DNA from: Candidatus Multivoradales bacterium
GTDB taxonomy: Bacteria > Acidobacteriota > Thermoanaerobaculia > Multivoradales > JAHEKO01
Reading direction: 5' to 3'
Length of the DNA stretch: 64,000 bases
Assembly (NCBI GenBank): GCA_965223155.1
Contig: CBDCVR010000015.1
Coordinates: forward strand, 512,001 to 576,000
A program made the translations under genes and the position numbers. The notes beneath the pieces were generated by a model. The model had not been told where the DNA came from, did not search any database, and saw only the letters and a list, made by a program, of their open reading frames with translations. This document shows, one piece after another, positions 1 to 64,000 of this stretch. The first letter of the stretch is position 1. Each line of letters starts with the position of its first letter.

Positions 1-855
1 GCGCTCGGCCGTCCGCACCCGCTCGACCAGCATCTCGGCGGCGCGAGTCGGCGTCTTGGCCCGCGTGTGGGCGACCGCGTCGGCCACGGTGTCGTCGATC
101 TCGTGGCCCAGGCCGGTCACGACCGGCAGCTGACAGAGGGCGATGGCGGTACTCACGCCGCGGCTGTCGAACGCCGCCAGGTCGGCTCGGGCCCCACCGC
201 CCCGAACGACCACCAAGCAGTCGAGGGCGCGCTTCGCCAGGCTCCGGATGGCGCCCACCAATTCGCGCTCGGCGCTCGAGCCCTGGACCGCCGAATGCGC
301 GACCACAACCTCGAAGGCGTAGCCACTCTCGGCCAAGGTCGTCACGAAGTCGTGGTAGGCGGCGCTTCCGTCCGAGGTCACCAGCCCGACGCGTAGCGGC
401 AGATCCGGAAAGGGCAGCTCCGCGTTGCGGCCCAGGAGTCCCTCGCGCTCGAGAGTGGCCAGCGTCTCGCGCCGCCGCTTCGCCATGAGCCCGAGCGTGA
501 ACTCAGAGTCGATGGAGCGCACCACGACCTGCAACCGGCCGAAGGGCGGGTAGAAGTCGGGATGCCCGAGGCAGCGGATCTCCAAGCCTTCGGCCAGCTC
601 CTGCCCGGACGCCGAGAGCGCGGCCTCGATCTCCTCGAGATCCGAACGCCAGACCACCGCCTCCAGCTTGGCCACGACGTCGTCCCGCCGGCCCTTCTCG
701 ACCAGCTCGAAATAGAGGTGACCGTTGCGGCTCCTACGCAGCCGCTGAATCTCGCCCACCAGCCAGGCCGGGCGGATCCCGCCGCGCAGAACCTCCCGCA
801 CACGGGAGGCGAACTCGGAGATGCTGAAGGTGGGCTCGGCGAAGGGTAGCTGCAG
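1..855 (-). CDS. xseA: Exodeoxyribonuclease VII large subunit (3' end runs off the window; probable non-canonical CTG start)
   Basis: Not in the ORF track. Manual translation gives FSISEF..WLVGEI..NGHLYFEL..VGLVTS..AAYHDF..VQG..VVRGGG..DLAAFD..TGLGHEID..KTPTRAAE, all XseA motifs. Confidence 0.9.
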   Translation of the reverse strand, partial: MQLPFAEPTFSISEFASRVREVLRGGIRPAWLVGEIQRLRRSRNGHLYFELVEKGRRDDVVAKLEAVVWRSDLEEIEAALSASGQELAEGLEIRCLGHPDFYPPFGRLQVVVRSIDSEFTLGLMAKRRRETLATLEREGLLGRNAELPFPDLPLRVGLVTSDGSAAYHDFVTTLAESGYAFEVVVAHSAVQGSSAERELVGAIRSLAKRALDCLVVVRGGGARADLAAFDSRGVSTAIALCQLPVVTGLGHEIDDTVADAVAHTRAKTPTRAAEMLVERVRTAER

Positions 856-865
856 CGGCCCCGTC

Positions 866-1414
866 CTAGTGGAAGCTCTTCAGATCCGCCGATGAGTCGA
901 GTGGAATTCCGTCCACCCAGGCGATCGCGTTCTTGTCGTTGAGCGTGTACTTGGCGAGAAAGTCGCCGGCGTCGTCACGATCGTGGAACACGCGCCAAAG
1001 GAAAGTATGCCCCGCGGGCGCGGTGAAGTACGTGTAGAGATCCGTGCTGTCGCTCAGATCGAAGCCGAGGTCGGTCTCGCCGTTGACGCCGACGCACGCG
1101 ATGGCGATCGCCTTGCGCGCCAGAGCCAGCGCTCGGATCGCATCCTCGTAGTCCGCCAGCTCCTCCTTGGATAGGGGCGTGTGGTAGATGGCGATGCGGC
1201 TCGAGTCTTCCTCGGCCAGCACGTTGTAGGCCACGTCGTTGCGATCCATGGCCTCCCGAGTCTCGGCGGTGGTCACGAAGACGTCGTCGGTCCCGTCCAC
1301 CTTGTAGGTAACGGCGAAGACGTTGGTGTCGATCTCGGCAAACGCCTCGGCCAGCATGCTCTCGTCCTCGATAGTGAAGTAGGTCAATCGGTTCATCAAG
1401 CGTCGTGACGGCAT
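866..1414 (-). CDS. Hypothetical acidic cytoplasmic protein
   Basis: ORF 866..1522 trimmed to ATG 1414, which has an AGGAG RBS 7 nt upstream; protein-like composition, no motif recognised. Confidence 0.7.
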   Translation of the reverse strand: MPSRRLMNRLTYFTIEDESMLAEAFAEIDTNVFAVTYKVDGTDDVFVTTAETREAMDRNDVAYNVLAEEDSSRIAIYHTPLSKEELADYEDAIRALALARKAIAIACVGVNGETDLGFDLSDSTDLYTYFTAPAGHTFLWRVFHDRDDAGDFLAKYTLNDKNAIAWVDGIPLDSSADLKSFH

Positions 1415-1587
1415 TCGCGAACTCCTGCGCGGGTCGGATAGAAGATAGTAAGTAGGCTCGAGGCGGCCGGACGGGCAGCACCACGCTGCAACAGCGTCCT
1501 GGGAAGGCTGGCCGAACCACATCGATTCTACCCGGCTTCTTGACTAGAATCTAACCCGCCCGGCTGCTCCCTCGGGCGATTCAGCTC

Positions 1588-4500
1588 ATGCCCCCCGCCA
1601 GATCATTCCGACTGCGCCTACCGTGCGCCGTCTTGCGGGTTTCCTGGCTCGACGGCGACGGAGCCGAGATCGAAGCGGACGCTGCGCCCGAAACGACGCT
1701 CGATCCGCCGGCTGGAGTGTTCCGAACCGAAGCGACTTACGCGGTCTTGCCCTGGGCCGGCGACCCCGCCGTCTACGACACCGCCACCGACTGGGCCCGG
1801 CAGCTCGACTCCGAGGCCCACTCCGGAGATTCGGACGCGCCCAACCTGCGAGCGTTCATCTATCCCGGCGAGGTGTCCACCGACGGCGAGGAATTCGCCC
1901 TCGAAGAAGACGATCTGGGGCGCGAGCTTGCCGCCAACCGGCCGGCTTTTGGTCCGGGCGTGTATCTGAGCAGCCGTAGCGCCAAGACGCTGGAATACAT
2001 GCCCGCCCTCGAGTCCGGCTTCGAGTTCGCGCGGCCCTCGGGCAAGCGCGTACCGTTTTACCGGTTCGACCGGGCTCTCTACGACCGCCCGCACTGGCGC
2101 AATCCCGAAGTCCTTGGGCAGACCACTCAGTACACCGTTCGCAAGTCCCTGCGGCCGGCCTTCGCCGAGCTCCGGGACCAGCGCATCCTGCGGATCTCCG
2201 GGCCCATGGGCTGTGGCAAGACCCGTCTGGTGTGGGAAGAGCTTGGCCTGCACGGCCGCCTGCGGCTGTGGCTCAGAGCTCGCCCGCCGCGGGTCGAGTC
2301 GCCCAGCCTCGGGGAACAGGTCATCCGCCAGGTCCTGATCCCGTCCGAGGTTCTTCAACGCGACCCCCTACATCCGGCGCTCGAGTCCAAGCTGGATCGG
2401 GACCAAATCCGCCAAGCTCTCGAACGCCGCGGGGGCCGGCGTTCCGCGACCGAGCGCCAACTCTTGAACGAGCGAGCCGAGCAGGTCCTGCGCCATCTGG
2501 CGCGCGGCACGCGCGCTCCGATCTCCGTCGTCATCGACGACTACCAGGCAATCGGGCCCGACGACGAAGCACTCGTGCGGCAGCTTACGGCAAGCGCCGC
2601 CGACACCTTCCGGTTCCTGTTTCTCCAGCGCAGCGGAAGAACCTGGCCCGCCGCGCTGGAGGCGACCCCCAGAATCGACATTCCCTACTTCGACGCGGCG
2701 GAAACGCAGGCGCTCTGGGACGTGCTCACCGCCGGCATGGGCCTGCCCGAGGTCGTCCGGGATCGCTTTCTGACCGCCATCGCCGGCAGCCCCTTTGCTC
2801 TCGAGGAGGGCATCTTCTCGCTCGTCCACACCAAGAAGCTGCGCAGCATCTACGGCAGCTACTTCTTCGGCGGCGACGGGACTACGGAGTACGAGCCCTC
2901 GGATCGCCTGATCCGACACGTGGAAGCCGACGTGACCCGCGTCGGCGAGGCGCTGCCGATCCGGCTCCTAGCGCTCACCGACCATCCGGTGCCTGCAAGC
3001 GAGCTGTCTTCGGCGGCTTCGATTCTGGGACGTGAGACCGAGCCTGGCTGGGAAGGAGCCTTCGTCGAAGCCGGTATTCTGGAAAGCCTGGATTCTTCCT
3101 GGGGACAGGCGGTCAGCCTGGCCTCGCCCTACGCTCGCGACGCTCTGTCCCGCAGCCTGTCCCACGAGCAGGCCGACGAGACCCGGCGAACGCTGGGCGA
3201 GCTGCTCTCTCTGGGCGGCGCGGGCGGGGAAAGTTCGTGGCTCGCCTACCAGCTTCTGGCCGGCCTGCCGGAAGCGATCGAGCCGCTGCTGGCGGTCTTC
3301 AAGAGCAAGTTCGTCGAGGAGATCCCACCCGCCGAGCTGCTCGAGGCGCTGCGCCTCGAGCTCCAGCTCCATCGTGAGCGAGGCGGCGGTGGCGACACCG
3401 AGCTCGGCCTCCTGTGGCGGCTGCTGCCACTGGCCCGCCGGATGGGCGTTCTGCACCAGCAAGGAGCCGATCTTGCCCGCGCGGTCGATCTGTCCCGCTC
3501 GGACCCCAAGCGCCTGCTGGGCCTGGCTGGAATGAAGGCCGAACTGGAGCAGGAAGACGGGCGCTTCCAGGACGCCGAGAACACGCTTCAGCGAGCCCTG
3601 ACCACCGCCCGCGCCGAACCCGCGAAACGCAAAGCGCTCCTCTTGCTCCAACTGGGACGCCTGTTCGTTCGCCAGCACCGCTTCGACGAAGCCGGGAGGC
3701 TCTTCTCGAGCCTGATCGAGCCGCTCGAAGCGGCCGGCGCCAGCGCCCTTTCGGCCACCTGCCGCTTCTATCTCGGCAACGTCGCACTCCACCAGTCGGA
3801 TCTGGACGACGCCTACGCCCATCACCTGGCCGCGTACGAGCAGCGCAAGGAGCTCAAACTCATGCGGGCCGCCGGCACCTCGCTCTCGGCGCTGGGCGCG
3901 GTCTCGACCGGGCTGGGCAAGTACCCACAGGCACTCGACTACTACCGGCAAGCACGCCGGATCCTGGAAGAACACGGCAAGCGATGGGACGTCAGCTTCT
4001 CGCTGCTGGGCCTCGCTCGCGCCTACGGCCGGATCGGCGACTTCACCGCCGCCACCAAGCCGGTGCGCGTAGCCCTTGAGATCCGGGAAGGCCGCGACGA
4101 CACCGTGGGCGAGGCGATCGCGCGCATGGCCGTGGCCGGCAACTACCTGGACCTGCTCCAGCTCGATGCGGCGCTCGAAGAGGCCCGCAAGGCCCATTTC
4201 CAGTTGACCATGTCCTCGGCCGAAGAGCACCTTGCCGCCTGCGAGAGGCTCCTGGGCCGCATTCACCTCGCCCGCAGGCAGAGCGGCGAATCTCGGAGGC
4301 GCCTGGAAGAGGCCCTCAAACGGTTCCACTCGATCGATCGACCCGGCGACGCGACCTTCGTCTTGGCCGACCTGATCGAGGCCTGTATCGCCGAGGAAGA
4401 CGCCGACGGTCTGCGAACCTTCACCGCAGACTTGAAGAACCTGCTGACCAAGAAACCGCCCGAGGATCTAGGACAGATCCTGGACCTACGGATCTACTGC

Positions 4501-4686
4501 GGCCTGGAGTGGCTGGCGGCTCGAGGCTCGAAGGTAGGGGATCCCGCCTCGTACCTGAGCCGAGCCTACCGCTCCTTGATGCACAAGGCCGAGCTTCTCG
4601 ACCACGAGCAACGCCAGAAGTTCCTATTCCAGATCCCCGCCAACCGAGAGATCGTCGACTTGGCCACCCAAAAGGGTCTGGCCTGA
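1588..4686 (+). CDS. P-loop ATPase (AAA/STAND-like) with C-terminal TPR repeats
   Basis: Walker A GPMGCGKT, Walker B VVIDD, GSPFALEE (GxP-like motif), many TPR-like helices in the C-terminal half. Confidence 0.75.
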   Translation: MPPARSFRLRLPCAVLRVSWLDGDGAEIEADAAPETTLDPPAGVFRTEATYAVLPWAGDPAVYDTATDWARQLDSEAHSGDSDAPNLRAFIYPGEVSTDGEEFALEEDDLGRELAANRPAFGPGVYLSSRSAKTLEYMPALESGFEFARPSGKRVPFYRFDRALYDRPHWRNPEVLGQTTQYTVRKSLRPAFAELRDQRILRISGPMGCGKTRLVWEELGLHGRLRLWLRARPPRVESPSLGEQVIRQVLIPSEVLQRDPLHPALESKLDRDQIRQALERRGGRRSATERQLLNERAEQVLRHLARGTRAPISVVIDDYQAIGPDDEALVRQLTASAADTFRFLFLQRSGRTWPAALEATPRIDIPYFDAAETQALWDVLTAGMGLPEVVRDRFLTAIAGSPFALEEGIFSLVHTKKLRSIYGSYFFGGDGTTEYEPSDRLIRHVEADVTRVGEALPIRLLALTDHPVPASELSSAASILGRETEPGWEGAFVEAGILESLDSSWGQAVSLASPYARDALSRSLSHEQADETRRTLGELLSLGGAGGESSWLAYQLLAGLPEAIEPLLAVFKSKFVEEIPPAELLEALRLELQLHRERGGGGDTELGLLWRLLPLARRMGVLHQQGADLARAVDLSRSDPKRLLGLAGMKAELEQEDGRFQDAENTLQRALTTARAEPAKRKALLLLQLGRLFVRQHRFDEAGRLFSSLIEPLEAAGASALSATCRFYLGNVALHQSDLDDAYAHHLAAYEQRKELKLMRAAGTSLSALGAVSTGLGKYPQALDYYRQARRILEEHGKRWDVSFSLLGLARAYGRIGDFTAATKPVRVALEIREGRDDTVGEAIARMAVAGNYLDLLQLDAALEEARKAHFQLTMSSAEEHLAACERLLGRIHLARRQSGESRRRLEEALKRFHSIDRPGDATFVLADLIEACIAEEDADGLRTFTADLKNLLTKKPPEDLGQILDLRIYCGLEWLAARGSKVGDPASYLSRAYRSLMHKAELLDHEQRQKFLFQIPANREIVDLATQKGLA

Positions 4687-4720
4687 CGGCTCAGGCGAGC
4701 CCACTGGCAAGAAGGTCCGG

Positions 4721-5446
4721 CTACTCCGAGGACAAGAGGTCGGCGCTCGCTAGATAGAGGTCCAGCCGTGCGCGCTCGTCCGGGGTCAAGGCATCACCAT
4801 CCAGGACGAACTCCTTGCCCACCGCCGGCAGCGGCACTCGCGGATGCGACATCAAGTACTCGAGATCGTCGCAGCCGCCGCCCCCGGCGGTAAACAGCGA
4901 GACTCCCCGGCACAATCCCAGTACCTTCTGGGCGAGCTGACTCTCGACTTCGATCTCGACCGGCTCGTCGGTGTCTTCCACGGTCAGGAGATAGTCTTCG
5001 GCCAGCCGCTCCACTGAGACCCAAGCGCCGACCCTGCGCTCTTGGCGCGGAAAGCGCACCTCGTCTTCGAAGCGCGCCGGCAGCGAGCCCACCAGGACCT
5101 CGGTGACCATGGTTCCCGAGCCGGAGAAGACTACGGTCGCTTCCACCCGGTGCCAGTGGCGCTCCGCTCGCCGCACGGTGAGAAGAGCGTCTTCGAGAGT
5201 GATCGAGTTCTTGGGCGAGGACACACGCAGCGCCAGTGCGCCCGCCTGCATCGGCTCGGCGGCCCCGGTCAGATTCTCATGGGTACCTTCGAACCGATCC
5301 AAGGGGAACTCGACCTTCCCAATGGCGCCGGCCAGATCGGTCTGGGCGAAGCCGGCGAGAGCGGCGAACGACGCCACCAGCACAGCGGCGAGATACCCGA
5401 TCCGCGCGCTCCCGGCGCTGCTTGTGACTCTGTGGTTCCTACTCAT
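4721..5446 (-). CDS. Hypothetical exported protein
   Basis: Signal-like hydrophobic segment (YLAAVLVASFAALAGFA); GAGG RBS before ATG 5446; lies downstream of the VWA gene. Confidence 0.6.
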   Translation of the reverse strand: MSRNHRVTSSAGSARIGYLAAVLVASFAALAGFAQTDLAGAIGKVEFPLDRFEGTHENLTGAAEPMQAGALALRVSSPKNSITLEDALLTVRRAERHWHRVEATVVFSGSGTMVTEVLVGSLPARFEDEVRFPRQERRVGAWVSVERLAEDYLLTVEDTDEPVEIEVESQLAQKVLGLCRGVSLFTAGGGGCDDLEYLMSHPRVPLPAVGKEFVLDGDALTPDERARLDLYLASADLLSSE

Positions 5447-5531
5447 CGGATGGTCCTCTTGCGCCTCCCCCAGGGCCACCGCGGCTCTGGCTCGGACCTG
5501 GTTGGCCTCCAGTTTGGCCCCTAGTTGGGCC

Positions 5532-8129
5532 CTAGTTCGGATAGTAGCCTCGCAGTGTCCGGTTCCTCAACTTGCCGCCTTGCACCTCGAGCTCGACGGT
5601 CCGGAAGGCCTTGGGCCCAGGCGGCGCGTCCGAGCGGTAGGTCAAGAGGTACTGGGAGCGGAGTTCGGCCTCGATTTCTCGATAGACGTCCTGGAGCTCA
5701 TGGGCCCGGCGGATGAAGAACGCTCGCCCCCCGGTCTCGGTCGCGAGCAAGGCCAGCTTCCTGCGCACTCCCAGGCCGAGCGAGCCAATGTCCAAACCCA
5801 CGGTGTACACGACGATACCGCTCCGGCGAGCAAACTCGAGCGCGTCCTCGAAGGCATAGAGGCTCGCCGAGTCGTCACCGTCCGAGATCAGGATCAACGC
5901 CTTCTGGCCGCGCGCCGGCCCGAACGAGTACAGACTCGCAATCACCGCGTCGTGGAGCGCCGTCCAGCCGAGCGAGCGCAGCGACTCCAGTGCGATCCGA
6001 ACGGCTCCCAGGTCGGTGGTGGGAGGTACCAGGAGGAAGGGTTCGCGCGCGAACGCCGTCAGAAACGCCCGATCTCGGGGCCCGAGGACACTTTCGAGAA
6101 AGCCCAGGGCCGCCCGGCGGGCTTCCGGCAGGGACGTCGCCATCGACGAGGACGTGTCCAGAGCGAAGCCGACCGTTAGCGGCAGATCGCCGACGTGTTC
6201 GAGCCGATCGATAGTTTGCGGCCGACCGTCCTCGAAGACCGCGAAGTCCTCCGTCGCCAAACCGGATACCGGGCGGGCGTCCCGGTCGAGAACGGTCACC
6301 AGCATCTCCACGAGATGCACCTCCAATTCGTCGGAGAATTCGGGCTCGTGGAGAAAGCGCACCGCTTCGGTACGGCTACCGTCATCCAGAATCGCGACCA
6401 CGGTGAGGTAGGCGGTGGCATCGTCTTCGGGAACCTCGATCTCACCCTGGAGCTCGGCAGCCAGTTCTCCGCCGGCCCCCTCAGCGTCTTCACCCTCGAA
6501 CACCTCCACCAGCTCGTCGTTCACCCGGAGCTCCAGCCGGGTAAGGGACCGCGTCTCGGGCACCGCCACTTCCGCCCGAACCGAAATACGGCCGGAGACA
6601 GCTCGGTCGCCGTAGGGCTCGACGATGTGGATGGCGAAGGAGCCGGGCGCCTGGTTCAGGACCACCTCGTCCCAGGCGATCAAACGGCCGTCCCCGGCGT
6701 AGCCTTCTGCGCGAACGATCTGAACCCTCGGGAACCGAGCTAGCCGCAAGTCAGCGCGAAATGGAGGCTTGGTGCGCCGCTGCCGATCCTCACCGTCGAC
6801 CGAGAAGGTGACAGTAGTGATCTCATCGCCGCTGACAAGTGCCATCGCCTGCCAGGTGCCCAGAACGACCCGTCCATCCGAAGGGATGAGCAGGAGTCCG
6901 TTGCGCGCCGCCAGCGGCGCACGCTCGATCTCCTCGGCGCTCTCCACCACGTCGAAGCGTGCCGGCTCGTCCGGCTCGTCCGGATCGCCCGCGGTCTCCA
7001 CCGCTGCCGGCACCAGGACCCCCCGGTCGATCCTGGAGCGCCGACCGCTGACCTCGTCTTCCACCGCCAGGCGCCAGAGATAGGCTCGATTCGGCCGCAA
7101 CGCGCGCTCGAGAGCAAGGCCGAGCGGGATCTCGCGCTGGCGCGGCTCGGGGCGGTACCGGATACGGAAGCTCTCGAACCACTTCCCGTCCTGCTCGATC
7201 ACTCCCGACACGACGAGTCGATGCTCGGGCTCGCCGTCATCGCCTTCGACCGTGCCGAGCGCAATCTCTGCCGGTACCGACAGAAGGAGGCGGGTCACGA
7301 TCCGCTGACCCCGGGCCTGTGGGAAGCCGACGGTGGCAAGCGTCGCCTCCAGGCCATCGAACTCGGGCGTCTCGCTCGCAAGCGCCCGAGCCACCCAGTC
7401 GCCGAGCTCGACCGGCGCCTCCAACACTGCTAGTAGCTCTTCGTTCGTGGGCGGCTGCCGGACGCGAGACAGGCCCGCGATTCCGGTCGCCTCATCGACC
7501 CTAGCACCGTCCGGACACGCTTTGAGGTCGAATCTTCTGGCGCCGAACGGCAGCACCCGCGCCAACTCCTCTTGCTGCTCGAGCCAGTTCACCATCTCGT
7601 CGGTGTAGAGCGCTCGCTTCGAGTCGAGCGGCAACCATAATCGGTAGGGCTCTCCCGGTCGGGGCTCGAAGAACACCAACCGCTTCTCCGTAACCTCTTG
7701 CGGATACGCCCAGACCTCGAGGGGCCGGAAGGTCGTCCCGCACTCCACCTCGTACCGTTCCTGGGGTGCGCCGTATCTGAAAAACACGCGGGCGCGCTCG
7801 TCCAGCAGGGTCTCGAACCGAGTAAACACGAGTGCGCGGCGCCTGGCAATCGCCTCGACGAGCTCGTTGCCGGGAGTTTCCGGAACGGGATCCCGAGCCA
7901 GAAAGTCCTCGATCCAGCGCGAGCGCTCCTCCTCGTCGAGCGACAGCAGCCGGTCTCGGGTCGACTTGGCCACCAGGTGCCCGGGGCCATCCATGACGAA
8001 AGCCCGCTCCGGCTCCGGCCAGAGCGCGGGATCGACCGCGGCGACCACCGCCGCCGCGCCGCCGAGCACCAACGCTAGGCCGGCCGCCAGAATCGGAATC
8101 GTTCGCCCACTTCCAAACGGCGTAGTCAT
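5532..8129 (-). CDS. Secreted GWxTD-like / Ig-like / VWA domain protein
   Basis: Signal peptide; DERARVFFRYGAP (degenerate GWxTD); C-terminal VWA with MIDAS DTSSS, TALHDA, ILISDGDD, ETGGR, ELRSQYLLTY; GAGGAG RBS before ATG 8129. Confidence 0.8.
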   Translation of the reverse strand: MTTPFGSGRTIPILAAGLALVLGGAAAVVAAVDPALWPEPERAFVMDGPGHLVAKSTRDRLLSLDEEERSRWIEDFLARDPVPETPGNELVEAIARRRALVFTRFETLLDERARVFFRYGAPQERYEVECGTTFRPLEVWAYPQEVTEKRLVFFEPRPGEPYRLWLPLDSKRALYTDEMVNWLEQQEELARVLPFGARRFDLKACPDGARVDEATGIAGLSRVRQPPTNEELLAVLEAPVELGDWVARALASETPEFDGLEATLATVGFPQARGQRIVTRLLLSVPAEIALGTVEGDDGEPEHRLVVSGVIEQDGKWFESFRIRYRPEPRQREIPLGLALERALRPNRAYLWRLAVEDEVSGRRSRIDRGVLVPAAVETAGDPDEPDEPARFDVVESAEEIERAPLAARNGLLLIPSDGRVVLGTWQAMALVSGDEITTVTFSVDGEDRQRRTKPPFRADLRLARFPRVQIVRAEGYAGDGRLIAWDEVVLNQAPGSFAIHIVEPYGDRAVSGRISVRAEVAVPETRSLTRLELRVNDELVEVFEGEDAEGAGGELAAELQGEIEVPEDDATAYLTVVAILDDGSRTEAVRFLHEPEFSDELEVHLVEMLVTVLDRDARPVSGLATEDFAVFEDGRPQTIDRLEHVGDLPLTVGFALDTSSSMATSLPEARRAALGFLESVLGPRDRAFLTAFAREPFLLVPPTTDLGAVRIALESLRSLGWTALHDAVIASLYSFGPARGQKALILISDGDDSASLYAFEDALEFARRSGIVVYTVGLDIGSLGLGVRRKLALLATETGGRAFFIRRAHELQDVYREIEAELRSQYLLTYRSDAPPGPKAFRTVELEVQGGKLRNRTLRGYYPN

Positions 8130-8230
8130 CGCTTCTCCTCTACGAGGCCCATCGATCCTCGGATCTGCAAGCTGAAGGCCAGAGCGACTATAGTTGGTCG
8201 CCTGGAGCGAGACCCTCTCCAGCGAGGCCG

Positions 8231-9283
8231 ATGGCCGAAAAGCGCAATCAACCCATCGCAACCTGGGAAGCCGGCGATCGCGTCTCTGGCTTCGCTCTTG
8301 TCACCCGCAAGGAGCGGCGCCAGGATCGCAACGGCCGCGACTACCTGGATCTCGAGCTGGTGGACACCAGCGCCTCGGTAAGCGCCAAGATCTGGGCCGA
8401 CAGCGAGGCGATCGACGCCGAGTTCTCGGCCCATAACTTTGTCGCCTTCCGCGGCCTGGTCAAGAGCTTCCGGGACCAGGTCCAGCTCTCGATCGACAAA
8501 TGTCGGCGAGCCAGCGAGTCGGACCGGGAGCTGGGCTTCGACGAAGCGGCGCTCATACCGTCCACGCCCGAAGACGTCGATGACCTCTGGCGGCGTCTGG
8601 AGACACAGTTGAGCTCGATCCGCGGTCCCGAGCTCTCCCGGCTGGCCGCCGAGACGCTTGCCACCTACGGCGCCGAACTCAAGCAGCATCCGGCCGCCAA
8701 GGCCATCCATCACGCCTACCGCGGCGGGCTCCTGGAGCACACGACGTCGATGGCCGAGCTGGCCTCCGGCATCGCCAACCACTACCCGGAGCTTGACCGC
8801 GACCTCCTCCTCGTGGGCGTTCTGTTCCACGATCTTGGCAAGCTCGTCGAGATCGGAGCCATGCCCGCCAACGACTACACCGACGAAGGACAGCTCGTCG
8901 GCCACGTCGTCATCGGACGCGACCTCGTGCGCGAGCGGTGCGCGGCCATCCCGGACTTCCCGGCTGAGCTTCAGCTCCAACTCGAACATCTGGTGCTCTC
9001 TCATCAGGGCCGGCTGGAGTACGGCTCCCCGGTCCAACCGGCGACGGCCGAGGCGATCGCGCTCCACATGATCGACAACCTGGACTCGAAGCTGGCTCAG
9101 CTCCGCCAGGCCGCCCGGGTCGTCTCGGGCTTCCAGTACATCCGCGGCATCGGCCGCCGGATGCTCTTGCCCGAGATCGACGCCGGCGCCTCCGATCCAG
9201 CCGAGCGTGCGCCGGACTCCGCGGAATCGGAGAGCGAGTCCGACGAGGCTCCCGAAGCCCAGGCTCGGCTTGATCTCAGCTAG
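8231..9283 (+). CDS. yhaM: OB-fold + HD-domain 3'-5' exoribonuclease (YhaM/CBF1 family)
   Basis: N-terminal OB fold (YLDLELVD..AKIW); PAAKAIHHAYRGGLLEH, LFHDLGK, GHV, HLVLSHQGRLEYGSP, LHMIDNLDSK. Confidence 0.85.
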   Translation: MAEKRNQPIATWEAGDRVSGFALVTRKERRQDRNGRDYLDLELVDTSASVSAKIWADSEAIDAEFSAHNFVAFRGLVKSFRDQVQLSIDKCRRASESDRELGFDEAALIPSTPEDVDDLWRRLETQLSSIRGPELSRLAAETLATYGAELKQHPAAKAIHHAYRGGLLEHTTSMAELASGIANHYPELDRDLLLVGVLFHDLGKLVEIGAMPANDYTDEGQLVGHVVIGRDLVRERCAAIPDFPAELQLQLEHLVLSHQGRLEYGSPVQPATAEAIALHMIDNLDSKLAQLRQAARVVSGFQYIRGIGRRMLLPEIDAGASDPAERAPDSAESESESDEAPEAQARLDLS

Positions 9284-9348
9284 CCGGCGCTTGCTGCCGA
9301 GGCTCGTCTGGAAGTCCCCGGCTTTGATCCGGCGCGCGTCAACCGATT

Positions 9349-9358
9349 GTGCTAGCGT
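9349..9358 (+). promoter_or_regulatory. Putative extended -10 promoter (TG-C-TAGCGT) for HMG-CoA synthase
   Basis: TGnTAnnnT match about 75 bp upstream of the AGGAGG-ATG start. Confidence 0.35.
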
Positions 9359-9431
9359 CCGCGGCTCGTTCGCAATCAAGGTGTACGACCGGTTCCGCCC
9401 CGGCGGAGCCGGCGTCCGCTAGGAGGACCTC

Positions 9432-10538
9432 ATGACGTCAACCGCTGCTGCCCTGCCGATTCGTCCCACGGGAATCGCATCCCTCGGCCTCCACTTTCCG
9501 CCTCTGGCCCTGCCGGTCGAGGAGCTGGCGCCGCTCCGCGGCGCCGACCCCAAGAAGTACACCCATGGGCTGGGCTGCGACGAGATGTCGATCTGCCCGC
9601 CAGACTACGGCGTGGTCGAGCTCGCCACCGAGGCCGCCCGCCGCGCTCTCGAGCGCTGGCAAGGCGACCCGAGCCGGATCGGCATGCTGGCCGTGGGTAC
9701 CGAGACCGCGGTCGACATGAGCCGCCCGCTGTCGGCCTGGATCGCCGAGCGGTTGGGTCTCCGGGGGGCGATTCGCTCTTACGAGGTCAAGCATGCCTGC
9801 TACGGCGGCACCCTGGCGGTGCGCCAGGCAGCCGAGTGGCGCATGTCCGGCGCCGCGCAAGACAAGGCCGCGCTCGTCGTCGCCGCCGACGTGGCGCTCT
9901 ACGCACAAGGCGACCCCGGAGAGCCCACCCAGGGCGCGGGGGCCGTCGCCATGGTGATCGACGAGCCCGAGGTCGCCGCCCTCGACCCCGTCTCCCATGC
10001 TTGGAGCGAACCCGAGTTCGACTTCTGGCGGCCGGTGGGCGAAGCCTACCCAAGAGTCGACGGTGCGCTTAGCCTCGATTGCTACAAGCGAGCCGCCGAG
10101 CACTGCTTCAAAGCGCTGGTCGGCAAGAAGGATCCTGACCGTGTTCTGGGCGAGCTGGCGGCGATCTGCTTTCATGTTCCATTCCCCAAAATGGTGAAGA
10201 AGGCCGTCTACCGAGTCGGCGAGCTTTTCGGCTGGGACGGCCACCGGATCGAGGACTTCTTTCGCGACAAGGTCAACCCGACCATGCTCTGGAACCGCTT
10301 GAGCGGCAACGCTTACACCGCCAGCCTCTGGATTTCGGTCGCCAACGCGCTCAAGGGATTGGCCGCCGGCCAGCGGCTCGCGGCTTTCTCGTACGGCTCG
10401 GGGTTCGGCGCCGAGCTCCTGGTGCTCGAAGCCGGACCGGCGGCCGCCGGCGGCGCCTGGGCCGAGGACGTGGAGCGGGACCTCGCCAGCCGAACCCGGC
10501 TCGACGCCGACGCCTATACGGCGCTCAGGGGCCGATAG
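9432..10538 (+). CDS. mvaS: Hydroxymethylglutaryl-CoA synthase family protein
   Basis: GTET (Glu), EVKHACYGGT (catalytic Cys), GEPTQGAGAVA, FHVPFPKM (His), GNAYTAS, FSYGSG. Confidence 0.85.
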   Translation: MTSTAAALPIRPTGIASLGLHFPPLALPVEELAPLRGADPKKYTHGLGCDEMSICPPDYGVVELATEAARRALERWQGDPSRIGMLAVGTETAVDMSRPLSAWIAERLGLRGAIRSYEVKHACYGGTLAVRQAAEWRMSGAAQDKAALVVAADVALYAQGDPGEPTQGAGAVAMVIDEPEVAALDPVSHAWSEPEFDFWRPVGEAYPRVDGALSLDCYKRAAEHCFKALVGKKDPDRVLGELAAICFHVPFPKMVKKAVYRVGELFGWDGHRIEDFFRDKVNPTMLWNRLSGNAYTASLWISVANALKGLAAGQRLAAFSYGSGFGAELLVLEAGPAAAGGAWAEDVERDLASRTRLDADAYTALRGR

Positions 10539-10581
10539 CCGGCGGGCCGCGCTGGCCGGCCTCCGCGGCGCCAGCCCGAGG

Positions 10582-11025
10582 CTAGTGGGGCGCCAGCACC
10601 GGCGCGAAGCTCATCCGGTAGAGCATCCAGTAAATGACCACGCCGGTGATCGAGACGTAGAGCCAAATCGGAAGCGCCCAGCGGGCGATCCGGCGATGCC
10701 GGTCGAAGCGGGCGCGCAACACCTGGAACACCGTCAACCCGGCCAGAACCGGGACCAGGGCGGCCAGCACCGTGTGCGAGATCAACACAGCGAAGTAAAA
10801 CGTCCGCACCCCTCCGGTCCCTTGAAAGCGCACCGACCCAACCTGGGAGTGGTAGTAGAGATACGAGGTCAGAAACAGCATCGAGCAGACCAGCGCCGCC
10901 ACCATGGCCGCCCGGTGCGCCTTGACGTTCCGGCGCCGGATCAAGACGTACCCGGCGACCAGACAGATCGCGGCAAGCGCGTTGAGGGATGCGTTGACCG
11001 AGGGTAGAAGCGAGGGATCGAGCAT
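10582..11025 (-). CDS. DUF420 (CtaM-like) membrane protein, oxidase assembly factor
   Basis: LPSVNASLN, AHRAAM, FLTSYLYYH, LISHTVLA, HRRIARWALPIWLYVSITGVVIYWMLY; four TM helices. Confidence 0.9.
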   Translation of the reverse strand: MLDPSLLPSVNASLNALAAICLVAGYVLIRRRNVKAHRAAMVAALVCSMLFLTSYLYYHSQVGSVRFQGTGGVRTFYFAVLISHTVLAALVPVLAGLTVFQVLRARFDRHRRIARWALPIWLYVSITGVVIYWMLYRMSFAPVLAPH

Positions 11026-11118
11026 GGCGCGAGTCTATTCCGTCGGCTCGACTCACGGCCAGCTTCCGCGCGGCTCGTGGTCCCGGCGTCACCCTCCGGC
11101 CCACCGGCTGCCGACCGG

Positions 11119-12030
11119 CTAGGGAACCAGCGCCGCGATCCGGACCGGCCCGCCAGAGCCTTGCGAGATCTTCATCGGCAGCGCCACCACCCACGCACCG
11201 ATCGCAGGCAACCCCTCCAGATTGGCAACGTTCTCGAGAACCGCAACGTTGGCCGCCGCCAGCACCTGGTGCGCCAAGAAAAACTGCGACGGGCCGTAAT
11301 CGATCGAGGCGGTGTCGATCCCGACCACCGCCACGCGCCGCTCTTCGGCCAGATAGCGCGCCGCCTCCTCGCTACATCCCGGGAAGTGGAGGTTCGAAGC
11401 GTCGCCCGGCGTATCGTCGCCCAAGTAAGCCAACCGATCCGGCCAGCGCGAGCTCCAGCCAGTGCGCACGAGCACGATGGTACCTTCCGCCACGTCGCCG
11501 TGCCGCGCCTCCCAAGCGCGCACGTCCTCGACCGTGAGCCGGTAGTCGAGATCCTCGGCCGCCTGCGCCGAGACGTCGATCACCGCCGCCGGACCGATGA
11601 GCCGATCGAGCGGAATCTCACCAGCCGTCCAACCACCCTCGCCGAAATGGATCGGAGCGTCCAGATGCGTGCCCCCGTGCTCCGGCGTCGCCAGAGCGTT
11701 GGCCGAATAGAAGAACCCGGCCGGAGTCGGTCCGTGATGCAGCGTCTCGAGCTCGAAGGCCGACGGCGAGGTCGGCCAGTACAGCGTGGTCTCGTCGTAG
11801 GCGTGGCTCAAATCGACGATCGTGGCGGTAGCGAGATCGAGGGCGGAAGCCGAGGCAGTCGCTCCGGCTTGATCGGCTCGATCCGGTCTAGCCGGCGAAC
11901 AGGCCAACCCGACAACCGCTACCGCCGCCACCACCACCCTCGCTGCCGAGGCACGCCCTGGAGCGCCCCAGGTTCCGCCAACCGGCACACCCGATCTCCG
12001 GATGGTCGAGATGGTAGGGATTCGCATCAT
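11119..12030 (-). CDS. Cyclase family (kynurenine formamidase-like) metal hydrolase, probably a lipoprotein
   Basis: EHGGTHLDAPIHF, VRTGW, GIDTASID, LENVANL, PMKI..GSGGPVR; lipobox-like VGLAC. Confidence 0.88.
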   Translation of the reverse strand: MMRIPTISTIRRSGVPVGGTWGAPGRASAARVVVAAVAVVGLACSPARPDRADQAGATASASALDLATATIVDLSHAYDETTLYWPTSPSAFELETLHHGPTPAGFFYSANALATPEHGGTHLDAPIHFGEGGWTAGEIPLDRLIGPAAVIDVSAQAAEDLDYRLTVEDVRAWEARHGDVAEGTIVLVRTGWSSRWPDRLAYLGDDTPGDASNLHFPGCSEEAARYLAEERRVAVVGIDTASIDYGPSQFFLAHQVLAAANVAVLENVANLEGLPAIGAWVVALPMKISQGSGGPVRIAALVP

Positions 12031-12313
12031 TCTGACCTCCTTGGCTCACCCTCCGGCGCGAGACATGTCGGGCGTGAGACTCCCAATCATCTCATCGCGT
12101 CACGGAAGGCGGGTCGTGGCTAGGTGAGGAAGCCCTCCTGGAGCAAACGCTCTAGAGGCTTGCTCAAGAACTCTATGGATTGCATTGCGAGCGCCGGAGC
12201 CGGCGCGGCAACCGGCCCAGGCACCGTCGGGTAGAGTCTCTCCGCACCGTCACGTATCTCGGTTCGACGAAACCCGTTCTCCCAGACCGAGCCGCTTGCC
12301 AGGAGGTAGCACC

Positions 12314-13663
12314 ATGACACGCAACTTGCGGATCGTAGCCCTGTCGATCGCCCTAGCCGTCGTCGCGCCGGTCGTCGCACCGGGAGCGGCCGCCAGCGCC
12401 CAGGAAGGCGCCCAGCAGCCTGCCGTCGAGGTCGTGGCCGAAACGCCCGGATCCTCCGAACTGCCTGGTGCGGCCGACCCGGCCAGCGCCGAGCCCTTCG
12501 ATCCGGAGGCAGCCACCCGCGCCTACCTGGCCCGGCAAACGGACGAGGAGCAAGCCCGTTCGAACGCCTATTTTGAAGGCGGCTACTGGCTCCAGCTCTG
12601 GAACTTCCTCCTGGGCCTACTGGTGGCCTGGCTCCTTCTAGCGAAACGCCTCTCGGCGCGAATGCGGGACTTCGCCGAACGCGTCACCCGGCGCAAATCC
12701 CTCCAGGCGGCGGTCTATGCCGCCCAGTACTTGGTCCTGACCACCGTTCTCTTCTTTCCGATGACCGTCTACCAGGGCTTCTTTCGCGAGCACAAGTACG
12801 AGCTCGCAACCCAGACCTTCGGGCCGTGGCTCAAGGAGCAACTGATCGGCCTGGGGGTCGGCCTGATCTTGATGCCGCTCTTCCTCGTCGCCCTCTACGG
12901 CGTCTTCCGCAAGGCGCCGAGGACCTGGTGGCTGTGGGGCTCGGCCGTGGCCGTGGCCTTCCTCATCTTCGGCATCCTGATCGCCCCGGTCTACATCGAC
13001 CCGCTCTTCAACAAGTACGAACCCCTTGCCGACCCGGAGGTGCGCAAGCCCATCCTGTCGATGGCCCGAGCCAGCGGTATCAACGCAGACAAGGTCTACG
13101 AGTTCGACGCCTCACGCCAATCCAAGCGCATCAGCGCCAACGTCTCCGGCTTTCTCGGAACCATGCGGATCCGCTTGAACGACAATCTCCTCAAACGCTG
13201 TACCCTGCCCGAGATCGAGGCGGTGATGGGCCATGAGATAGGCCACTACGCTCTCAACCACATCTACGAGTCGATCGTCTTCTTCGGCGTCGTTCTGGTG
13301 GCCGGGTTCGCCTTCGTGCGCTGGGGGTTCGAGCGGGTGCTGGCGCGCTGGGGCGCCAACTGGGGAGTCCGCGGCATCGGCGACGTCGCCGGCCTGCCCC
13401 TCCTCGGCGCCCTGCTGTCGATCTTCTTCTTCGTACTGACGCCGATCAACAACACCTACATCCGCGTCAACGAGGCCGAGGCCGACATCTTCGGGCTCCA
13501 CGCGGCAGGCGAGCCCGAGGGGTTCGCTGAAGTCGCGCTCAAGCTGGGTGAGTACCGCAAGCTCGATCCGGGCCCCGTCGAAGAGTGGCTCTTCTTCGAC
13601 CACCCCAGCGGCCGCGCCCGCATCCAGATGGCGATGGAGTGGCGCGCCGAGCACCCCGAATAG
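12314..13663 (+). CDS. M48 family (Ste24-like) membrane zinc metallopeptidase
   Basis: HEIGH (HExxH), EAEAD, DHPS; multiple TM helices; AGGAGG RBS before ATG 12314. Confidence 0.9.
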   Translation: MTRNLRIVALSIALAVVAPVVAPGAAASAQEGAQQPAVEVVAETPGSSELPGAADPASAEPFDPEAATRAYLARQTDEEQARSNAYFEGGYWLQLWNFLLGLLVAWLLLAKRLSARMRDFAERVTRRKSLQAAVYAAQYLVLTTVLFFPMTVYQGFFREHKYELATQTFGPWLKEQLIGLGVGLILMPLFLVALYGVFRKAPRTWWLWGSAVAVAFLIFGILIAPVYIDPLFNKYEPLADPEVRKPILSMARASGINADKVYEFDASRQSKRISANVSGFLGTMRIRLNDNLLKRCTLPEIEAVMGHEIGHYALNHIYESIVFFGVVLVAGFAFVRWGFERVLARWGANWGVRGIGDVAGLPLLGALLSIFFFVLTPINNTYIRVNEAEADIFGLHAAGEPEGFAEVALKLGEYRKLDPGPVEEWLFFDHPSGRARIQMAMEWRAEHPE

Positions 13664-13720
13664 CGGCCCAAGAAACGACCGCACCAGCACCGTTTCGACA
13701 AGACGGCTTGTCGCGGGCCG

Positions 13721-14878
13721 TTAGGGGATGCCGTAGACCTCGACCAGACCCGGCCTTCTGCCCGGGTTGCTGACAAAGAAGAAGTCGTTGCCAACCGCGA
13801 GCTCGCGGCCGTACTCCACTCTCCCCAGCGCGGTTTCGAGCTTGTCAGCTTCCACCCAGCGTCCGCCGCGGCGTTCGAAAACGTAGACTGTGCCCGTAAA
13901 GAATGGAAACGTCTGGTCGAACGCCCGTACCAGTAGCACGCGGTTCCCCAGCGCGAGCTGAGACCCAAAGGATCCGATGTCGACGCCGTGAGACGATTGG
14001 ATCCGGGGACGCAGCACCTGCTGTTCGCGCCAACCATTTCTAGACCGGCGGTAGAGGTGAACCTGTCCGGGTGCGCGTTCGGGACACGAGGTGTCGGTAG
14101 GATCCGCCACCGCGAGTCGCCGTCCGAACTGCCCCGTCGCGCTACCCCAGGAGCACTGATCCGACGGTGCAACGAGGGTATCGCTCAGAATCCAAGCTCC
14201 CCGGCGGCGACGGAATCTCAGCAGAGCCGGCGAATCTTCCACCCGGTCCCGGAGTAGGAGCGTCCTGCGGATGAGCCAAACCGCTCCGACACCAGGAAAG
14301 GACTCTTCCAAGGGCCACTCGCCAGGACCTCGCACATGGAGGTCGGTTCCTTCGCGGCTCTCAACCGCCATCCGATTGCCACTCAGCAGCACCGCGGTGC
14401 CGTAGGGCCGCTCTCGTCCCGTCGGCGTGTCACTTACGAGCTTCCGAGTTTCGACCCATTCGCCGCCTTGCCGCTCGAAGACGTACACCGCACCCCGTCG
14501 GCCGCGGTCGATGAGCTGACGGCGGGCCGCCACCACGAGGGTCCCGCCCGAGAGCACCACCGAGCTGCCGAACCGATCGTTAGCGGAGCCATCACTGGCC
14601 GTCAGCCGGGAGTCGAGCTGCCAGCCCCTTGGGCCAAACTCGTAGACGTACACTGCACCCGAGTTGACGCCAAGATCGTCCGCCCCCGAGGCCCCTACGG
14701 CGAGTCTCGGCCCTTCTTCGGCCAGCGCGCCGCCGAAGAACTCCCCATGCGAGGCCGCGGGCCTCAACGTCTGGACGAGGGGAAAGGGATTCTCCGCTCT
14801 CGCCGCGGGAGCCTGGAAGAGAACAAGCAATCCCACACGCAGAGAAGTTACAACGAAAGATACCTGGGGAGTCGCCAT
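13721..14878 (-). CDS. Secreted FG-GAP repeat (beta-propeller) protein; start uncertain (ORF extends to 15031)
   Basis: Repeats FGGALA..LAVGA..GAVYVY, FGSSV..GAVYVF, FGSQLAL..GTVYVF. Confidence 0.7.
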   Translation of the reverse strand: MATPQVSFVVTSLRVGLLVLFQAPAARAENPFPLVQTLRPAASHGEFFGGALAEEGPRLAVGASGADDLGVNSGAVYVYEFGPRGWQLDSRLTASDGSANDRFGSSVVLSGGTLVVAARRQLIDRGRRGAVYVFERQGGEWVETRKLVSDTPTGRERPYGTAVLLSGNRMAVESREGTDLHVRGPGEWPLEESFPGVGAVWLIRRTLLLRDRVEDSPALLRFRRRRGAWILSDTLVAPSDQCSWGSATGQFGRRLAVADPTDTSCPERAPGQVHLYRRSRNGWREQQVLRPRIQSSHGVDIGSFGSQLALGNRVLLVRAFDQTFPFFTGTVYVFERRGGRWVEADKLETALGRVEYGRELAVGNDFFFVSNPGRRPGLVEVYGIP

Positions 14879-15131
14879 TTGCGTGATGCCAACGCGCGAT
14901 ACGAAATCGGAACGCAACCGCATCGCGGCAAAGACGGCTAACCGTCTCATTAGTGGTACGACTTGAGCCGCGAAGCGGATGGGGTCCGTCGCCAACCTCG
15001 GCTGGGGGTGGTAGGAGTCAAAGACGTACAAGCTACCTCAGTTCCCACCGAACTGAGCGCTCAGCCCGCACGATGCCTGCACGAGTCCCGGCCTGGCCGC
15101 TCCGCGCGGTTCGTCACCGCTCGACGAGGCG

Positions 15132-16004
15132 CTAGGGAGCGGACGCCGCGGCGTCCGTGGTCTCAGCCACGGCATCGCCCTGCTCCGGCTCAGGTTCGAG
15201 CTCGGGCTCGGGCTCGGGCACGAACCGGTCCTGAGCCGCCAGCCAAGCGTCGAAGCCGCCCTCTTCGTGGACGGTCAGAAAGCCCCGCATGCGGTAGTGG
15301 CCGAGCCCGCAGAGCTGAGCACAGGCGATCTCCCAGCAGCTCTTGTCCGCGGCGCAGGCCGGAAACGCGGCTTCCGCCGGGGTCGGCGTCTTGGCGGTGA
15401 AGTGAACCGGAATCTCCTGGCCCGGAATGGCGTCCTGCTTGACGCGCATGACCGGCAGAGAAAAGCTGTGGATCACGTCCTTGGTCCCCAAGCGAATCGT
15501 AATCGGCCGGTTGACCGGCAGGTGGAGCTGGTTGATCGAGACCACGTCATCGGCGGCGTGAGGATCCTCGGCGTCCAGCCCGAGCGGGTTGGTGCTCGCC
15601 GAGACCAGCTCGGGCGCGCTCCGTCCGAAGACGCCGTCGGGCCCGGGGTAGTGGACGTTCCAGGCGAACTGCTCGCCGATGACCCTGACAACCACCGGGT
15701 TGTCTTCGGGAGCGTGAGGCGTCACCCACTTGGCCCAAGCCGGGATCGAAAAGCCGATGAGCGCCACCGCTTCGACCACTACCACCCCGACTTCCAGCCA
15801 GGTCGAGAAATGAGACTTCACACCGGTGTAACTGGCCTTGGGATTGCGGCTGGCCCGGAAACGAAACAGCACGTAGAGGAAGTACAGTCCCCAACCGACG
15901 AACAAGACCAGCATGAGCCAGTGCATGAGCGCGTTGAGCGCGTCCAGCTCGCCGCCGTGGGTCGATGCGTCGATCGGCATCCAGCGGGCCAAGAAATCCT
16001 TCAT
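15132..16004 (-). CDS. coxB: Cytochrome c oxidase subunit II (CuA; no fused cytochrome c), oxidase 1
   Basis: Two TM helices, EQFAW, DVIHSF, KQDAIPG, CAQLCGLGHYRM; Pro/Glu-rich tail. Confidence 0.93.
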   Translation of the reverse strand: MKDFLARWMPIDASTHGGELDALNALMHWLMLVLFVGWGLYFLYVLFRFRASRNPKASYTGVKSHFSTWLEVGVVVVEAVALIGFSIPAWAKWVTPHAPEDNPVVVRVIGEQFAWNVHYPGPDGVFGRSAPELVSASTNPLGLDAEDPHAADDVVSINQLHLPVNRPITIRLGTKDVIHSFSLPVMRVKQDAIPGQEIPVHFTAKTPTPAEAAFPACAADKSCWEIACAQLCGLGHYRMRGFLTVHEEGGFDAWLAAQDRFVPEPEPELEPEPEQGDAVAETTDAAASAP

Positions 16005-16289
16005 CTACCTGCCTCCCTCTAACAAATGAAACCGCTCGCGGTGCCGCTTGAGCCGCCGGCTGCGAAACCAGATCGATCCAAAGAGCGCCACGAAGCCGAC
16101 CTGGACCAGGCCCACGATCGCCAGTAGCGTCAGAATCCCGTTGTTCATCCCCGAGGTCATGTCCGACTCCGCGCCGCCGAAGCAAACCGCGCAGGCCTGG
16201 ACGGCCTCAGGAGCCGCCAAACCCGTGAGTGCGGCCAGTGCCAGTGCCAGAGGCAGGCCCGGTCGAAACCCATTCCTCCGACCGCTCAT
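16005..16289 (-). CDS. Small exported CxxC protein with C-terminal TM helix, in the cox operon
   Basis: Signal peptide, then ACAVCFG, then one TM helix; abuts coxB. Confidence 0.7.
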   Translation of the reverse strand: MSGRRNGFRPGLPLALALAALTGLAAPEAVQACAVCFGGAESDMTSGMNNGILTLLAIVGLVQVGFVALFGSIWFRSRRLKRHRERFHLLEGGR

Positions 16290-16294
16290 CGCTT

Positions 16295-16495
16295 CTACCC
16301 CAGCTCCGCCAGCTTCTTCGCGACCCGGAAACCGTAGACGATGAGTCCGGCTCCGAGGACGAAACTCGTAGCCGCGAGACCAACGCCAAGAGCGCTGCCG
16401 CGTGCGAGGTATTCGTGGGTGCCCCAGGCGCCAACGCCGAGGCTCATCACGACCGAAACCGCGACGAAAACGATGTGAAACGCCCTCAGCGACAC
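16295..16495 (-). CDS. Small two-TM membrane protein in the cox operon
   Basis: MSLRAFHIVFV..; two hydrophobic helices; tightly packed between coxD and the CxxC gene. Confidence 0.7.
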   Translation of the reverse strand: MSLRAFHIVFVAVSVVMSLGVGAWGTHEYLARGSALGVGLAATSFVLGAGLIVYGFRVAKKLAELG

Positions 16496-16496
16496 G

Positions 16497-16805
16497 CTAG
16501 CCCCCGATGGCGGTCGAATCCAGGCGCCCGCCGGAGGGCCCGAACATGAGCACCACGAAGAAGACGGCGGTCAGGATCAGCAAGGCGTAGATGGCCTGCT
16601 TCTCCGAGATGAGGTGCATGAACACCCCGGCCACCAGGCCGCCCTTGAGCATCGCGATCGCCAGGGCCACGGCCACGGCCGCCCCCGCCGACAGATCCAG
16701 ATAGCTGACCGCGACCGTGATGATCGTCAAGAAGAAAAGCGCCAGTCCGACGACCCAGTACTTTCGAACCTCGCCCCGAATCTCTTCGGCTGTGTGTCCG
16801 CCCAT
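16497..16805 (-). CDS. coxD: Cytochrome c oxidase subunit IV (CtaF/CyoD family)
   Basis: Three TM helices; LTIITVAV, IAMLKGGLVAGVFMHL. Confidence 0.88.
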   Translation of the reverse strand: MGGHTAEEIRGEVRKYWVVGLALFFLTIITVAVSYLDLSAGAAVAVALAIAMLKGGLVAGVFMHLISEKQAIYALLILTAVFFVVLMFGPSGGRLDSTAIGG

Positions 16806-16814
16806 CGATGCCCC

Positions 16815-17459
16815 CTACAGAAGATAAAGCGTCGGAAACAGGAAGATCCAAACCAGATCCACGAAGTGCCAGTAGAGACCCGCGGTCTCGATCCGGTTGA
16901 CGAACCGCTGCGGCTCGGAGTGCCACATCTTGGCCCCGGGTCCCCAGAGGTACAGAAACACGATGAGGCCGCCGATGACGTGAAGCGCGTGGAGGCCCGT
17001 CATGGTGAAGTAGATGCCGAGGAAGTTGCTGGTCTCGGGATAGAGGTGGTGCGAGAACTTGCTCGAGTACTCGATGGTCTTGATGATCATGAACCCGAAG
17101 GCACACAGAATCGTCAGTCCCATCCACATCCGGAACTTCGAAAACTCCTTGAGCCGGAGCGATGCCCAGGCCATGACCACGGTCACACTGGAGAAGATGA
17201 GCACCAGGGTGTTGACGAACGCCAGCGGCACGTTGAGCTGGCTCGACCACGAATGGGCGCCGTCGTGGCCCAGATGGAGAGCCTCGGCCAGGTCGTGCGA
17301 AACGGTCATGAACGCCGGATCGCCCGTGCGTAGCAAGACGTACGAAGAAAAGAGCGCACCGAAGAGCATGACCTCGGACGCCAGAAACAGCCAGATACCC
17401 AGCTTGGCGTTGTAGAGGCCGGTCTCGGGCCGCTCGTCGACGGTGTAGGGGATCTGCAT
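16815..17459 (-). CDS. coxC: Cytochrome c oxidase subunit III
   Basis: [48 protein letters not shown]. Confidence 0.93.
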
Positions 17460-17462
17460 CGC

Positions 17463-19250
17463 CTAGCCCTCCTGCCCGGACGCCGCGTCGGGCGCGTTCT
17501 GCGGGAAGAAATCGTCCTCCCGGCCGGGAACGCTGTACTCGTACGGGCCGCGGTGCACCACCGGCTCCGACGGAAAGTTGCCGTGCCCCACCGGCGGAGA
17601 CGGCGCCGCCACCCACTCGAGCGTGGTCGCGCCCCAGGGATTGGCGCCGACTTTCTCGCCCTTCTTGATCGACCAGAAGAGATTGATGATGAACGGCACC
17701 TGCGCCGCCAGCAGGCAGAAGGCCGAGATGGACATGAACTCGTTCCAGTGCAAGACCTCCTGGGCGTGAGCGTACTGCTCGCCGCCGTCCCAGAGGCGGC
17801 GCGAGACGCCGGCCAGACCCTGGAGGAACATGGGCATGAAGATGCCATTGATGAACAGGAACGAGGGCCAGAAGTGGAGCTTGCCCAGGAAATCGCTCAT
17901 CTTGCGGCCGGTGATCTTCGGGAACCAGTAGTAGATGCCGGCGAAGATCGCGAAGATCGTGCCCGGCGCCACTACGTAGTGGAAATGCCCGATGACGTAG
18001 TAGGTGTCGTGAAGATGAATATCGGACGCCGACAGGCCCAATGGCAGGCCGGTGAGGCCGCCGATCCCGAACATGGGCAAGAAGGCCAGCGCGAAGAGCA
18101 TCGGTGTCGTAAACCGGATCGAGCCGCCCCAGAGCGAGATCAAGAGTGCCGAGAGGATGACGACCGAAGGCACCGAGATGATCATGGTGGTGGTCTGGAA
18201 GAACGAGCTGATGCTCGTCCCCATCCCGGTCAGGAACATGTGGTGGGCCCAGACGATGAACGACATGAAGCCCAGGAAGATGGACGCGTAGACCATCGAC
18301 TTGTAGCCCCAGAGCGGCTTCCTGGTGTTGTTGGCGATGACCTCGGCGACGATGCCCAGCGCCGGCAGGATCAGGACGTAGACCTCGGGATGGGCCAGGA
18401 ACCAGAAAAGATGCTGCCAGAGAAGCGGGCTGCCGCCGCCGGCGACCTCCAGCACTTCCCCGCTCACCACCAGGCCGGCCGGGCTGAAGAAGCTCGTGCC
18501 CAGCACTCGATCGGCAAGCTGGAAGATGCCCGCGGCCTCGAGCGGCGGAAACGCCAACAGAAGCAGGAACGAAGTCACGAGCTGCGCCCAGACGAAGAAG
18601 GGTAGTCGCATCCAGGTCAGCCCCTTGGCGCGAAGCTGGAAGATGGTCACGATGAAGTTGACCGAGCCCAGAAGCGACGACGTGATCAAGAAGATCATCC
18701 CGACGAGCCACCAGGTCTGCCCCTCGGTGGCGATCGTCGAGAGCGGCGGATAGGAGGTCCAGCCCGAGTTGGCCGCACCGCCGGGAACGAAAAAGCTGGC
18801 CAGCATGATGAGCCCGCCCAGCAGATAGCACCAGTAGCTCGCCATGTTGAGCTTCGGGAAGGCCATGTCCGGCGCGCCGATCTGTAGGGGCACCACGTAG
18901 TTGCCGTAGGCGCCCACCAGGAGCGGCACGACGGCCAGAAAGACCATGATCGTGCCGTGCATGGCACCGAGCTGGTTGTAGAACTCGGGCAGCATGATGC
19001 CGCCGGGAGCGTTGGCGTCGCCCAGAAGCCCTCCCAGAATCGGGATCGCCTTGCCCGGGTACGCCAACTGCCAGCGCATCAGGATCATCAGCCCGAAGCC
19101 GAAGAGCAGGAAGAACAGCGCGGTGAAGGCATACTGGAGGCCGATCACCTTGTGATCCTGGGAGAAGATGTACCTCCGCCAGAACGGCTCCTCGGGATGA
19201 TGATGGTGTTCTTCGTGCGCCTCTTCGGGAGGCTTCTCCAGTACGCTCAT
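17463..19250 (-). CDS. coxA: Heme-copper oxidase subunit I, A1-type (HPEVY), lacking the K-channel Lys
   Basis: DHKVIG, MHGTIM, PDMAFPKLN, GWTSYPPL, WFLAHPEVY, VWAHHMF, HDTYYVIGHFHY, SRR; ORF trimmed to ATG 19250. Confidence 0.95.
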   Translation of the reverse strand: MSVLEKPPEEAHEEHHHHPEEPFWRRYIFSQDHKVIGLQYAFTALFFLLFGFGLMILMRWQLAYPGKAIPILGGLLGDANAPGGIMLPEFYNQLGAMHGTIMVFLAVVPLLVGAYGNYVVPLQIGAPDMAFPKLNMASYWCYLLGGLIMLASFFVPGGAANSGWTSYPPLSTIATEGQTWWLVGMIFLITSSLLGSVNFIVTIFQLRAKGLTWMRLPFFVWAQLVTSFLLLLAFPPLEAAGIFQLADRVLGTSFFSPAGLVVSGEVLEVAGGGSPLLWQHLFWFLAHPEVYVLILPALGIVAEVIANNTRKPLWGYKSMVYASIFLGFMSFIVWAHHMFLTGMGTSISSFFQTTTMIISVPSVVILSALLISLWGGSIRFTTPMLFALAFLPMFGIGGLTGLPLGLSASDIHLHDTYYVIGHFHYVVAPGTIFAIFAGIYYWFPKITGRKMSDFLGKLHFWPSFLFINGIFMPMFLQGLAGVSRRLWDGGEQYAHAQEVLHWNEFMSISAFCLLAAQVPFIINLFWSIKKGEKVGANPWGATTLEWVAAPSPPVGHGNFPSEPVVHRGPYEYSVPGREDDFFPQNAPDAASGQEG

Positions 19251-19343
19251 GCGCAGTCCCTCAGCAGTGGATACAAGTAAAGCAGCAGGGCGGCTCGGAG
19301 CGGCCGCCCCGCGCAAGGTCTGGACTGACCGACATTGGCGCGG

Positions 19344-19372
19344 AGTTTACGATAAGGGTCGGGCCGCGGCAA
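19344..19372 (-). promoter_or_regulatory. Putative sigma70 promoter of cox operon 1
   Basis: Minus strand TTGCCG-N17-TAAACT about 95 bp upstream of the coxA ATG. Confidence 0.55.
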
Positions 19373-19521
19373 GAACACCGGAGGCTTCGAAAGCGGTCGC
19401 TCGGCGCCCGGGGCGGCGGCCGCCGGCCCGAGCCCACTACCCAGGGCGTCGGCGACCGGTCGACAGTGCGGTACGCTCCACCGAGCGGCTTCGAGCTGGC
19501 CGCGTACTAGGAGGGAATGGC

Positions 19522-21180
19522 ATGCCCCACCGGCATCCCCGTCTGCGTCTTCTTCTAATCACAACCGTCCTCGCGGTCGCGCTCGGCGGGATCCAGACCG
19601 GGCCGGTCTGCGGACAGCCCGGGCCGAAGGAACGCTGGCTCCAGATCCAGACCGACCACTTCGAGATCTATTCGAACGCGCCAGAAGGCAAGACCTCCGA
19701 GGTAGCGGACGATCTGCTCGCCCTACGCGAAGCCTTTTCCGCGCTCGGGGTTCGGCTGGAGACCATCCGGCACACGCCGCTGACGCTCGTGCTCTTCAAG
19801 AATCAGGAAGCGTTGGACCCGTACCTGCCCCGACCGGCCGAGCGCGGCAAGATCACCGCCTACTTCGTCCGTACCGGCCCCCACCGTTCTTACGTGCTGC
19901 TGAATGGGATGCTCCGACCCGACGAGCTGCGGCCCATCGCCTATGAAGCCTATTCCCGATTCCTGATCCGGGCCGCCTATCCAGGATTCCCGGACTGGCT
20001 CAGGCGAGGCATGGCCGACCTCTACGGAACGACGACGATCGACAAGAAGGGTCGCATCCGGCTGGGGATGCCCAAGGCGCGGCATCTCGAGACCATCGGC
20101 CGCTACCAACTCATGTCGCTCAAGCACTTCTTGGCCCTCAATCCGGACTCGCTCAGCGACCGTCATCAGCGGGATCTCCACCGCGCCCAGTCCTGGCTCA
20201 TCGCCCATCATCTTGTGATCGGTGGTGGTCCGCTGGCGGGCGCCTTCTTCCAGGGTCTTCTGGACGGCCAGGGCGAGGAAGCGGCGCTTGGCAGCGCCTT
20301 TCAGATGAATCTCGACGCCTTCTCGGATCGACTCGGACAGTACCTCCACGGCGCCACCATGCCCATCGTCACCCACGCGATCGAGGGCTATCAGAAGCCC
20401 AGGGCCGAAGTCCGGTCCCTGGCCCTCGAGGAGGCCACCTACCTCCTGGCCTCCTACCTCGTGAACAGCGGCGGCAAAGCCCCGGCCGAGCTTGTCCGGG
20501 ACCACCTGGAAGCCCTTCCGGATGGTTTTCGACCTGGAGACCGCGCGGCGCTCGGCGGGCAACTGGCCCTCGAAGCCGGCGATCGGGACCGTGCCGGCAC
20601 ACTCTTCGAACAGGCGCTCGCCGCCGGCATTCGCGACGCCATCAACGGCTACAACGCCGCCCGGTACTGGAGAGACAGCGCCTCGGGTCTAGCCCGCGAC
20701 GCTCTGGAGCGCGCCGTGGCCTTGGACGAGGGCTTTACCGCCGCCTGGTCGCAACTGGCGATGCTCTACGACCCGGAGCAAGAGGGCGAGGCTCTGGTCG
20801 AAGCCGCGACCCGCGCCCTCGTGCTCGACCCCGAAAGCGAGGTTCTGGCCTACAACCTGGCCCTCGCGTACCTGAGCCAGAACGATCTGGACGCCGCCCA
20901 GTCCGCCGTAGACCGGTACCTGGCGCGGCCGAGCATGCTTCGCGATCGAGCCCAGGCCGCCATTGCCATGCGCTCCGGTGCGGCCGCTCGCGCCGAACAC
21001 ACCGAGCTCTACAACCAAGCGGTATCGAAAGCGAATGGCGGCGACCGCGAGGGGGCCTGCGCCGCGCTGGCCGCGCTCCTCGCCGAGCCGAGCCTCGGAC
21101 CGAAACTGGCCAAACCGGCACGCGGAATCTTCGACCAGCTCGCCTGCTCCGACCAGCAGCCGGTACCCCGCTACAATTGA
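19522..21180 (+). CDS. Secreted DUF1570/zincin-like domain + TPR protein (metal motif degenerate)
   Basis: Signal peptide; W..IQTDHFEIYSN, P.WL..G.A, YxQSW-like HRAQSWL; C-terminal TPRs; AGGAGG RBS. Confidence 0.7.
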   Translation: MPHRHPRLRLLLITTVLAVALGGIQTGPVCGQPGPKERWLQIQTDHFEIYSNAPEGKTSEVADDLLALREAFSALGVRLETIRHTPLTLVLFKNQEALDPYLPRPAERGKITAYFVRTGPHRSYVLLNGMLRPDELRPIAYEAYSRFLIRAAYPGFPDWLRRGMADLYGTTTIDKKGRIRLGMPKARHLETIGRYQLMSLKHFLALNPDSLSDRHQRDLHRAQSWLIAHHLVIGGGPLAGAFFQGLLDGQGEEAALGSAFQMNLDAFSDRLGQYLHGATMPIVTHAIEGYQKPRAEVRSLALEEATYLLASYLVNSGGKAPAELVRDHLEALPDGFRPGDRAALGGQLALEAGDRDRAGTLFEQALAAGIRDAINGYNAARYWRDSASGLARDALERAVALDEGFTAAWSQLAMLYDPEQEGEALVEAATRALVLDPESEVLAYNLALAYLSQNDLDAAQSAVDRYLARPSMLRDRAQAAIAMRSGAAARAEHTELYNQAVSKANGGDREGACAALAALLAEPSLGPKLAKPARGIFDQLACSDQQPVPRYN

Positions 21181-21186
21181 GGGCTC

Positions 21187-21999
21187 GTGCCCGCCCCAAC
21201 CGCGTCTTTGCCGGACGCCGATCGCAGGACTCGCAAGGACTCACCCGAGCTATCGATCGTCGTTCCTATTTCCAACGAACTCGAGAGTCTCGAGCCTCTG
21301 GTGGACGAGATCGCCGGCGCGATATCCAGAACCCATAACTGGGAGCTGTTGCTAGTGGACGACGGCAGCAGCGATGGCTCACTCGAGCGAATGACGGCTC
21401 TCGCCAAGCGGATCCCGGAGATCCGGATCATCCATCATCCCCAGAACCTGGGCCAGTCCGCAGCTCTAGCATCAGGCTTCGCTCGCGTTCGCGGCCGAAT
21501 CGTGATTACGTTGGACGGCGACCTTCAGAACGATCCTGCCGACATTCCGATGTTGCTGGCGGAGCTTGACGGTTGCGACGTCGTCTGTGGCGTCCGCCGC
21601 CGGCGCCAAGACCGCTGGCCCAAGCGAGCCGCGTCGCGAGTCGCCAACCGCGTCCGCAACTTCGTCACCGGCGAATCGATCGAAGACGTCGGGTGTTCAC
21701 TACGAGCCTACCGCGCCGAGGTGTTGACCGGACTTCGTCCCTTTGACGGGATGCACCGATTCCTGCCGACCCTGCTGAAGCTCAACGGAGCCCGGGTCCG
21801 GCAGCTCCCGGTCAGCCACCGCCCGCGCAGATTCGGCGCCAGCAAGTACGGCATCGCAAACCGGCTTTGCCGCAGCTTGGTAGATCTAGCCGGCGTCGTC
21901 TGGTTACAGCACCGCTGGATCGATCTCTCTCTGGCCCGCGAGATGCCAACAGCCCGGGAACCGGCGCCTTCGCCATCCGTTCACCGCCACCTCGGGTAA
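21187..21999 (+). CDS. GT2 glycosyltransferase (DPM1/ArnC-like polyprenol-phosphate sugar transferase)
   Basis: LSIVVP..NE, VDDGSSDGS, NLGQSAA, LDGDLQNDPADIP, DVGCSLRAYR, MHRFLP, HRPR..SKYG. Confidence 0.9.
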   Translation: MPAPTASLPDADRRTRKDSPELSIVVPISNELESLEPLVDEIAGAISRTHNWELLLVDDGSSDGSLERMTALAKRIPEIRIIHHPQNLGQSAALASGFARVRGRIVITLDGDLQNDPADIPMLLAELDGCDVVCGVRRRRQDRWPKRAASRVANRVRNFVTGESIEDVGCSLRAYRAEVLTGLRPFDGMHRFLPTLLKLNGARVRQLPVSHRPRRFGASKYGIANRLCRSLVDLAGVVWLQHRWIDLSLAREMPTAREPAPSPSVHRHLG

Positions 22000-22009
22000 A
22001 CCCCACGAA

Positions 22010-22312
22010 ATGGAGTCGCAAATGTCGTCCGACCCCTACTGGCTCTCCATCGGCTTTGCCGGACAGGCGTGCTTCTTCACCAGATTCCTGGTGCAATGGA
22101 TTGCCTCGGAACGGCAGAGACAAAGTGTCATTCCGGTGGCCTTCTGGTACTTGAGTCTCGTCGGGGGATTGACGCTACTCGCCTACGCAATTCACCGGCG
22201 TGACCCAGTCTTCATCGCCGGGCAGGCAGTGGGCTTCTTGGTCTACAGCCGCAATCTCTGGTTTCTCCGTCGCGATCAAGGCGCGGCAACGGAGACAGCG
22301 GCGCGATCCTAG
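22010..22312 (+). CDS. Lipid-A-disaccharide synthase N-terminal domain (LAB_N) membrane protein
   Basis: GFAGQACFFTRFLVQWIASE..SVIPVAFWYLSLVGG..YAI...DPVFIAGQ..YSRNL. Confidence 0.88.
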   Translation: MESQMSSDPYWLSIGFAGQACFFTRFLVQWIASERQRQSVIPVAFWYLSLVGGLTLLAYAIHRRDPVFIAGQAVGFLVYSRNLWFLRRDQGAATETAARS

Positions 22313-22316
22313 CCGC

Positions 22317-23477
22317 TTACTCGAGCGCTCGATCCAGATCTTCCAGAAGCTCGTCCAAGTCCTCGATTCCTACCGACATGCGCACCAGATCGGAAGTGAT
22401 CTCGAGGGCGACGCGCTGCTCATCGGCAAGCCCGAAGTGCGAACTTCGCGCGGGGCGTACCACCAAGCTCTCGAGCCCGCCCAGGCTGGCCGCGTGGAGC
22501 GGGATTCGGACCCTGTCCAAGAACCGCTCAGCCGCCTCTTCGCCGCCCAGATAGAACGACAGCATGCCCGAGTACCCGGTGAAGAGCTCGCTGGCGAAGC
22601 CGTGCCCCGGATCGGAAGGGAGTCCGGGGTAGCGAACCCGCGCCACGGCGGAATGCTCATCCAGAAAGCGAGCCACGGCCAGCCCGTTCCGGTTGTGCCG
22701 CTCGACCCGCAGCGCCAGCGTCTTGAGTCCCCGTTCCAGCAGGAAGCAGGCGTGGGCGTCCGCCGAGCCTCCGGTGTGGATGAGCAGGCCGCGCACCCGA
22801 TCGACGGTATCGGCCGAACCGACCACCACTCCGGCGACCAGATCGCTGTGCCCGTTGAGGTACTTCGAAGCGCTGTGGAGGACGACGTCGAAACCGATCT
22901 CGAGCGGCCGGAAGTTGACCGGGGTCGCAAAGGTGTTGTCGATGACCGAGACCAGGCCGTGCTCGCGAGCGAAGCGGGCCACGGCCGTCAGATCACCGAC
23001 GCCCATGAGCGGGTTCGAGATGGCCTCGACGTAGACCAGCCGGGTCTCGTCCCGAAGCGCTTCCTTCCAGGTCTCGGGCCGAGCGACGTCGATTGACGTG
23101 TGCTCGATGCCGAACCGGGAGGCATCGTGGTCCAGGAAGCCCTGGGTGCCCCCGTAGAGGGCATTCTGCGCCAGCACGTGGTCGCCCCGGCCGGCGAAGG
23201 CCAGGATGGTCGTGGAGATCGCGGCCATGCCGCTGGCGGTGACCAGGCCCGCCTCGCCGCCTTCGATCGCCGCCAAGCGCTTGTGCAGCTGCCGGTGAGT
23301 CGGCGAGTTGGACAGCCGCAAGTAGCGAATCTCGTCGTAGGCGGCCTCATCTTCCATCAGATAGTTGGCGGTCTGAAAGATGGGTGAGACCACCGCGCCT
23401 CCCGTCCGCGGCCGCGGAGCCCCGGCGTGCACGAGATTCGTCGCCAGTGTCTTGAATCGTCCAGTGGAATCGGTCAT
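22317..23477 (-). CDS. PLP-dependent trans-sulfuration enzyme (cystathionine gamma-synthase/lyase, methionine gamma-lyase family)
   Basis: PIFQTANY, ASGMAA, LYGGT, SNP, DNTFATP, HSASKYLNGHSD (PLP Lys), SLGGLESL, RMSVGIED. Confidence 0.9.
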   Translation of the reverse strand: MTDSTGRFKTLATNLVHAGAPRPRTGGAVVSPIFQTANYLMEDEAAYDEIRYLRLSNSPTHRQLHKRLAAIEGGEAGLVTASGMAAISTTILAFAGRGDHVLAQNALYGGTQGFLDHDASRFGIEHTSIDVARPETWKEALRDETRLVYVEAISNPLMGVGDLTAVARFAREHGLVSVIDNTFATPVNFRPLEIGFDVVLHSASKYLNGHSDLVAGVVVGSADTVDRVRGLLIHTGGSADAHACFLLERGLKTLALRVERHNRNGLAVARFLDEHSAVARVRYPGLPSDPGHGFASELFTGYSGMLSFYLGGEEAAERFLDRVRIPLHAASLGGLESLVVRPARSSHFGLADEQRVALEITSDLVRMSVGIEDLDELLEDLDRALE

Positions 23478-23544
23478 GGCAGGGCCCTCCAAGAGATAGT
23501 CAGCCGGTCGTTCGCACGACCGTCTTGACTTCTACCACGAGCCG

Positions 23545-24483
23545 CTAGGTCAAGCGATCCAGCAACAACCCGGCAAAAAGCGCGGGCAGGTAGAGCACTG
23601 AAACGAGCATGAGCCGGCGCGCGCTGGCCCGCTCGGGGGCGCGGGCGAAGGACACGGTAGCGGCCAGGAAGACGGCACCCAGAGCCAGAGCGCCCAGGAG
23701 ATACCCGCTGCCGGCGAGGCCCAGCGCTGTCGGCAGGAGGCTTACCGGCAGCAAGGCCACCGCGTACATCAGAGCCTGGCGCGAGGTCGACTTGCCGTCC
23801 GGGTGAATGACCGGGAGCATCGGGAAGCCGGCCCGCGCGTAGTCGTGCCGGCACAGCCACGCGATCGCCAGAAAATGCGGCAGTTGCCAAAGAAACAGGA
23901 TGGCAAAGAGCGCCCACGCGCCGGCGCCGAGCGCGCCTCGAGCCGCAGTCCAGCCCATGACCGGCGGCAGCGCCCCGGGCACCGCGCCCACCAAGGTCGC
24001 CAGCGAAGACACCCGCTTGAGCGGGGTATAGACCCAGACGTAGCTGACGAAGGCCAAGACCGCCAGACCCGCGGTCAGCGTATTGACCCAGAACCAGAGG
24101 GCGAGGACCCCAAAGCTTCCGGCAGAGACGCCCAGCGCCATCGCCCAGCCCGGACTCAGCCGACCGGCGGGCAGCGGCCGGTCGCGGGTCCGTTCCATCT
24201 TGGCGTCCAGATGGCGCTCGCCGTGGTGGTTGAGCGCCGACGCGCCCGCCGAGACCAGCGCCGTCCCCACGACCGTCCACACCAGCCGCGGCCAGTCGAT
24301 CTCGGCTCTCGAACCCAGGACGAAGCCCATCGCCGCGGTTACGGCGACCAGGAACGTGATTCGGGGCTTGGTGAGCTGATAGAAATCCCAGGCCCGGCCC
24401 CGGTCGTCTTGACTCGGGTCTGTCGGGCTCGGGTCTGTCGGGCTCAAGCCGGGCCGATCCGGATCGTCGGCGCGATCGCTCAC
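23545..24483 (-). CDS. ctaB: Protoheme IX farnesyltransferase (heme O synthase)
   Basis: LTKPRI, DAKMERTRDRPLP, YTPLKR, GAVPGALPPVMGW, WQLPHF, DYARAGFPMLP. Confidence 0.95.
   Translation of the reverse strand: MSDRADDPDRPGLSPTDPSPTDPSQDDRGRAWDFYQLTKPRITFLVAVTAAMGFVLGSRAEIDWPRLVWTVVGTALVSAGASALNHHGERHLDAKMERTRDRPLPAGRLSPGWAMALGVSAGSFGVLALWFWVNTLTAGLAVLAFVSYVWVYTPLKRVSSLATLVGAVPGALPPVMGWTAARGALGAGAWALFAILFLWQLPHFLAIAWLCRHDYARAGFPMLPVIHPDGKSTSRQALMYAVALLPVSLLPTALGLAGSGYLLGALALGAVFLAATVSFARAPERASARRLMLVSVLYLPALFAGLLLDRLT
24413..24445. repeat. 15-bp tandem duplication in the 5' end of ctaB (SPTDP x2)
   Basis: ctcgggtctgtcggg repeated twice. Confidence 0.6.
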
Positions 24484-25490
24484 GACGCCGCTTCCTGGCC
24501 CAGAGCTTCCGGCAGAGACGCCGCCGACGCGGCCGGCTCCCGGCCAAGCCGCCCGGCGGCCAAGGCCAGGATCAAGCAGGTCGCCAGGATCGCCGCTCCG
24601 GTCGCCACGTGCGCGGTGTTGGGCACAACGGCCTTGCCGGTTAGAACCACGGTGGCGCCGAGCGTGATCTGGGCGACGACCAAGACGCCCAGGGCGTAAC
24701 CCGGCAGCCGCACCACCGGCACCACGATGCCGCTTCGCGCCACCCGGTACACGCAGACCGCGATCGCCGCCGTCACCACCACGGCACCGATCCTGTGGGC
24801 AAAGTGGATCGCGATCGGAAAGTCGAAGCTCGGCGGGATCAGGCGGCCGAAAGCCAGAGGGAAATCCGGGATCGCGAGACCGGCACCGCTATGGCGCATG
24901 ACCGCTCCCAGCAGAATCTGGACGTACACCAGCCCGGTAGCCGCCGCGGCGGCCTGGAACACGGGACGCGCCCGCCGATCCAGCCGCGGCGGCCGACGCC
25001 ACCAGCTCGAAGTCGTGACCGCCATCGTCACGCACAGGCAGAAAAAGATCTGGGCCAATCCGGCATGGCTGACCGAGATCGGGGTGGGCAGAAAGTAGAG
25101 CACGGTCAAGCCGCCGAGGAGCGCCTGGGTGAGTACTGCCGCAACCGCGCCGTAGCTGAGCCGCCGCAGCCAGACCCGCGGCTCGCGGCGAGCCATGGAC
25201 ACCGCCAGCCCAACCGTCAACAGCGCCACGGTGCCGGCGATCAGGCGGTGGCCGTGCTCGGCACGCACGTTGGCGATTTGCCACCAACGGGGAGGATTGA
25301 GCGAGCCGTAAGACAGCGGCCAGTCCGGGACCGAGAGCCCGGCCTCGCGGCTGGTGACGAGGGCTCCGGCCGAGATCAGCAACAGCACCAGGCACGCCAG
25401 CGCCGTTGCGTAGCGGTGTAGCCACGTCGGCGTGTGCCCGGCTACGGTCTCCTCACCGCCTGGATCACCGGAGCGAACGTTGCGGCTCAT
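24480..25490 (-). CDS. ctaA: Heme A synthase (COX15/CtaA)
   Basis: GALVTS..AGLSVPDWP, EHGHR, SVSH, QILLGAVMRH, HFAHR, TAHV; eight TM helices; overlaps the ctaB start. Confidence 0.9.
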   Translation of the reverse strand: MSRNVRSGDPGGEETVAGHTPTWLHRYATALACLVLLLISAGALVTSREAGLSVPDWPLSYGSLNPPRWWQIANVRAEHGHRLIAGTVALLTVGLAVSMARREPRVWLRRLSYGAVAAVLTQALLGGLTVLYFLPTPISVSHAGLAQIFFCLCVTMAVTTSSWWRRPPRLDRRARPVFQAAAAATGLVYVQILLGAVMRHSGAGLAIPDFPLAFGRLIPPSFDFPIAIHFAHRIGAVVVTAAIAVCVYRVARSGIVVPVVRLPGYALGVLVVAQITLGATVVLTGKAVVPNTAHVATGAAILATCLILALAAGRLGREPAASAASLPEALGQEAAS

Positions 25491-25571
25491 CGATTCAGTG
25501 TACCGGCTTTTGGCGGCATTTGGCGGCACCCGCGCCCCCCGGCGGGCTCGTTACGCCGAGCCTGAACATGA

Positions 25572-25580
25572 TGTTACTAT
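25572..25580 (+). promoter_or_regulatory. Putative extended -10 promoter (TG-T-TACTAT) of the mscS-FHA/kinase operon
   Basis: TGnTAnnnT match in an AT-richer patch about 75 bp upstream of GTG 25656. Confidence 0.45.
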
Positions 25581-25655
25581 CCGCCTTTCACTCAGGCGCT
25601 GAACACCGGGCGGGAGTGGACCCGATATGGTGACTCGCAACAACGGAGCGAAGCA

Positions 25656-26981
25656 GTGAGTCTGACCCTGGCGATCTTGGCCGGGCTGGCGACAGCTGCG
25701 GTTCTCTGGTTTCTGATCCGGCTGGCGACCCAGCGGAGCAAGCTCGCCCGCAGCCTGGCCTTCCCGCTCCACGTCGGTGCCTTCGTCGCCGGCCTCGAGG
25801 TCTTCTCGCTGTTCGAGATCCCGAGAGTGCGGGCGGCCGTCCCGCAACTGGATCTCGTCTTGTCGGCGGTCTTCGTTTTCTTGATCGCGGTGGTGGCGCT
25901 CCGGTTGCTGGCTCTCCTCTTCTTCGATCTCTACCTGCATGCGACCCAAGGCGTGCGGTTGCCACCCCTGCTGCCGCGAGTGGTCACCGGCTTCGCCTAC
26001 CTGATCGGCGCCCTGGTGGTAGTCAAGCTCTTCTGGCCCGAACAAGAGATGGGCGCCCTGGTCGCCACCAGCGCGGTTACTTCTCTGGTCCTGGGTCTCG
26101 CGCTGCAACCGATTCTGGGGAACTTCTTCGCCGGCATCGTAATCAGCCTGGAGAAGCCCTTCCGGATCAACGACTGGATCCTGTTTCAGGACACCGAGGC
26201 CCGGGTGGTCGAGATCAACTGGCGCACCACGCACCTGCGCACCCGCGACAACGACAATCTGGTGATCCCGAACGGGATGATCGCCAACGAGCAGATCACC
26301 AACTTCTTCTATCCCCATCCCCTGCACCTGGAACGGATCTACGTCGGGGTCCACTACAAGACGCCTCCGTACCGGGTCAAGCAAGCGATCCTGGACGCCA
26401 TCGCCGAGGTTCCGAGCATCCTCGAAAAGCCGTCGCCGGAGGTCTATCTCCACTCCTTCGACGACAGCGCCATCACCTACGAGGTCCGCATCTGGATCGA
26501 GGACATTGCCCACCGACCCCGCATCTCGAGTCATCTCAAGAGCATGATCTGGGAGAAGTTCCAGCGCCGGCACATCACCATCCCGTATCCCATTCGGACC
26601 CTGGAGATCGAGCCCGCCCGCGGCCAGCTTGAACTGGTGCGGGGGCAGCGCCGGCAGATCGACGAGATCGGCGAAACCGCCTTCCCGGCCAAGCTCTTCG
26701 TCGCCCGCGGTCCCGATCGCGGCCGCACCGTCGCCTTGCGGGGAACGGACGTCACCGTCGGACGGTCCGGCGAATCGGATCTAGTCCTGACCGAGGCCCG
26801 GGCCAGCGGCAACCACTTTTCCGTCGTCTGGCAGCCGGAGATAGGGTACGAGATCCAGGACAACGAAAGCCGCAACGGCACCCTAGTCAACGAACAGCCG
26901 ATCGAGACCCAGGTGCTCGCGCACCTCGACCGCGTCCAGATCGGCGAAACCGTCATCGTCTTCGAGTCGAGCCATGTCTGA
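25656..26981 (+). CDS. MscS-family mechanosensitive channel fused to a C-terminal FHA domain
   Basis: MscS core: VLGLALQPILGNFFAGI..EKPFRINDWI..V.EINWRTT..IPNG..ITIPYP. FHA: VTVGR..S.NH..D.ESRNGTLVN..DRVQIGET. Confidence 0.9.
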   Translation: MSLTLAILAGLATAAVLWFLIRLATQRSKLARSLAFPLHVGAFVAGLEVFSLFEIPRVRAAVPQLDLVLSAVFVFLIAVVALRLLALLFFDLYLHATQGVRLPPLLPRVVTGFAYLIGALVVVKLFWPEQEMGALVATSAVTSLVLGLALQPILGNFFAGIVISLEKPFRINDWILFQDTEARVVEINWRTTHLRTRDNDNLVIPNGMIANEQITNFFYPHPLHLERIYVGVHYKTPPYRVKQAILDAIAEVPSILEKPSPEVYLHSFDDSAITYEVRIWIEDIAHRPRISSHLKSMIWEKFQRRHITIPYPIRTLEIEPARGQLELVRGQRRQIDEIGETAFPAKLFVARGPDRGRTVALRGTDVTVGRSGESDLVLTEARASGNHFSVVWQPEIGYEIQDNESRNGTLVNEQPIETQVLAHLDRVQIGETVIVFESSHV

Positions 26982-28893
26982 AGAAACACATCCACGCCGC
27001 ATCGGCCAATACGAGATCCTGGGCGTCATCGGCAAGGGCGCCATGGGCAAGGTCTACAAGGGCGTCCAGCCGTCGCTCAATAGGATCGTCGCCATCAAGG
27101 TCCTACCGCCAGAGCTCGCCGACGACGAGCGAGTCGAGCGCTTTAGCCGCGAAGCCAAAGCGGTAGCGCTCTTGAACCACCCCAACGTGGTCCAAATCAT
27201 CGACAAGGACCAGGACGGGGACCAGGTCTTCTTCGTCATGGAGTACGTCGCCGGCACCTCGCTCGAGGCCGTGATGCGCAAGCGGCGGTTGTCGCTGCCC
27301 GAGGCAGTTCGTGTCTTCAAAGCCGTCTGCCGGGGCATGGCCGCCGCCCACAAGAAAGAGATCGTCCATCGGGACCTTTCGCCCCGGAACGTGCTTGTGA
27401 CCGAGGACCTGCTGACCGCCAAGATCGCCGACTTCGGGATCAGCCGGGTGGAGTCCATCTCGCGCGAGATGGGCACGCTGTCGACCAGCGAAGTGAGCAT
27501 GGGCACGCTTCACTACATGGCTCCGGAGCAGGCGCAGGACATGGCGTCCTCGGATCACCGAAGCGACATCTACTCCTTGGGAGTCTTGCTCTACGAGATG
27601 CTGACCGGCCGGGTACCGGTTGGCCGCTTCAGCCTGCCCAGCCAGCTCAACTCGGAGGTTCCCCCCGAGGTCGATCCTGTCGTCCTCCGCTGCCTGGAGG
27701 CCGACCCGGCCGACCGCTATCAGGAGGTCTCAAAGCTCCTGGCCGACGTCGAGCGGCTGGAAGACCACCTCAAGCTGGGCCTGGTCAACGAGGTCCGTGG
27801 TCTGTCCCAGTCGACCTCCAAGATCATCATCAAGTCGGCCAGAACCCGGGCCGTGCAAATTGCCGTCGGCCTCGCCGTTCTCGCGGGACTGGCCGCGGCC
27901 GGCGTCTGGATCGTGCGCAGCAAGGCTCCCGAGCCGGTACCGACCGCGGGCGGCGACGCGCTAGTGGCGGTCAAGCAGGACCGCTCCGGACTCAAGGAGC
28001 GGGAGGATCGCTTACCGGCGCTCGTCGATTTGGACGTCCCCGAATCCTCGGTCCCGACCGAGGATGCCGAAGAGGCCACCGTCCAAGTCGAGACCCCGGT
28101 CAAGACGCAGCAACCAGCGGCGCGAGGCGAGACCGAAGCCGAAGCGAACGAGCGCCGGGCGGCGGCAGCTCTAGAGGGCGCGATCGCCAGGATGAACGGC
28201 CAGGAATGGGATCGGGCGATCGGCGAGTTGGATGCGCTGATGGCAAGCGAACCGCCGGCGAGCATCGGCCGCCAGGCATTGCTTCTGCTCGGCAAGGCGC
28301 ACGAGCGCAAGCGTGACGACGGCAAGGCCCGGACGGCCTATCTCGACCTGGATCGCCGCTACCCGGGCAGCACCGAGGCCGCCGAAGGTCTCTACCGGTT
28401 GGCTTCCAAGCTCCAGAAGCAAGGTGGGCGTGACCGATTGCGGGAGGCCCGGACCTATCTGGACAAGATCGCGAACGACTACTCCTCCTCCAACTGGGCG
28501 CCCAGGGCCTTGATCGACAAGGCCGTCATCGAGAAGGACGCCAAGTGGCACGTCGACGATCCCGTCCTGAAGGCCCGGGTTCCGGCAGCCCTCGTCAGCT
28601 ACCGCCAGTTCGTCGCCAAGTACCCCAGCCACGCCCAGGCACCGATGGCGCTCAACGCCCTCGGCGATCTCTACGAGGACGAGAAACTGCCGGCCAAGGC
28701 GGCGGCCACGTTCGAGACCCTGGCCAGGCGATTCCCCGCCAATCCCTACGACGCCTGGTGGAAGGCCGCGCAGGTCTACGACCGGCGCCTGGACCAGTTC
28801 GACAAGGCGATCACAGCCTACGAAAACGTGCCGAAATCCTCGAAACGCTTCCCGGACGCGCAGCGACGGATCGTCCGCTTGAAGCGCAAGTAG
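26974..28893 (+). CDS. Membrane Hanks-type Ser/Thr kinase with periplasmic TPR (BamD/CpoB-like) domain
   Basis: GKGAMG, VAIK, FSREA, HPNVV, HRDLSPRN, DFG, GTLHYMAPE, DIYSLG; one TM helix; TPR units ending YPGS/YSSS/YPSH/FPAN; 8-bp overlap with mscS-FHA. Confidence 0.93.
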   Translation: MSEETHPRRIGQYEILGVIGKGAMGKVYKGVQPSLNRIVAIKVLPPELADDERVERFSREAKAVALLNHPNVVQIIDKDQDGDQVFFVMEYVAGTSLEAVMRKRRLSLPEAVRVFKAVCRGMAAAHKKEIVHRDLSPRNVLVTEDLLTAKIADFGISRVESISREMGTLSTSEVSMGTLHYMAPEQAQDMASSDHRSDIYSLGVLLYEMLTGRVPVGRFSLPSQLNSEVPPEVDPVVLRCLEADPADRYQEVSKLLADVERLEDHLKLGLVNEVRGLSQSTSKIIIKSARTRAVQIAVGLAVLAGLAAAGVWIVRSKAPEPVPTAGGDALVAVKQDRSGLKEREDRLPALVDLDVPESSVPTEDAEEATVQVETPVKTQQPAARGETEAEANERRAAAALEGAIARMNGQEWDRAIGELDALMASEPPASIGRQALLLLGKAHERKRDDGKARTAYLDLDRRYPGSTEAAEGLYRLASKLQKQGGRDRLREARTYLDKIANDYSSSNWAPRALIDKAVIEKDAKWHVDDPVLKARVPAALVSYRQFVAKYPSHAQAPMALNALGDLYEDEKLPAKAAATFETLARRFPANPYDAWWKAAQVYDRRLDQFDKAITAYENVPKSSKRFPDAQRRIVRLKRK

Positions 28894-28987
28894 CCATCCG
28901 CCCGCGGGCTCGCTCCGGGCTCGGCCCGGGCCCGGCCACGGATCCGAGCAACGACCCGAGTGACCGTCGTCTCGCGCCCGCGGCCCG

Positions 28988-29023
28988 AATAAGAAACGGC
29001 CGGCCCCGAAACGGGACCGGCCG
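28988..29023 (-). terminator. Rho-independent terminator of the Rieske/cytochrome b operon
   Basis: Minus-strand hairpin CGGCCGGTCCCG-TTT-CGGGGCCGGCCG followed by TTTCTTATT. Confidence 0.75.
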
Positions 29024-29051
29024 CATCGAACTGTGGGAACTGATCGGTAGC

Positions 29052-29828
29052 CTAGCCGGCCGAGCTGAACTCGAAGGCAGCGGCGGCGGCGCTATCCGCG
29101 GCGACCGAGACCGACACGGTCTGGGTGCCAAGGGTCTCGTGCCAGGCCTCGAGAACGTAGTCGCCCGCGGGCAGACCGTCGATCTCAAAGGAACCGTCCG
29201 CGCCGGTGACGGCGAAGAACGGATGGTCCAGCACCGCCATGTAGGCAGCCATCCACGGGTGGACGTCGCACTTGAAGCGGACCATGACCTCGGGATTGTC
29301 GAACTGCTTCTCGAGCTCCATGCCCTGGAAGGGTTGTCCCTGGTTGAACTCGTCGTTGTTCGTGGGCAGCGCGTGCACGTTGTGGAGCGTCGGATCGCTG
29401 TTGCGGACGACAATCTTCTGGCCCACCATGACGCCCGAAACGTGCGGGGTGTACTTGCAACCCTGCTGATCCAGAACGTGGGCGTCAGCCGGCGCCTGAT
29501 AGCTTCCGCTCAGCCCTTCTTTGACGTAGACGAACACGTTGCCGAGCTTGCCGTCGGCGGTGACCACGGACTCCGTCTCCACCGCTCCGGTGTGCAGTCC
29601 GGCGCAAACCGGATCGGCGTCCATCTTGATCACCGTGTCCGGGTCGCCGTTCGTGTAGTTGACCAGACCGGTCACCGTGCCTACGCCTTCGGCGGGCGTG
29701 GCCGGAGCGGGCGCGGGAGCGCTGCTCTCCTCGGCGACGGTTCCCGAGTCTCCGGCACCTCCGCCGCACGCGGCGAGAGCGACGAGAAAAACGATTCCAG
29801 AAAACGCAATCCAGCGATTCTTGTGCAT
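29052..29828 (-). CDS. Lipoprotein with cupredoxin-like (His..CDVHPWM) and carboxypeptidase-regulatory-like domains
   Basis: Lipobox LAAC; DPVC, LDQQGCKYTPH, NSDPTLHNVH, KCDVHPWM, PFFAVT..G.F.I.GLPAG.Y...WHE. Confidence 0.8.
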   Translation of the reverse strand: MHKNRWIAFSGIVFLVALAACGGGAGDSGTVAEESSAPAPAPATPAEGVGTVTGLVNYTNGDPDTVIKMDADPVCAGLHTGAVETESVVTADGKLGNVFVYVKEGLSGSYQAPADAHVLDQQGCKYTPHVSGVMVGQKIVVRNSDPTLHNVHALPTNNDEFNQGQPFQGMELEKQFDNPEVMVRFKCDVHPWMAAYMAVLDHPFFAVTGADGSFEIDGLPAGDYVLEAWHETLGTQTVSVSVAADSAAAAAFEFSSAG

Positions 29829-29906
29829 CTCAAGACCTCCTTCGTACCTTGTTAGCTTGCTGGGAAGGGTAGACGGGCGCGCGCGGAACGAGACTCGAGC
29901 CGCCCG

Positions 29907-32840
29907 CTATTCGAGATTCCACCAGATGTGATCGCGCAGCGCAACCGCAACCTGGTCGGTGTCCGCCAGGAACTCCTTGAGCTCGGCATCGGACGTGAAG
30001 TGCCGCATCATCTCGGCCTTCTGGGCCGCGAACATGGGGGCGTCGATGGCGTTCGCCAGCGGCGACTGGTAGCTGCCGTCGGCGAGCTTCTGGAAGTTGG
30101 CGGGCATGTTGGTGCCGCGCACCCAGCTCTGGGGATCCTTGATCCAGTCGGGAACCCAATCGTGCCGCAGGCGGTCCCGGGCCAGAAGCAGCGACGGCGC
30201 CAGCTCGGCCGAGCTCACGCCCGCGGCTCCGGCCGCCTGCGGACCGGCCGGATGGCACTTGGCGCACTGCAGCATGTTGAAGGTCACCCGGCCCACGGTC
30301 TGGTTGCGGGCGCTGGGGCGCTGGGGCGCCGACAGGAACGCCGTCCTGCCGTCGCGGGCCGAAAAATACGCCAAGAGCGAGTTGACCTGGCCATCGGCGA
30401 AATCAAAGGTCGGCATGCGCACCGAGAGCCAGGGACGCATCGTCTCCGAGGCCGGATCGTGTAGGTAGTCGAACAGCCAGTCGGACTGGACCCGGGCGCC
30501 CTGGGCGGCCAGGTTGGGAGGCAGCAGGCCGACGTCGTCGATCGCCGTCTTGATGGCGTGCCCCTGGTCCTCGATCAGATGGCAACCCTTGCAGTTGTAG
30601 CTGGTGATGAGCTTGCGGCCGGCGGCCACGGCGGCGGAGTCGCTCGCCTGATTGGCTCGGCGGCTTGCGACCACCGAGTCCTTGGTAAAGCCCAGGACGT
30701 TGGCGAGGACGGCCTCCGCCTCCCGCTCGGACATGCCGAAGTTGGGCATCCGGTAGAGCTCGTTGTAGCTCTTGACCGACTCTTTGCCCTCGTCCCAGAC
30801 TCGCGGCTCGAGCAGCTTGTGCTTGATCCAGTCGTGCCTGGTGTGCGGCACGTCGTGGACGTGGCCGAAATCGAACTGATGGACGGGCTTCGAGCCTTCC
30901 TCGGTGAGCTCGACGCCGATGGGCTTGGCGTTCTCGAAGCCGGCCACGTCGTGGCAGCCCCAGCAGCCATACTTCTGGATCGTCTCTTCACCCAGGTAGA
31001 CGTTGCGCTCGACCTCGTCCATGGCTTCCATCGCCGCCACGCTCTGGTCGTAGGTGAGGTTGTTGCGCAGATAGCCCAGGACCAGCTCATCCCGGAACTC
31101 GGCGTTGATCGCCGGCACCTCCAGGCCTTCCCAGTCCGCGTCCCGCCCGGTCAGCAAGTAGGCGGTGATGTCGGCGGCCTCCCGGTCAGTGAGCCGCAGG
31201 CTGGGCATGCGCGACTCGGGGTTGTACTGCTTGGGATCCTTGAGCCAGGCGTACAGCCAAGGCGCCGAGAGCTTGCTGCCCGCCCGAATCAGGTTCGGAC
31301 CGTGCAGGCGGTTGATCTGTGGAAAGAAGTCGTCGCGCTTGGCTTCCAGGTCTTGGACGTGGCAGCCAAGGCAGCCGACGGATTCGAAGAGCTCGCGACC
31401 GCGCGCCGGGTTGCCCGCGGGAGCCGCCGGGTAGCTCACGTCCTCCGATTGCGACCAGAGGTAGGCGACGATGCCGGCGATCTCGGCCTCCTGGCGGGCC
31501 AGATTCTCGGGCGTGGTGGTATTGGGCTCGAAGAAGAAGTGCGGCATCCAGGTGGTGGGCCGGAACTCCCGCGGCGCGGCGATCCACTTGTAGGCGAAGC
31601 CGGGATCGATCTTCGAGGCCACCTTGCGCAGCGACGGTCCCGGCCGGAGCAGGTCGCGGTAGGCCTCGTAATCGATCTTGTGGCAGACATAGCAACCCAT
31701 CTTGGTGACCAGCTGCCGTCCGGCGTCCTGGAGCTCCGAGCCCGAGGTCCAGGCGTTGCCCTCGTGGCAGCCGATGCAGCCGGCTTCCGAGTACTTGGCC
31801 GGGAGGATCGGCGTATCGAGATACTTCTGCGGCTTCCAACCCCACTTCTTCTTCCACTCGGCCTTCTCTTCTTCGCTCTCGGGCGAATGGCCGGCGCGGG
31901 CGAAGTCAGTGGCTCGGTCGAGACCGCCATGGCAGGTGGTGCAACCGAAGGTCGCGTAGGGATGGGGCGAGCCTGCCGAAAGGAAGAGATCCAGCCTGGG
32001 ATGGCTACGGAACGGCTCCTCCCACTCCTCGCCCTCGAAGCCGCTCCGGGTCGAGCCCAGGTGGCAGGTCACGCACCGGTCTACCCGATCCACGTTGGTG
32101 AAGTTGATGTCGTTGTAGAGGCCTGACAGGATCACCTGCTCGATTTTGAGATCGGGCTGGACGAAGTCCATGAAGGGCGCGTTCAGGACGAAGTAGTCGA
32201 GCTTCTTGTCCAGGTTGGCGACTCGCTGCTCGAGCCCGTCGAGGCCCGAGCGCAGCGCCGCCAGCTTGCTGTCAGCGGCGTCCAGGCCCGAGCGCTCGGC
32301 CTCGAGCTGACTCTCCAGCTCGGCTTCCCGGACGCGCAGAGCTTCCAGCTCACGCAGCTCCCCTTCGAGCTTGGCCCCAAGCTCGTCGTTTTCCCGCTTC
32401 CGCGTCTCGATGCGCTTGGCCTTGCCGCTCTGGAGCGCGACGTCGTACTCGTAGCGCGCGGTGTCGAGCTTGGACTTGGTGGCCCGCGAGGCCGCATCCA
32501 CGATGTAGATCTGTTTGGCGGTGGCTTCGAGGTCGCCTTCCAGGGCCTCGAGATCGGCCTTGCGGTCGGCGAGCGCCGTCTCTTCGGCCGCGATCTCCTC
32601 CCGAATCTGGCGGATCTCATTGTCGCTGAGGCTCTGCTTTTCGGCCTCGGCCTCGGCCACCAGCATCTGCTGCTCGCGCTCCCGGAACTCGGACTGGAGT
32701 CGTTTCCAGGGCTTGGCGTAGTCGTCGAAGACCATCCACAGCGTTGTCGCCAGGAGCGCGATCGAGCTCCACGCGAAGACCGCGTTCAGACTGCGGAAGT
32801 TGTAGTGCCGGTCGGGAATCTTCTTGGGCGCCTTGGACAT
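29907..32840 (-). CDS. Membrane-anchored octaheme c-type cytochrome subunit of the Rieske/cytochrome b complex
   Basis: N-terminal TM helix, long coiled coil, eight CxxCH (CVTCH, CTTCH, CIGCH, CYVCH, CLGCH, CWGCH, CKGCH, CAKCH), repeated GPxL..W..P..MP modules. Confidence 0.9.
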   Translation of the reverse strand: MSKAPKKIPDRHYNFRSLNAVFAWSSIALLATTLWMVFDDYAKPWKRLQSEFREREQQMLVAEAEAEKQSLSDNEIRQIREEIAAEETALADRKADLEALEGDLEATAKQIYIVDAASRATKSKLDTARYEYDVALQSGKAKRIETRKRENDELGAKLEGELRELEALRVREAELESQLEAERSGLDAADSKLAALRSGLDGLEQRVANLDKKLDYFVLNAPFMDFVQPDLKIEQVILSGLYNDINFTNVDRVDRCVTCHLGSTRSGFEGEEWEEPFRSHPRLDLFLSAGSPHPYATFGCTTCHGGLDRATDFARAGHSPESEEEKAEWKKKWGWKPQKYLDTPILPAKYSEAGCIGCHEGNAWTSGSELQDAGRQLVTKMGCYVCHKIDYEAYRDLLRPGPSLRKVASKIDPGFAYKWIAAPREFRPTTWMPHFFFEPNTTTPENLARQEAEIAGIVAYLWSQSEDVSYPAAPAGNPARGRELFESVGCLGCHVQDLEAKRDDFFPQINRLHGPNLIRAGSKLSAPWLYAWLKDPKQYNPESRMPSLRLTDREAADITAYLLTGRDADWEGLEVPAINAEFRDELVLGYLRNNLTYDQSVAAMEAMDEVERNVYLGEETIQKYGCWGCHDVAGFENAKPIGVELTEEGSKPVHQFDFGHVHDVPHTRHDWIKHKLLEPRVWDEGKESVKSYNELYRMPNFGMSEREAEAVLANVLGFTKDSVVASRRANQASDSAAVAAGRKLITSYNCKGCHLIEDQGHAIKTAIDDVGLLPPNLAAQGARVQSDWLFDYLHDPASETMRPWLSVRMPTFDFADGQVNSLLAYFSARDGRTAFLSAPQRPSARNQTVGRVTFNMLQCAKCHPAGPQAAGAAGVSSAELAPSLLLARDRLRHDWVPDWIKDPQSWVRGTNMPANFQKLADGSYQSPLANAIDAPMFAAQKAEMMRHFTSDAELKEFLADTDQVAVALRDHIWWNLE

Positions 32841-32850
32841 CGATCGGGCC

Positions 32851-33930
32851 TTACAGGTTCAGGAAGAATTCCTGGATGTGAACGAAGTACTTCAAGTTGA
32901 AGATCCAGCGCAGGAACATCTTGATCGGCAAGAGCATCATGGTCAGAAACAGGCTCATGCCGACGTAGTAGCGCGGCGGCCCCATCTCGTCGTAGAAGCG
33001 CTTGATGTATTGCAACTTGATGAGAGCGACCGGCAGCACGAAGAAATAGCCCAGCATGAGCACGATGCCGAGGCTCTCCCGGATGATCCAGTGGGACGGC
33101 AGGCCCATCCCGAGGATCTTGATCCAGAAGATCTCGGACAGATCCACGTTGACCAGAGGCTCGATCTTGTTGACGTCCCAGAACTCGTAGGGACCGAAGA
33201 AGTTCCAGTTGGGCCCGCGCAGGAAGGTGCCGATGACGATGAGCTGGACCCAGAGGACGACGAAGCCGAACAAGAACAGGATGATCTCGGTCTTGCGTTC
33301 CTTGAAGGTGTAGTAACCGTTGCCCTTGGGATTGGTGTCGATGTACGGGATCGCCATCAAGCCGACGATGATGAGCCCCGGCAGAACCACCCCCGCCATC
33401 CAGGGATCGAAATAGACCAGCATTTCCTGGAGCCCCAGGAAGTACCACGGCGCCTTGGAAGGGTTCGGAGCCACCGACAGGTTGGCCGGCTCTTCGAGCG
33501 GCGCCTTGAGCACGATCGACCAGATCACCATCCCCACCGTCAGGATCACCATGCAGATGAACTCGGAGAAGACCAGGTCGGGCCAGGTGAAAATCTTGTC
33601 CTCGGACTCGCTCTTTTCGAACGTCGGCTCGCCGCGGTCGATGGCCTCATCGTTCTGGATGGCCTTGTACATCGCCAGCCACCAAAAGTAGCCGACGAGG
33701 TAGACCATCATCACGATGGGCACGTTGTCGGGCTTGGCCACGACCTCGCGAAAGGTCGGATCGAACGAGCTGACCACGAAAAACAGGGTCATCAGGATCA
33801 GCATGATCCAGCCGCCGGTCTTGGTCCAAAGCCACTTGGACTTGACCGCCAGCCAGAAGAGGATCAGGGAAAGGGTGAAGGAATACTGCGGGTACGAGAG
33901 GGTATTGATGAATCCCTTGATCGCTTCCAT
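32851..33930 (-). CDS. Cytochrome b C-terminal part (subunit IV/QcrC-like) with extra TM helices
   Basis: FTWPDLV, APLEEPAN..PNPSKAPWYFLGLQEML (APWY at the PEWY position), PYID. Confidence 0.85.
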   Translation of the reverse strand: MEAIKGFINTLSYPQYSFTLSLILFWLAVKSKWLWTKTGGWIMLILMTLFFVVSSFDPTFREVVAKPDNVPIVMMVYLVGYFWWLAMYKAIQNDEAIDRGEPTFEKSESEDKIFTWPDLVFSEFICMVILTVGMVIWSIVLKAPLEEPANLSVAPNPSKAPWYFLGLQEMLVYFDPWMAGVVLPGLIIVGLMAIPYIDTNPKGNGYYTFKERKTEIILFLFGFVVLWVQLIVIGTFLRGPNWNFFGPYEFWDVNKIEPLVNVDLSEIFWIKILGMGLPSHWIIRESLGIVLMLGYFFVLPVALIKLQYIKRFYDEMGPPRYYVGMSLFLTMMLLPIKMFLRWIFNLKYFVHIQEFFLNL

Positions 33931-33986
33931 TACCGGCTCCCCCGCTTGCGCCTAGCGGCGACGATTTCGACTGCTACCACGGGCTG

Positions 33987-34772
33987 CTAGACCGGACCCG
34001 AGATTCCGCCGTCCTTGCGGACGCGCCAGAAGTGAACCGCCATCAGGCACGCCGCGACGAAGGGGATGCCGAGACAGTGCAGGACGTAGAAGCGGATGAG
34101 CGTTCCGCCACCGATGGTGCGGCCCGCAATGAGCGCAAAGCGGGCGTCGCTACCGACGTGAATGAGTTTCTGGCCCCCTAAGGTCAAGAGCGCCGCTCCT
34201 GGTCCCTCGTGCCCCAAGAGCGGCGTCGCTCGCGCCATGTTCGAGCCGACCGTGATCGCCCAGACCGCGAGCTGATCCCAAGGCAACAGGTACCCGGTAA
34301 AGGACAGCAAGAGTGTCAGCACCAGCAGGATCACGCCCACGTTCCAGTTGAACTCGCGCGGCGGCTTGTACGAACCGGTCATGAACACCCGGAACATGTG
34401 GAGCCACACCGCGATCACCATGGCATGGGCGCCCCAGCGATGGAGCTCGCGCATGATGCCGAAGGCGGCAACCTCGCGCAGATCCACCATGTCGAAGTAG
34501 GCGTACTCGACCGTCGGCCGGTAGTAGAACATCAGCAGCAACCCCGTAATGGTCTCCACCAGGAAGAGAAAGAACGAGGTCCCTCCCATGCACCACGTGT
34601 AGCTCATCCTGAGACCCGACTTCTTGACCTTGATCGGATGCAGATGCAGGACGACGTTGCCCAGCATCGCCAGGGCACGCTTCCGGTTGTCAGTCGGAAT
34701 CCCGACCCGGAAGATGGACTTCCAGATCTGGGACTTGACGATCGCCTTTTGAAGGTCTCTCAGTTTTTCCAT
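33987..34772 (-). CDS. petB: Cytochrome b6-like subunit (split cytochrome b, N-terminal part)
   Basis: YTWCMGG (heme ci Cys), LHRWGAH, YKPPREFNW, TGYLLPWDQ, helix D H-x14-H, GISGP terminus. Confidence 0.92.
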   Translation of the reverse strand: MEKLRDLQKAIVKSQIWKSIFRVGIPTDNRKRALAMLGNVVLHLHPIKVKKSGLRMSYTWCMGGTSFFLFLVETITGLLLMFYYRPTVEYAYFDMVDLREVAAFGIMRELHRWGAHAMVIAVWLHMFRVFMTGSYKPPREFNWNVGVILLVLTLLLSFTGYLLPWDQLAVWAITVGSNMARATPLLGHEGPGAALLTLGGQKLIHVGSDARFALIAGRTIGGGTLIRFYVLHCLGIPFVAACLMAVHFWRVRKDGGISGPV

Positions 34773-34824
34773 GAACTCCCCGCTCTATCCTGCCGAACCT
34801 TGTTTCCGGGTCCGGTCTCGAGAC

Positions 34825-35406
34825 CTAGCCCATCTCGAGGTACGAGTTGGGATCTTCCCAACCGCCCTGCTCCCACAAGTACCTTTGCGCCTTATCGACC
34901 ACGATCTGGCCATCGGCCGGATCGATCGCGATCTTGGCCCGCTCCAACGGCCGCGGCGTCGGACCCTCGAAGTTGATGCCGTTCTTGTAGTAGCCGCTGC
35001 CGTGGCACGGGCACTTGAATTTGTTCTGCGCTTCCAGCCAGGCGGGCGGACAGCCGAGGTGCGTGCAGATCGCGATCAGCGCGGTCAGCTGGCCCTCGTT
35101 GTTGACGATCCAGACGCCGTTCGAGTCCTTGAAGCGCTCGTCCACGACTCCCGGCGGAAAATCCGAAGGAGCTCCGACCTTGAAGGACGTCGGCGGCTCG
35201 AACAGCACGTTCGGGAACATAAAGCGCCCGAACGCCGTCATGCAGCCGCCGATGGCCGCGGTAAAACCAACCCACGCCACGGCCGCCCACGAGAACAGAC
35301 CGCGGCGGCTGATCTCGGCGTCGGCGGAGGCCTTGGGCTTGGCGGGCTTGGCCGCGGCCGGCTTTGCCGGCTCCGAACTTCCGTCCACCTGGATCTCTTC
35401 GCTCAT
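34825..35406 (-). CDS. petC: Rieske 2Fe-2S protein of the bc/b6f-type complex
   Basis: Tat motif SRRGLF, CTHLGC, CPCHGSGY, GPTPRPL; trimmed to ATG 35406. Confidence 0.93.
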   Translation of the reverse strand: MSEEIQVDGSSEPAKPAAAKPAKPKASADAEISRRGLFSWAAVAWVGFTAAIGGCMTAFGRFMFPNVLFEPPTSFKVGAPSDFPPGVVDERFKDSNGVWIVNNEGQLTALIAICTHLGCPPAWLEAQNKFKCPCHGSGYYKNGINFEGPTPRPLERAKIAIDPADGQIVVDKAQRYLWEQGGWEDPNSYLEMG

Positions 35407-35582
35407 CGGGTTCGCTGGCCACGCAGAGGTTACCCCGCCCGCGCGCAAAACTGCCAAAACGTTGCGCTGTTTTTATTCGAACGGCCGCTTGGGTGTCAAG
35501 GTTGGCCGGACGCCGAAAACCCTTCGATCGGCCGGCCGGAACTCGCCCGGAGCCCGCGATCGGCACGGCTATACTCCCGACC

Positions 35583-36593
35583 ATGACGAAGAACCCTTTG
35601 CCCAGCGTCCCACGCCTCGTCCTTTCCCTGCTTTCGATCCTGACGATCGCCGCCGCCGGTCTGGTCCTGTCCGGTTGCCAATCCCAGCCACCCGACGATG
35701 TGGCCGTGATCGCCAAAGAGTCGGCGGTGGCCGCGGACGACGGCGCAGCCGAGCCAGTCCCGGTCGCAAACCCCGGCGTGGTCGACGTCCGCGCCGAAGA
35801 ATACGCCTTCTACGGACCACCGACTCTCCCGTCCGGGTGGGTCACACTCAGGTTCCACAACGACGGCGCCGAGCCGCACTTTCTCTTGCTCTGGAACCTT
35901 CCCGAGGGCAAGACCTTCGAGGACTACGACAACGATGTCGGCCAGCCGTTCGAGTCTCTGTACGTCCGCTACCGCGCCGGCGAGATCGACAAGGCCACTT
36001 TCTTCGAGAAGCTCATTGCCGCCATCCCGCCCTGGTTCTACGAAGCCGTGCCCATGGGCGGACCGGGCTTCACCGCTCCCGGCGCGACCTCGGAAGTCAC
36101 CGTCTATCTCGAGCCCGGCGACAACTACGTGATGGAGTGCTACGTCCGTGCCCAGATCCAGCCGGACAGCTTCCACGGCACCCACGGCATGTTCCGGCCG
36201 TTGATCGTCACCGACGAGGTCTCGCCGGTCGTCGCCCCGGAGCCCGACGTCCACGTCACTCTGTCGAGCTTCGAGCTCGCCGTCGAGGGCGAGCTCGGCG
36301 CCGGTTCGCATCTCGCCCGGGTGGCCGTTGAGGACACTCCCGAAGGTTTCGTGCGCCACAATGTCCATCTGGTGCGGCTCGAGAAGGGGCAGTCCGGCGC
36401 GACGGTGGCGGCCTGGATGGACTGGGTGGACGCCATGCTGCCACCGGCTCCGGCCGAGTTTCTGGGCGGCGCCGGCCAGACCGTCGAAGGAAGGGTCAGC
36501 TACGTGCCGTTTTCGCTGGAGCCGGGCCGCTACGCCTGGGTCTCGGAAGGATTCGCGGCCAAGGACATGGTCCACGAGTTCACCGTCGAGTAG
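35583..36593 (+). CDS. Lipoprotein with two cupredoxin-like domains
   Basis: Lipobox LSGC; domain 1 EPH..LEPGDNYVMECYV..H...GM; domain 2 HNVHL..LEPGRYAWV lacks the Cys; TATACT 7 nt before the ATG. Confidence 0.7.
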   Translation: MTKNPLPSVPRLVLSLLSILTIAAAGLVLSGCQSQPPDDVAVIAKESAVAADDGAAEPVPVANPGVVDVRAEEYAFYGPPTLPSGWVTLRFHNDGAEPHFLLLWNLPEGKTFEDYDNDVGQPFESLYVRYRAGEIDKATFFEKLIAAIPPWFYEAVPMGGPGFTAPGATSEVTVYLEPGDNYVMECYVRAQIQPDSFHGTHGMFRPLIVTDEVSPVVAPEPDVHVTLSSFELAVEGELGAGSHLARVAVEDTPEGFVRHNVHLVRLEKGQSGATVAAWMDWVDAMLPPAPAEFLGGAGQTVEGRVSYVPFSLEPGRYAWVSEGFAAKDMVHEFTVE

Positions 36594-36603
36594 GCACGGC
36601 GCC

Positions 36604-38037
36604 ATGGCGACTCCCGAGACCGCGGCCATGCCCCGTGCCCGAGCACGCCGGCGGCGATTCTGCGGGCTCGGGCTCGCCATCGTTCTGGCGGCGCTCGCCG
36701 CAAGCCGCACCCCGGCGGCTGCAGCCGTCGTCGAGGAAGTCGAGACCCCGGGTGGTGAGCGCTACGCTCTGTTCACTCCATCCCCCGAGTCCGGCACGCG
36801 GCCAGATGGAGCGGTTCTCCTGGTCCTCGACACCCGCGGCCGCGCCGTCAGCGCTCTCGAGGCCTTCCGGCCCGCGGCCGAGCGGTTCGGCTACACGGTC
36901 CTGAGCTCGTACGCTACGCGCAGCGATCTCCCGGCGGGAACACCCGATCCCAACGAGCCCGCCGTGCGGGCGCTCCTGGACGAGGCCCAGACGCAGTACG
37001 GCGCCTCGCCCGGCCGCATCTATCTGGCCGGCTTTTCGGGCACTTCGCGCTTCGCCTGGATGGCGGGCAAGGTCTTTCCGGATCTCGTCGGCGGCATCGT
37101 GGGTTGTGGCGCCGGGCTGCCCGGTCCGTGGGCGGACTGGAAGGACGTCGGCTTCGCCTACTTTGGCACTGCCGGCCGCACCGACTTCAACCACCGAGAG
37201 ATGCGCGAGCTGGACCGCACCCTGGACGGCGTCCTGGTGCATCGCTTCGCCTATTTCGACGGCGGCCACCAATGGCTGGACTCGGAAACCGCGACTCAGG
37301 CTCTGGCCTTCTTCGAGCTCGAGGCCATGCGCCGGGGCCGGCGCGGGCGGGACGCGGCCTTGATCGAACAGCTTCTTGCCGAGCGTCTCGCCGCCGCCGC
37401 CGCAGCCGAGACCGGCGGCGAGCTTTACCGGGCGGCAACTCTGCTCGAGGCCGCGGCCGAGGACTTCGAGGGCTTGGTCTCGGTCGATCGGACCGACGGC
37501 GTCCGGGACCGGGCGGAAGCGCTTGCCGGCAACGCCGAAGTCCGAGCCGCGCGCGAAGCTCACGACCGAGCCGTCGGAGCCGAGCTCGAGTACCGCGACC
37601 GGGTCGGCGCCGTGGTTCGCGGCATCGCCTACGACGCGCAGCCCGGCTCGGCAAAGACTCTGGCCCGGGAGCTCGAGATCGAAACGCTCAAGGAGATCGC
37701 CGGCGGCGATTCGCTCGAGGCCGACTCCGCCCGCCGGCGCCTGGAGACGGCCTTCGTGCAGCTGGCCTTCTACACTCCGCGCGTCCTCGAGCCCAAGGCG
37801 CCGCGGCGAGCGGCCCTGTGTCTCGAGCTGGCGACCCGGATCCGCCCGGGCTCGAGCCAGCTCTGGCTGCGGCTGGCCCGGGCTCACGCCCGCGGCGGCC
37901 AGGCCAAGGCGGCGCTCGCCGCCCTCGAGCAGGCGGTCGAGCTGGGCGGTGTCGGCGCCGACGATCTCGACGACGAGGCCTTCACCTCGCTCGGCCGGAA
38001 TCCCGCCTTCGCGGCCTTACGGCAACGAGTGCGGTGA
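36604..38037 (+). CDS. Exported alpha/beta-hydrolase with C-terminal TPR
   Basis: RIYLAGFSG nucleophile elbow, G..DFN, FDGGH; TPR-like C terminus. Confidence 0.75.
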   Translation: MATPETAAMPRARARRRRFCGLGLAIVLAALAASRTPAAAAVVEEVETPGGERYALFTPSPESGTRPDGAVLLVLDTRGRAVSALEAFRPAAERFGYTVLSSYATRSDLPAGTPDPNEPAVRALLDEAQTQYGASPGRIYLAGFSGTSRFAWMAGKVFPDLVGGIVGCGAGLPGPWADWKDVGFAYFGTAGRTDFNHREMRELDRTLDGVLVHRFAYFDGGHQWLDSETATQALAFFELEAMRRGRRGRDAALIEQLLAERLAAAAAAETGGELYRAATLLEAAAEDFEGLVSVDRTDGVRDRAEALAGNAEVRAAREAHDRAVGAELEYRDRVGAVVRGIAYDAQPGSAKTLARELEIETLKEIAGGDSLEADSARRRLETAFVQLAFYTPRVLEPKAPRRAALCLELATRIRPGSSQLWLRLARAHARGGQAKAALAALEQAVELGGVGADDLDDEAFTSLGRNPAFAALRQRVR

Positions 38038-38059
38038 GGGTCCGGGGGACCGGGGATCC

Positions 38060-38713
38060 CTAGGATTCGTCACCCAAATCGACCAGGCGGTGCCTGAGGG
38101 CGTGCGCCACGACTTGGGCCCGGTTGTGGACGTGGAGCTTGTCCAGAATGTTGCGCACGTGGAACTTGACGGTGTTCTCGGTGATGCCCAGCTGCTTGGC
38201 GAGCTTGCGGTTGGTGGTCACGCCGTCGACCATGAGCTCCAAGACCTCTTGCTCTCGATCGGTGAGCGCGTCGGGGTCTTCGCTCCGGCCCCTTGGGGCC
38301 GGCTTGGCGAACTCGTCCAGGAGCTTCCGCGCCAGGGACGGCGTCAGTGCCGGCTCGCCCTTGCCGACGCCATCCAGAAGAGCGAAGAACTCGTCCGCCT
38401 CGAGATCCTTGAGCAGGTAGCCCTTAGCGCCGGCCTTGATCGATTCGAACAAGTTGGCATCGTCGTCCGACGCCGTCAGGATGATGACCTTGATCTCGGG
38501 CAGCTCGGCGGCGAAATGCTTGGTTGCCTCGAGGCCGTCAACCTCGGGCATGGCGAGGTCCATGAGCACGATCTCGGGCTTGAGCTCCCAGGCCTTTTCT
38601 AGCGCTTCCCGACCGTTCGAGGCTTCGCCGACCACCTCGTAGTCCCGGGCGCGGAGCAGGCTTCCCAGGCTCTCCCGAAAGAGCGCGTGGTCGTCAACGA
38701 TGAGTACTCGCAT
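38060..38713 (-). CDS. NarL/DosR-family response regulator
   Basis: MRVLIVDDH, LMDLAMP, GYLLK, LTDREQEVL..TVKFHVRNILDKL; trimmed to ATG 38713. Confidence 0.93.
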   Translation of the reverse strand: MRVLIVDDHALFRESLGSLLRARDYEVVGEASNGREALEKAWELKPEIVLMDLAMPEVDGLEATKHFAAELPEIKVIILTASDDDANLFESIKAGAKGYLLKDLEADEFFALLDGVGKGEPALTPSLARKLLDEFAKPAPRGRSEDPDALTDREQEVLELMVDGVTTNRKLAKQLGITENTVKFHVRNILDKLHVHNRAQVVAHALRHRLVDLGDES

Positions 38714-38792
38714 AGGGATCTCCGTTCCGCCCGGCAACTCGGGGTCGTGACCAAGCCTAGCAGCCCGTCGTGGACGGCTCGGCCAAGGCCCG

Positions 38793-40139
38793 CTAGACGA
38801 TGGGCACCTCGAAGCGTACGCAGGTGCCGGCACCGCGGCTGGACTGGATCTCGAGGGTGCCGCCCGCGCTCTCGGCCCGTTCCTTCATGATGGTCAGGCC
38901 GAAACGCGGCAGGCCGGCGCGCTCGACGCTTGCCGGATCGAAGCCGGCGCCATCGTCTTCCACCGTAGCGATGAGGCCCTTGTCATCCCGCCGGATGCTG
39001 ACCTGCACCCGGTCCGCGTCAGCGTGCTTGCGCACGTTGGCCAGAGCCTCCTGGACGACCCGGAGCATCTGGAGCTCCACCCCGGGGCTCACCTCGAGCG
39101 GGTCGTCAATCGCGAGCTCGCCCGGGATGCCGCTGCCCTCCTGCCAGTGCGCGAAGTACTCGCGCAGAACTTCGGCGATCTGGCGTTCGCCGCTGGGCTG
39201 GGAGCGCAAGGCCAGGATCCCCTCACGAACGTCCGAGTAAGCCTCCCGAGCGGCCGCCGCCAACTGATCGAGTTGCTTGCCAGCCTCGGCGTCCTTGCCC
39301 GCCCGCAGAAATTCCTGCACCGCCTGCGCCTTGGTGTTGACGTAAGCAAGGACCTGCGCCATGCCGTCGTGCATCTCGCGACCGATGCGGCCCCGCTCCT
39401 CGGCGACCGCCAGATTCTCCAGCTCATGATGCAAGTACGACTTGTCGATCGCCACCGCCGCGGTGGCCGCGAAGCGCACCAGCATCTCCTCGTCGGCCTC
39501 GGAGAAAGTCTTGGCGGCCTCCTTGTTGGCGAGGTAGAGGTTGCCACGAAACGGGCCCTGGCAAAGGATCGGCACCGCCAGCAGACTGGCCATCGTCGGG
39601 TGGTGCTCGGGCACGCCACACGAGCGCGGATCGGCCTTGAGGTCGTCCAGGCGCAGATGCCGGCGCTCGTGCAGAACGACGCCCAAGAGGCCCTTGCCCT
39701 GGGGCGGTTCACCGATACGTTCCCTCTCGACGGCAGATAGACCCGAGGTGACGAACTCGACGATACGACCGGTCTCGGCGTTGACCGAGAGCGCGCCGTA
39801 ACGGGCATCCAGAAGCTCCCGAGCCTGGTCCACGATGCGCTGCAAGACGATCTCGAGCTCGAGCTCGCCGTGGATGTCGCGGGCCGCCCGGCCGATGGCC
39901 AGGAGCTCGCGGTTCTGGGCGTCCAGACGCCGGTGCATGTCGGTTAGAAACATGAAGGCGATGCCGACCGGAAAGAGAACCGCCAGAGTCACGATGCCGG
40001 TCCATACCAGCCGTCCCTGCCAGGTCTGAAGGTAGGGCTCGAGGGCGTGGGTGGCCGCGGCGAGGACCACGATGACGGTTAGGAAGCCCGCCAGCGACAT
40101 CCACTTGAACCGACGCAGATCCAGTTGCCGTACGCTCAT
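38793..40139 (-). CDS. Membrane GAF-domain histidine kinase (HisKA_3), DosS/DevS-like
   Basis: Two TM helices; GAF G.LG..LRLDDL..P.S.G.P.HHP.M..LL.VP..G.LYL; EERGRIGREMHD; QEALANVRKHA; DDGAGF; GL..M.ERA. Confidence 0.9.
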   Translation of the reverse strand: MSVRQLDLRRFKWMSLAGFLTVIVVLAAATHALEPYLQTWQGRLVWTGIVTLAVLFPVGIAFMFLTDMHRRLDAQNRELLAIGRAARDIHGELELEIVLQRIVDQARELLDARYGALSVNAETGRIVEFVTSGLSAVERERIGEPPQGKGLLGVVLHERRHLRLDDLKADPRSCGVPEHHPTMASLLAVPILCQGPFRGNLYLANKEAAKTFSEADEEMLVRFAATAAVAIDKSYLHHELENLAVAEERGRIGREMHDGMAQVLAYVNTKAQAVQEFLRAGKDAEAGKQLDQLAAAAREAYSDVREGILALRSQPSGERQIAEVLREYFAHWQEGSGIPGELAIDDPLEVSPGVELQMLRVVQEALANVRKHADADRVQVSIRRDDKGLIATVEDDGAGFDPASVERAGLPRFGLTIMKERAESAGGTLEIQSSRGAGTCVRFEVPIV

Positions 40140-40221
40140 CGAGTCTCGGTGAGTATAGTGATCCGTGCGGTCCGGCTCCGGCGCGAAGTGGCCGCGATCT
40201 CGGTGGGTACCGGCCTTCCGG

Positions 40222-40446
40222 CTACCGCTTGCGGCTCCTCGTGCTGATCCCGAGCACGGCGTAGAAAGGCGACCACCCTAGGATTCCGGTCACCAGGGGA
40301 TACCAACCCACGATGCGGCAGGTCACGGTCGCCAGGCCCTGAGGCGGCGCCAGCCAGCCGATCCCCAGCAGAAGCGCGCCCAGCACGATTCGCACGGTTC
40401 GATCGACACCGTTCTGGTTCGGCAGATTCTTGGCGAGAAAGCTCAT
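40222..40446 (-). CDS. YgaP/DUF2892 family small membrane protein
   Basis: N.NGVDRTVRIVLG..LVTGILGWSPFYAVLGIST. Confidence 0.8.
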   Translation of the reverse strand: MSFLAKNLPNQNGVDRTVRIVLGALLLGIGWLAPPQGLATVTCRIVGWYPLVTGILGWSPFYAVLGISTRSRKR

Positions 40447-40564
40447 CTCGCCGGCCGGATCGAGGTGCGCACGCCTCAGCATGGCTCGAACGGCGATCGC
40501 GGCGCCACACCCGGCCGGGTAGGTTTGATCCACCAGGGCCGGCGCCCGCCTGGGAAGTTAGACC

Positions 40565-41518
40565 CTAGCCTTGCCCCGAAAGCACCTGCTGGGCCTCGAG
40601 AGCGGCCTGGCGCACGCGGTAGCTCGGATCCGAGTCCGCCAGGGACGCAAGCAGCGGCAGATGCCGGTCCGAGCCCACCCGAGCCAGAGCGCTCAACGCC
40701 TGAACCATGGTCTCTTCCTGCTGCTCCGGCGTGATCCCAGAGACGGCCTCGGTTAGCGAGCGGTCGAGCATGCGCTCCAGAACCGGAACGCCTCGATCGC
40801 TGCCCAGGGTGCTGACCGAGAGCGCGGCGTTCCAGCGCACGTCGGCGACCTCGTCGTCGAGCAGCGGCTCGAGCCGAGCCACCGCCAATGGCTCGCCCAG
40901 CTGGCCGAGGGCGTAGGCGGCCACCTTGCGCACGCCGGGGTCCTCCGAGGCCAGCCGTTCGGCCAGCGCCGGGATGGCGTCGGCGTCCCCGATCGCTCCC
41001 AGGGCCCAGAGCAGGTAGATCCGGGTCTGGGAGTCTGGTTCTTCCTCGAGGGCCTGGGTCAGGCGCTCGACCGAGGCTTCGTCCCGGGTGTAGCCGAGCA
41101 CCAGCGCCAGGTAGCGCCGGATCTCGGGGTCTTCGGCCTCGCCAAAGAGACGGCGCACTTCGGCCGCCACCTCGGGCTGCCCCGCCAGGGCATCCGGATC
41201 GGCGGTCAGGATCTTCGAGAGCTCATAGGCCGCCTGCGCGCGGCGTGGACGCCAGGACGAGCGCAGATCGTTCAGGTAGTCCTGCGTGTCCTGCTGGTCG
41301 TAGGCGATCCAGCCAAAGCCGACGAAGACGCCGACACAGACCAGCACCACCAGGAGCGGCACCAGGAAGAGCCCGAAGAAGGCTCGTAGGGGGCCGCGGT
41401 CGTCCTGGTCCGGATCGTCCTCGATCGGATCGAGGACCGGCGGCTCAGACGCGAGCTCCCGACCCGGAGCTTCGCTCGACGGATCCGCGCCGGTGTTGCC
41501 GGGTTCTTCGTGCGCCAT
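40565..41518 (-). CDS. Membrane-anchored HEAT-repeat protein
   Basis: N-terminal TM helix, then repeats such as VRKVAAYALGQLG and VRWNAALS. Confidence 0.8.
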   Translation of the reverse strand: MAHEEPGNTGADPSSEAPGRELASEPPVLDPIEDDPDQDDRGPLRAFFGLFLVPLLVVLVCVGVFVGFGWIAYDQQDTQDYLNDLRSSWRPRRAQAAYELSKILTADPDALAGQPEVAAEVRRLFGEAEDPEIRRYLALVLGYTRDEASVERLTQALEEEPDSQTRIYLLWALGAIGDADAIPALAERLASEDPGVRKVAAYALGQLGEPLAVARLEPLLDDEVADVRWNAALSVSTLGSDRGVPVLERMLDRSLTEAVSGITPEQQEETMVQALSALARVGSDRHLPLLASLADSDPSYRVRQAALEAQQVLSGQG

Positions 41519-41581
41519 CGCCGGCGGAGCTTACCGCGATTCTCCTAGTCGCCGGCGGCCGCCGGCGAGAACGGCGGGCTC

Positions 41582-41609
41582 TTGACACCAGAGTTGCGCG
41601 GGATATCCT
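41582..41609 (+). promoter_or_regulatory. Sigma70-type promoter of the act-cox operon
   Basis: TTGACA (41582-41587)-N16-TATCCT (41604-41609). Confidence 0.65.
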
Positions 41610-41620
41610 TCGCACGACTG

Positions 41621-41640
41621 CTTGTGAAAATTTTCACAAG
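41621..41640. promoter_or_regulatory. Perfect 20-bp palindromic operator (Rex box; also fits CRP TGTGA-N6-TCACA)
   Basis: CTTGTGAAAATTTTCACAAG matches TTGTGAA-N4-TTCACAA and lies just downstream of the -10. Confidence 0.8.
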
Positions 41641-41742
41641 CCCTCGTCTGGTCCGAACCTACCCTTCCAGGTGGTTGAGGGTCGGGGCGCCGTCCGATAG
41701 GTTCGAGCGGCTCCCGTCGAATCCGCCAAATCGATCAAGTCC

Positions 41743-42393
41743 ATGGGCCAGATCTTCCACCAGAGCACCAACACGATCTCGCGAGTCTCGATCTTTGGAG
41801 CCGTGTTCTTCCTGGGCGCCCTGGGCTGGGTCTTCACCGCCCTCGACCGCTCGTCCTACAACACCGGCCAGGGGGTCGTCTTGAGGCAGCCGATCCCCTT
41901 CAGTCACGATCACCACACGTCCGCTCTCGGCATCGACTGCCGCTACTGCCACACCTCGGCCGAAACCGCGGCGAGCGCTGGAATTCCGCCGACCGCCACC
42001 TGCATGAACTGCCACAAGCAGATCTGGGCCAACAGTCCGATGCTGGAACCGGTCAGGACCAGCTTCCAGGACCGGCAGCCGATCGCCTGGGACCGGATTC
42101 ACGACCTGCCGGACTTCGTCTACTTCGATCACTCGATCCACCTGGCCAAGGGCATCGGCTGCGTCTCCTGCCACGGCCGGGTCGATCAGATGCCGCTCGT
42201 CTACCAAGCCAGCTCGCTGCAAATGGAGTGGTGTCTGGAGTGCCATCGCGATCCGGAGCCGCACCTGCGGCCCCGATCCGAGGTGGCCAACATGGCCTGG
42301 CAGGCACCGGCGGACGAGCCCGAGCTCGCCGCCCGCCTGCTCGAGACCTACCACGTTCAGAGCAAGACCAGCTGCTCGGTCTGCCATCGCTAA
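41743..42393 (+). CDS. actA: Alternative complex III pentaheme cytochrome c subunit
   Basis: N-terminal TM helix, QPIPFSH, five CxxCH, LPDFVYFDHS.H. Confidence 0.93.
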   Translation: MGQIFHQSTNTISRVSIFGAVFFLGALGWVFTALDRSSYNTGQGVVLRQPIPFSHDHHTSALGIDCRYCHTSAETAASAGIPPTATCMNCHKQIWANSPMLEPVRTSFQDRQPIAWDRIHDLPDFVYFDHSIHLAKGIGCVSCHGRVDQMPLVYQASSLQMEWCLECHRDPEPHLRPRSEVANMAWQAPADEPELAARLLETYHVQSKTSCSVCHR

Positions 42394-42415
42394 ACGGAAT
42401 CCGCCGGAGCCCACT

Positions 42416-45475
<3,060 letters not shown>

Positions 45476-45487
45476 GAAACGAACCTC

Positions 45488-46869
<1,382 letters not shown>

Positions 46870-46873
<4 letters not shown>

Positions 46874-47424
46874 GCGCTCCGGTGACCGGCAAGCGGCTTC
46901 CCCTCCACGGCGTCATGGCCGAGTTCGGCGGTCCCCGCCGCCTGCTGCGGGCGATCAAGGCGGCCCGCGAAGCCGGCTACTCCAAGATGGACGCCTACAC
47001 GCCCTATCCCATCCACGACGTCTGGGAGGCACTCGGGCATCACAAGTCGAAGCTGCCTCCGATCGTCCTCATCGGCGGACTCCTGGGCGCGGCGTTGGGC
47101 TTCGGGCTCCAGTACTGGGTCTCGGTCATCGAATATCCCCTCAACATCGGCGGCCGGCCGCTCAATAGCTGGCCCGCCTTCATCCCGGTGACTTTCGAGA
47201 CCACGATCCTGGTGGCGACGTTCTTCGCCGTGCTGGGAATGTTCGCCTTGAACGGGCTGCCCGAGCCCTACCACCCCGTCTTCAACGTCAAGCGTTTCGC
47301 GCTGGCGTCGCGAGACCGCTTCTTTCTCTGCATCGAGGCCTCCGATCCCATGTTCGACCGCGCCGGAACCGCCGAGTTCCTGCAATCGCTGGAAGCCGAG
47401 GAGGTCTCCGAAGTTGCCTCCTAG
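46870..47424 (+). CDS. actD: Alternative complex III subunit D (DUF3341)
   Basis: [35 protein letters not shown]. Confidence 0.92.
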
Positions 47425-48058
47425 AGCTTCCAGCCTGGGCCGGCCAGCCGGCCTGGCCTGCCTGGCGCTCGCCACCATCTTGGCCGGCGGCTGCCGTCAG
47501 GACATGCACGATCAGCCGGTGCTCGAGCCCTACGAAGCCAGCGACTTCTTCTCGGACGGACGCGCCGACCGCGCGCCGATCGACGGCACCGTGGCCCGGG
47601 GCCAGCTCTCCGAAGACCGCGCCTACTTCACCGGTCTCGACGGCGACGCCTTCGTCACCGCGCTACCGGTACCGGTAACTCGGACGCTTCTCGAGCGCGG
47701 CCGGGAACGCTACGAGATCTTCTGCTCACCCTGCCACGACCGGCTGGGCGCGGGCCAAGGCATGATCGTGCGGCGGGGCTTCAAGCAGCCCGCCTCGTTC
47801 CATGAGGCCCGGCTGCGCGAGCAGCCCGCCGGGTACTACTTCGATGTCATGACCCGAGGCTTCGGTGACATGTCGAACTACGCCGCCCAGATCTCGGCCG
47901 CCGATCGATGGGCCATCGCGGCCTACATCCGCGTCTTGCAGCGTTCGCAGCGAGTCGAGGTGAATCGGCTACCGGCGGCTCTAAGGAGCCACGTTCTGGC
48001 CGGCCTCGAAACGCCTCCGGCCGCCGGCGGCGCCCCGCAAGAAGGACACGATGACTGA
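47414..48058 (+). CDS. actE: Alternative complex III monoheme lipoprotein subunit E
   Basis: Lipobox AGGC-RQDMHDQP, GTVARG, CSPCH, DRWAIAAYIR. Confidence 0.92.
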   Translation: MPPRASSLGRPAGLACLALATILAGGCRQDMHDQPVLEPYEASDFFSDGRADRAPIDGTVARGQLSEDRAYFTGLDGDAFVTALPVPVTRTLLERGRERYEIFCSPCHDRLGAGQGMIVRRGFKQPASFHEARLREQPAGYYFDVMTRGFGDMSNYAAQISAADRWAIAAYIRVLQRSQRVEVNRLPAALRSHVLAGLETPPAAGGAPQEGHDD

Positions 48059-49235
48059 CCCGCGTGAGCTGACCGCCGAGAACTTCGCCCCGCCAAGCGA
48101 CTTGGCCCGGATCCGGCGCACGGCGCTCGGCCTTGGCATCGCCGGCGCGGCGCTCTGTGTCCTCGGACTCGTCGTCGATCGCGAGCAGGTCTTCCGCTCT
48201 CATCTCGTCGCCTGGATCTTCTGGATGGGCATCGCCATGGGCGGCTTCGGCACCATGCTGCTCCACCACATGACCCGTGGCGCCTGGGGACTTCTGATCC
48301 GTCGAATCTTCGAAGCCGGAGCACGGACCCTGCCCGTCCTGGTCTTGCTTTTCCTGCCGGTCCTCTTCGGACTCACCGCGCTCTTTCCGTGGGCGCGACC
48401 CGAGGCGGCCGCGGACTCGCTGATCCAGACCAAGGCCTGGTACCTGAATCCCGGATTCTTCATGCTGCGAGCGGCAATCTACTTCGCGATTTGGGGCCTT
48501 TTCACCTGGGTGCTGCTGCGGCGGTCCCGGCTTCAGGACGAGACCCGGAACCCGGGCCTCTTGCGCAAGATGCAGAACGTGGCGGGGCCTGGACTGGGCA
48601 TCTACGGATTGACCGCGACCTTCGGCTCGGTCGACTGGCTGATGTCGCTCGATCCCCACTGGTACTCGAGCCTCTTCGGCGTCTACTTCATCGGCGGCCA
48701 GGCCGTAGCGGCGATGGCGGCGGCCATCCTCATGGTCCGCTACCTGGCCAAGCGCCCGCCGCTCGAGGGCGTGTTTCAGCCGCGCCACTACCACGACTAC
48801 GGCAACTTGCTGATGGCCTTCATGCTGCTCTGGAGCTACTTCGGCTTGTCGCAGCTCCTCATCATCTGGACCGGGAACCTACCTGAAGAGACCGTCTGGT
48901 ACATCCACCGTAGCGAGCATGGCTGGCAGTGGGTCTCGATCGCGCTCGCGCTGTTCCACTTCGCGGTGCCGTTCTTCCTGCTCCTGAATCGTTCGGTCAA
49001 GCGCGACATCGACCGGCTGGCCAAGGTGGCCGTCCTGCTGCTGGTTGTGCACTGGCTCGACGTCTACTGGCTGGCAGCGCCCGCCTGGCACGAGCACCTG
49101 ACCGTGCACTGGCTGGATCTGGCCGCCACGGTCGCGGTCGGGGGCCTCTGGTTCGGTGCCTTCTGCCACGCTCTCGGCAAGCGGCCCCTGCTGCCGCTGG
49201 GCGACCCATATCTCGACGAGGCCCTGGAATCATGA
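48051..49235 (+). CDS. actF: Alternative complex III subunit F
   Basis: About ten TM helices; WYLN..F..R, DWLMSLDPHWYS, HDYGNL, QLLIIWTGNLPEE. Confidence 0.92.
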   Translation: MTDPRELTAENFAPPSDLARIRRTALGLGIAGAALCVLGLVVDREQVFRSHLVAWIFWMGIAMGGFGTMLLHHMTRGAWGLLIRRIFEAGARTLPVLVLLFLPVLFGLTALFPWARPEAAADSLIQTKAWYLNPGFFMLRAAIYFAIWGLFTWVLLRRSRLQDETRNPGLLRKMQNVAGPGLGIYGLTATFGSVDWLMSLDPHWYSSLFGVYFIGGQAVAAMAAAILMVRYLAKRPPLEGVFQPRHYHDYGNLLMAFMLLWSYFGLSQLLIIWTGNLPEETVWYIHRSEHGWQWVSIALALFHFAVPFFLLLNRSVKRDIDRLAKVAVLLLVVHWLDVYWLAAPAWHEHLTVHWLDLAATVAVGGLWFGAFCHALGKRPLLPLGDPYLDEALES

Positions 49236-49702
49236 GCGAGACTCCGCGTCACGACACCTCGCGGCCTCTGGACGCCGAGCTCAGCCTGCGCGGCATCATC
49301 GGTTTCGCGGTAGGCCTCACGGTCGTGGTGGCGATCGCCGCCGTCGCCATGTGGTTTTCCTCCGGTTTCTTGAAGGACCGCATCGCGGCCTCGGACCCGC
49401 CGCCCCCGGCTCTGCCCGAAGCGCGCCAGGCCGTCACGCCGCCCGGCCCGGCGCTTCAAACCGATCCTCAACAGGACCTGGCGGCGCTCCGGACGGAGGA
49501 AGACGACCTCTTGACCACCTACGGCTGGATCGACGAAGGCCAAGGCCTCGCCCGGGTTCCGGTGGAGGTCGCGATCCAGCTCGAATTGGAAGCTCCGTCG
49601 TCGCCGCCGGCTGCGGCCGAGGACGTTGTCGAGGACGGCGTTCCTTCGGCGGAAACCGCGGCTGACACGCCGGCAGACACCCAGGAGGAAGGCCTCGAAT
49701 GA
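49232..49702 (+). CDS. actG: Alternative complex III small subunit G-like
   Basis: One TM helix; P.PALQ..P..DL, L.TYGWID...ARVPV..A; ATGA overlaps on both sides. Confidence 0.8.
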   Translation: MSETPRHDTSRPLDAELSLRGIIGFAVGLTVVVAIAAVAMWFSSGFLKDRIAASDPPPPALPEARQAVTPPGPALQTDPQQDLAALRTEEDDLLTTYGWIDEGQGLARVPVEVAIQLELEAPSSPPAAAEDVVEDGVPSAETAADTPADTQEEGLE

Positions 49703-50610
49703 GTGCCCGAGCCACGCTTCTCGCCGCCCTTCTGGCCGCCACGACCTGGATCGCGGGTGCGGCCCCCGAGCCGGCGGCGGCAACGCCCGGTGCGCGACCG
49801 CGGGACGGGCACACGGCCAGCGCCGTCCCCGCCGAGCTCGGAGCCATCGCCTTCGAGCAGAAGCTGGGCGAGACCATCCCGGGCGAGCTCGAGCTGGTCG
49901 ATTCCGAGGGCCGGCCGGTTGGCCTGGGCGAGCTCGTCACCACGCGGCCGGCGCTCCTGGTCCCGGTCTACTACGACTGCCCGATGCTCTGCGGGCTGAC
50001 CCTGGAGGGCCTGACCAAGGCGCTCAAGACGCTGTCCCTGACCCCGGGGTCGGATTTCGACGTCATCGCTTTCTCGATCGACCCCGCTGAGACCGCCGAG
50101 CAGGCCCGCGCCGCCCGCGCGCGCACGCTGGCTCGGCTGGCCGACTCCGGAGTGGCCCGCGATCGGATCGACGCCGGCGGCGCCGGCTGGCACTTCCTGG
50201 TGGGCTCCGAGGCGGTTGTCGCCCGGCTCACCGAAGCCATCGGATTTTCTTTCAGCAGCGACGAGGCCACCGGGGAGCTCGCCCACGCCGCCGGGCTCCT
50301 GGTGCTGACGCCGGACGGCGTCATCGCCCGCGTCTTTTTCGGAGTCGAGTTCCCGCCGCGCGATCTCAGGCTGGCTCTGGTCGAGGCCGGCGCCGGCCGG
50401 ATCGGCAACGTCGTGGACCAGATCCTCCTCTACTGCTTTCGCTACGATCCGGCCTCGGGCCGCTACACCGCCGCGATCTTGAATCTCGTCCGCGCCGGTG
50501 GCGGATTGACGCTGCTGGTGCTCCTCGGCTTCCTGTTCAGAAGCTGGCGCTCAGAGCGCCGGCTGACGGCGGCCGAGAACGCCGCCGGCGCCGGCGGGAG
50601 GCTCGCCTAG
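49699..50610 (+). CDS. SCO family copper chaperone
   Basis: YYDCPMLC (CxxxC), SIDP, WHFL, AH, YCFRYDP. Confidence 0.92.
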   Translation: MSARATLLAALLAATTWIAGAAPEPAAATPGARPRDGHTASAVPAELGAIAFEQKLGETIPGELELVDSEGRPVGLGELVTTRPALLVPVYYDCPMLCGLTLEGLTKALKTLSLTPGSDFDVIAFSIDPAETAEQARAARARTLARLADSGVARDRIDAGGAGWHFLVGSEAVVARLTEAIGFSFSSDEATGELAHAAGLLVLTPDGVIARVFFGVEFPPRDLRLALVEAGAGRIGNVVDQILLYCFRYDPASGRYTAAILNLVRAGGGLTLLVLLGFLFRSWRSERRLTAAENAAGAGGRLA

Positions 50611-51564
50611 ATGCCCGAGAGCTTCCCGCTTTTCCCCGCCCGCGCAACCGAGCTCGCCCGCGAGATCGACGCGCTCTTCTTCACTGCGCTCGGCATCACG
50701 ACCGTCTTCTCGATCCTGATCGCGTCGCTCATCCTGTACTTCGCGATTCGCTACAAGCGCCGTTCCGAAGACGAGGTGGGCCAGCCCGAAAAAGCCGGCA
50801 TGTGGCTCGAGGTCACCTGGTCGGTGATCCCTCTGGCGATTCTGATGTTCCTCTTCTCCTGGGGCGCCAAGATCTACTTCGAGGCGCGCCGGCCGCCGGC
50901 CGACGCCGTTACCTACTACGTAACCGGCAAGCAGTGGATGTGGAAGGTCCAGCATCCGAATGGCCGGCGCGAGATCAACGAGCTCCACGTCCCGGTCGGT
51001 CAGAGCATCAAGCTCATCATGACCTCGGAGGACGTCATCCACTCCTTCTTCGTCCCGGCCTTCCGGGTCAAGATGGACATCCTGCCAGGTCGGTACACGA
51101 CCCTGTGGTTCCGGGCTGACAAGACCGGGACCTACCGGCTCTTCTGCGCCGAGTACTGCGGCGCCGAGCACTCTTTGATGCGGGGCTCGATCGTGGTGCT
51201 GGAGCCCCGAGGCTACGAAGCCTGGCTGGGCGGCCGCCAGACCCAAACCGAGCGCGTCGCCACCGGCGAGGAGCTCTTCTCGCGTCTCGCCTGCGACACC
51301 TGCCACCGGGCCGACAGCGCCGCCCAGGCGCCGATCCTGGATCGCACCTTCGGGAGCGAGGTGCGCTTTACCGACGGCACCTCAGTGATCGCCGACGAGA
51401 ACTACCTGCGCGAGTCCATCCTGAACCCGGGCGCCCAGGTCGTCGAGGGATACAACGCGATCATGCCGACCGCACAAGGCAAGCTGAACGAGGAGGAGCT
51501 GCTCCAGCTCATCCGCTATCTGAAGGGGCTGACTGACGAGGCGGCCGAGGACGAAGCACCATGA
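50611..51564 (+). CDS. coxB: caa3-type cytochrome c oxidase subunit II with fused cytochrome c
   Basis: [33 protein letters not shown]-terminal CDTCH..MP. Confidence 0.95.
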
Positions 51565-53189
51565 CGGCTCAACAGGTCACCAAGGCGGATCGCCGACGCA
51601 CACACTATCTGAACGCCGAGTACGGCGTCCGGTCGTGGCTCTTGACCCACGATCACAAGAGGATCGCGATCCTCTACTTGATCTCGATCTCTGCCTTCTT
51701 CTTCATCGGCGGCCTGATGGCGGTGCTCATCCGGCTCGAGCTGGCCACTCCGGCTGGCGACTTCGTCCAGCCGGACACCTACAACCGGCTATTCACGATG
51801 CACGGCATCGTCATGGTCTTCTTCTTCCTGATCCCATCGATCCCGGCGGTTCTGGGGAACTTCCTGATCCCGCTCATGATCGGCGCCAAGGACCTCGCGT
51901 TTCCCCGGGTCAACCTGGGTAGTTGGTACGTCTACACGCTGGGCGGCCTCTTCACCCTCTGGTCCATCATCCAGGGCGGCGTCGATACCGGCTGGACCTT
52001 CTATACGCCGTTCTCGACGATGTACTCGAACACATTCGTCATCTCGACGGCTCTCGGGATTTTCATCACCGGGTTCTCCTCGATCATGACCGGGGTCAAC
52101 TTCATCGTCACCATCCACAGAATGCGGGCGCCGGGGCTGTCCTGGTTCCGGCTGCCGCTCTTCGTGTGGGCCCACTACGCCACCGCCCTCATCATGGTGC
52201 TGGGAACGCCTGTCTTGGCCATCACCATCCTTCTGGTCGCGGCCGAGCGCGTGCTCCACATCGGCATCTTCGACCCGGCCCTGGGCGGCGACCCGGTGCT
52301 CTTCCAGCACCTTTTCTGGTTCTACTCCCATCCTGCGGTCTACATCATGATCCTGCCCTCGATGGGGGTCATCTCCGAGCTCATCACCGCCTTCGCCCGG
52401 AAACGCATCTTTGGGTACAAGTTCATCGCCTTCGCTTCGGTGGCCATCGCGGTCCTGGGATTCCTGGTCTGGGGACACCACATGTTCTTGTCCAGCCAGT
52501 CCGTGTACGCGGGAATGATCTTCTCGGTGCTGTCGATGCTGGTCGCCGTGCCCTCGGCGATCAAGGTCTTCAACTGGACCGCCACACTCTATGAGGGCTC
52601 GGTGTCCTGGGACACGCCGATGCTCTACGCCCTGGGCTTTATCGGCCTCTTTACCATCGGCGGGCTGACCGGGGTCATGCTGGCGACGCTGGGTATCGAC
52701 ATCCACGTCCACGACACCTACTTCGTCGTCGCCCACTTCCACTACATCATGGTGGGCGGCGCCATCATGGGCTACCTGGGCGGTCTCCACTTCTGGTGGC
52801 CCAAGATCACAGGCCGCCTCTATCCAATCTTCTGGTCCAAGTTCTCGGCCATCGTGATCTTCGTCGGTTTCAACCTGACCTTCTTTCCCCAGTTCCTACT
52901 GGGCTACCTGGGCATGCCACGGCGGTACTACACCTATCCCGAGGATTTCCAGGTGCTGAACGTCATGTCCTCGGCTGGCGCCACGATCCTGGGCATCGGC
53001 TACCTGATTCCGATCATCTACTTCGTATGGTCGATGCGCTACGGCCAGCGGGCCACGGCCAACCCTTGGGGCGCCGAGGGGCTCGAGTGGCAGACCGAGT
53101 CACCACCGCCGACGCTCAACTTCGACGAGCCGCCGACGGTCACGCGTGAAGCCTATGCCTATTCCGACTCCGAGACGGTGAACGTATGA
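51561..53189 (+). CDS. coxA: Heme-copper oxidase subunit I, A2-type
   Basis: WFYSHPAVY (YS motif), [15 protein letters not shown] (K-channel Lys present), [17 protein letters not shown]. Confidence 0.95.
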
Positions 53190-53866
53190 GCGATTCGACG
53201 GTCCACGCCACGGCTGCCGATAGCGGGCATCTAGCCTCTCACTGGGACAGCCTCGAGCAGCAGCAGGAGGCCTCCTTCTTCGGCATGTGGGTGTTCCTGG
53301 TCACCGAGATCATGTTCTTCGGCGGCCTCTTCGCGGCCTACGTGGTCTACCGGGCCGGGCACCAGCAAGGCTTCGCGCTGGCGTCGAACGAGCTCTCGAT
53401 CGGCTGGGGCGCGTTCAACACCGCCGTTCTGATCGGATCCAGCCTGACCATGGCGCTCGCGGTCTGGGCCGCGGCCTCCGAACGGCGCAAGGCGCTGGTC
53501 GGCCTCCTTATCGGCACGATCGCGCTGGGCTCGGTCTTCCTGGGCGTCAAAGCCGTCGAGTACTCGCACAAGTTCCACGAGCATCTGGTGCCTGGAGCGG
53601 CATTCGACGCCGGACACTTTCCGGACCGCTATGCCAACGACGCCCACATGTTCTTCAATCTCTACTTCGTCATGACCGGGCTTCATGCCCTGCACATGGT
53701 GATCGGCATCGGTCTCTTGACCTGGCTGGTCGTTCTAGCCAGGCGGGGCCGCTTCACCGCCGGCAACCACAATTTCGTCGAAGGCGTTGGCCTCTACTGG
53801 CACTTTGTCGACATCGTCTGGATCTTCCTGTTTCCGGTTCTCTACCTGCTGGGAAGGGCCACCTGA
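53186..53866 (+). CDS. coxC: Cytochrome c oxidase subunit III
   Basis: [47 protein letters not shown]. Confidence 0.93.
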
Positions 53867-53869
53867 GCC

Positions 53870-54157
53870 ATGAGCGAGCATTCCTACTCGATCAAACCGT
53901 ATCTGGCCGTCTTCGCGGCACTCATGGTCCTGACGGCCGCCACCGTGGCCGTAGCCTTCGTGGACCTGGGCGCTTTCAACGACGTCGTGGCCATGGCCAT
54001 CGCGGTGCTCAAGGCCACCTTGGTCGTCCTCGTCTTCATGCACGTTCGCCAGAGCGCGCGCATGACCAAGCTCGCCATCGTGTCGGGCTTCCTGTGGCTG
54101 GCGATCCTGATCGGCCTGACTCTGTCGGACTACTGGAGCCGCGGCTTCCTCGGCTGA
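53870..54157 (+). CDS. coxD: Cytochrome c oxidase subunit IV
   Basis: YLAVFAALMVLT, IAVLKATLVVLVFMHV. Confidence 0.9.
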   Translation: MSEHSYSIKPYLAVFAALMVLTAATVAVAFVDLGAFNDVVAMAIAVLKATLVVLVFMHVRQSARMTKLAIVSGFLWLAILIGLTLSDYWSRGFLG

Positions 54158-54212
54158 GCGTAGCCGTGGCATACTGCGCCCGCTTCACGCAGAGCCAACG
54201 GAGGACCTTCGG

Positions 54213-54575
54213 ATGTCGTATCTCACCTACAAGTTCCTGCATCTCGCCGGCATCTTGGTCCTGTTCGTGACCGCCGGCGGAGTTGCGCTCTACGCCGCCA
54301 ACGGCGGCACCAAGGAGGGCAACACGGCGCGCGCCTGGGTCTCGGTCCTCCACGGCCTCTCGCTCGTCGTCATCCTGGTCAGCGGCTTCGGGCTGGTGGC
54401 GCGCATCGAGAGCGGCTTCGCTCCTTGGGTCTGGGCCAAGTTCGCCCTCTGGTTCGTGCTCGGCAGCTTCGCGCTGCTGCCACTTCGCCGCCAGAGCCTG
54501 GGCATGCCCTTCTACTTCCTGGTCCCGGCCCTGGGCATGGTCGCCGCCTACCTGGCGCTCTTCAAGCCCTTCTAG
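54213..54575 (+). CDS. Four-TM membrane protein (SirB2/HemJ/DUF2269-like fold)
   Basis: Y..YKFLH, LHG..LVSG, WVWAK; GGAGG RBS. Confidence 0.7.
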   Translation: MSYLTYKFLHLAGILVLFVTAGGVALYAANGGTKEGNTARAWVSVLHGLSLVVILVSGFGLVARIESGFAPWVWAKFALWFVLGSFALLPLRRQSLGMPFYFLVPALGMVAAYLALFKPF

Positions 54576-54592
54576 CCCATAGCTCGCATCTG

Positions 54593-55312
54593 TCAGGTTC
54601 CGGCGAGAGCCTTGAGGGCGGCTCCCACCCCGTAGGCGAGCGAGGCGGCGATGCCACCAATTGCGAGCGTTCCGAGACCGGTACTCCACCACGGGGAAAC
54701 CGACCAGCGGCTGCGTACCGCGCCGATGGCGAAGAACACGGCTCCGGTCAACGCCACCGCCAGCTCGAACGGCCGCGGCCAGCCCGCCAGGTAGGGCAGG
54801 AGCGGCACCGCGCCACACACCAGAAACGCCGAAAACGTGCTCCAGGCCGCGAGCCAGGGCGAGCGGCGCTCGAGCGGCAAACCGTATTCCTCGGTGAGCA
54901 TGGTCCGCACCCAGCGTTCGCGATCGGAGCTGATGACCTCGACGACGCGTTCCAGGATCGCGCCCGTAAAGCCTTTGCGGGCGAAGATCTGCCGGATCTC
55001 CTCGCGCTCGCCTTCCGGCTCCTGGTCGATGTGGCGCCGCTCCACTCGCTTCAGGTGCTCGGCCATGTCCAGCTCGGCCTTGGTGCCCGAGTAGTTCCCG
55101 GCGGCCATCGAGAAGCCGTCGGCGAGCAGGTTCGCCAGCCCCAGAATCACGATGATCTTGGGCGATAGCGCCGCGCCCACGACTCCCGAAACCACGGCGA
55201 AGGTCGTGACCGCGCCGTCGATGCCTCCGTAGATCCAGTCCCTGAGATAGCTCGCTTCGGGACCGCTCGCCAGGCGGCTCCTGATGGCCTCTGGAGAGTG
55301 TTCGTGCTCCAC
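54593..55312 (-). CDS. VIT1/CCC1 family Fe/Mn transporter
   Basis: LRDWIYGGIDGAVTTFAVVSGV, ANLLADGFSMAAGNY, E.EE..IF..KG, M..EEYG. Confidence 0.92.
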   Translation of the reverse strand: MEHEHSPEAIRSRLASGPEASYLRDWIYGGIDGAVTTFAVVSGVVGAALSPKIIVILGLANLLADGFSMAAGNYSGTKAELDMAEHLKRVERRHIDQEPEGEREEIRQIFARKGFTGAILERVVEVISSDRERWVRTMLTEEYGLPLERRSPWLAAWSTFSAFLVCGAVPLLPYLAGWPRPFELAVALTGAVFFAIGAVRSRWSVSPWWSTGLGTLAIGGIAASLAYGVGAALKALAGT

Positions 55313-55315
55313 GGA

Positions 55316-56233
55316 CTATCCGTTCTCGCGCTCCTGGGCCAGAACCTCGGACCACAGACCGCCGAGGGCGTCGCCGAGCGAATACCGAGGTTGCCAGCCG
55401 AGGGTTCTCAGCTTGCCGTTGTCGGCCTGGAGACGCGGCACGTCCACCGGCCGGATGCGCGCGGCGTCGAGCTCGACCTGGACCTCCAGGCCCGAGATTC
55501 GGACCAGCTCGTCCAGGGCGGAGCGGATCGACACCGACCGGCCCGAGCCCAGGTTATAGACCTCGCCGCCCTCCCCACGCTCCACCAGCACGGCGTAGGC
55601 GGCCACCGCGTCCCGAACGTCCACGAAATCCCGCTCGGCCTCGAGGTTGCCCACCTTGAGGACCACCGGACCCGCCTCGTCCGCGCGGCCGCTCGACGCC
55701 AGCTGGCGCGCGAAGTTGGGCAGCGCGAACGACGGCGCCTGTCCCGGGCCCACTACGTTGAACATGCGCACCACCACCCCTCCGGCGCGGAGCACCATCC
55801 GCTCGGCGGCGGCCTTGGTCAAGGCGTAGGGATTCCGGGGTGCCGCTTCCCGGCTCTCCACCAGGGGCAAATCCTCGGCTTCGACCTGGCCGTAGACCTC
55901 CGAGCTAGACGCCAAGAGAAAGCGCGCCCCGGCCGCGGCGTCGAGGACGTTTTCGACGCCGACCAGGTTGACCGCGAAGTACGCCGGAATCCTCTCCCAC
56001 GACGCTCCAACGTGGCTCAAACCGGCGAGGTGGATGACCGCGTCGGGCGCGATCTCGACAAGTGCCGACGTGACCGCGGAGCGGTCCAGGATGTCTACCC
56101 GGCGCTCTTCGATTCCGGCTGTACCCGCCGGCGAATCGAGATGGAGGCCGACCACGCGATGGCCGGCGTCCCGGAGGCCGCGGGCGAGGTGGCGGCCCAG
56201 AAAACCCGAGCTGCCGGTGATCAGGACCTTCAC
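55316..56233 (-). CDS. NAD-dependent sugar epimerase/reductase (Rmd / GDP-mannose dehydratase-like extended SDR)
   Basis: LITGSSGFLG, HLAGLSHV, SSSEVYG, PYALTK (YxxxK), FNVVGPGQ, GNLEAERDFVDVRD, YNLGSG. Confidence 0.88.
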   Translation of the reverse strand: MKVLITGSSGFLGRHLARGLRDAGHRVVGLHLDSPAGTAGIEERRVDILDRSAVTSALVEIAPDAVIHLAGLSHVGASWERIPAYFAVNLVGVENVLDAAAGARFLLASSSEVYGQVEAEDLPLVESREAAPRNPYALTKAAAERMVLRAGGVVVRMFNVVGPGQAPSFALPNFARQLASSGRADEAGPVVLKVGNLEAERDFVDVRDAVAAYAVLVERGEGGEVYNLGSGRSVSIRSALDELVRISGLEVQVELDAARIRPVDVPRLQADNGKLRTLGWQPRYSLGDALGGLWSEVLAQERENG

Positions 56234-56244
56234 GAAGCGGGCTG

Positions 56245-58707
56245 CTAGGGCCGGTTGCTGCTGCCGTGCCCGACGTCCAGGAAGGTCCCGATGTTCTTGA
56301 GCGAGACCCCGATCCGGAAATCCCGATCGCGCAGGAAATTCTCGCCTCCGGCACTGTCAATCCCCAGGAAGCGCTTGAACTCGCGGACCTCGAACCGGAG
56401 ACCCCAGCATTGCGAGGTGTAGTTGAAGACATGCCGCTGCTGTTGCATGAAGCCGGTCACGAAATCGTAGTTGATCGAGTTCTGCATGGTGAGGTGATTG
56501 CGCACCAGCGTGAGATTCGAGTTGAGCCGGAGCTGATGGCTCCGGGTACCGACCGTGGTCAGGGGCAGCGCGGGCTCGGCGGCCGGATCCACGGGATCTT
56601 CCGCCGGGGCCTCGGTCAAGGCCGCGAGCTCTTCCTGAAACTGGGCGACCCAGCTCAGTCCCAGCGAGCCCCGGTTGAACCGCTTGCTCGCCAGGAGCGA
56701 CGCCGAGCTGAAATCGTCCAGCAGGTCGCTGTAGCTGGAGCGCAGCTCGAGGCTCGTGCGCTCGGAAGGATTGAACCGCAGCCGCATCGCGACCGCCGAC
56801 TTGCGGGTCTCGAGAGCGGTAATGCGGCTGATCTCGAAGGGCTGCTCCTCGCGCAGGCTGAAGGACCGGCCCAGCTCGAAGGTCATGATCTCGCGGGCGC
56901 TCTCGCCGGTCTTCTCGTTGGCCGGCTTGGCCAGAAGGCGGTTGACGAGCGCGACGCTGGCAATGGTGCGGTCCTGCAGGCGGTCCACCTCGTCGAACAG
57001 CGGCACCAGCTCCTGATCCTCGTATTCATCGACGAAGAGATAGCTGAAGCGTGGCTCGATGACGTGCTTGAACTTGCCGAAGCGGCCCAGCTTGCGGTCG
57101 AAGATCCGAGAAAAGGACGGACCGATGACCGAAGCCGACGCCGAGGGAAAGGTCCGCGTCAAGGCGTCGCCCGAGAAGGCCCGGCGGTCCTCGGTCAGGC
57201 TGTTCTCGTAGTAGGTCGTCCGGGCGGACAGGCCGACCGAGGCCGACAGCCAGGGGATCGTGCTCACCGGAATCGTGAGGGTCGGGGCGATGTCGGCGCG
57301 GGAGTAGCTCTCCTCGAGGACGTCGGTACGACTCACCTCGAAAAGGTTGATCGAGCTCAGCAAGCTGAAGTAGAGCGGCAGCTCGCCGATCCGGGTGGGA
57401 CGCAGCCGGTACTCGATCTCGGGCAGCTGGCGCTGGTTGATGAGAACGTCTTTGCGGATAAAGGTCTCGCGATCGTCCAGGAGGACGCTCAGCGAGTGCG
57501 AGCCCCAGTTGCCGCTCAGGAATCCGTTCGAATAGAGCGAGCGGATGGTGATGTCGTTGAAATCGCGCTCGAAGTCCCGAAAAAAATCGAAGTCCGAGAA
57601 GTCCTGGTAGTTGACCTGGCCGCGCAACCCGAACGGAAGGTCCTTGCTGGAATGGAACCACGAGGCCTTCCAGCGGGTCTCGGTCGGAATCGGCTCGTCG
57701 GGCGCGAGGGGATCGTCCAGAAACAGCCCACTCGAATCCTGGATCGAGAAGTAGCGCAGCGTGCCGCCGGTGGCGTGGCTGGGCTGGTAGCGGAACTCGG
57801 TCCCCAGACCGAGAAAGTCCTCGGTATAGAGATCAGCGAAGAAGGTCGCGTCGTAGCTGTCTCCGAAGGGCTGGAAGTAGGCCAGCCCCAGGGTTTCGCC
57901 GCGGCGTTCCGAATAGCCGAAGTTGGGGAAGAGAAAGCCGGCCACCCGGCCACGCTTGGCGGGAAAGAGCATGTACGGCATGTACAGCACCGGCATCTTC
58001 TTGACTCGCATGCGCGTGTTGCGCACCCGCGCGAATCCATCCAGCTTGATCCGCCCTCGGCCCAGACGGAAGCTCCAATCGGGTACCTCGTCTCCCGAGC
58101 AAGAGGTCACCGTGCCGTCGGTGACGACGTAGACGTCGCCGGCGAGCTTCTCGACCTGGCGGCCCTCGAAGTAGATATCCGGATCCACGAACGCCTGCGC
58201 TTCGTAGAACTTGCCCTCCTTGGACTCGAGGTCAAACTCCACGCGCCGGCCGGTGATGCGCTTGGGCCCCTCGTCGACGACCACGTGCCCCTCGGCCACG
58301 AGCTTCTTCGTATCCAGGTTGACCGTCACCGAGTCGGACTGGAGCCGGAGGTCGCGGTAGTTGACCTCGACCGCGTCGGAGGCGACGACCACGTTGGCGT
58401 CCGAGTAGGTCAGGGTTCCAGCACTTCCGGTCGCGGTCCCGCCACCACTGGCGTCGGCGAACGGCAAGGTGAACGTGATCCGCTCGACCGGCGGCGGCTC
58501 CGTTTCCGTCAGCTCGGTTTCCTCGAGCTCGGAGTCGGGAGCCTCGGACGCCTCCGGCGCAGCCGTTTCGGCGGCCGTGGCCTCACGGTCCTCGGGCAGC
58601 TCCCCAGCCTGGTACGTGCTCTGGGCGCCGAGGCTCCCGGGCGCGACCGCGGCCAGGCCGAAGCACGCCAGAAGCACCGCCGCAAGGAAGGAAACCGGGA
58701 TCCTCAC
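56245..58707 (-). CDS. lptD: LPS-assembly protein LptD
   Basis: Signal peptide after GTG 58707 (GTGA overlap with the thiolase stop); OstA-like domain (AEGHVV, TSC..PDW, PVLYMPY, GFLFP); beta-barrel with KHVIEP and QCW. Confidence 0.85.
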   Translation of the reverse strand: MRIPVSFLAAVLLACFGLAAVAPGSLGAQSTYQAGELPEDREATAAETAAPEASEAPDSELEETELTETEPPPVERITFTLPFADASGGGTATGSAGTLTYSDANVVVASDAVEVNYRDLRLQSDSVTVNLDTKKLVAEGHVVVDEGPKRITGRRVEFDLESKEGKFYEAQAFVDPDIYFEGRQVEKLAGDVYVVTDGTVTSCSGDEVPDWSFRLGRGRIKLDGFARVRNTRMRVKKMPVLYMPYMLFPAKRGRVAGFLFPNFGYSERRGETLGLAYFQPFGDSYDATFFADLYTEDFLGLGTEFRYQPSHATGGTLRYFSIQDSSGLFLDDPLAPDEPIPTETRWKASWFHSSKDLPFGLRGQVNYQDFSDFDFFRDFERDFNDITIRSLYSNGFLSGNWGSHSLSVLLDDRETFIRKDVLINQRQLPEIEYRLRPTRIGELPLYFSLLSSINLFEVSRTDVLEESYSRADIAPTLTIPVSTIPWLSASVGLSARTTYYENSLTEDRRAFSGDALTRTFPSASASVIGPSFSRIFDRKLGRFGKFKHVIEPRFSYLFVDEYEDQELVPLFDEVDRLQDRTIASVALVNRLLAKPANEKTGESAREIMTFELGRSFSLREEQPFEISRITALETRKSAVAMRLRFNPSERTSLELRSSYSDLLDDFSSASLLASKRFNRGSLGLSWVAQFQEELAALTEAPAEDPVDPAAEPALPLTTVGTRSHQLRLNSNLTLVRNHLTMQNSINYDFVTGFMQQQRHVFNYTSQCWGLRFEVREFKRFLGIDSAGGENFLRDRDFRIGVSLKNIGTFLDVGHGSSNRP

Positions 58708-59882
58708 AGCCGTTCCACGACTACCGCGGTGGCCTCGCCGCCACCCAGACAGATCGCCGCGCAGCCGATCGTGAGGTCTCGGGCGGCGAGCGCGTTGAGC
58801 AACGTGACCACGATCCGGGCGCCGGAGGCGCCGATGGGATGGCCTAGAGCCACGGCGCCGCCGTTGACGTTGACCTTCTCGGCCGGCAGATCGAGCTCGC
58901 GGACAAAGGCCATGGCGACAGCGGCAAAGGCTTCGTTGACTTCCCAAAGATCCACGTCTCCGAGTTCGAGGCCGGCGCGCGCGACCGCGCGCCGTGCCGC
59001 TTCGATGGGAGCCGTCGTGAACCATTCCGGCTCCTGGGCGAACGAGGCATGAGCGCGGATGCGGGCCAGAGGTGCGAGGCCGCGCGCCTCGGCGGTGGCC
59101 GCCGACGTCAGCACCAGAGCCGCGGCGCCGTCATTGATCTTGCTGGCGTTGGCGGCGGTAATCGTGCCCTCCGGATCGAACGCCGGTCTGAGGCGGCTCA
59201 TCTTGGCCAGATCCACCCGGAAAGGCTCCTCGTCGCGCGCCACCGACTTGGGATCGCCCTTCCGCTGGGACACTTCGACCGGAACGACCTCGGCGGCAAA
59301 GGCTCCTTCGTCCCAGGCGCGTCGCGCCCGGGCGTAGCTCTCCGCCGCGAAGGCATCCTGGTCTTCTCGGCTGAGCTCGAACTTGCGGGCACAGAGCTCG
59401 CCACAGTTGCCCATGTGCCGGTCGGAGTAGGGATCCCAAAGGCCGTCGTGGATCATCGAGTCGACCAGCCTGCCGTGACCGAGCCGCTGACCCGCCCGCG
59501 CGCCAGGTGCCAGATAGGGGGCCTGGCTCATACTCTCCATGCCGCCCGCGGCCACCATCTCGAAATCCTCGCAGCGCAGCTCATTGGCGGCAAACATGAG
59601 GGCCTTCATGCCCGAACCACAGACCTTGCCGACGGTCACCGCTCTGGTAGCAGGCGGGCACCCCGCAGCCAGAGCCGCCTGGCGTGCCGGCGCCTGGCCG
59701 ACGCCGCCGGTCAGCACCGAGCCCATGTAGACCTGCTCGAGATCGGCCGGCTGGATGCCGGCACCGGCGATCGCTCCGGCCAAGGCCCGCGCGCCCAACT
59801 CGGGCGCTGACTGGGAGGCAAGCTCGCCCTGGAAGGCGCCGATCGGGGTGCGGACGGCGCTCAGGATCACGATCTCTTGCAT
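58704..59882 (-). CDS. atoB: Acetyl-CoA C-acetyltransferase (thiolase)
   Basis: MQEIVILSAVRTPIG, GQAPARQA, KVCGSG, GGMESMS, INDGAAA, VNEAF, GHPIGASG, CLGGG. Confidence 0.95.
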   Translation of the reverse strand: MQEIVILSAVRTPIGAFQGELASQSAPELGARALAGAIAGAGIQPADLEQVYMGSVLTGGVGQAPARQAALAAGCPPATRAVTVGKVCGSGMKALMFAANELRCEDFEMVAAGGMESMSQAPYLAPGARAGQRLGHGRLVDSMIHDGLWDPYSDRHMGNCGELCARKFELSREDQDAFAAESYARARRAWDEGAFAAEVVPVEVSQRKGDPKSVARDEEPFRVDLAKMSRLRPAFDPEGTITAANASKINDGAAALVLTSAATAEARGLAPLARIRAHASFAQEPEWFTTAPIEAARRAVARAGLELGDVDLWEVNEAFAAVAMAFVRELDLPAEKVNVNGGAVALGHPIGASGARIVVTLLNALAARDLTIGCAAICLGGGEATAVVVERL

Positions 59883-60031
59883 CCGGTTTTCCCTGCCCTC
59901 GATTGGTGCCCGGCGGCTGTCGACAGTCCCAAAACCTTCCGCCAGCAACGCCTGCGCCCCTCGACGGCCGGCCGTGATGCTAGCACAGCGTTCGGCTGGC
60001 GCCGGGCGGTGGAATCGGCGATGATCCCCGC

Positions 60032-60508
60032 ATGAAAAGCCTCGCCATCGACCTGGGAGCCAAGCGCGTCGGCGTCGCCATTTCGGACGCCGAGGGCCGC
60101 TTCGCCGTTCCCCTGACCACCCTCGATCGACGCGACGACGAGCAACTGGCGCGCGCGATCGGCGAGCTCGCCCGCCAAGAGGAAGTCGAGCGCCTGGTGG
60201 CCGGCGAGCCGCTGCGGCTGGATGGCAGTCCGGGACCCGCGGCGCTTCGAGCACGGCGTTTCGCCGAGCGTCTGGCCCGGGATCTCGGACTGCCGCTCGA
60301 GCTGGTCGACGAGGTTCTAACCAGCCGCGAAGCCGAGGAGCGGCTGCGCGCCGCCGGCGTCGATCCCCGCCGCCATCCGGAGCGCGTCGACGCGGTGGCC
60401 GCCCAAATCATTCTCCAGGAAGCGCTCGACCGGGACGCGCGCGACCGAAACGCCGATTCCGAGTGCGCCGACACCCGCTCGGAGCTTGCGCCCGACCCGG
60501 CCTCCTGA
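60032..60508 (+). CDS. ruvX: Holliday junction resolvase-like / pre-16S rRNA nuclease RuvX (YqgF)
   Basis: LAIDLGAKRVGVAISD, G.P...DG, VDEVLTS, VDAVAAQIILQ. Confidence 0.92.
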   Translation: MKSLAIDLGAKRVGVAISDAEGRFAVPLTTLDRRDDEQLARAIGELARQEEVERLVAGEPLRLDGSPGPAALRARRFAERLARDLGLPLELVDEVLTSREAEERLRAAGVDPRRHPERVDAVAAQIILQEALDRDARDRNADSECADTRSELAPDPAS

Positions 60509-60521
60509 GGCCGGCACGACC

Positions 60522-61598
60522 ATGAGCCGCTTTGTTCGAGGCTGTCTGGTCCTGAGCTTGGTCTTGGGCTCGATCCTGGTCGCCGCCGGAGGCTTCGCCG
60601 TCTGGCGAGCCAGCGAGGCGATTCAGGCCCCGTATCAGGGATTTTCCGGCAGCGAGCGAGTGGTGAGGATCGAGTCCGGCGCTACGGTCACCCAGACGAT
60701 TGCCGCGCTCCACCAGGCAGGCGTACTCGAAAGCGAGCTCCTGGCGAGAACCTACTGGCAATTCGTGCTCGACGAGCCGCCGCTCCAGGCGGGCGAGTAC
60801 CGCTTTCGCGGGCCGCAAACCCTACCCGCCGTCCTCGCCAAACTCGAGCGCGGCGAGGTGCTGACCCATCCCGTGACGCTCATCGAAGGCCTAACCTTGG
60901 AAGAGACCGCCGCCCACTTGGCGAACGAAGGGTTCGGCCGGGAGGAACGCTTCCTGGAAGAGATGCAACGGGTCGGGCGCATCGTCGATCTGGACCCGGA
61001 CGCCCCCTCGCTCGAGGGCTATCTCTTTCCCGACACCTACGCGTTCTCTGCCGGCACCTCCGAAGCCGACGTAGTCTCGACCCTGGTCGCCACCTTTCGT
61101 TCGAAGCTCGAAGCCGTCAACTTTCAGCCGGGCGGCACCGGCCCCATCGGCAGCCCGCGGGACCTCGTCGTCCTGGCGTCGATCGTCGAGAAGGAGGCCC
61201 AGCGTGACGACGAACGGCCCGTCATCGCCGCGGTCTATACGAATCGTCTGCGTATCGGCATGGGGCTCTACGCCGATCCGACGATCATCTACGCCTTGAA
61301 ACAGGCCGGAACCTGGGACGGCAACCTGCGCCGCCGCGACCTCGAGATGGATTCTCCATACAACACCTACCGCACCCAGGGCCTGCCGCCGGGGCCCATC
61401 GGCTCGCCCGGATTGGCCAGCCTCCAGGCTGCCGCCCAGCCGGCCGACGTCGACTACCTCTATTTTGTCAGCCGCAACGACGGCTCCCACGTCTTCGCTC
61501 GCACTCTGGCCGAGCACAACCGCAACGTCTACGAGTGGCAGAAGCTCTACTGGCAGCGGCGTTGGGCCGAGGAGCGCGAACGTGACAAATTACATTGA
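60522..61598 (+). CDS. mltG: Endolytic transglycosylase MltG
   Basis: LQAGEY, TLIEG, LEGYLFPDTY, LASIVEKE, ADPT, SPYNTY..GLPPGPI.SPG, YLYFVS. Confidence 0.95.
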   Translation: MSRFVRGCLVLSLVLGSILVAAGGFAVWRASEAIQAPYQGFSGSERVVRIESGATVTQTIAALHQAGVLESELLARTYWQFVLDEPPLQAGEYRFRGPQTLPAVLAKLERGEVLTHPVTLIEGLTLEETAAHLANEGFGREERFLEEMQRVGRIVDLDPDAPSLEGYLFPDTYAFSAGTSEADVVSTLVATFRSKLEAVNFQPGGTGPIGSPRDLVVLASIVEKEAQRDDERPVIAAVYTNRLRIGMGLYADPTIIYALKQAGTWDGNLRRRDLEMDSPYNTYRTQGLPPGPIGSPGLASLQAAAQPADVDYLYFVSRNDGSHVFARTLAEHNRNVYEWQKLYWQRRWAEERERDKLH

Positions 61599-61647
61599 CC
61601 GTCCTTTGGAGACTCGATAGCAAAGGGCTCAAAGGAGCTCGAATCCG

Positions 61648-63906
61648 ATGGTGAATCCGGTCAAGTTTGGAGAGTTTCTCCTTTTCAAGAAGGGCGAGGA
61701 GCGACCCTACGCCTCCTCCTACCGGGCTGGAACCGTGCACGGTCGGATCATCGACCGGGTCGTACGGCTCGAGCTCTTCGACGGCAAGACCATGGACCGG
61801 CAGCTCTTCCTGCGGCACCTGCCGGCGGCCGGCGCTATTCAGCCCATGCTCGAGGATCCCCACATCGCACGGGGCATCGGGGTCGGCATGGCCGACGGCA
61901 TCCCCTACGCCGCCTACGACTTCGAGCTCGGCGTCAGCCTGACCGACTTCCTCGACACGGCCCGCCGGCGACGGTTTCCGATCCCCCTCGACCAAGCGCT
62001 CTTCGTCACCGAGCGGATCTCACTCGCCCTGTCGGCGGCTCTCGACCGCAAGCACGAGGGCCGGCCGGTCACCCACGGCTTCCTGGTGCCCGACAGCGTG
62101 CTTTTGGCTCATGACGGCAGCGTCAAGGTCTTCGGATTCGAGATCGGCAAGGCCCTGCGGGAACAGTTCGGAGCCACCCAGCCCCTGGACCGCTACATCG
62201 CGATCGAAGCTCGAGGCGGCGGCGAGGGTGCGCCCAACGACGACGTCTTCTCGCTGGGCGTGCTGCTCTACGAACTCCTGGCCGGCGCCCCGCTGGGCGA
62301 AGCCAATTTCGCGCGGCTTCCCGAGATCGTGGATCAGCTCGTCGTCCAAGCCACCAACGAGCCGGCTCCCGAGTCTATCCGCGCACTGCTCAAGAAGAGC
62401 CTTGCGCCGCGCGCCGAACGCTTCGAAGACGCGCTGGCCTGGCAGCAGAGCCTGGGACGCATCATTCTTGAAGGCGAGTTCAACCCGACGACGTTCAACC
62501 TGGCCTTCCTGATGCACACGCTCTTTCGCGAGCAGCTCGAACAGGCGCGCGAGGAGCTCAAGGAACACAAGAGCTACCGCCTGCCCGAAGCCCGGGACGT
62601 GACCGGTGACGCCGAGCCGCCGACCGAGCCGACAGCTCCGGCTACCGTGGCTCCGGCACCGATCCCGGCCGCGGAACCCGCTCCCACCGGCCCCGTACCG
62701 GTCGCGGAAGCCGGATCCGGAACCAGCGCGCCCGCGCTTGGCGACGCCGCCACCCCGACCTCGGAGGTCGCCGTCTACGACGAGGCGGCCGACGAGACTA
62801 CCGGTGTCCCTCTGGCCGGAGACCAGCGCGACAGGGACGAACCCGCTCCGCTGTATTCCGATTCTTCGGTAGCCGATTCCTCGGTTTCCGGCTCGTCGGT
62901 CGCCGCCACCGGGCAGGCTTCCGGGCGCCGCAAGTTGCCCTTCTGGCTCGGCTTCGCGGCCACGGCGGCGATCGCTACCCCACTCGTCTACTTCATGGCC
63001 ATCCGTGGCGGCGAAGCGGGCGAAGGCGGCGGCGAGACGCTCGCCCCTCGATCGGCCCAATCGATCGGAACCGGGGCCGAAGGTCCGTCGGCTTTGGGAA
63101 TCGAGCCGACCCAGATGGCGAGCGAGACTGTCGTCGCCGACTCCCGGCTCGCCTCGGCCGGCGGCGATGAGCTCGGCGAGGACGCGGGCGACGCTCTGGG
63201 CAAGCTGCCACCACCGCCCGACCAGGACGCCGAGGCCCTGGACCTGACCAAAAAGGAGCTCCAGGCGCTTCTTGCCGAGCGCGCCCAGGCGGTGGAAGCC
63301 AACCTCAAGGCAGAGTTCGAGCGCCGCATCGCCGAGCTTCAGAACAAGATCGAAGCTCAGGATCAGGCGGCAGAATCCGGCACTGGCTCGACCGCCGCCG
63401 TGCAGACGGCGGCGCGGTCCGCGAGCACGCCGGCACCGACCGGTGGCGCTCAGGCGCCCTCCGGAACCGTCTCCCAGACACTTCCGAAGACCGTCGTTTC
63501 CCCCTCCAGTACTCAAGCGGCGAGGCCGTCGACTCCGACCGCCGCAGAGAGCGCGATCCCGGCGGGCGGTCAGGCGGGTGCCGGCGGAGCCGAGCCCATC
63601 GGGAGCAAAGAAGCGGTGCCCGCGCCCAAAGCGGCCGTGCGCACTCCGCCCAAGCTTCTCCGCCTTTCCCAACCGGTCTACCCCGCCGCGGCCCGGCGCC
63701 TCAATCGCTCGGCCAGCGTCCGGGTCAAGGTGCTGGTGGCTCCGGACGGCAAGGTTCGGGAAGCCACGATCCTCGGCGCCAAGGCCGGCAGCGGCTTCGA
63801 CAACGCGGCGCTCACCGCCGTTCGCAAGTCCAAGTGGAAGCCCGGAACCGTCGATGGCCGGCCCACCGAGGCTTGGACGATGGTGACCATCGAGTTCGTG
63901 CCGTAA
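61648..63906 (+). CDS. Pseudokinase - TM - coiled-coil/Pro-rich spacer - TonB C-terminal domain fusion
   Basis: Kinase-fold remnants (DPHIA, HGFLVPDSV, VKVFGF, YIAIE, DVFSLGVLLYELLAG); TM FWLGF..YF; TonB_C P.YPAAARR..V.V.VLV..DG.V..GFDNAAL.AV..W.PG..DG. Confidence 0.8.
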   Translation: MVNPVKFGEFLLFKKGEERPYASSYRAGTVHGRIIDRVVRLELFDGKTMDRQLFLRHLPAAGAIQPMLEDPHIARGIGVGMADGIPYAAYDFELGVSLTDFLDTARRRRFPIPLDQALFVTERISLALSAALDRKHEGRPVTHGFLVPDSVLLAHDGSVKVFGFEIGKALREQFGATQPLDRYIAIEARGGGEGAPNDDVFSLGVLLYELLAGAPLGEANFARLPEIVDQLVVQATNEPAPESIRALLKKSLAPRAERFEDALAWQQSLGRIILEGEFNPTTFNLAFLMHTLFREQLEQAREELKEHKSYRLPEARDVTGDAEPPTEPTAPATVAPAPIPAAEPAPTGPVPVAEAGSGTSAPALGDAATPTSEVAVYDEAADETTGVPLAGDQRDRDEPAPLYSDSSVADSSVSGSSVAATGQASGRRKLPFWLGFAATAAIATPLVYFMAIRGGEAGEGGGETLAPRSAQSIGTGAEGPSALGIEPTQMASETVVADSRLASAGGDELGEDAGDALGKLPPPPDQDAEALDLTKKELQALLAERAQAVEANLKAEFERRIAELQNKIEAQDQAAESGTGSTAAVQTAARSASTPAPTGGAQAPSGTVSQTLPKTVVSPSSTQAARPSTPTAAESAIPAGGQAGAGGAEPIGSKEAVPAPKAAVRTPPKLLRLSQPVYPAAARRLNRSASVRVKVLVAPDGKVREATILGAKAGSGFDNAALTAVRKSKWKPGTVDGRPTEAWTMVTIEFVP

Positions 63907-63972
63907 CGAAGGCCCGAGACCGGTATACTCAAGATTCCTGCTAACGAGGAGTCTACGGACCGGAGGAGAACC

Positions 63973-64000
63973 ATGAAACGATTCACAAGCCTATTTCTCG
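63973..64000 (+). CDS. Start of a probable exported protein (truncated by the window end)
   Basis: GGAGGAG RBS then ATG AAA CGA TTC (MKRFTSLFL); TATACT upstream at about 63924. Confidence 0.55.

Follow-up and report, generated by a model that had tools for sequence, protein, structure and literature searches.

A conserved two-gene cassette of Acidobacteriota pairs an MscS-type channel bearing a C-terminal FHA domain with a membrane-anchored Hanks-type kinase or pseudokinase

The window analysed here, a 64,000-nucleotide stretch of a Candidatus Multivoradales bacterium contig, includes two genes on the forward strand that encode an MscS-type channel with a C-terminal FHA domain and a Hanks-type protein kinase. 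In the list of open reading frames, the two genes have 8 nt in common (26974-26981), with the channel ending in ...SSHV-stop and the kinase starting with MSEE. The stop/start overlap proposed in a preliminary description of this DNA is thus borne out by the coordinates, and it indicates that the two genes are translationally coupled. The features of the locus are:

25530..25655, no strand: divergent intergenic region between ctaA and the channel gene, 126 nt (sequence read)
25656..26981, + strand: MscS-FHA channel gene, 441 aa, GTG start (ORF list; Pfam MS_channel_2nd, MS_channel_3rd and FHA; AF2 mean pLDDT 87.9)
25656..26150, + strand: membrane domain, residues 1-165 (AF2 secondary structure)
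26175..26567, + strand: cytoplasmic vestibule (beta and alpha-beta domains), residues 174-304 (Pfam, PDB matches, AF2, Foldseek)
26592..26657, + strand: disordered tether, residues 313-334, pLDDT <50 (AF2; length differs among relatives in alignments)
26688..26969, + strand: FHA domain, residues 345-438, with G369-R370, S384-G385-N386-H387 and S405-R-N407-G-T409 (Pfam, GarA alignment, AF2)
26974..26981, + strand: stop/start overlap ATGTCTGA (ORF list; identical -8 overlap at 8 other loci)
26974..28893, + strand: Hanks-type kinase gene, 639 aa, ATG start (ORF list; Pfam; NCBIfam; AF2 mean pLDDT 86.3)
26974..27723, + strand: kinase domain, residues 1-250 (sequence motifs; Foldseek)
27430..27528, + strand: activation segment, residues 153-185, with T168 at 27475-27477 and T171 at 27484-27486 (family conservation; AF2)
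27727..27921, + strand: long helix, residues 252-316, comprising a conserved juxtamembrane amphipathic segment, STSKI (280-284) and the TM helix (TM prediction, conservation, AF2)
27922..28128, + strand: disordered acidic/Pro-rich linker, residues 317-385 (AF2)
28135..28887, + strand: TPR domain, residues 388-638, pLDDT 96-98, YbgF/CpoB- and BamD-like (Pfam, NCBIfam, AF2)
28996..29024, - strand: GC-rich hairpin followed by a T-run, between the convergent kinase and lipoprotein genes (sequence scan)

The pair is divergent from ctaA/COX15 (24480..25529, - strand) and ctaB/UbiA (23545..24483, - strand) on its upstream side and convergent with a lipoprotein-like ORF (29052..29828, - strand) and a 977-aa multihaem cytochrome c (29907..32840, - strand) on the downstream side; as described previously, its orientation is opposite to that of the flanking respiratory genes (ctaA, ctaB and the multihaem cytochrome c). 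A GGAG motif, found by eye, lies at 25645-25648, 7 nt 5' of the GTG start of the channel gene. The putative promoter that had been ascribed to the pair was not recovered, the sigma-70 consensus scan of 25300-29300 yielding 0 sites with 0.3 expected; the promoter must lie within the 126-nt divergent gap. The hairpin at 28996..29024 marks the end of the two-gene unit, and the locus is a self-contained, translationally coupled cassette.

The reported architecture of the channel, an MscS core ending in an FHA domain, holds up, with all three Pfam models above their cut-offs: MS_channel_2nd at residues 153-217 (E 4e-22, 78.5 bits vs 20.2), MS_channel_3rd at residues 228-309 (E 1.7e-12, 48 bits vs 21) and FHA at residues 366-430 (E 8.4e-14, 52.2 bits vs 20.7), the last being the HMM test suggested for the C-terminal domain. 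The sequence matches in the PDB are MscS, YnaI, MscM and MscK (down to E 2.6e-24), and the best Foldseek matches of the channel model are MscK, MscS and YnaI, with MSL10 structures also among the fold matches. In the AF2 model, N-terminal helices at residues 2-27, 35-51, 65-98 and 105-126 are followed by a pore helix (133-165) that carries L144 and L148. In a gapless register to 6rld (residue r equals E. coli r-39), these two leucines match L105 and L109 of E. coli MscS, the hydrophobic seal residues of the pore; each is at least 90% conserved among 46 sequences, and the pore seal looks intact. By homology, the channel is presumably a heptamer.

Beyond the MscS-FHA clusters, the next-best representatives were MscS-cNMP_binding proteins of ~500 aa (16 of the 16 sampled), and the plain MscS paralogues encoded in the same genome match the channel far worse (E 2.6e-27 or weaker). 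Judged by these similarities, the nearest relatives of the channel core are the bCNG (MscS-cNMP) channels, and the core belongs in the bCNG branch, so the parallel drawn earlier with MscS-cNMP fusions appears to be kinship rather than analogy. In the Pfam search, the channel has no cNMP_binding match and the FHA domain occupies that position instead.

The FHA domain had been placed at about 26690-26970, in agreement with the AlphaFold fold at 26688-26969. The three FHA blocks (GR / SxxH / NG) are those listed in PMC4238996. In the alignment to GarA, which upholds the signature claimed earlier (GR, S, H and NGT, with Gly for the Arg after Ser), GR is kept, S-G-N-H aligns with S-R-R-H of GarA, and S-R-N-G-T with S-L-N-G-T. 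The best solved relatives of the domain are GarA/OdhI, with an FHA domain of Rv1747 also detected (E 1.5e-8). In the family alignment, G369 and R370 are invariant (40 of 40 sequences), and S384 and H387 each occur in 39 of 40. Residue 385 is Lys in 35 of 40 and Gly in the present locus, where the phosphate pocket would be short of one basic contact.

The kinase domain matches Pkinase at residues 13-217 (E 4e-48, 164.5 bits), and the best Foldseek match of the kinase model is PknB in its complex with GarA (6i2p). The domain keeps the GKGAMG loop, K42, E60, H132-R-D134, N139 and D153-F-G. The earlier reading of an intact kinase stands for K42, E60, D134, N139 and D153 but not for the catalytic loop, HRDLSPRN (27367-27390), in which the usual Lys is absent; HRDxKPxN is present in 15 of the 17 kinases of the same genome. 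The Arg at D+4 of HRD, a pattern of tyrosine kinases, might substitute for this Lys; the kinase of the present locus is apparently active, with activity not assured given the missing Lys. The Thr/Ser-rich activation loop described earlier, GTLSTSEVSMGT, starts at residue 167, and residues 166-173 have pLDDT <50, the loop being disordered and exposed in the AF2 model. A single TM helix is predicted (residues 296-314, 27859-27915), as had been stated; given this single helix, the linker 317-385 would be periplasmic. TPR_6 scores 50 bits (cut-off 26.3), whereas all NCBIfam scores of the TPR domain are below the cut-offs (YbgF 65 vs 90.1, BamD 52.2 vs 81.4, CpoB 35.8 vs 383); the alleged BamD/CpoB-like nature of the TPRs thus holds as a resemblance and a repeat type, not as family membership.

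The channel and the kinase are consistently paired across genomes. The kinase gene is located directly 3' of the channel gene, in the same orientation, at all 10 orthologue loci among 40 relatives, and likewise at 9 of 9 scorable loci in a sample of 401 genomes from the phylum and at 26 of 26 scorable named loci. Because 3 named loci duplicate earlier ones and were removed, these counts amount to 42 of 42 distinct, scorable non-self loci, which come from several families of Acidobacteriota. In a Thermodesulfobacteriota MAG (locus L093), the two genes are adjacent in the reversed order. The neighbourhood analysis proposed in the preliminary description thus found an adjacent kinase at every one of the 42 loci, in addition to the reversed one. 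Among FHA-less relatives, a kinase lies beside 0 of 73 (0 of 22 MscS paralogue loci and 0 of 51 core loci). No third conserved gene was seen beside the pair at the loci compared, and at all of these the channel and its partner are both membrane-anchored. Within the genus, the cassette is present, cleanly missing (empty site) or decayed, all at one locus, the pair being gained or lost as one unit. MscS-FHA and its kinase are a conserved two-gene cassette.

The partners differ greatly in their state of preservation. The catalytic residues K42, D134, N139 and D153 are all kept in only 8 of 40 partners, the other 32 being degenerate, and ~28 of the 40 are tail-anchored proteins of at most 360 aa that lack a periplasmic domain. 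Most partners are tail-anchored pseudokinases without a sensor; the present locus, with an apparently active kinase and a TPR sensor, is the rarer and probably the ancestral form. A single origin of the catalytic loss is contradicted by the AU test (p-AU 2.7e-10). The scheme offered originally, in which an envelope signal triggers autophosphorylation, is accordingly possible for the lineage of the present locus and fails for the family (8/40 catalytic, ~28/40 sensorless), because neither the TPR sensor nor catalytic competence is conserved.

Certain activation-loop positions are largely retained despite this decay. Residue 168 is Thr in 34 of the 40 partners and residue 171 in 32, and position 174 is I, L, V or M in 28; for the 32 degenerate partners, the respective counts are 26, 26 and 22, compared with only 3 for D134. 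In the partner from L093, an Arg aligns with T171 and a Thr precedes it by one position. By spacing to the P+1 Gly, T171 lies no more than one residue from the usual autophosphorylation positions. T168 and T171 (T171-S-E-V) are the candidate docking site for the FHA domain, which, given its type, would be expected to prefer a hydrophobic residue at pT+3. Because activation-loop threonines are generic to Hanks kinases, their retention is only suggestive. The juxtamembrane T-x-x-I put forward earlier as an FHA site does exist in this kinase (STSKI, from residue 280) but is not conserved, its threonine being kept in 9 of 40 partners only. On the channel side, channels whose partner is dead have Lys at FHA position 385 in 31 of 32 cases, those with an intact partner in 4 of 8, and N407 is skewed the other way (1/32 vs 4/8), a co-variation that is confounded by phylogeny, the non-Lys cases falling into one loosely supported group.

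The architecture of the two proteins, their conserved adjacency, the residues kept across the family and the relationship to bCNG, GarA and PknB are observed; from them we infer, with a probability of roughly one half, that the FHA domains on their tethers bind the activation loop once it is phosphorylated, in the manner of GarA and PknB, and modulate the channel. The phosphorylation, the binding, the direction of the signal and the channel effect implied by this reading would fall into three steps. T171 and/or T168 would be phosphorylated, at the present locus by autophosphorylation, possibly on an envelope cue sensed by the TPR domain, and in the pseudokinase lineages in trans by other kinases. 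The FHA domains of the channel would then dock on the phospho-loop, as the GarA FHA domain does on the activation loop of PknB. Docking would hold the kinase or pseudokinase, itself anchored in the membrane, against the underside of the channel and might alter the gating threshold, the vestibule conductance or clustering, comparable to the C-terminal cNMP domain that is thought to modify bCNG channels. The flexibility of the modelled tether argues against a rigid gating ring; a recruiting role would fit equally well.

The signal might run in the opposite direction, with the channel as sensor or scaffold, such that tension or conformation moves the FHA domains and the kinase is recruited and activated to act on other targets. 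In the ~28 of 40 cassettes with tail-anchored partners devoid of an extracytoplasmic sensor, the channel is the only sensory element, and FHA docking on PknB rearranges helix alpha-C and the activation loop so that they form a platform on which substrates dock (PMC8339232), which means that an FHA domain could activate a kinase. A relay by phosphotransfer is nevertheless incompatible with the 32 of 40 partners that lack catalytic residues, the loss of catalysis was not a single event (p-AU 2.7e-10), and the kinase of the present locus has a TPR sensor of its own; we consider this direction unlikely. Still more doubtful is a switch in cis or between subunits, as in GarA or Rv1747, whereby the kinase phosphorylates a linker threonine (T341 in 'GET') that is bound by FHA domains within or between heptamers, changing gating or clustering. 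This possibility is suggested by the similarity of the FHA domain to GarA/OdhI and Rv1747, by the disordered linker that precedes it, and by the two linker threonines of Rv1747 that are phosphorylated by PknF and bound by the Rv1747 FHA domains (PMC3138270), with clustering of Rv1747 driven by phosphorylation (PMC10906006). The linker here, however, varies in length and sequence, with no conserved Thr column in the alignments; such a switch depends on kinase activity, which most partners lack, and the upkeep of a dead kinase beside the channel in every genome would be left unexplained.

There is a small chance that the FHA domain is a phosphate-independent structural protein-protein module, in the manner of YscD of the T3SS, and that the channel simply has the kinase or pseudokinase as a permanent accessory subunit. 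The Pfam model Yop-YscD_cpl scores level with FHA on the C-terminal domain (53.1 vs 52.2 bits), most partners are pseudokinases, and the present locus has Gly385; against this stand the phosphate-binding Arg (40/40) and Ser (39/40), the retention of activation-loop threonines in dead partners, and Lys385, which, subject to the phylogenetic confounding, is strictest where the partner is dead (31/32). That the two genes are chance neighbours of no functional meaning is hardly credible, being contradicted by the pairing at 42 of 42 loci in several families and at the reversed-order locus but beside 0 of 73 FHA-less relatives, by the stop/start overlap and by the joint gain and loss within the genus.

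Several known systems come close to the cassette. In Mycobacterium tuberculosis, PknF and Rv1747 likewise combine, in a two-gene operon, a single-pass Hanks kinase and a membrane transport protein bearing FHA domains; the transporter is modulated by phosphorylation, with other kinases substituting when pknF is deleted (PMC3138270), and activation-loop docking on the FHA domains has been proposed (PMC8339232). The cassette differs from that pair in having an MscS-type channel instead of an ABC exporter, one C-terminal FHA domain per subunit instead of two N-terminal ones, no conserved linker threonines of the Rv1747 kind, and a partner kinase that is dead in most lineages. The FHA domain has its closest solved relative in GarA and the kinase in PknB, and these two come together in one complex (6I2P), in which the activation-loop pThr occupies the FHA phosphate pocket (PMC8339232); unlike GarA, a small soluble metabolic regulator that is itself a substrate, the FHA domain here is fused to a channel. 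The bCNG channels share a homologous core and have their regulatory domain in the corresponding place, C-terminal and beneath the vestibule, where FHA here stands instead of cNMP_binding; they gave E. coli no protection from downshock, and no bCNG structure is reported as solved (PMC13591265). The family majority (32/40 dead partners) resembles mycobacterial MviN-FhaA, in which an FHA domain reads a phosphorylated pseudokinase tied to a membrane transporter; the pseudokinase of MviN, a MurJ-type flippase, receives its phosphate in trans from a second kinase (PMC11898655, citing Gee et al. 2012). In that system, however, transporter and pseudokinase form one polypeptide and the FHA protein is a second one, whereas in the cassette the channel carries the FHA domain and the kinase or pseudokinase is encoded on its own, and the partner in the present locus keeps its catalytic residues and appears active. 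Arabidopsis MSL10 is another MscS-family channel tied to phosphorylation, its signalling output depending on phosphosites in the soluble N-terminus (bioRxiv 10.1101/726521), but it is eukaryotic, lacks an FHA domain and a dedicated adjacent kinase gene, and carries the phosphosites itself.

More tentatively, and at clearly lower odds than docking itself, the MscS-FHA proteins may be phosphorylation-gated channels that branched off within the bCNG lineage and whose ligand, instead of cNMP, is a phosphorylated activation loop presented by a dedicated kinase or pseudokinase subunit anchored in the membrane. In the present locus the ancestral circuit would then survive, with a kinase that senses through its periplasmic TPRs and directly opens or closes a solute valve according to the state of the envelope, and in most relatives the kinase would have dwindled to a subunit that accepts phosphate from other kinases.

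A literature search found no published description of an MscS-FHA and kinase pair. The usual view of bacterial MscS-type channels is that of safety valves gated by tension. A September 2026 review of MscS-like channels contains none of FHA, forkhead, kinase or phosphoryl-, and describes what bCNG-type relatives do as poorly explored (PMC13591265). What appears to be new in these sequences is the combination of mostly degenerate partners (8/40 catalytic) with conserved FHA phosphate residues and T168/T171. Between the apparently active sensor kinase and the tail-anchored pseudokinases, the family offers a natural gradient that lends itself to the study of pseudokinase evolution with the reader-ligand relationship kept, and the cassette, which consists of only two small genes, comes with natural controls within one genus (intact cassette, empty site and decayed remnant). 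The cassette suggests a possible purpose for the non-canonical bCNG branch. The conserved pairing suggests that protein phosphorylation and ion channels are connected in bacteria in a way yet to be studied. If the proposed mechanism is true, the cassette would couple Hanks-type Ser/Thr signalling directly to an MscS-family channel of bacteria, as the first case of its kind.

The channel and kinase genes of the window form a conserved cassette. ORF calling found both where the preliminary description had placed them, overlap included:

25656..26981, + strand: MscS-FHA channel ORF, 441 aa, GTG start
26974..28893, + strand: Hanks kinase ORF, 639 aa, ATG start, 8-nt overlap with the channel ORF

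A GGAG, read by eye, stands 7 nt before the channel GTG. The protein database search yielded an MscS-FHA fusion family of 791 proteins at E <= 1e-3; among the matches listed, 120 of 120 combine MscS and FHA Pfam domains, and the few named members, from MAGs of Thermoanaerobaculia or Acidobacteriota, bear no annotation beyond that of mechanosensitive channel. Among 40 relatives, including the unpublished genome G005, a full-length orthologue is present in 10 genomes and in none of the four belonging to the same genus. All 10 orthologue loci have a same-strand kinase gene directly downstream, and no kinase follows the FHA-less MscS paralogues of the same set (0/22 loci, that of G005, L017, included). 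The fusion was found in 13 genomes of a 401-genome phylum sample, counting the window's own genome (G000) and two seen before, and the kinase is present in all nine scorable new loci, two further loci being unscored because they lie at contig edges. A scan of named genomes with an alignment of 18 MscS-FHA sequences identified 28 loci, all labelled Acidobacteriota (Thermoanaerobaculia, Holophagales or 'Ca. Multivoradales'); a kinase domain adjoins the fusion in 26 of the 26 scorable loci, and none adjoins the 51 loci that match the channel core alone. With three of the named-genome loci duplicating earlier ones, the pairing holds in 42 of 42 distinct non-self loci, from MAGs among other genomes and with ORFs taken throughout as the longest open frames, which bears out the proposed linkage of MscS-FHA homologues to a kinase gene. 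In addition, about twenty kinase homologues can be paired with MscS-FHA homologues through the identical size of their longest contig, which supports co-location only indirectly.

The linkage has outlived a change of gene order. In locus L093, from a MAG labelled Thermodesulfobacteriota (1118-4167), the arrangement is reversed, the gene for a 575-aa kinase coming first and that for a 430-aa MscS-FHA protein following after a gap of 30 nt; Pkinase and TPR_6 are both present in this kinase, whose catalytic loop is the canonical HRDIKPAN and which also has DFG and a TM helix. Clustering of all ORFs from 20 loci revealed no third conserved gene beside the pair, the remaining shared clusters being shadow ORFs over the two cassette genes, and the respiratory neighbours of the window's cassette are therefore regarded as incidental. 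These neighbours oppose the pair, as had been described:

one side of the cassette, opposite strand: ctaB and ctaA
other side of the cassette, opposite strand: the lipoprotein-like ORF, then the multihaem cytochrome c (977 aa)

The promoter of its own that had been ascribed to the pair was not recovered, a sigma-70 consensus scan giving no site for the cassette. Within the genus, the cassette is present, absent or decayed at one single site. Two genomes, G001 (L144, contig C23) and G004 (L146, contig C52), have a clean empty site, where the cytochrome c and lipoprotein genes adjoin ctaA and ctaB with neither channel nor kinase in between. In a third, G002 (L145, contig C515, 2398-3664), ctaB and ctaA are followed directly by the FHA part alone of the channel (residues 324-437) and then by a kinase that is 72% identical to the window's and intact except for one in-frame TAG within the activation loop; this locus is either the remnant of a decaying cassette or the result of a mistake in sequencing or assembly. 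The cassette is bracketed almost to its ends by an imperfect direct repeat of 20 nt with 80% identity (25536-25555 and 28898-28917); as 45 families of short repeats occur within these 3.7 kb of GC-rich sequence, it was set aside as probably due to chance. Across the window (1-64000), searches for tRNA and tmRNA genes and for Rfam families at gathering score found none. Separately, a 359-aa polytopic membrane ORF (32851-33930, - strand) adjoining the multihaem cytochrome c gene has a G+C content of about 0.585-0.59, compared with about 0.65-0.70 around it.

The channel is an MscS protein with an FHA domain added at the C-terminus. Its AlphaFold model, with a 46-sequence alignment as input, has a mean pLDDT of 87.9.

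Features of the channel (channel residues)
upstream of the pore helix: four N-terminal helices (AlphaFold model)
133-165: pore helix (AlphaFold model)
153-217: MS_channel_2nd (Pfam, 4e-22)
174-304: beta and alpha-beta vestibule domains (AlphaFold model)
228-309: MS_channel_3rd (Pfam)
313-334: disordered tether (AlphaFold model, pLDDT below 50)
345-438: FHA domain, confidently modelled (AlphaFold model)
366-430: FHA (Pfam, 52.2 bits against a cut-off of 20.7)

Gapless alignment with E. coli MscS (6rld) sets the register at residue r = Ec r-39, so that Q151, N156 and G160 correspond to Ec Q112, N117 and G121, and L144 and L148, at least 90% conserved within the family, to Ec L105 and L109, the hydrophobic seal of MscS. 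The fold search with the channel model retrieved MscK, MscS, YnaI, YbiO, MSL1 and MSL10, and no description among the matches listed mentions an FHA domain. The C-terminal FHA domain of the preliminary description passes the Pfam model, and alignment with GarA agrees on its signature residues: GR and N-G-T are kept and S-G-N-H stands against S-R-R-H of GarA, with Gly in place of the Arg after Ser. The nearest solved relatives of this domain are GarA and OdhI (2e-10), followed by an FHA domain of Rv1747.

The mean pLDDT of the kinase model is 86.3, and its top structural match is PknB within the PknB-GarA complex 6i2p.

Features of the kinase (kinase residues)
13-217: Pkinase (Pfam, 4e-48)
166-173: disordered activation loop (AlphaFold model)
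252-316: single long helix, including the TM segment 296-314 (AlphaFold model)
317-385: disordered linker (AlphaFold model)
388-638: TPR domain (AlphaFold model, pLDDT 96-98)
within the ORF: TPR_6/TPR_16 (Pfam)

The likeness of the TPRs to BamD and CpoB, noted earlier, is a resemblance only, the NCBIfam matches to YbgF, BamD and CpoB all falling below their cut-offs. The description of the kinase as intact stands for the catalytic residues, since the Gly-rich loop, K42, E60, D134, N139 and D153 are kept; the catalytic loop, however, reads HRDLSPRN (27367-27390), without the Lys of HRDxKxxN and with Arg at D+4. Among the 17 Hanks kinases of G000, 15 have HRDxKPxN and only two, the window's kinase and one on contig C14, the Ser form; Lys at D+2 occurs in only three of 40 kinases or pseudokinases adjoining MscS-FHA genes (hereafter partners), all three lacking D134. 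By its spacing to the P+1 Gly, S170-T171-S172 covers the positions mutated in the StkP activation-loop variants; a 53-aa activation-segment query had no match in the PDB. An amphipathic juxtamembrane helix (252-279; 27727-27810; consensus roughly L-E-x-x-L-R-L-x-L-x-x-E-x-R-G) is kept in intact and dead partners alike and may be an element for dimerisation or channel contact.

Most partners have lost catalytic residues. Forty were classified, the window's included and the truncated L056, L057 and L062 and three duplicates left out, and the terms intact (K42, D134, N139 and D153 all kept) and degenerate or dead (not all kept) are calls from motifs alone.

Retention of kinase positions among the 40 partners (numbering of the window's kinase)
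K42, D134, N139 and D153 together: 8/40 (window, L045, L047, L048, L050, L052, L055, L083)
these four residues and the GxGxxG loop: 3/40 (window, L045, L050)
D134: 11/40
T168 as Thr: 34/40, Ser in 3 more
T171 as Thr: 32/40, Ser in 2 more
position 174 as I/L/V/M: 28/40
juxtamembrane Thr of STSKI: 9/40

The juxtamembrane Thr, suggested earlier as an FHA-binding site, is thus too rarely retained to serve the whole family. By their sequences, the degenerate partners are still conserved: the 32 retain T168 in 26, T171 in 26 and the residue at position 174 in 22, and the mean pairwise identity of the C-lobe is 0.46 among them versus 0.55 among the intact ones. In all complete partners, a single hydrophobic segment follows the kinase domain (17/17 and 25/25 in two ORF sets); about 28 of the 40 are proteins of <=360 aa that end with this segment and hence lack a periplasmic domain. 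On the channel side, FHA G369 and R370 are found in all 40 channels, and S384 and H387 in 39 each. FHA residue 385 (26808-26810) is Lys in 31 of the 32 channels with dead partners versus four of the eight with intact ones (12/18 in the 18-sequence alignment), and N407 (26874-26876) is present in 1/32 versus 4/8, so the ligand-binding surface of the FHA domain appears to co-vary with the state of the partner, in a pattern confounded by phylogeny.

The simplest reading of this distribution is an ancestral partner that was an active TM-plus-TPR kinase and decayed repeatedly later, if lost catalytic residues are taken never to be regained. Among 1.84 billion proteins, the next-best representatives after the few MscS-FHA clusters are proteins of ~500 aa, with MscS and cNMP_binding in 16 of the 16 sampled, and FHA is present in all six divergent full-span representatives. 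A quick tree of 43 rows with SH-aLRT support only (38 pairs, L093 and four outgroups from the MscS-cNMP fusion channels, bCNG; L054 and L063 left out for their split channel ORFs) places L093 as sister to all Acidobacteriota pairs, with a long-branch warning. In this tree, intact partners occupy basal branches, with one pair, L052/L083, nested within a mostly dead clade, and a minimum of three changes of partner state is required. The AU test rejects the grouping of the 30 dead-partner rows (delta lnL 86, p-AU 2.7e-10), a group chosen after the tree was seen, though defined by partner residues rather than by the tree.

According to PMC8339232, citing Wagner et al. 2019, an activation-loop pThr of PknB occupies the phosphate pocket of the GarA FHA domain in their complex, and the same docking has been proposed for PknF and the FHA domains of Rv1747. 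Together with the GarA/OdhI-like FHA domain, the PknB-like kinase and the activation-loop spacing, this docking favours a model in which the tethered FHA domains would dock on the phosphorylated activation loop of the partner. The window's kinase would phosphorylate its own loop, and in other lineages other kinases would phosphorylate the loop of the partner. By analogy with bCNG and Rv1747, docking might then alter channel gating, conduction or clustering. That the signal instead runs from the channel to the kinase seems unlikely, a switch acting in cis on the channel linker somewhat less likely again, and binding by the FHA domain independent of phosphate is improbable.

The gene stock of G000 alone comprises, besides its 17 Hanks kinases, five FHA domains, one PP2C_2 phosphatase and one FHA-GAF-SpoIIE phosphatase. 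The latter, of PP2C type and encoded on contig C14, is a candidate pThr-directed eraser. Its locus (L148, C14:456500-466500) was considered as a split version of the module and rejected: a plain MscS paralogue (1749-2837) lies 3.5 kb upstream of the FHA protein (6386-8023), which is this phosphatase, with three Pfam-less ORFs between them. Elsewhere on the contig (C14:480120-483019), a second FHA ORF (746-aa open frame) lies ~2 kb upstream of a Hanks kinase (897-aa open frame), an ordinary FHA-kinase neighbourhood.

The closest known systems are PknF-Rv1747 (PMC3138270), PknB-GarA (PMC8339232), bCNG (PMC13591265), MviN-FhaA (PMC11898655) and the plant channel MSL10. Neither MscS-FHA fusions nor bacterial MscS channels coupled to a kinase were found described in open-access papers and preprints; in PMC13463886, PMC2754498 and PMC10734462, FHA and MscS occur in unrelated contexts, and a 2026 review of MscS-like channels (PMC13591265) contains no occurrence of FHA, forkhead, kinase or phosphoryl-. 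To this family, the window contributes the intact-kinase, TPR-bearing form of the pair and the way in which the dead forms relate to it.
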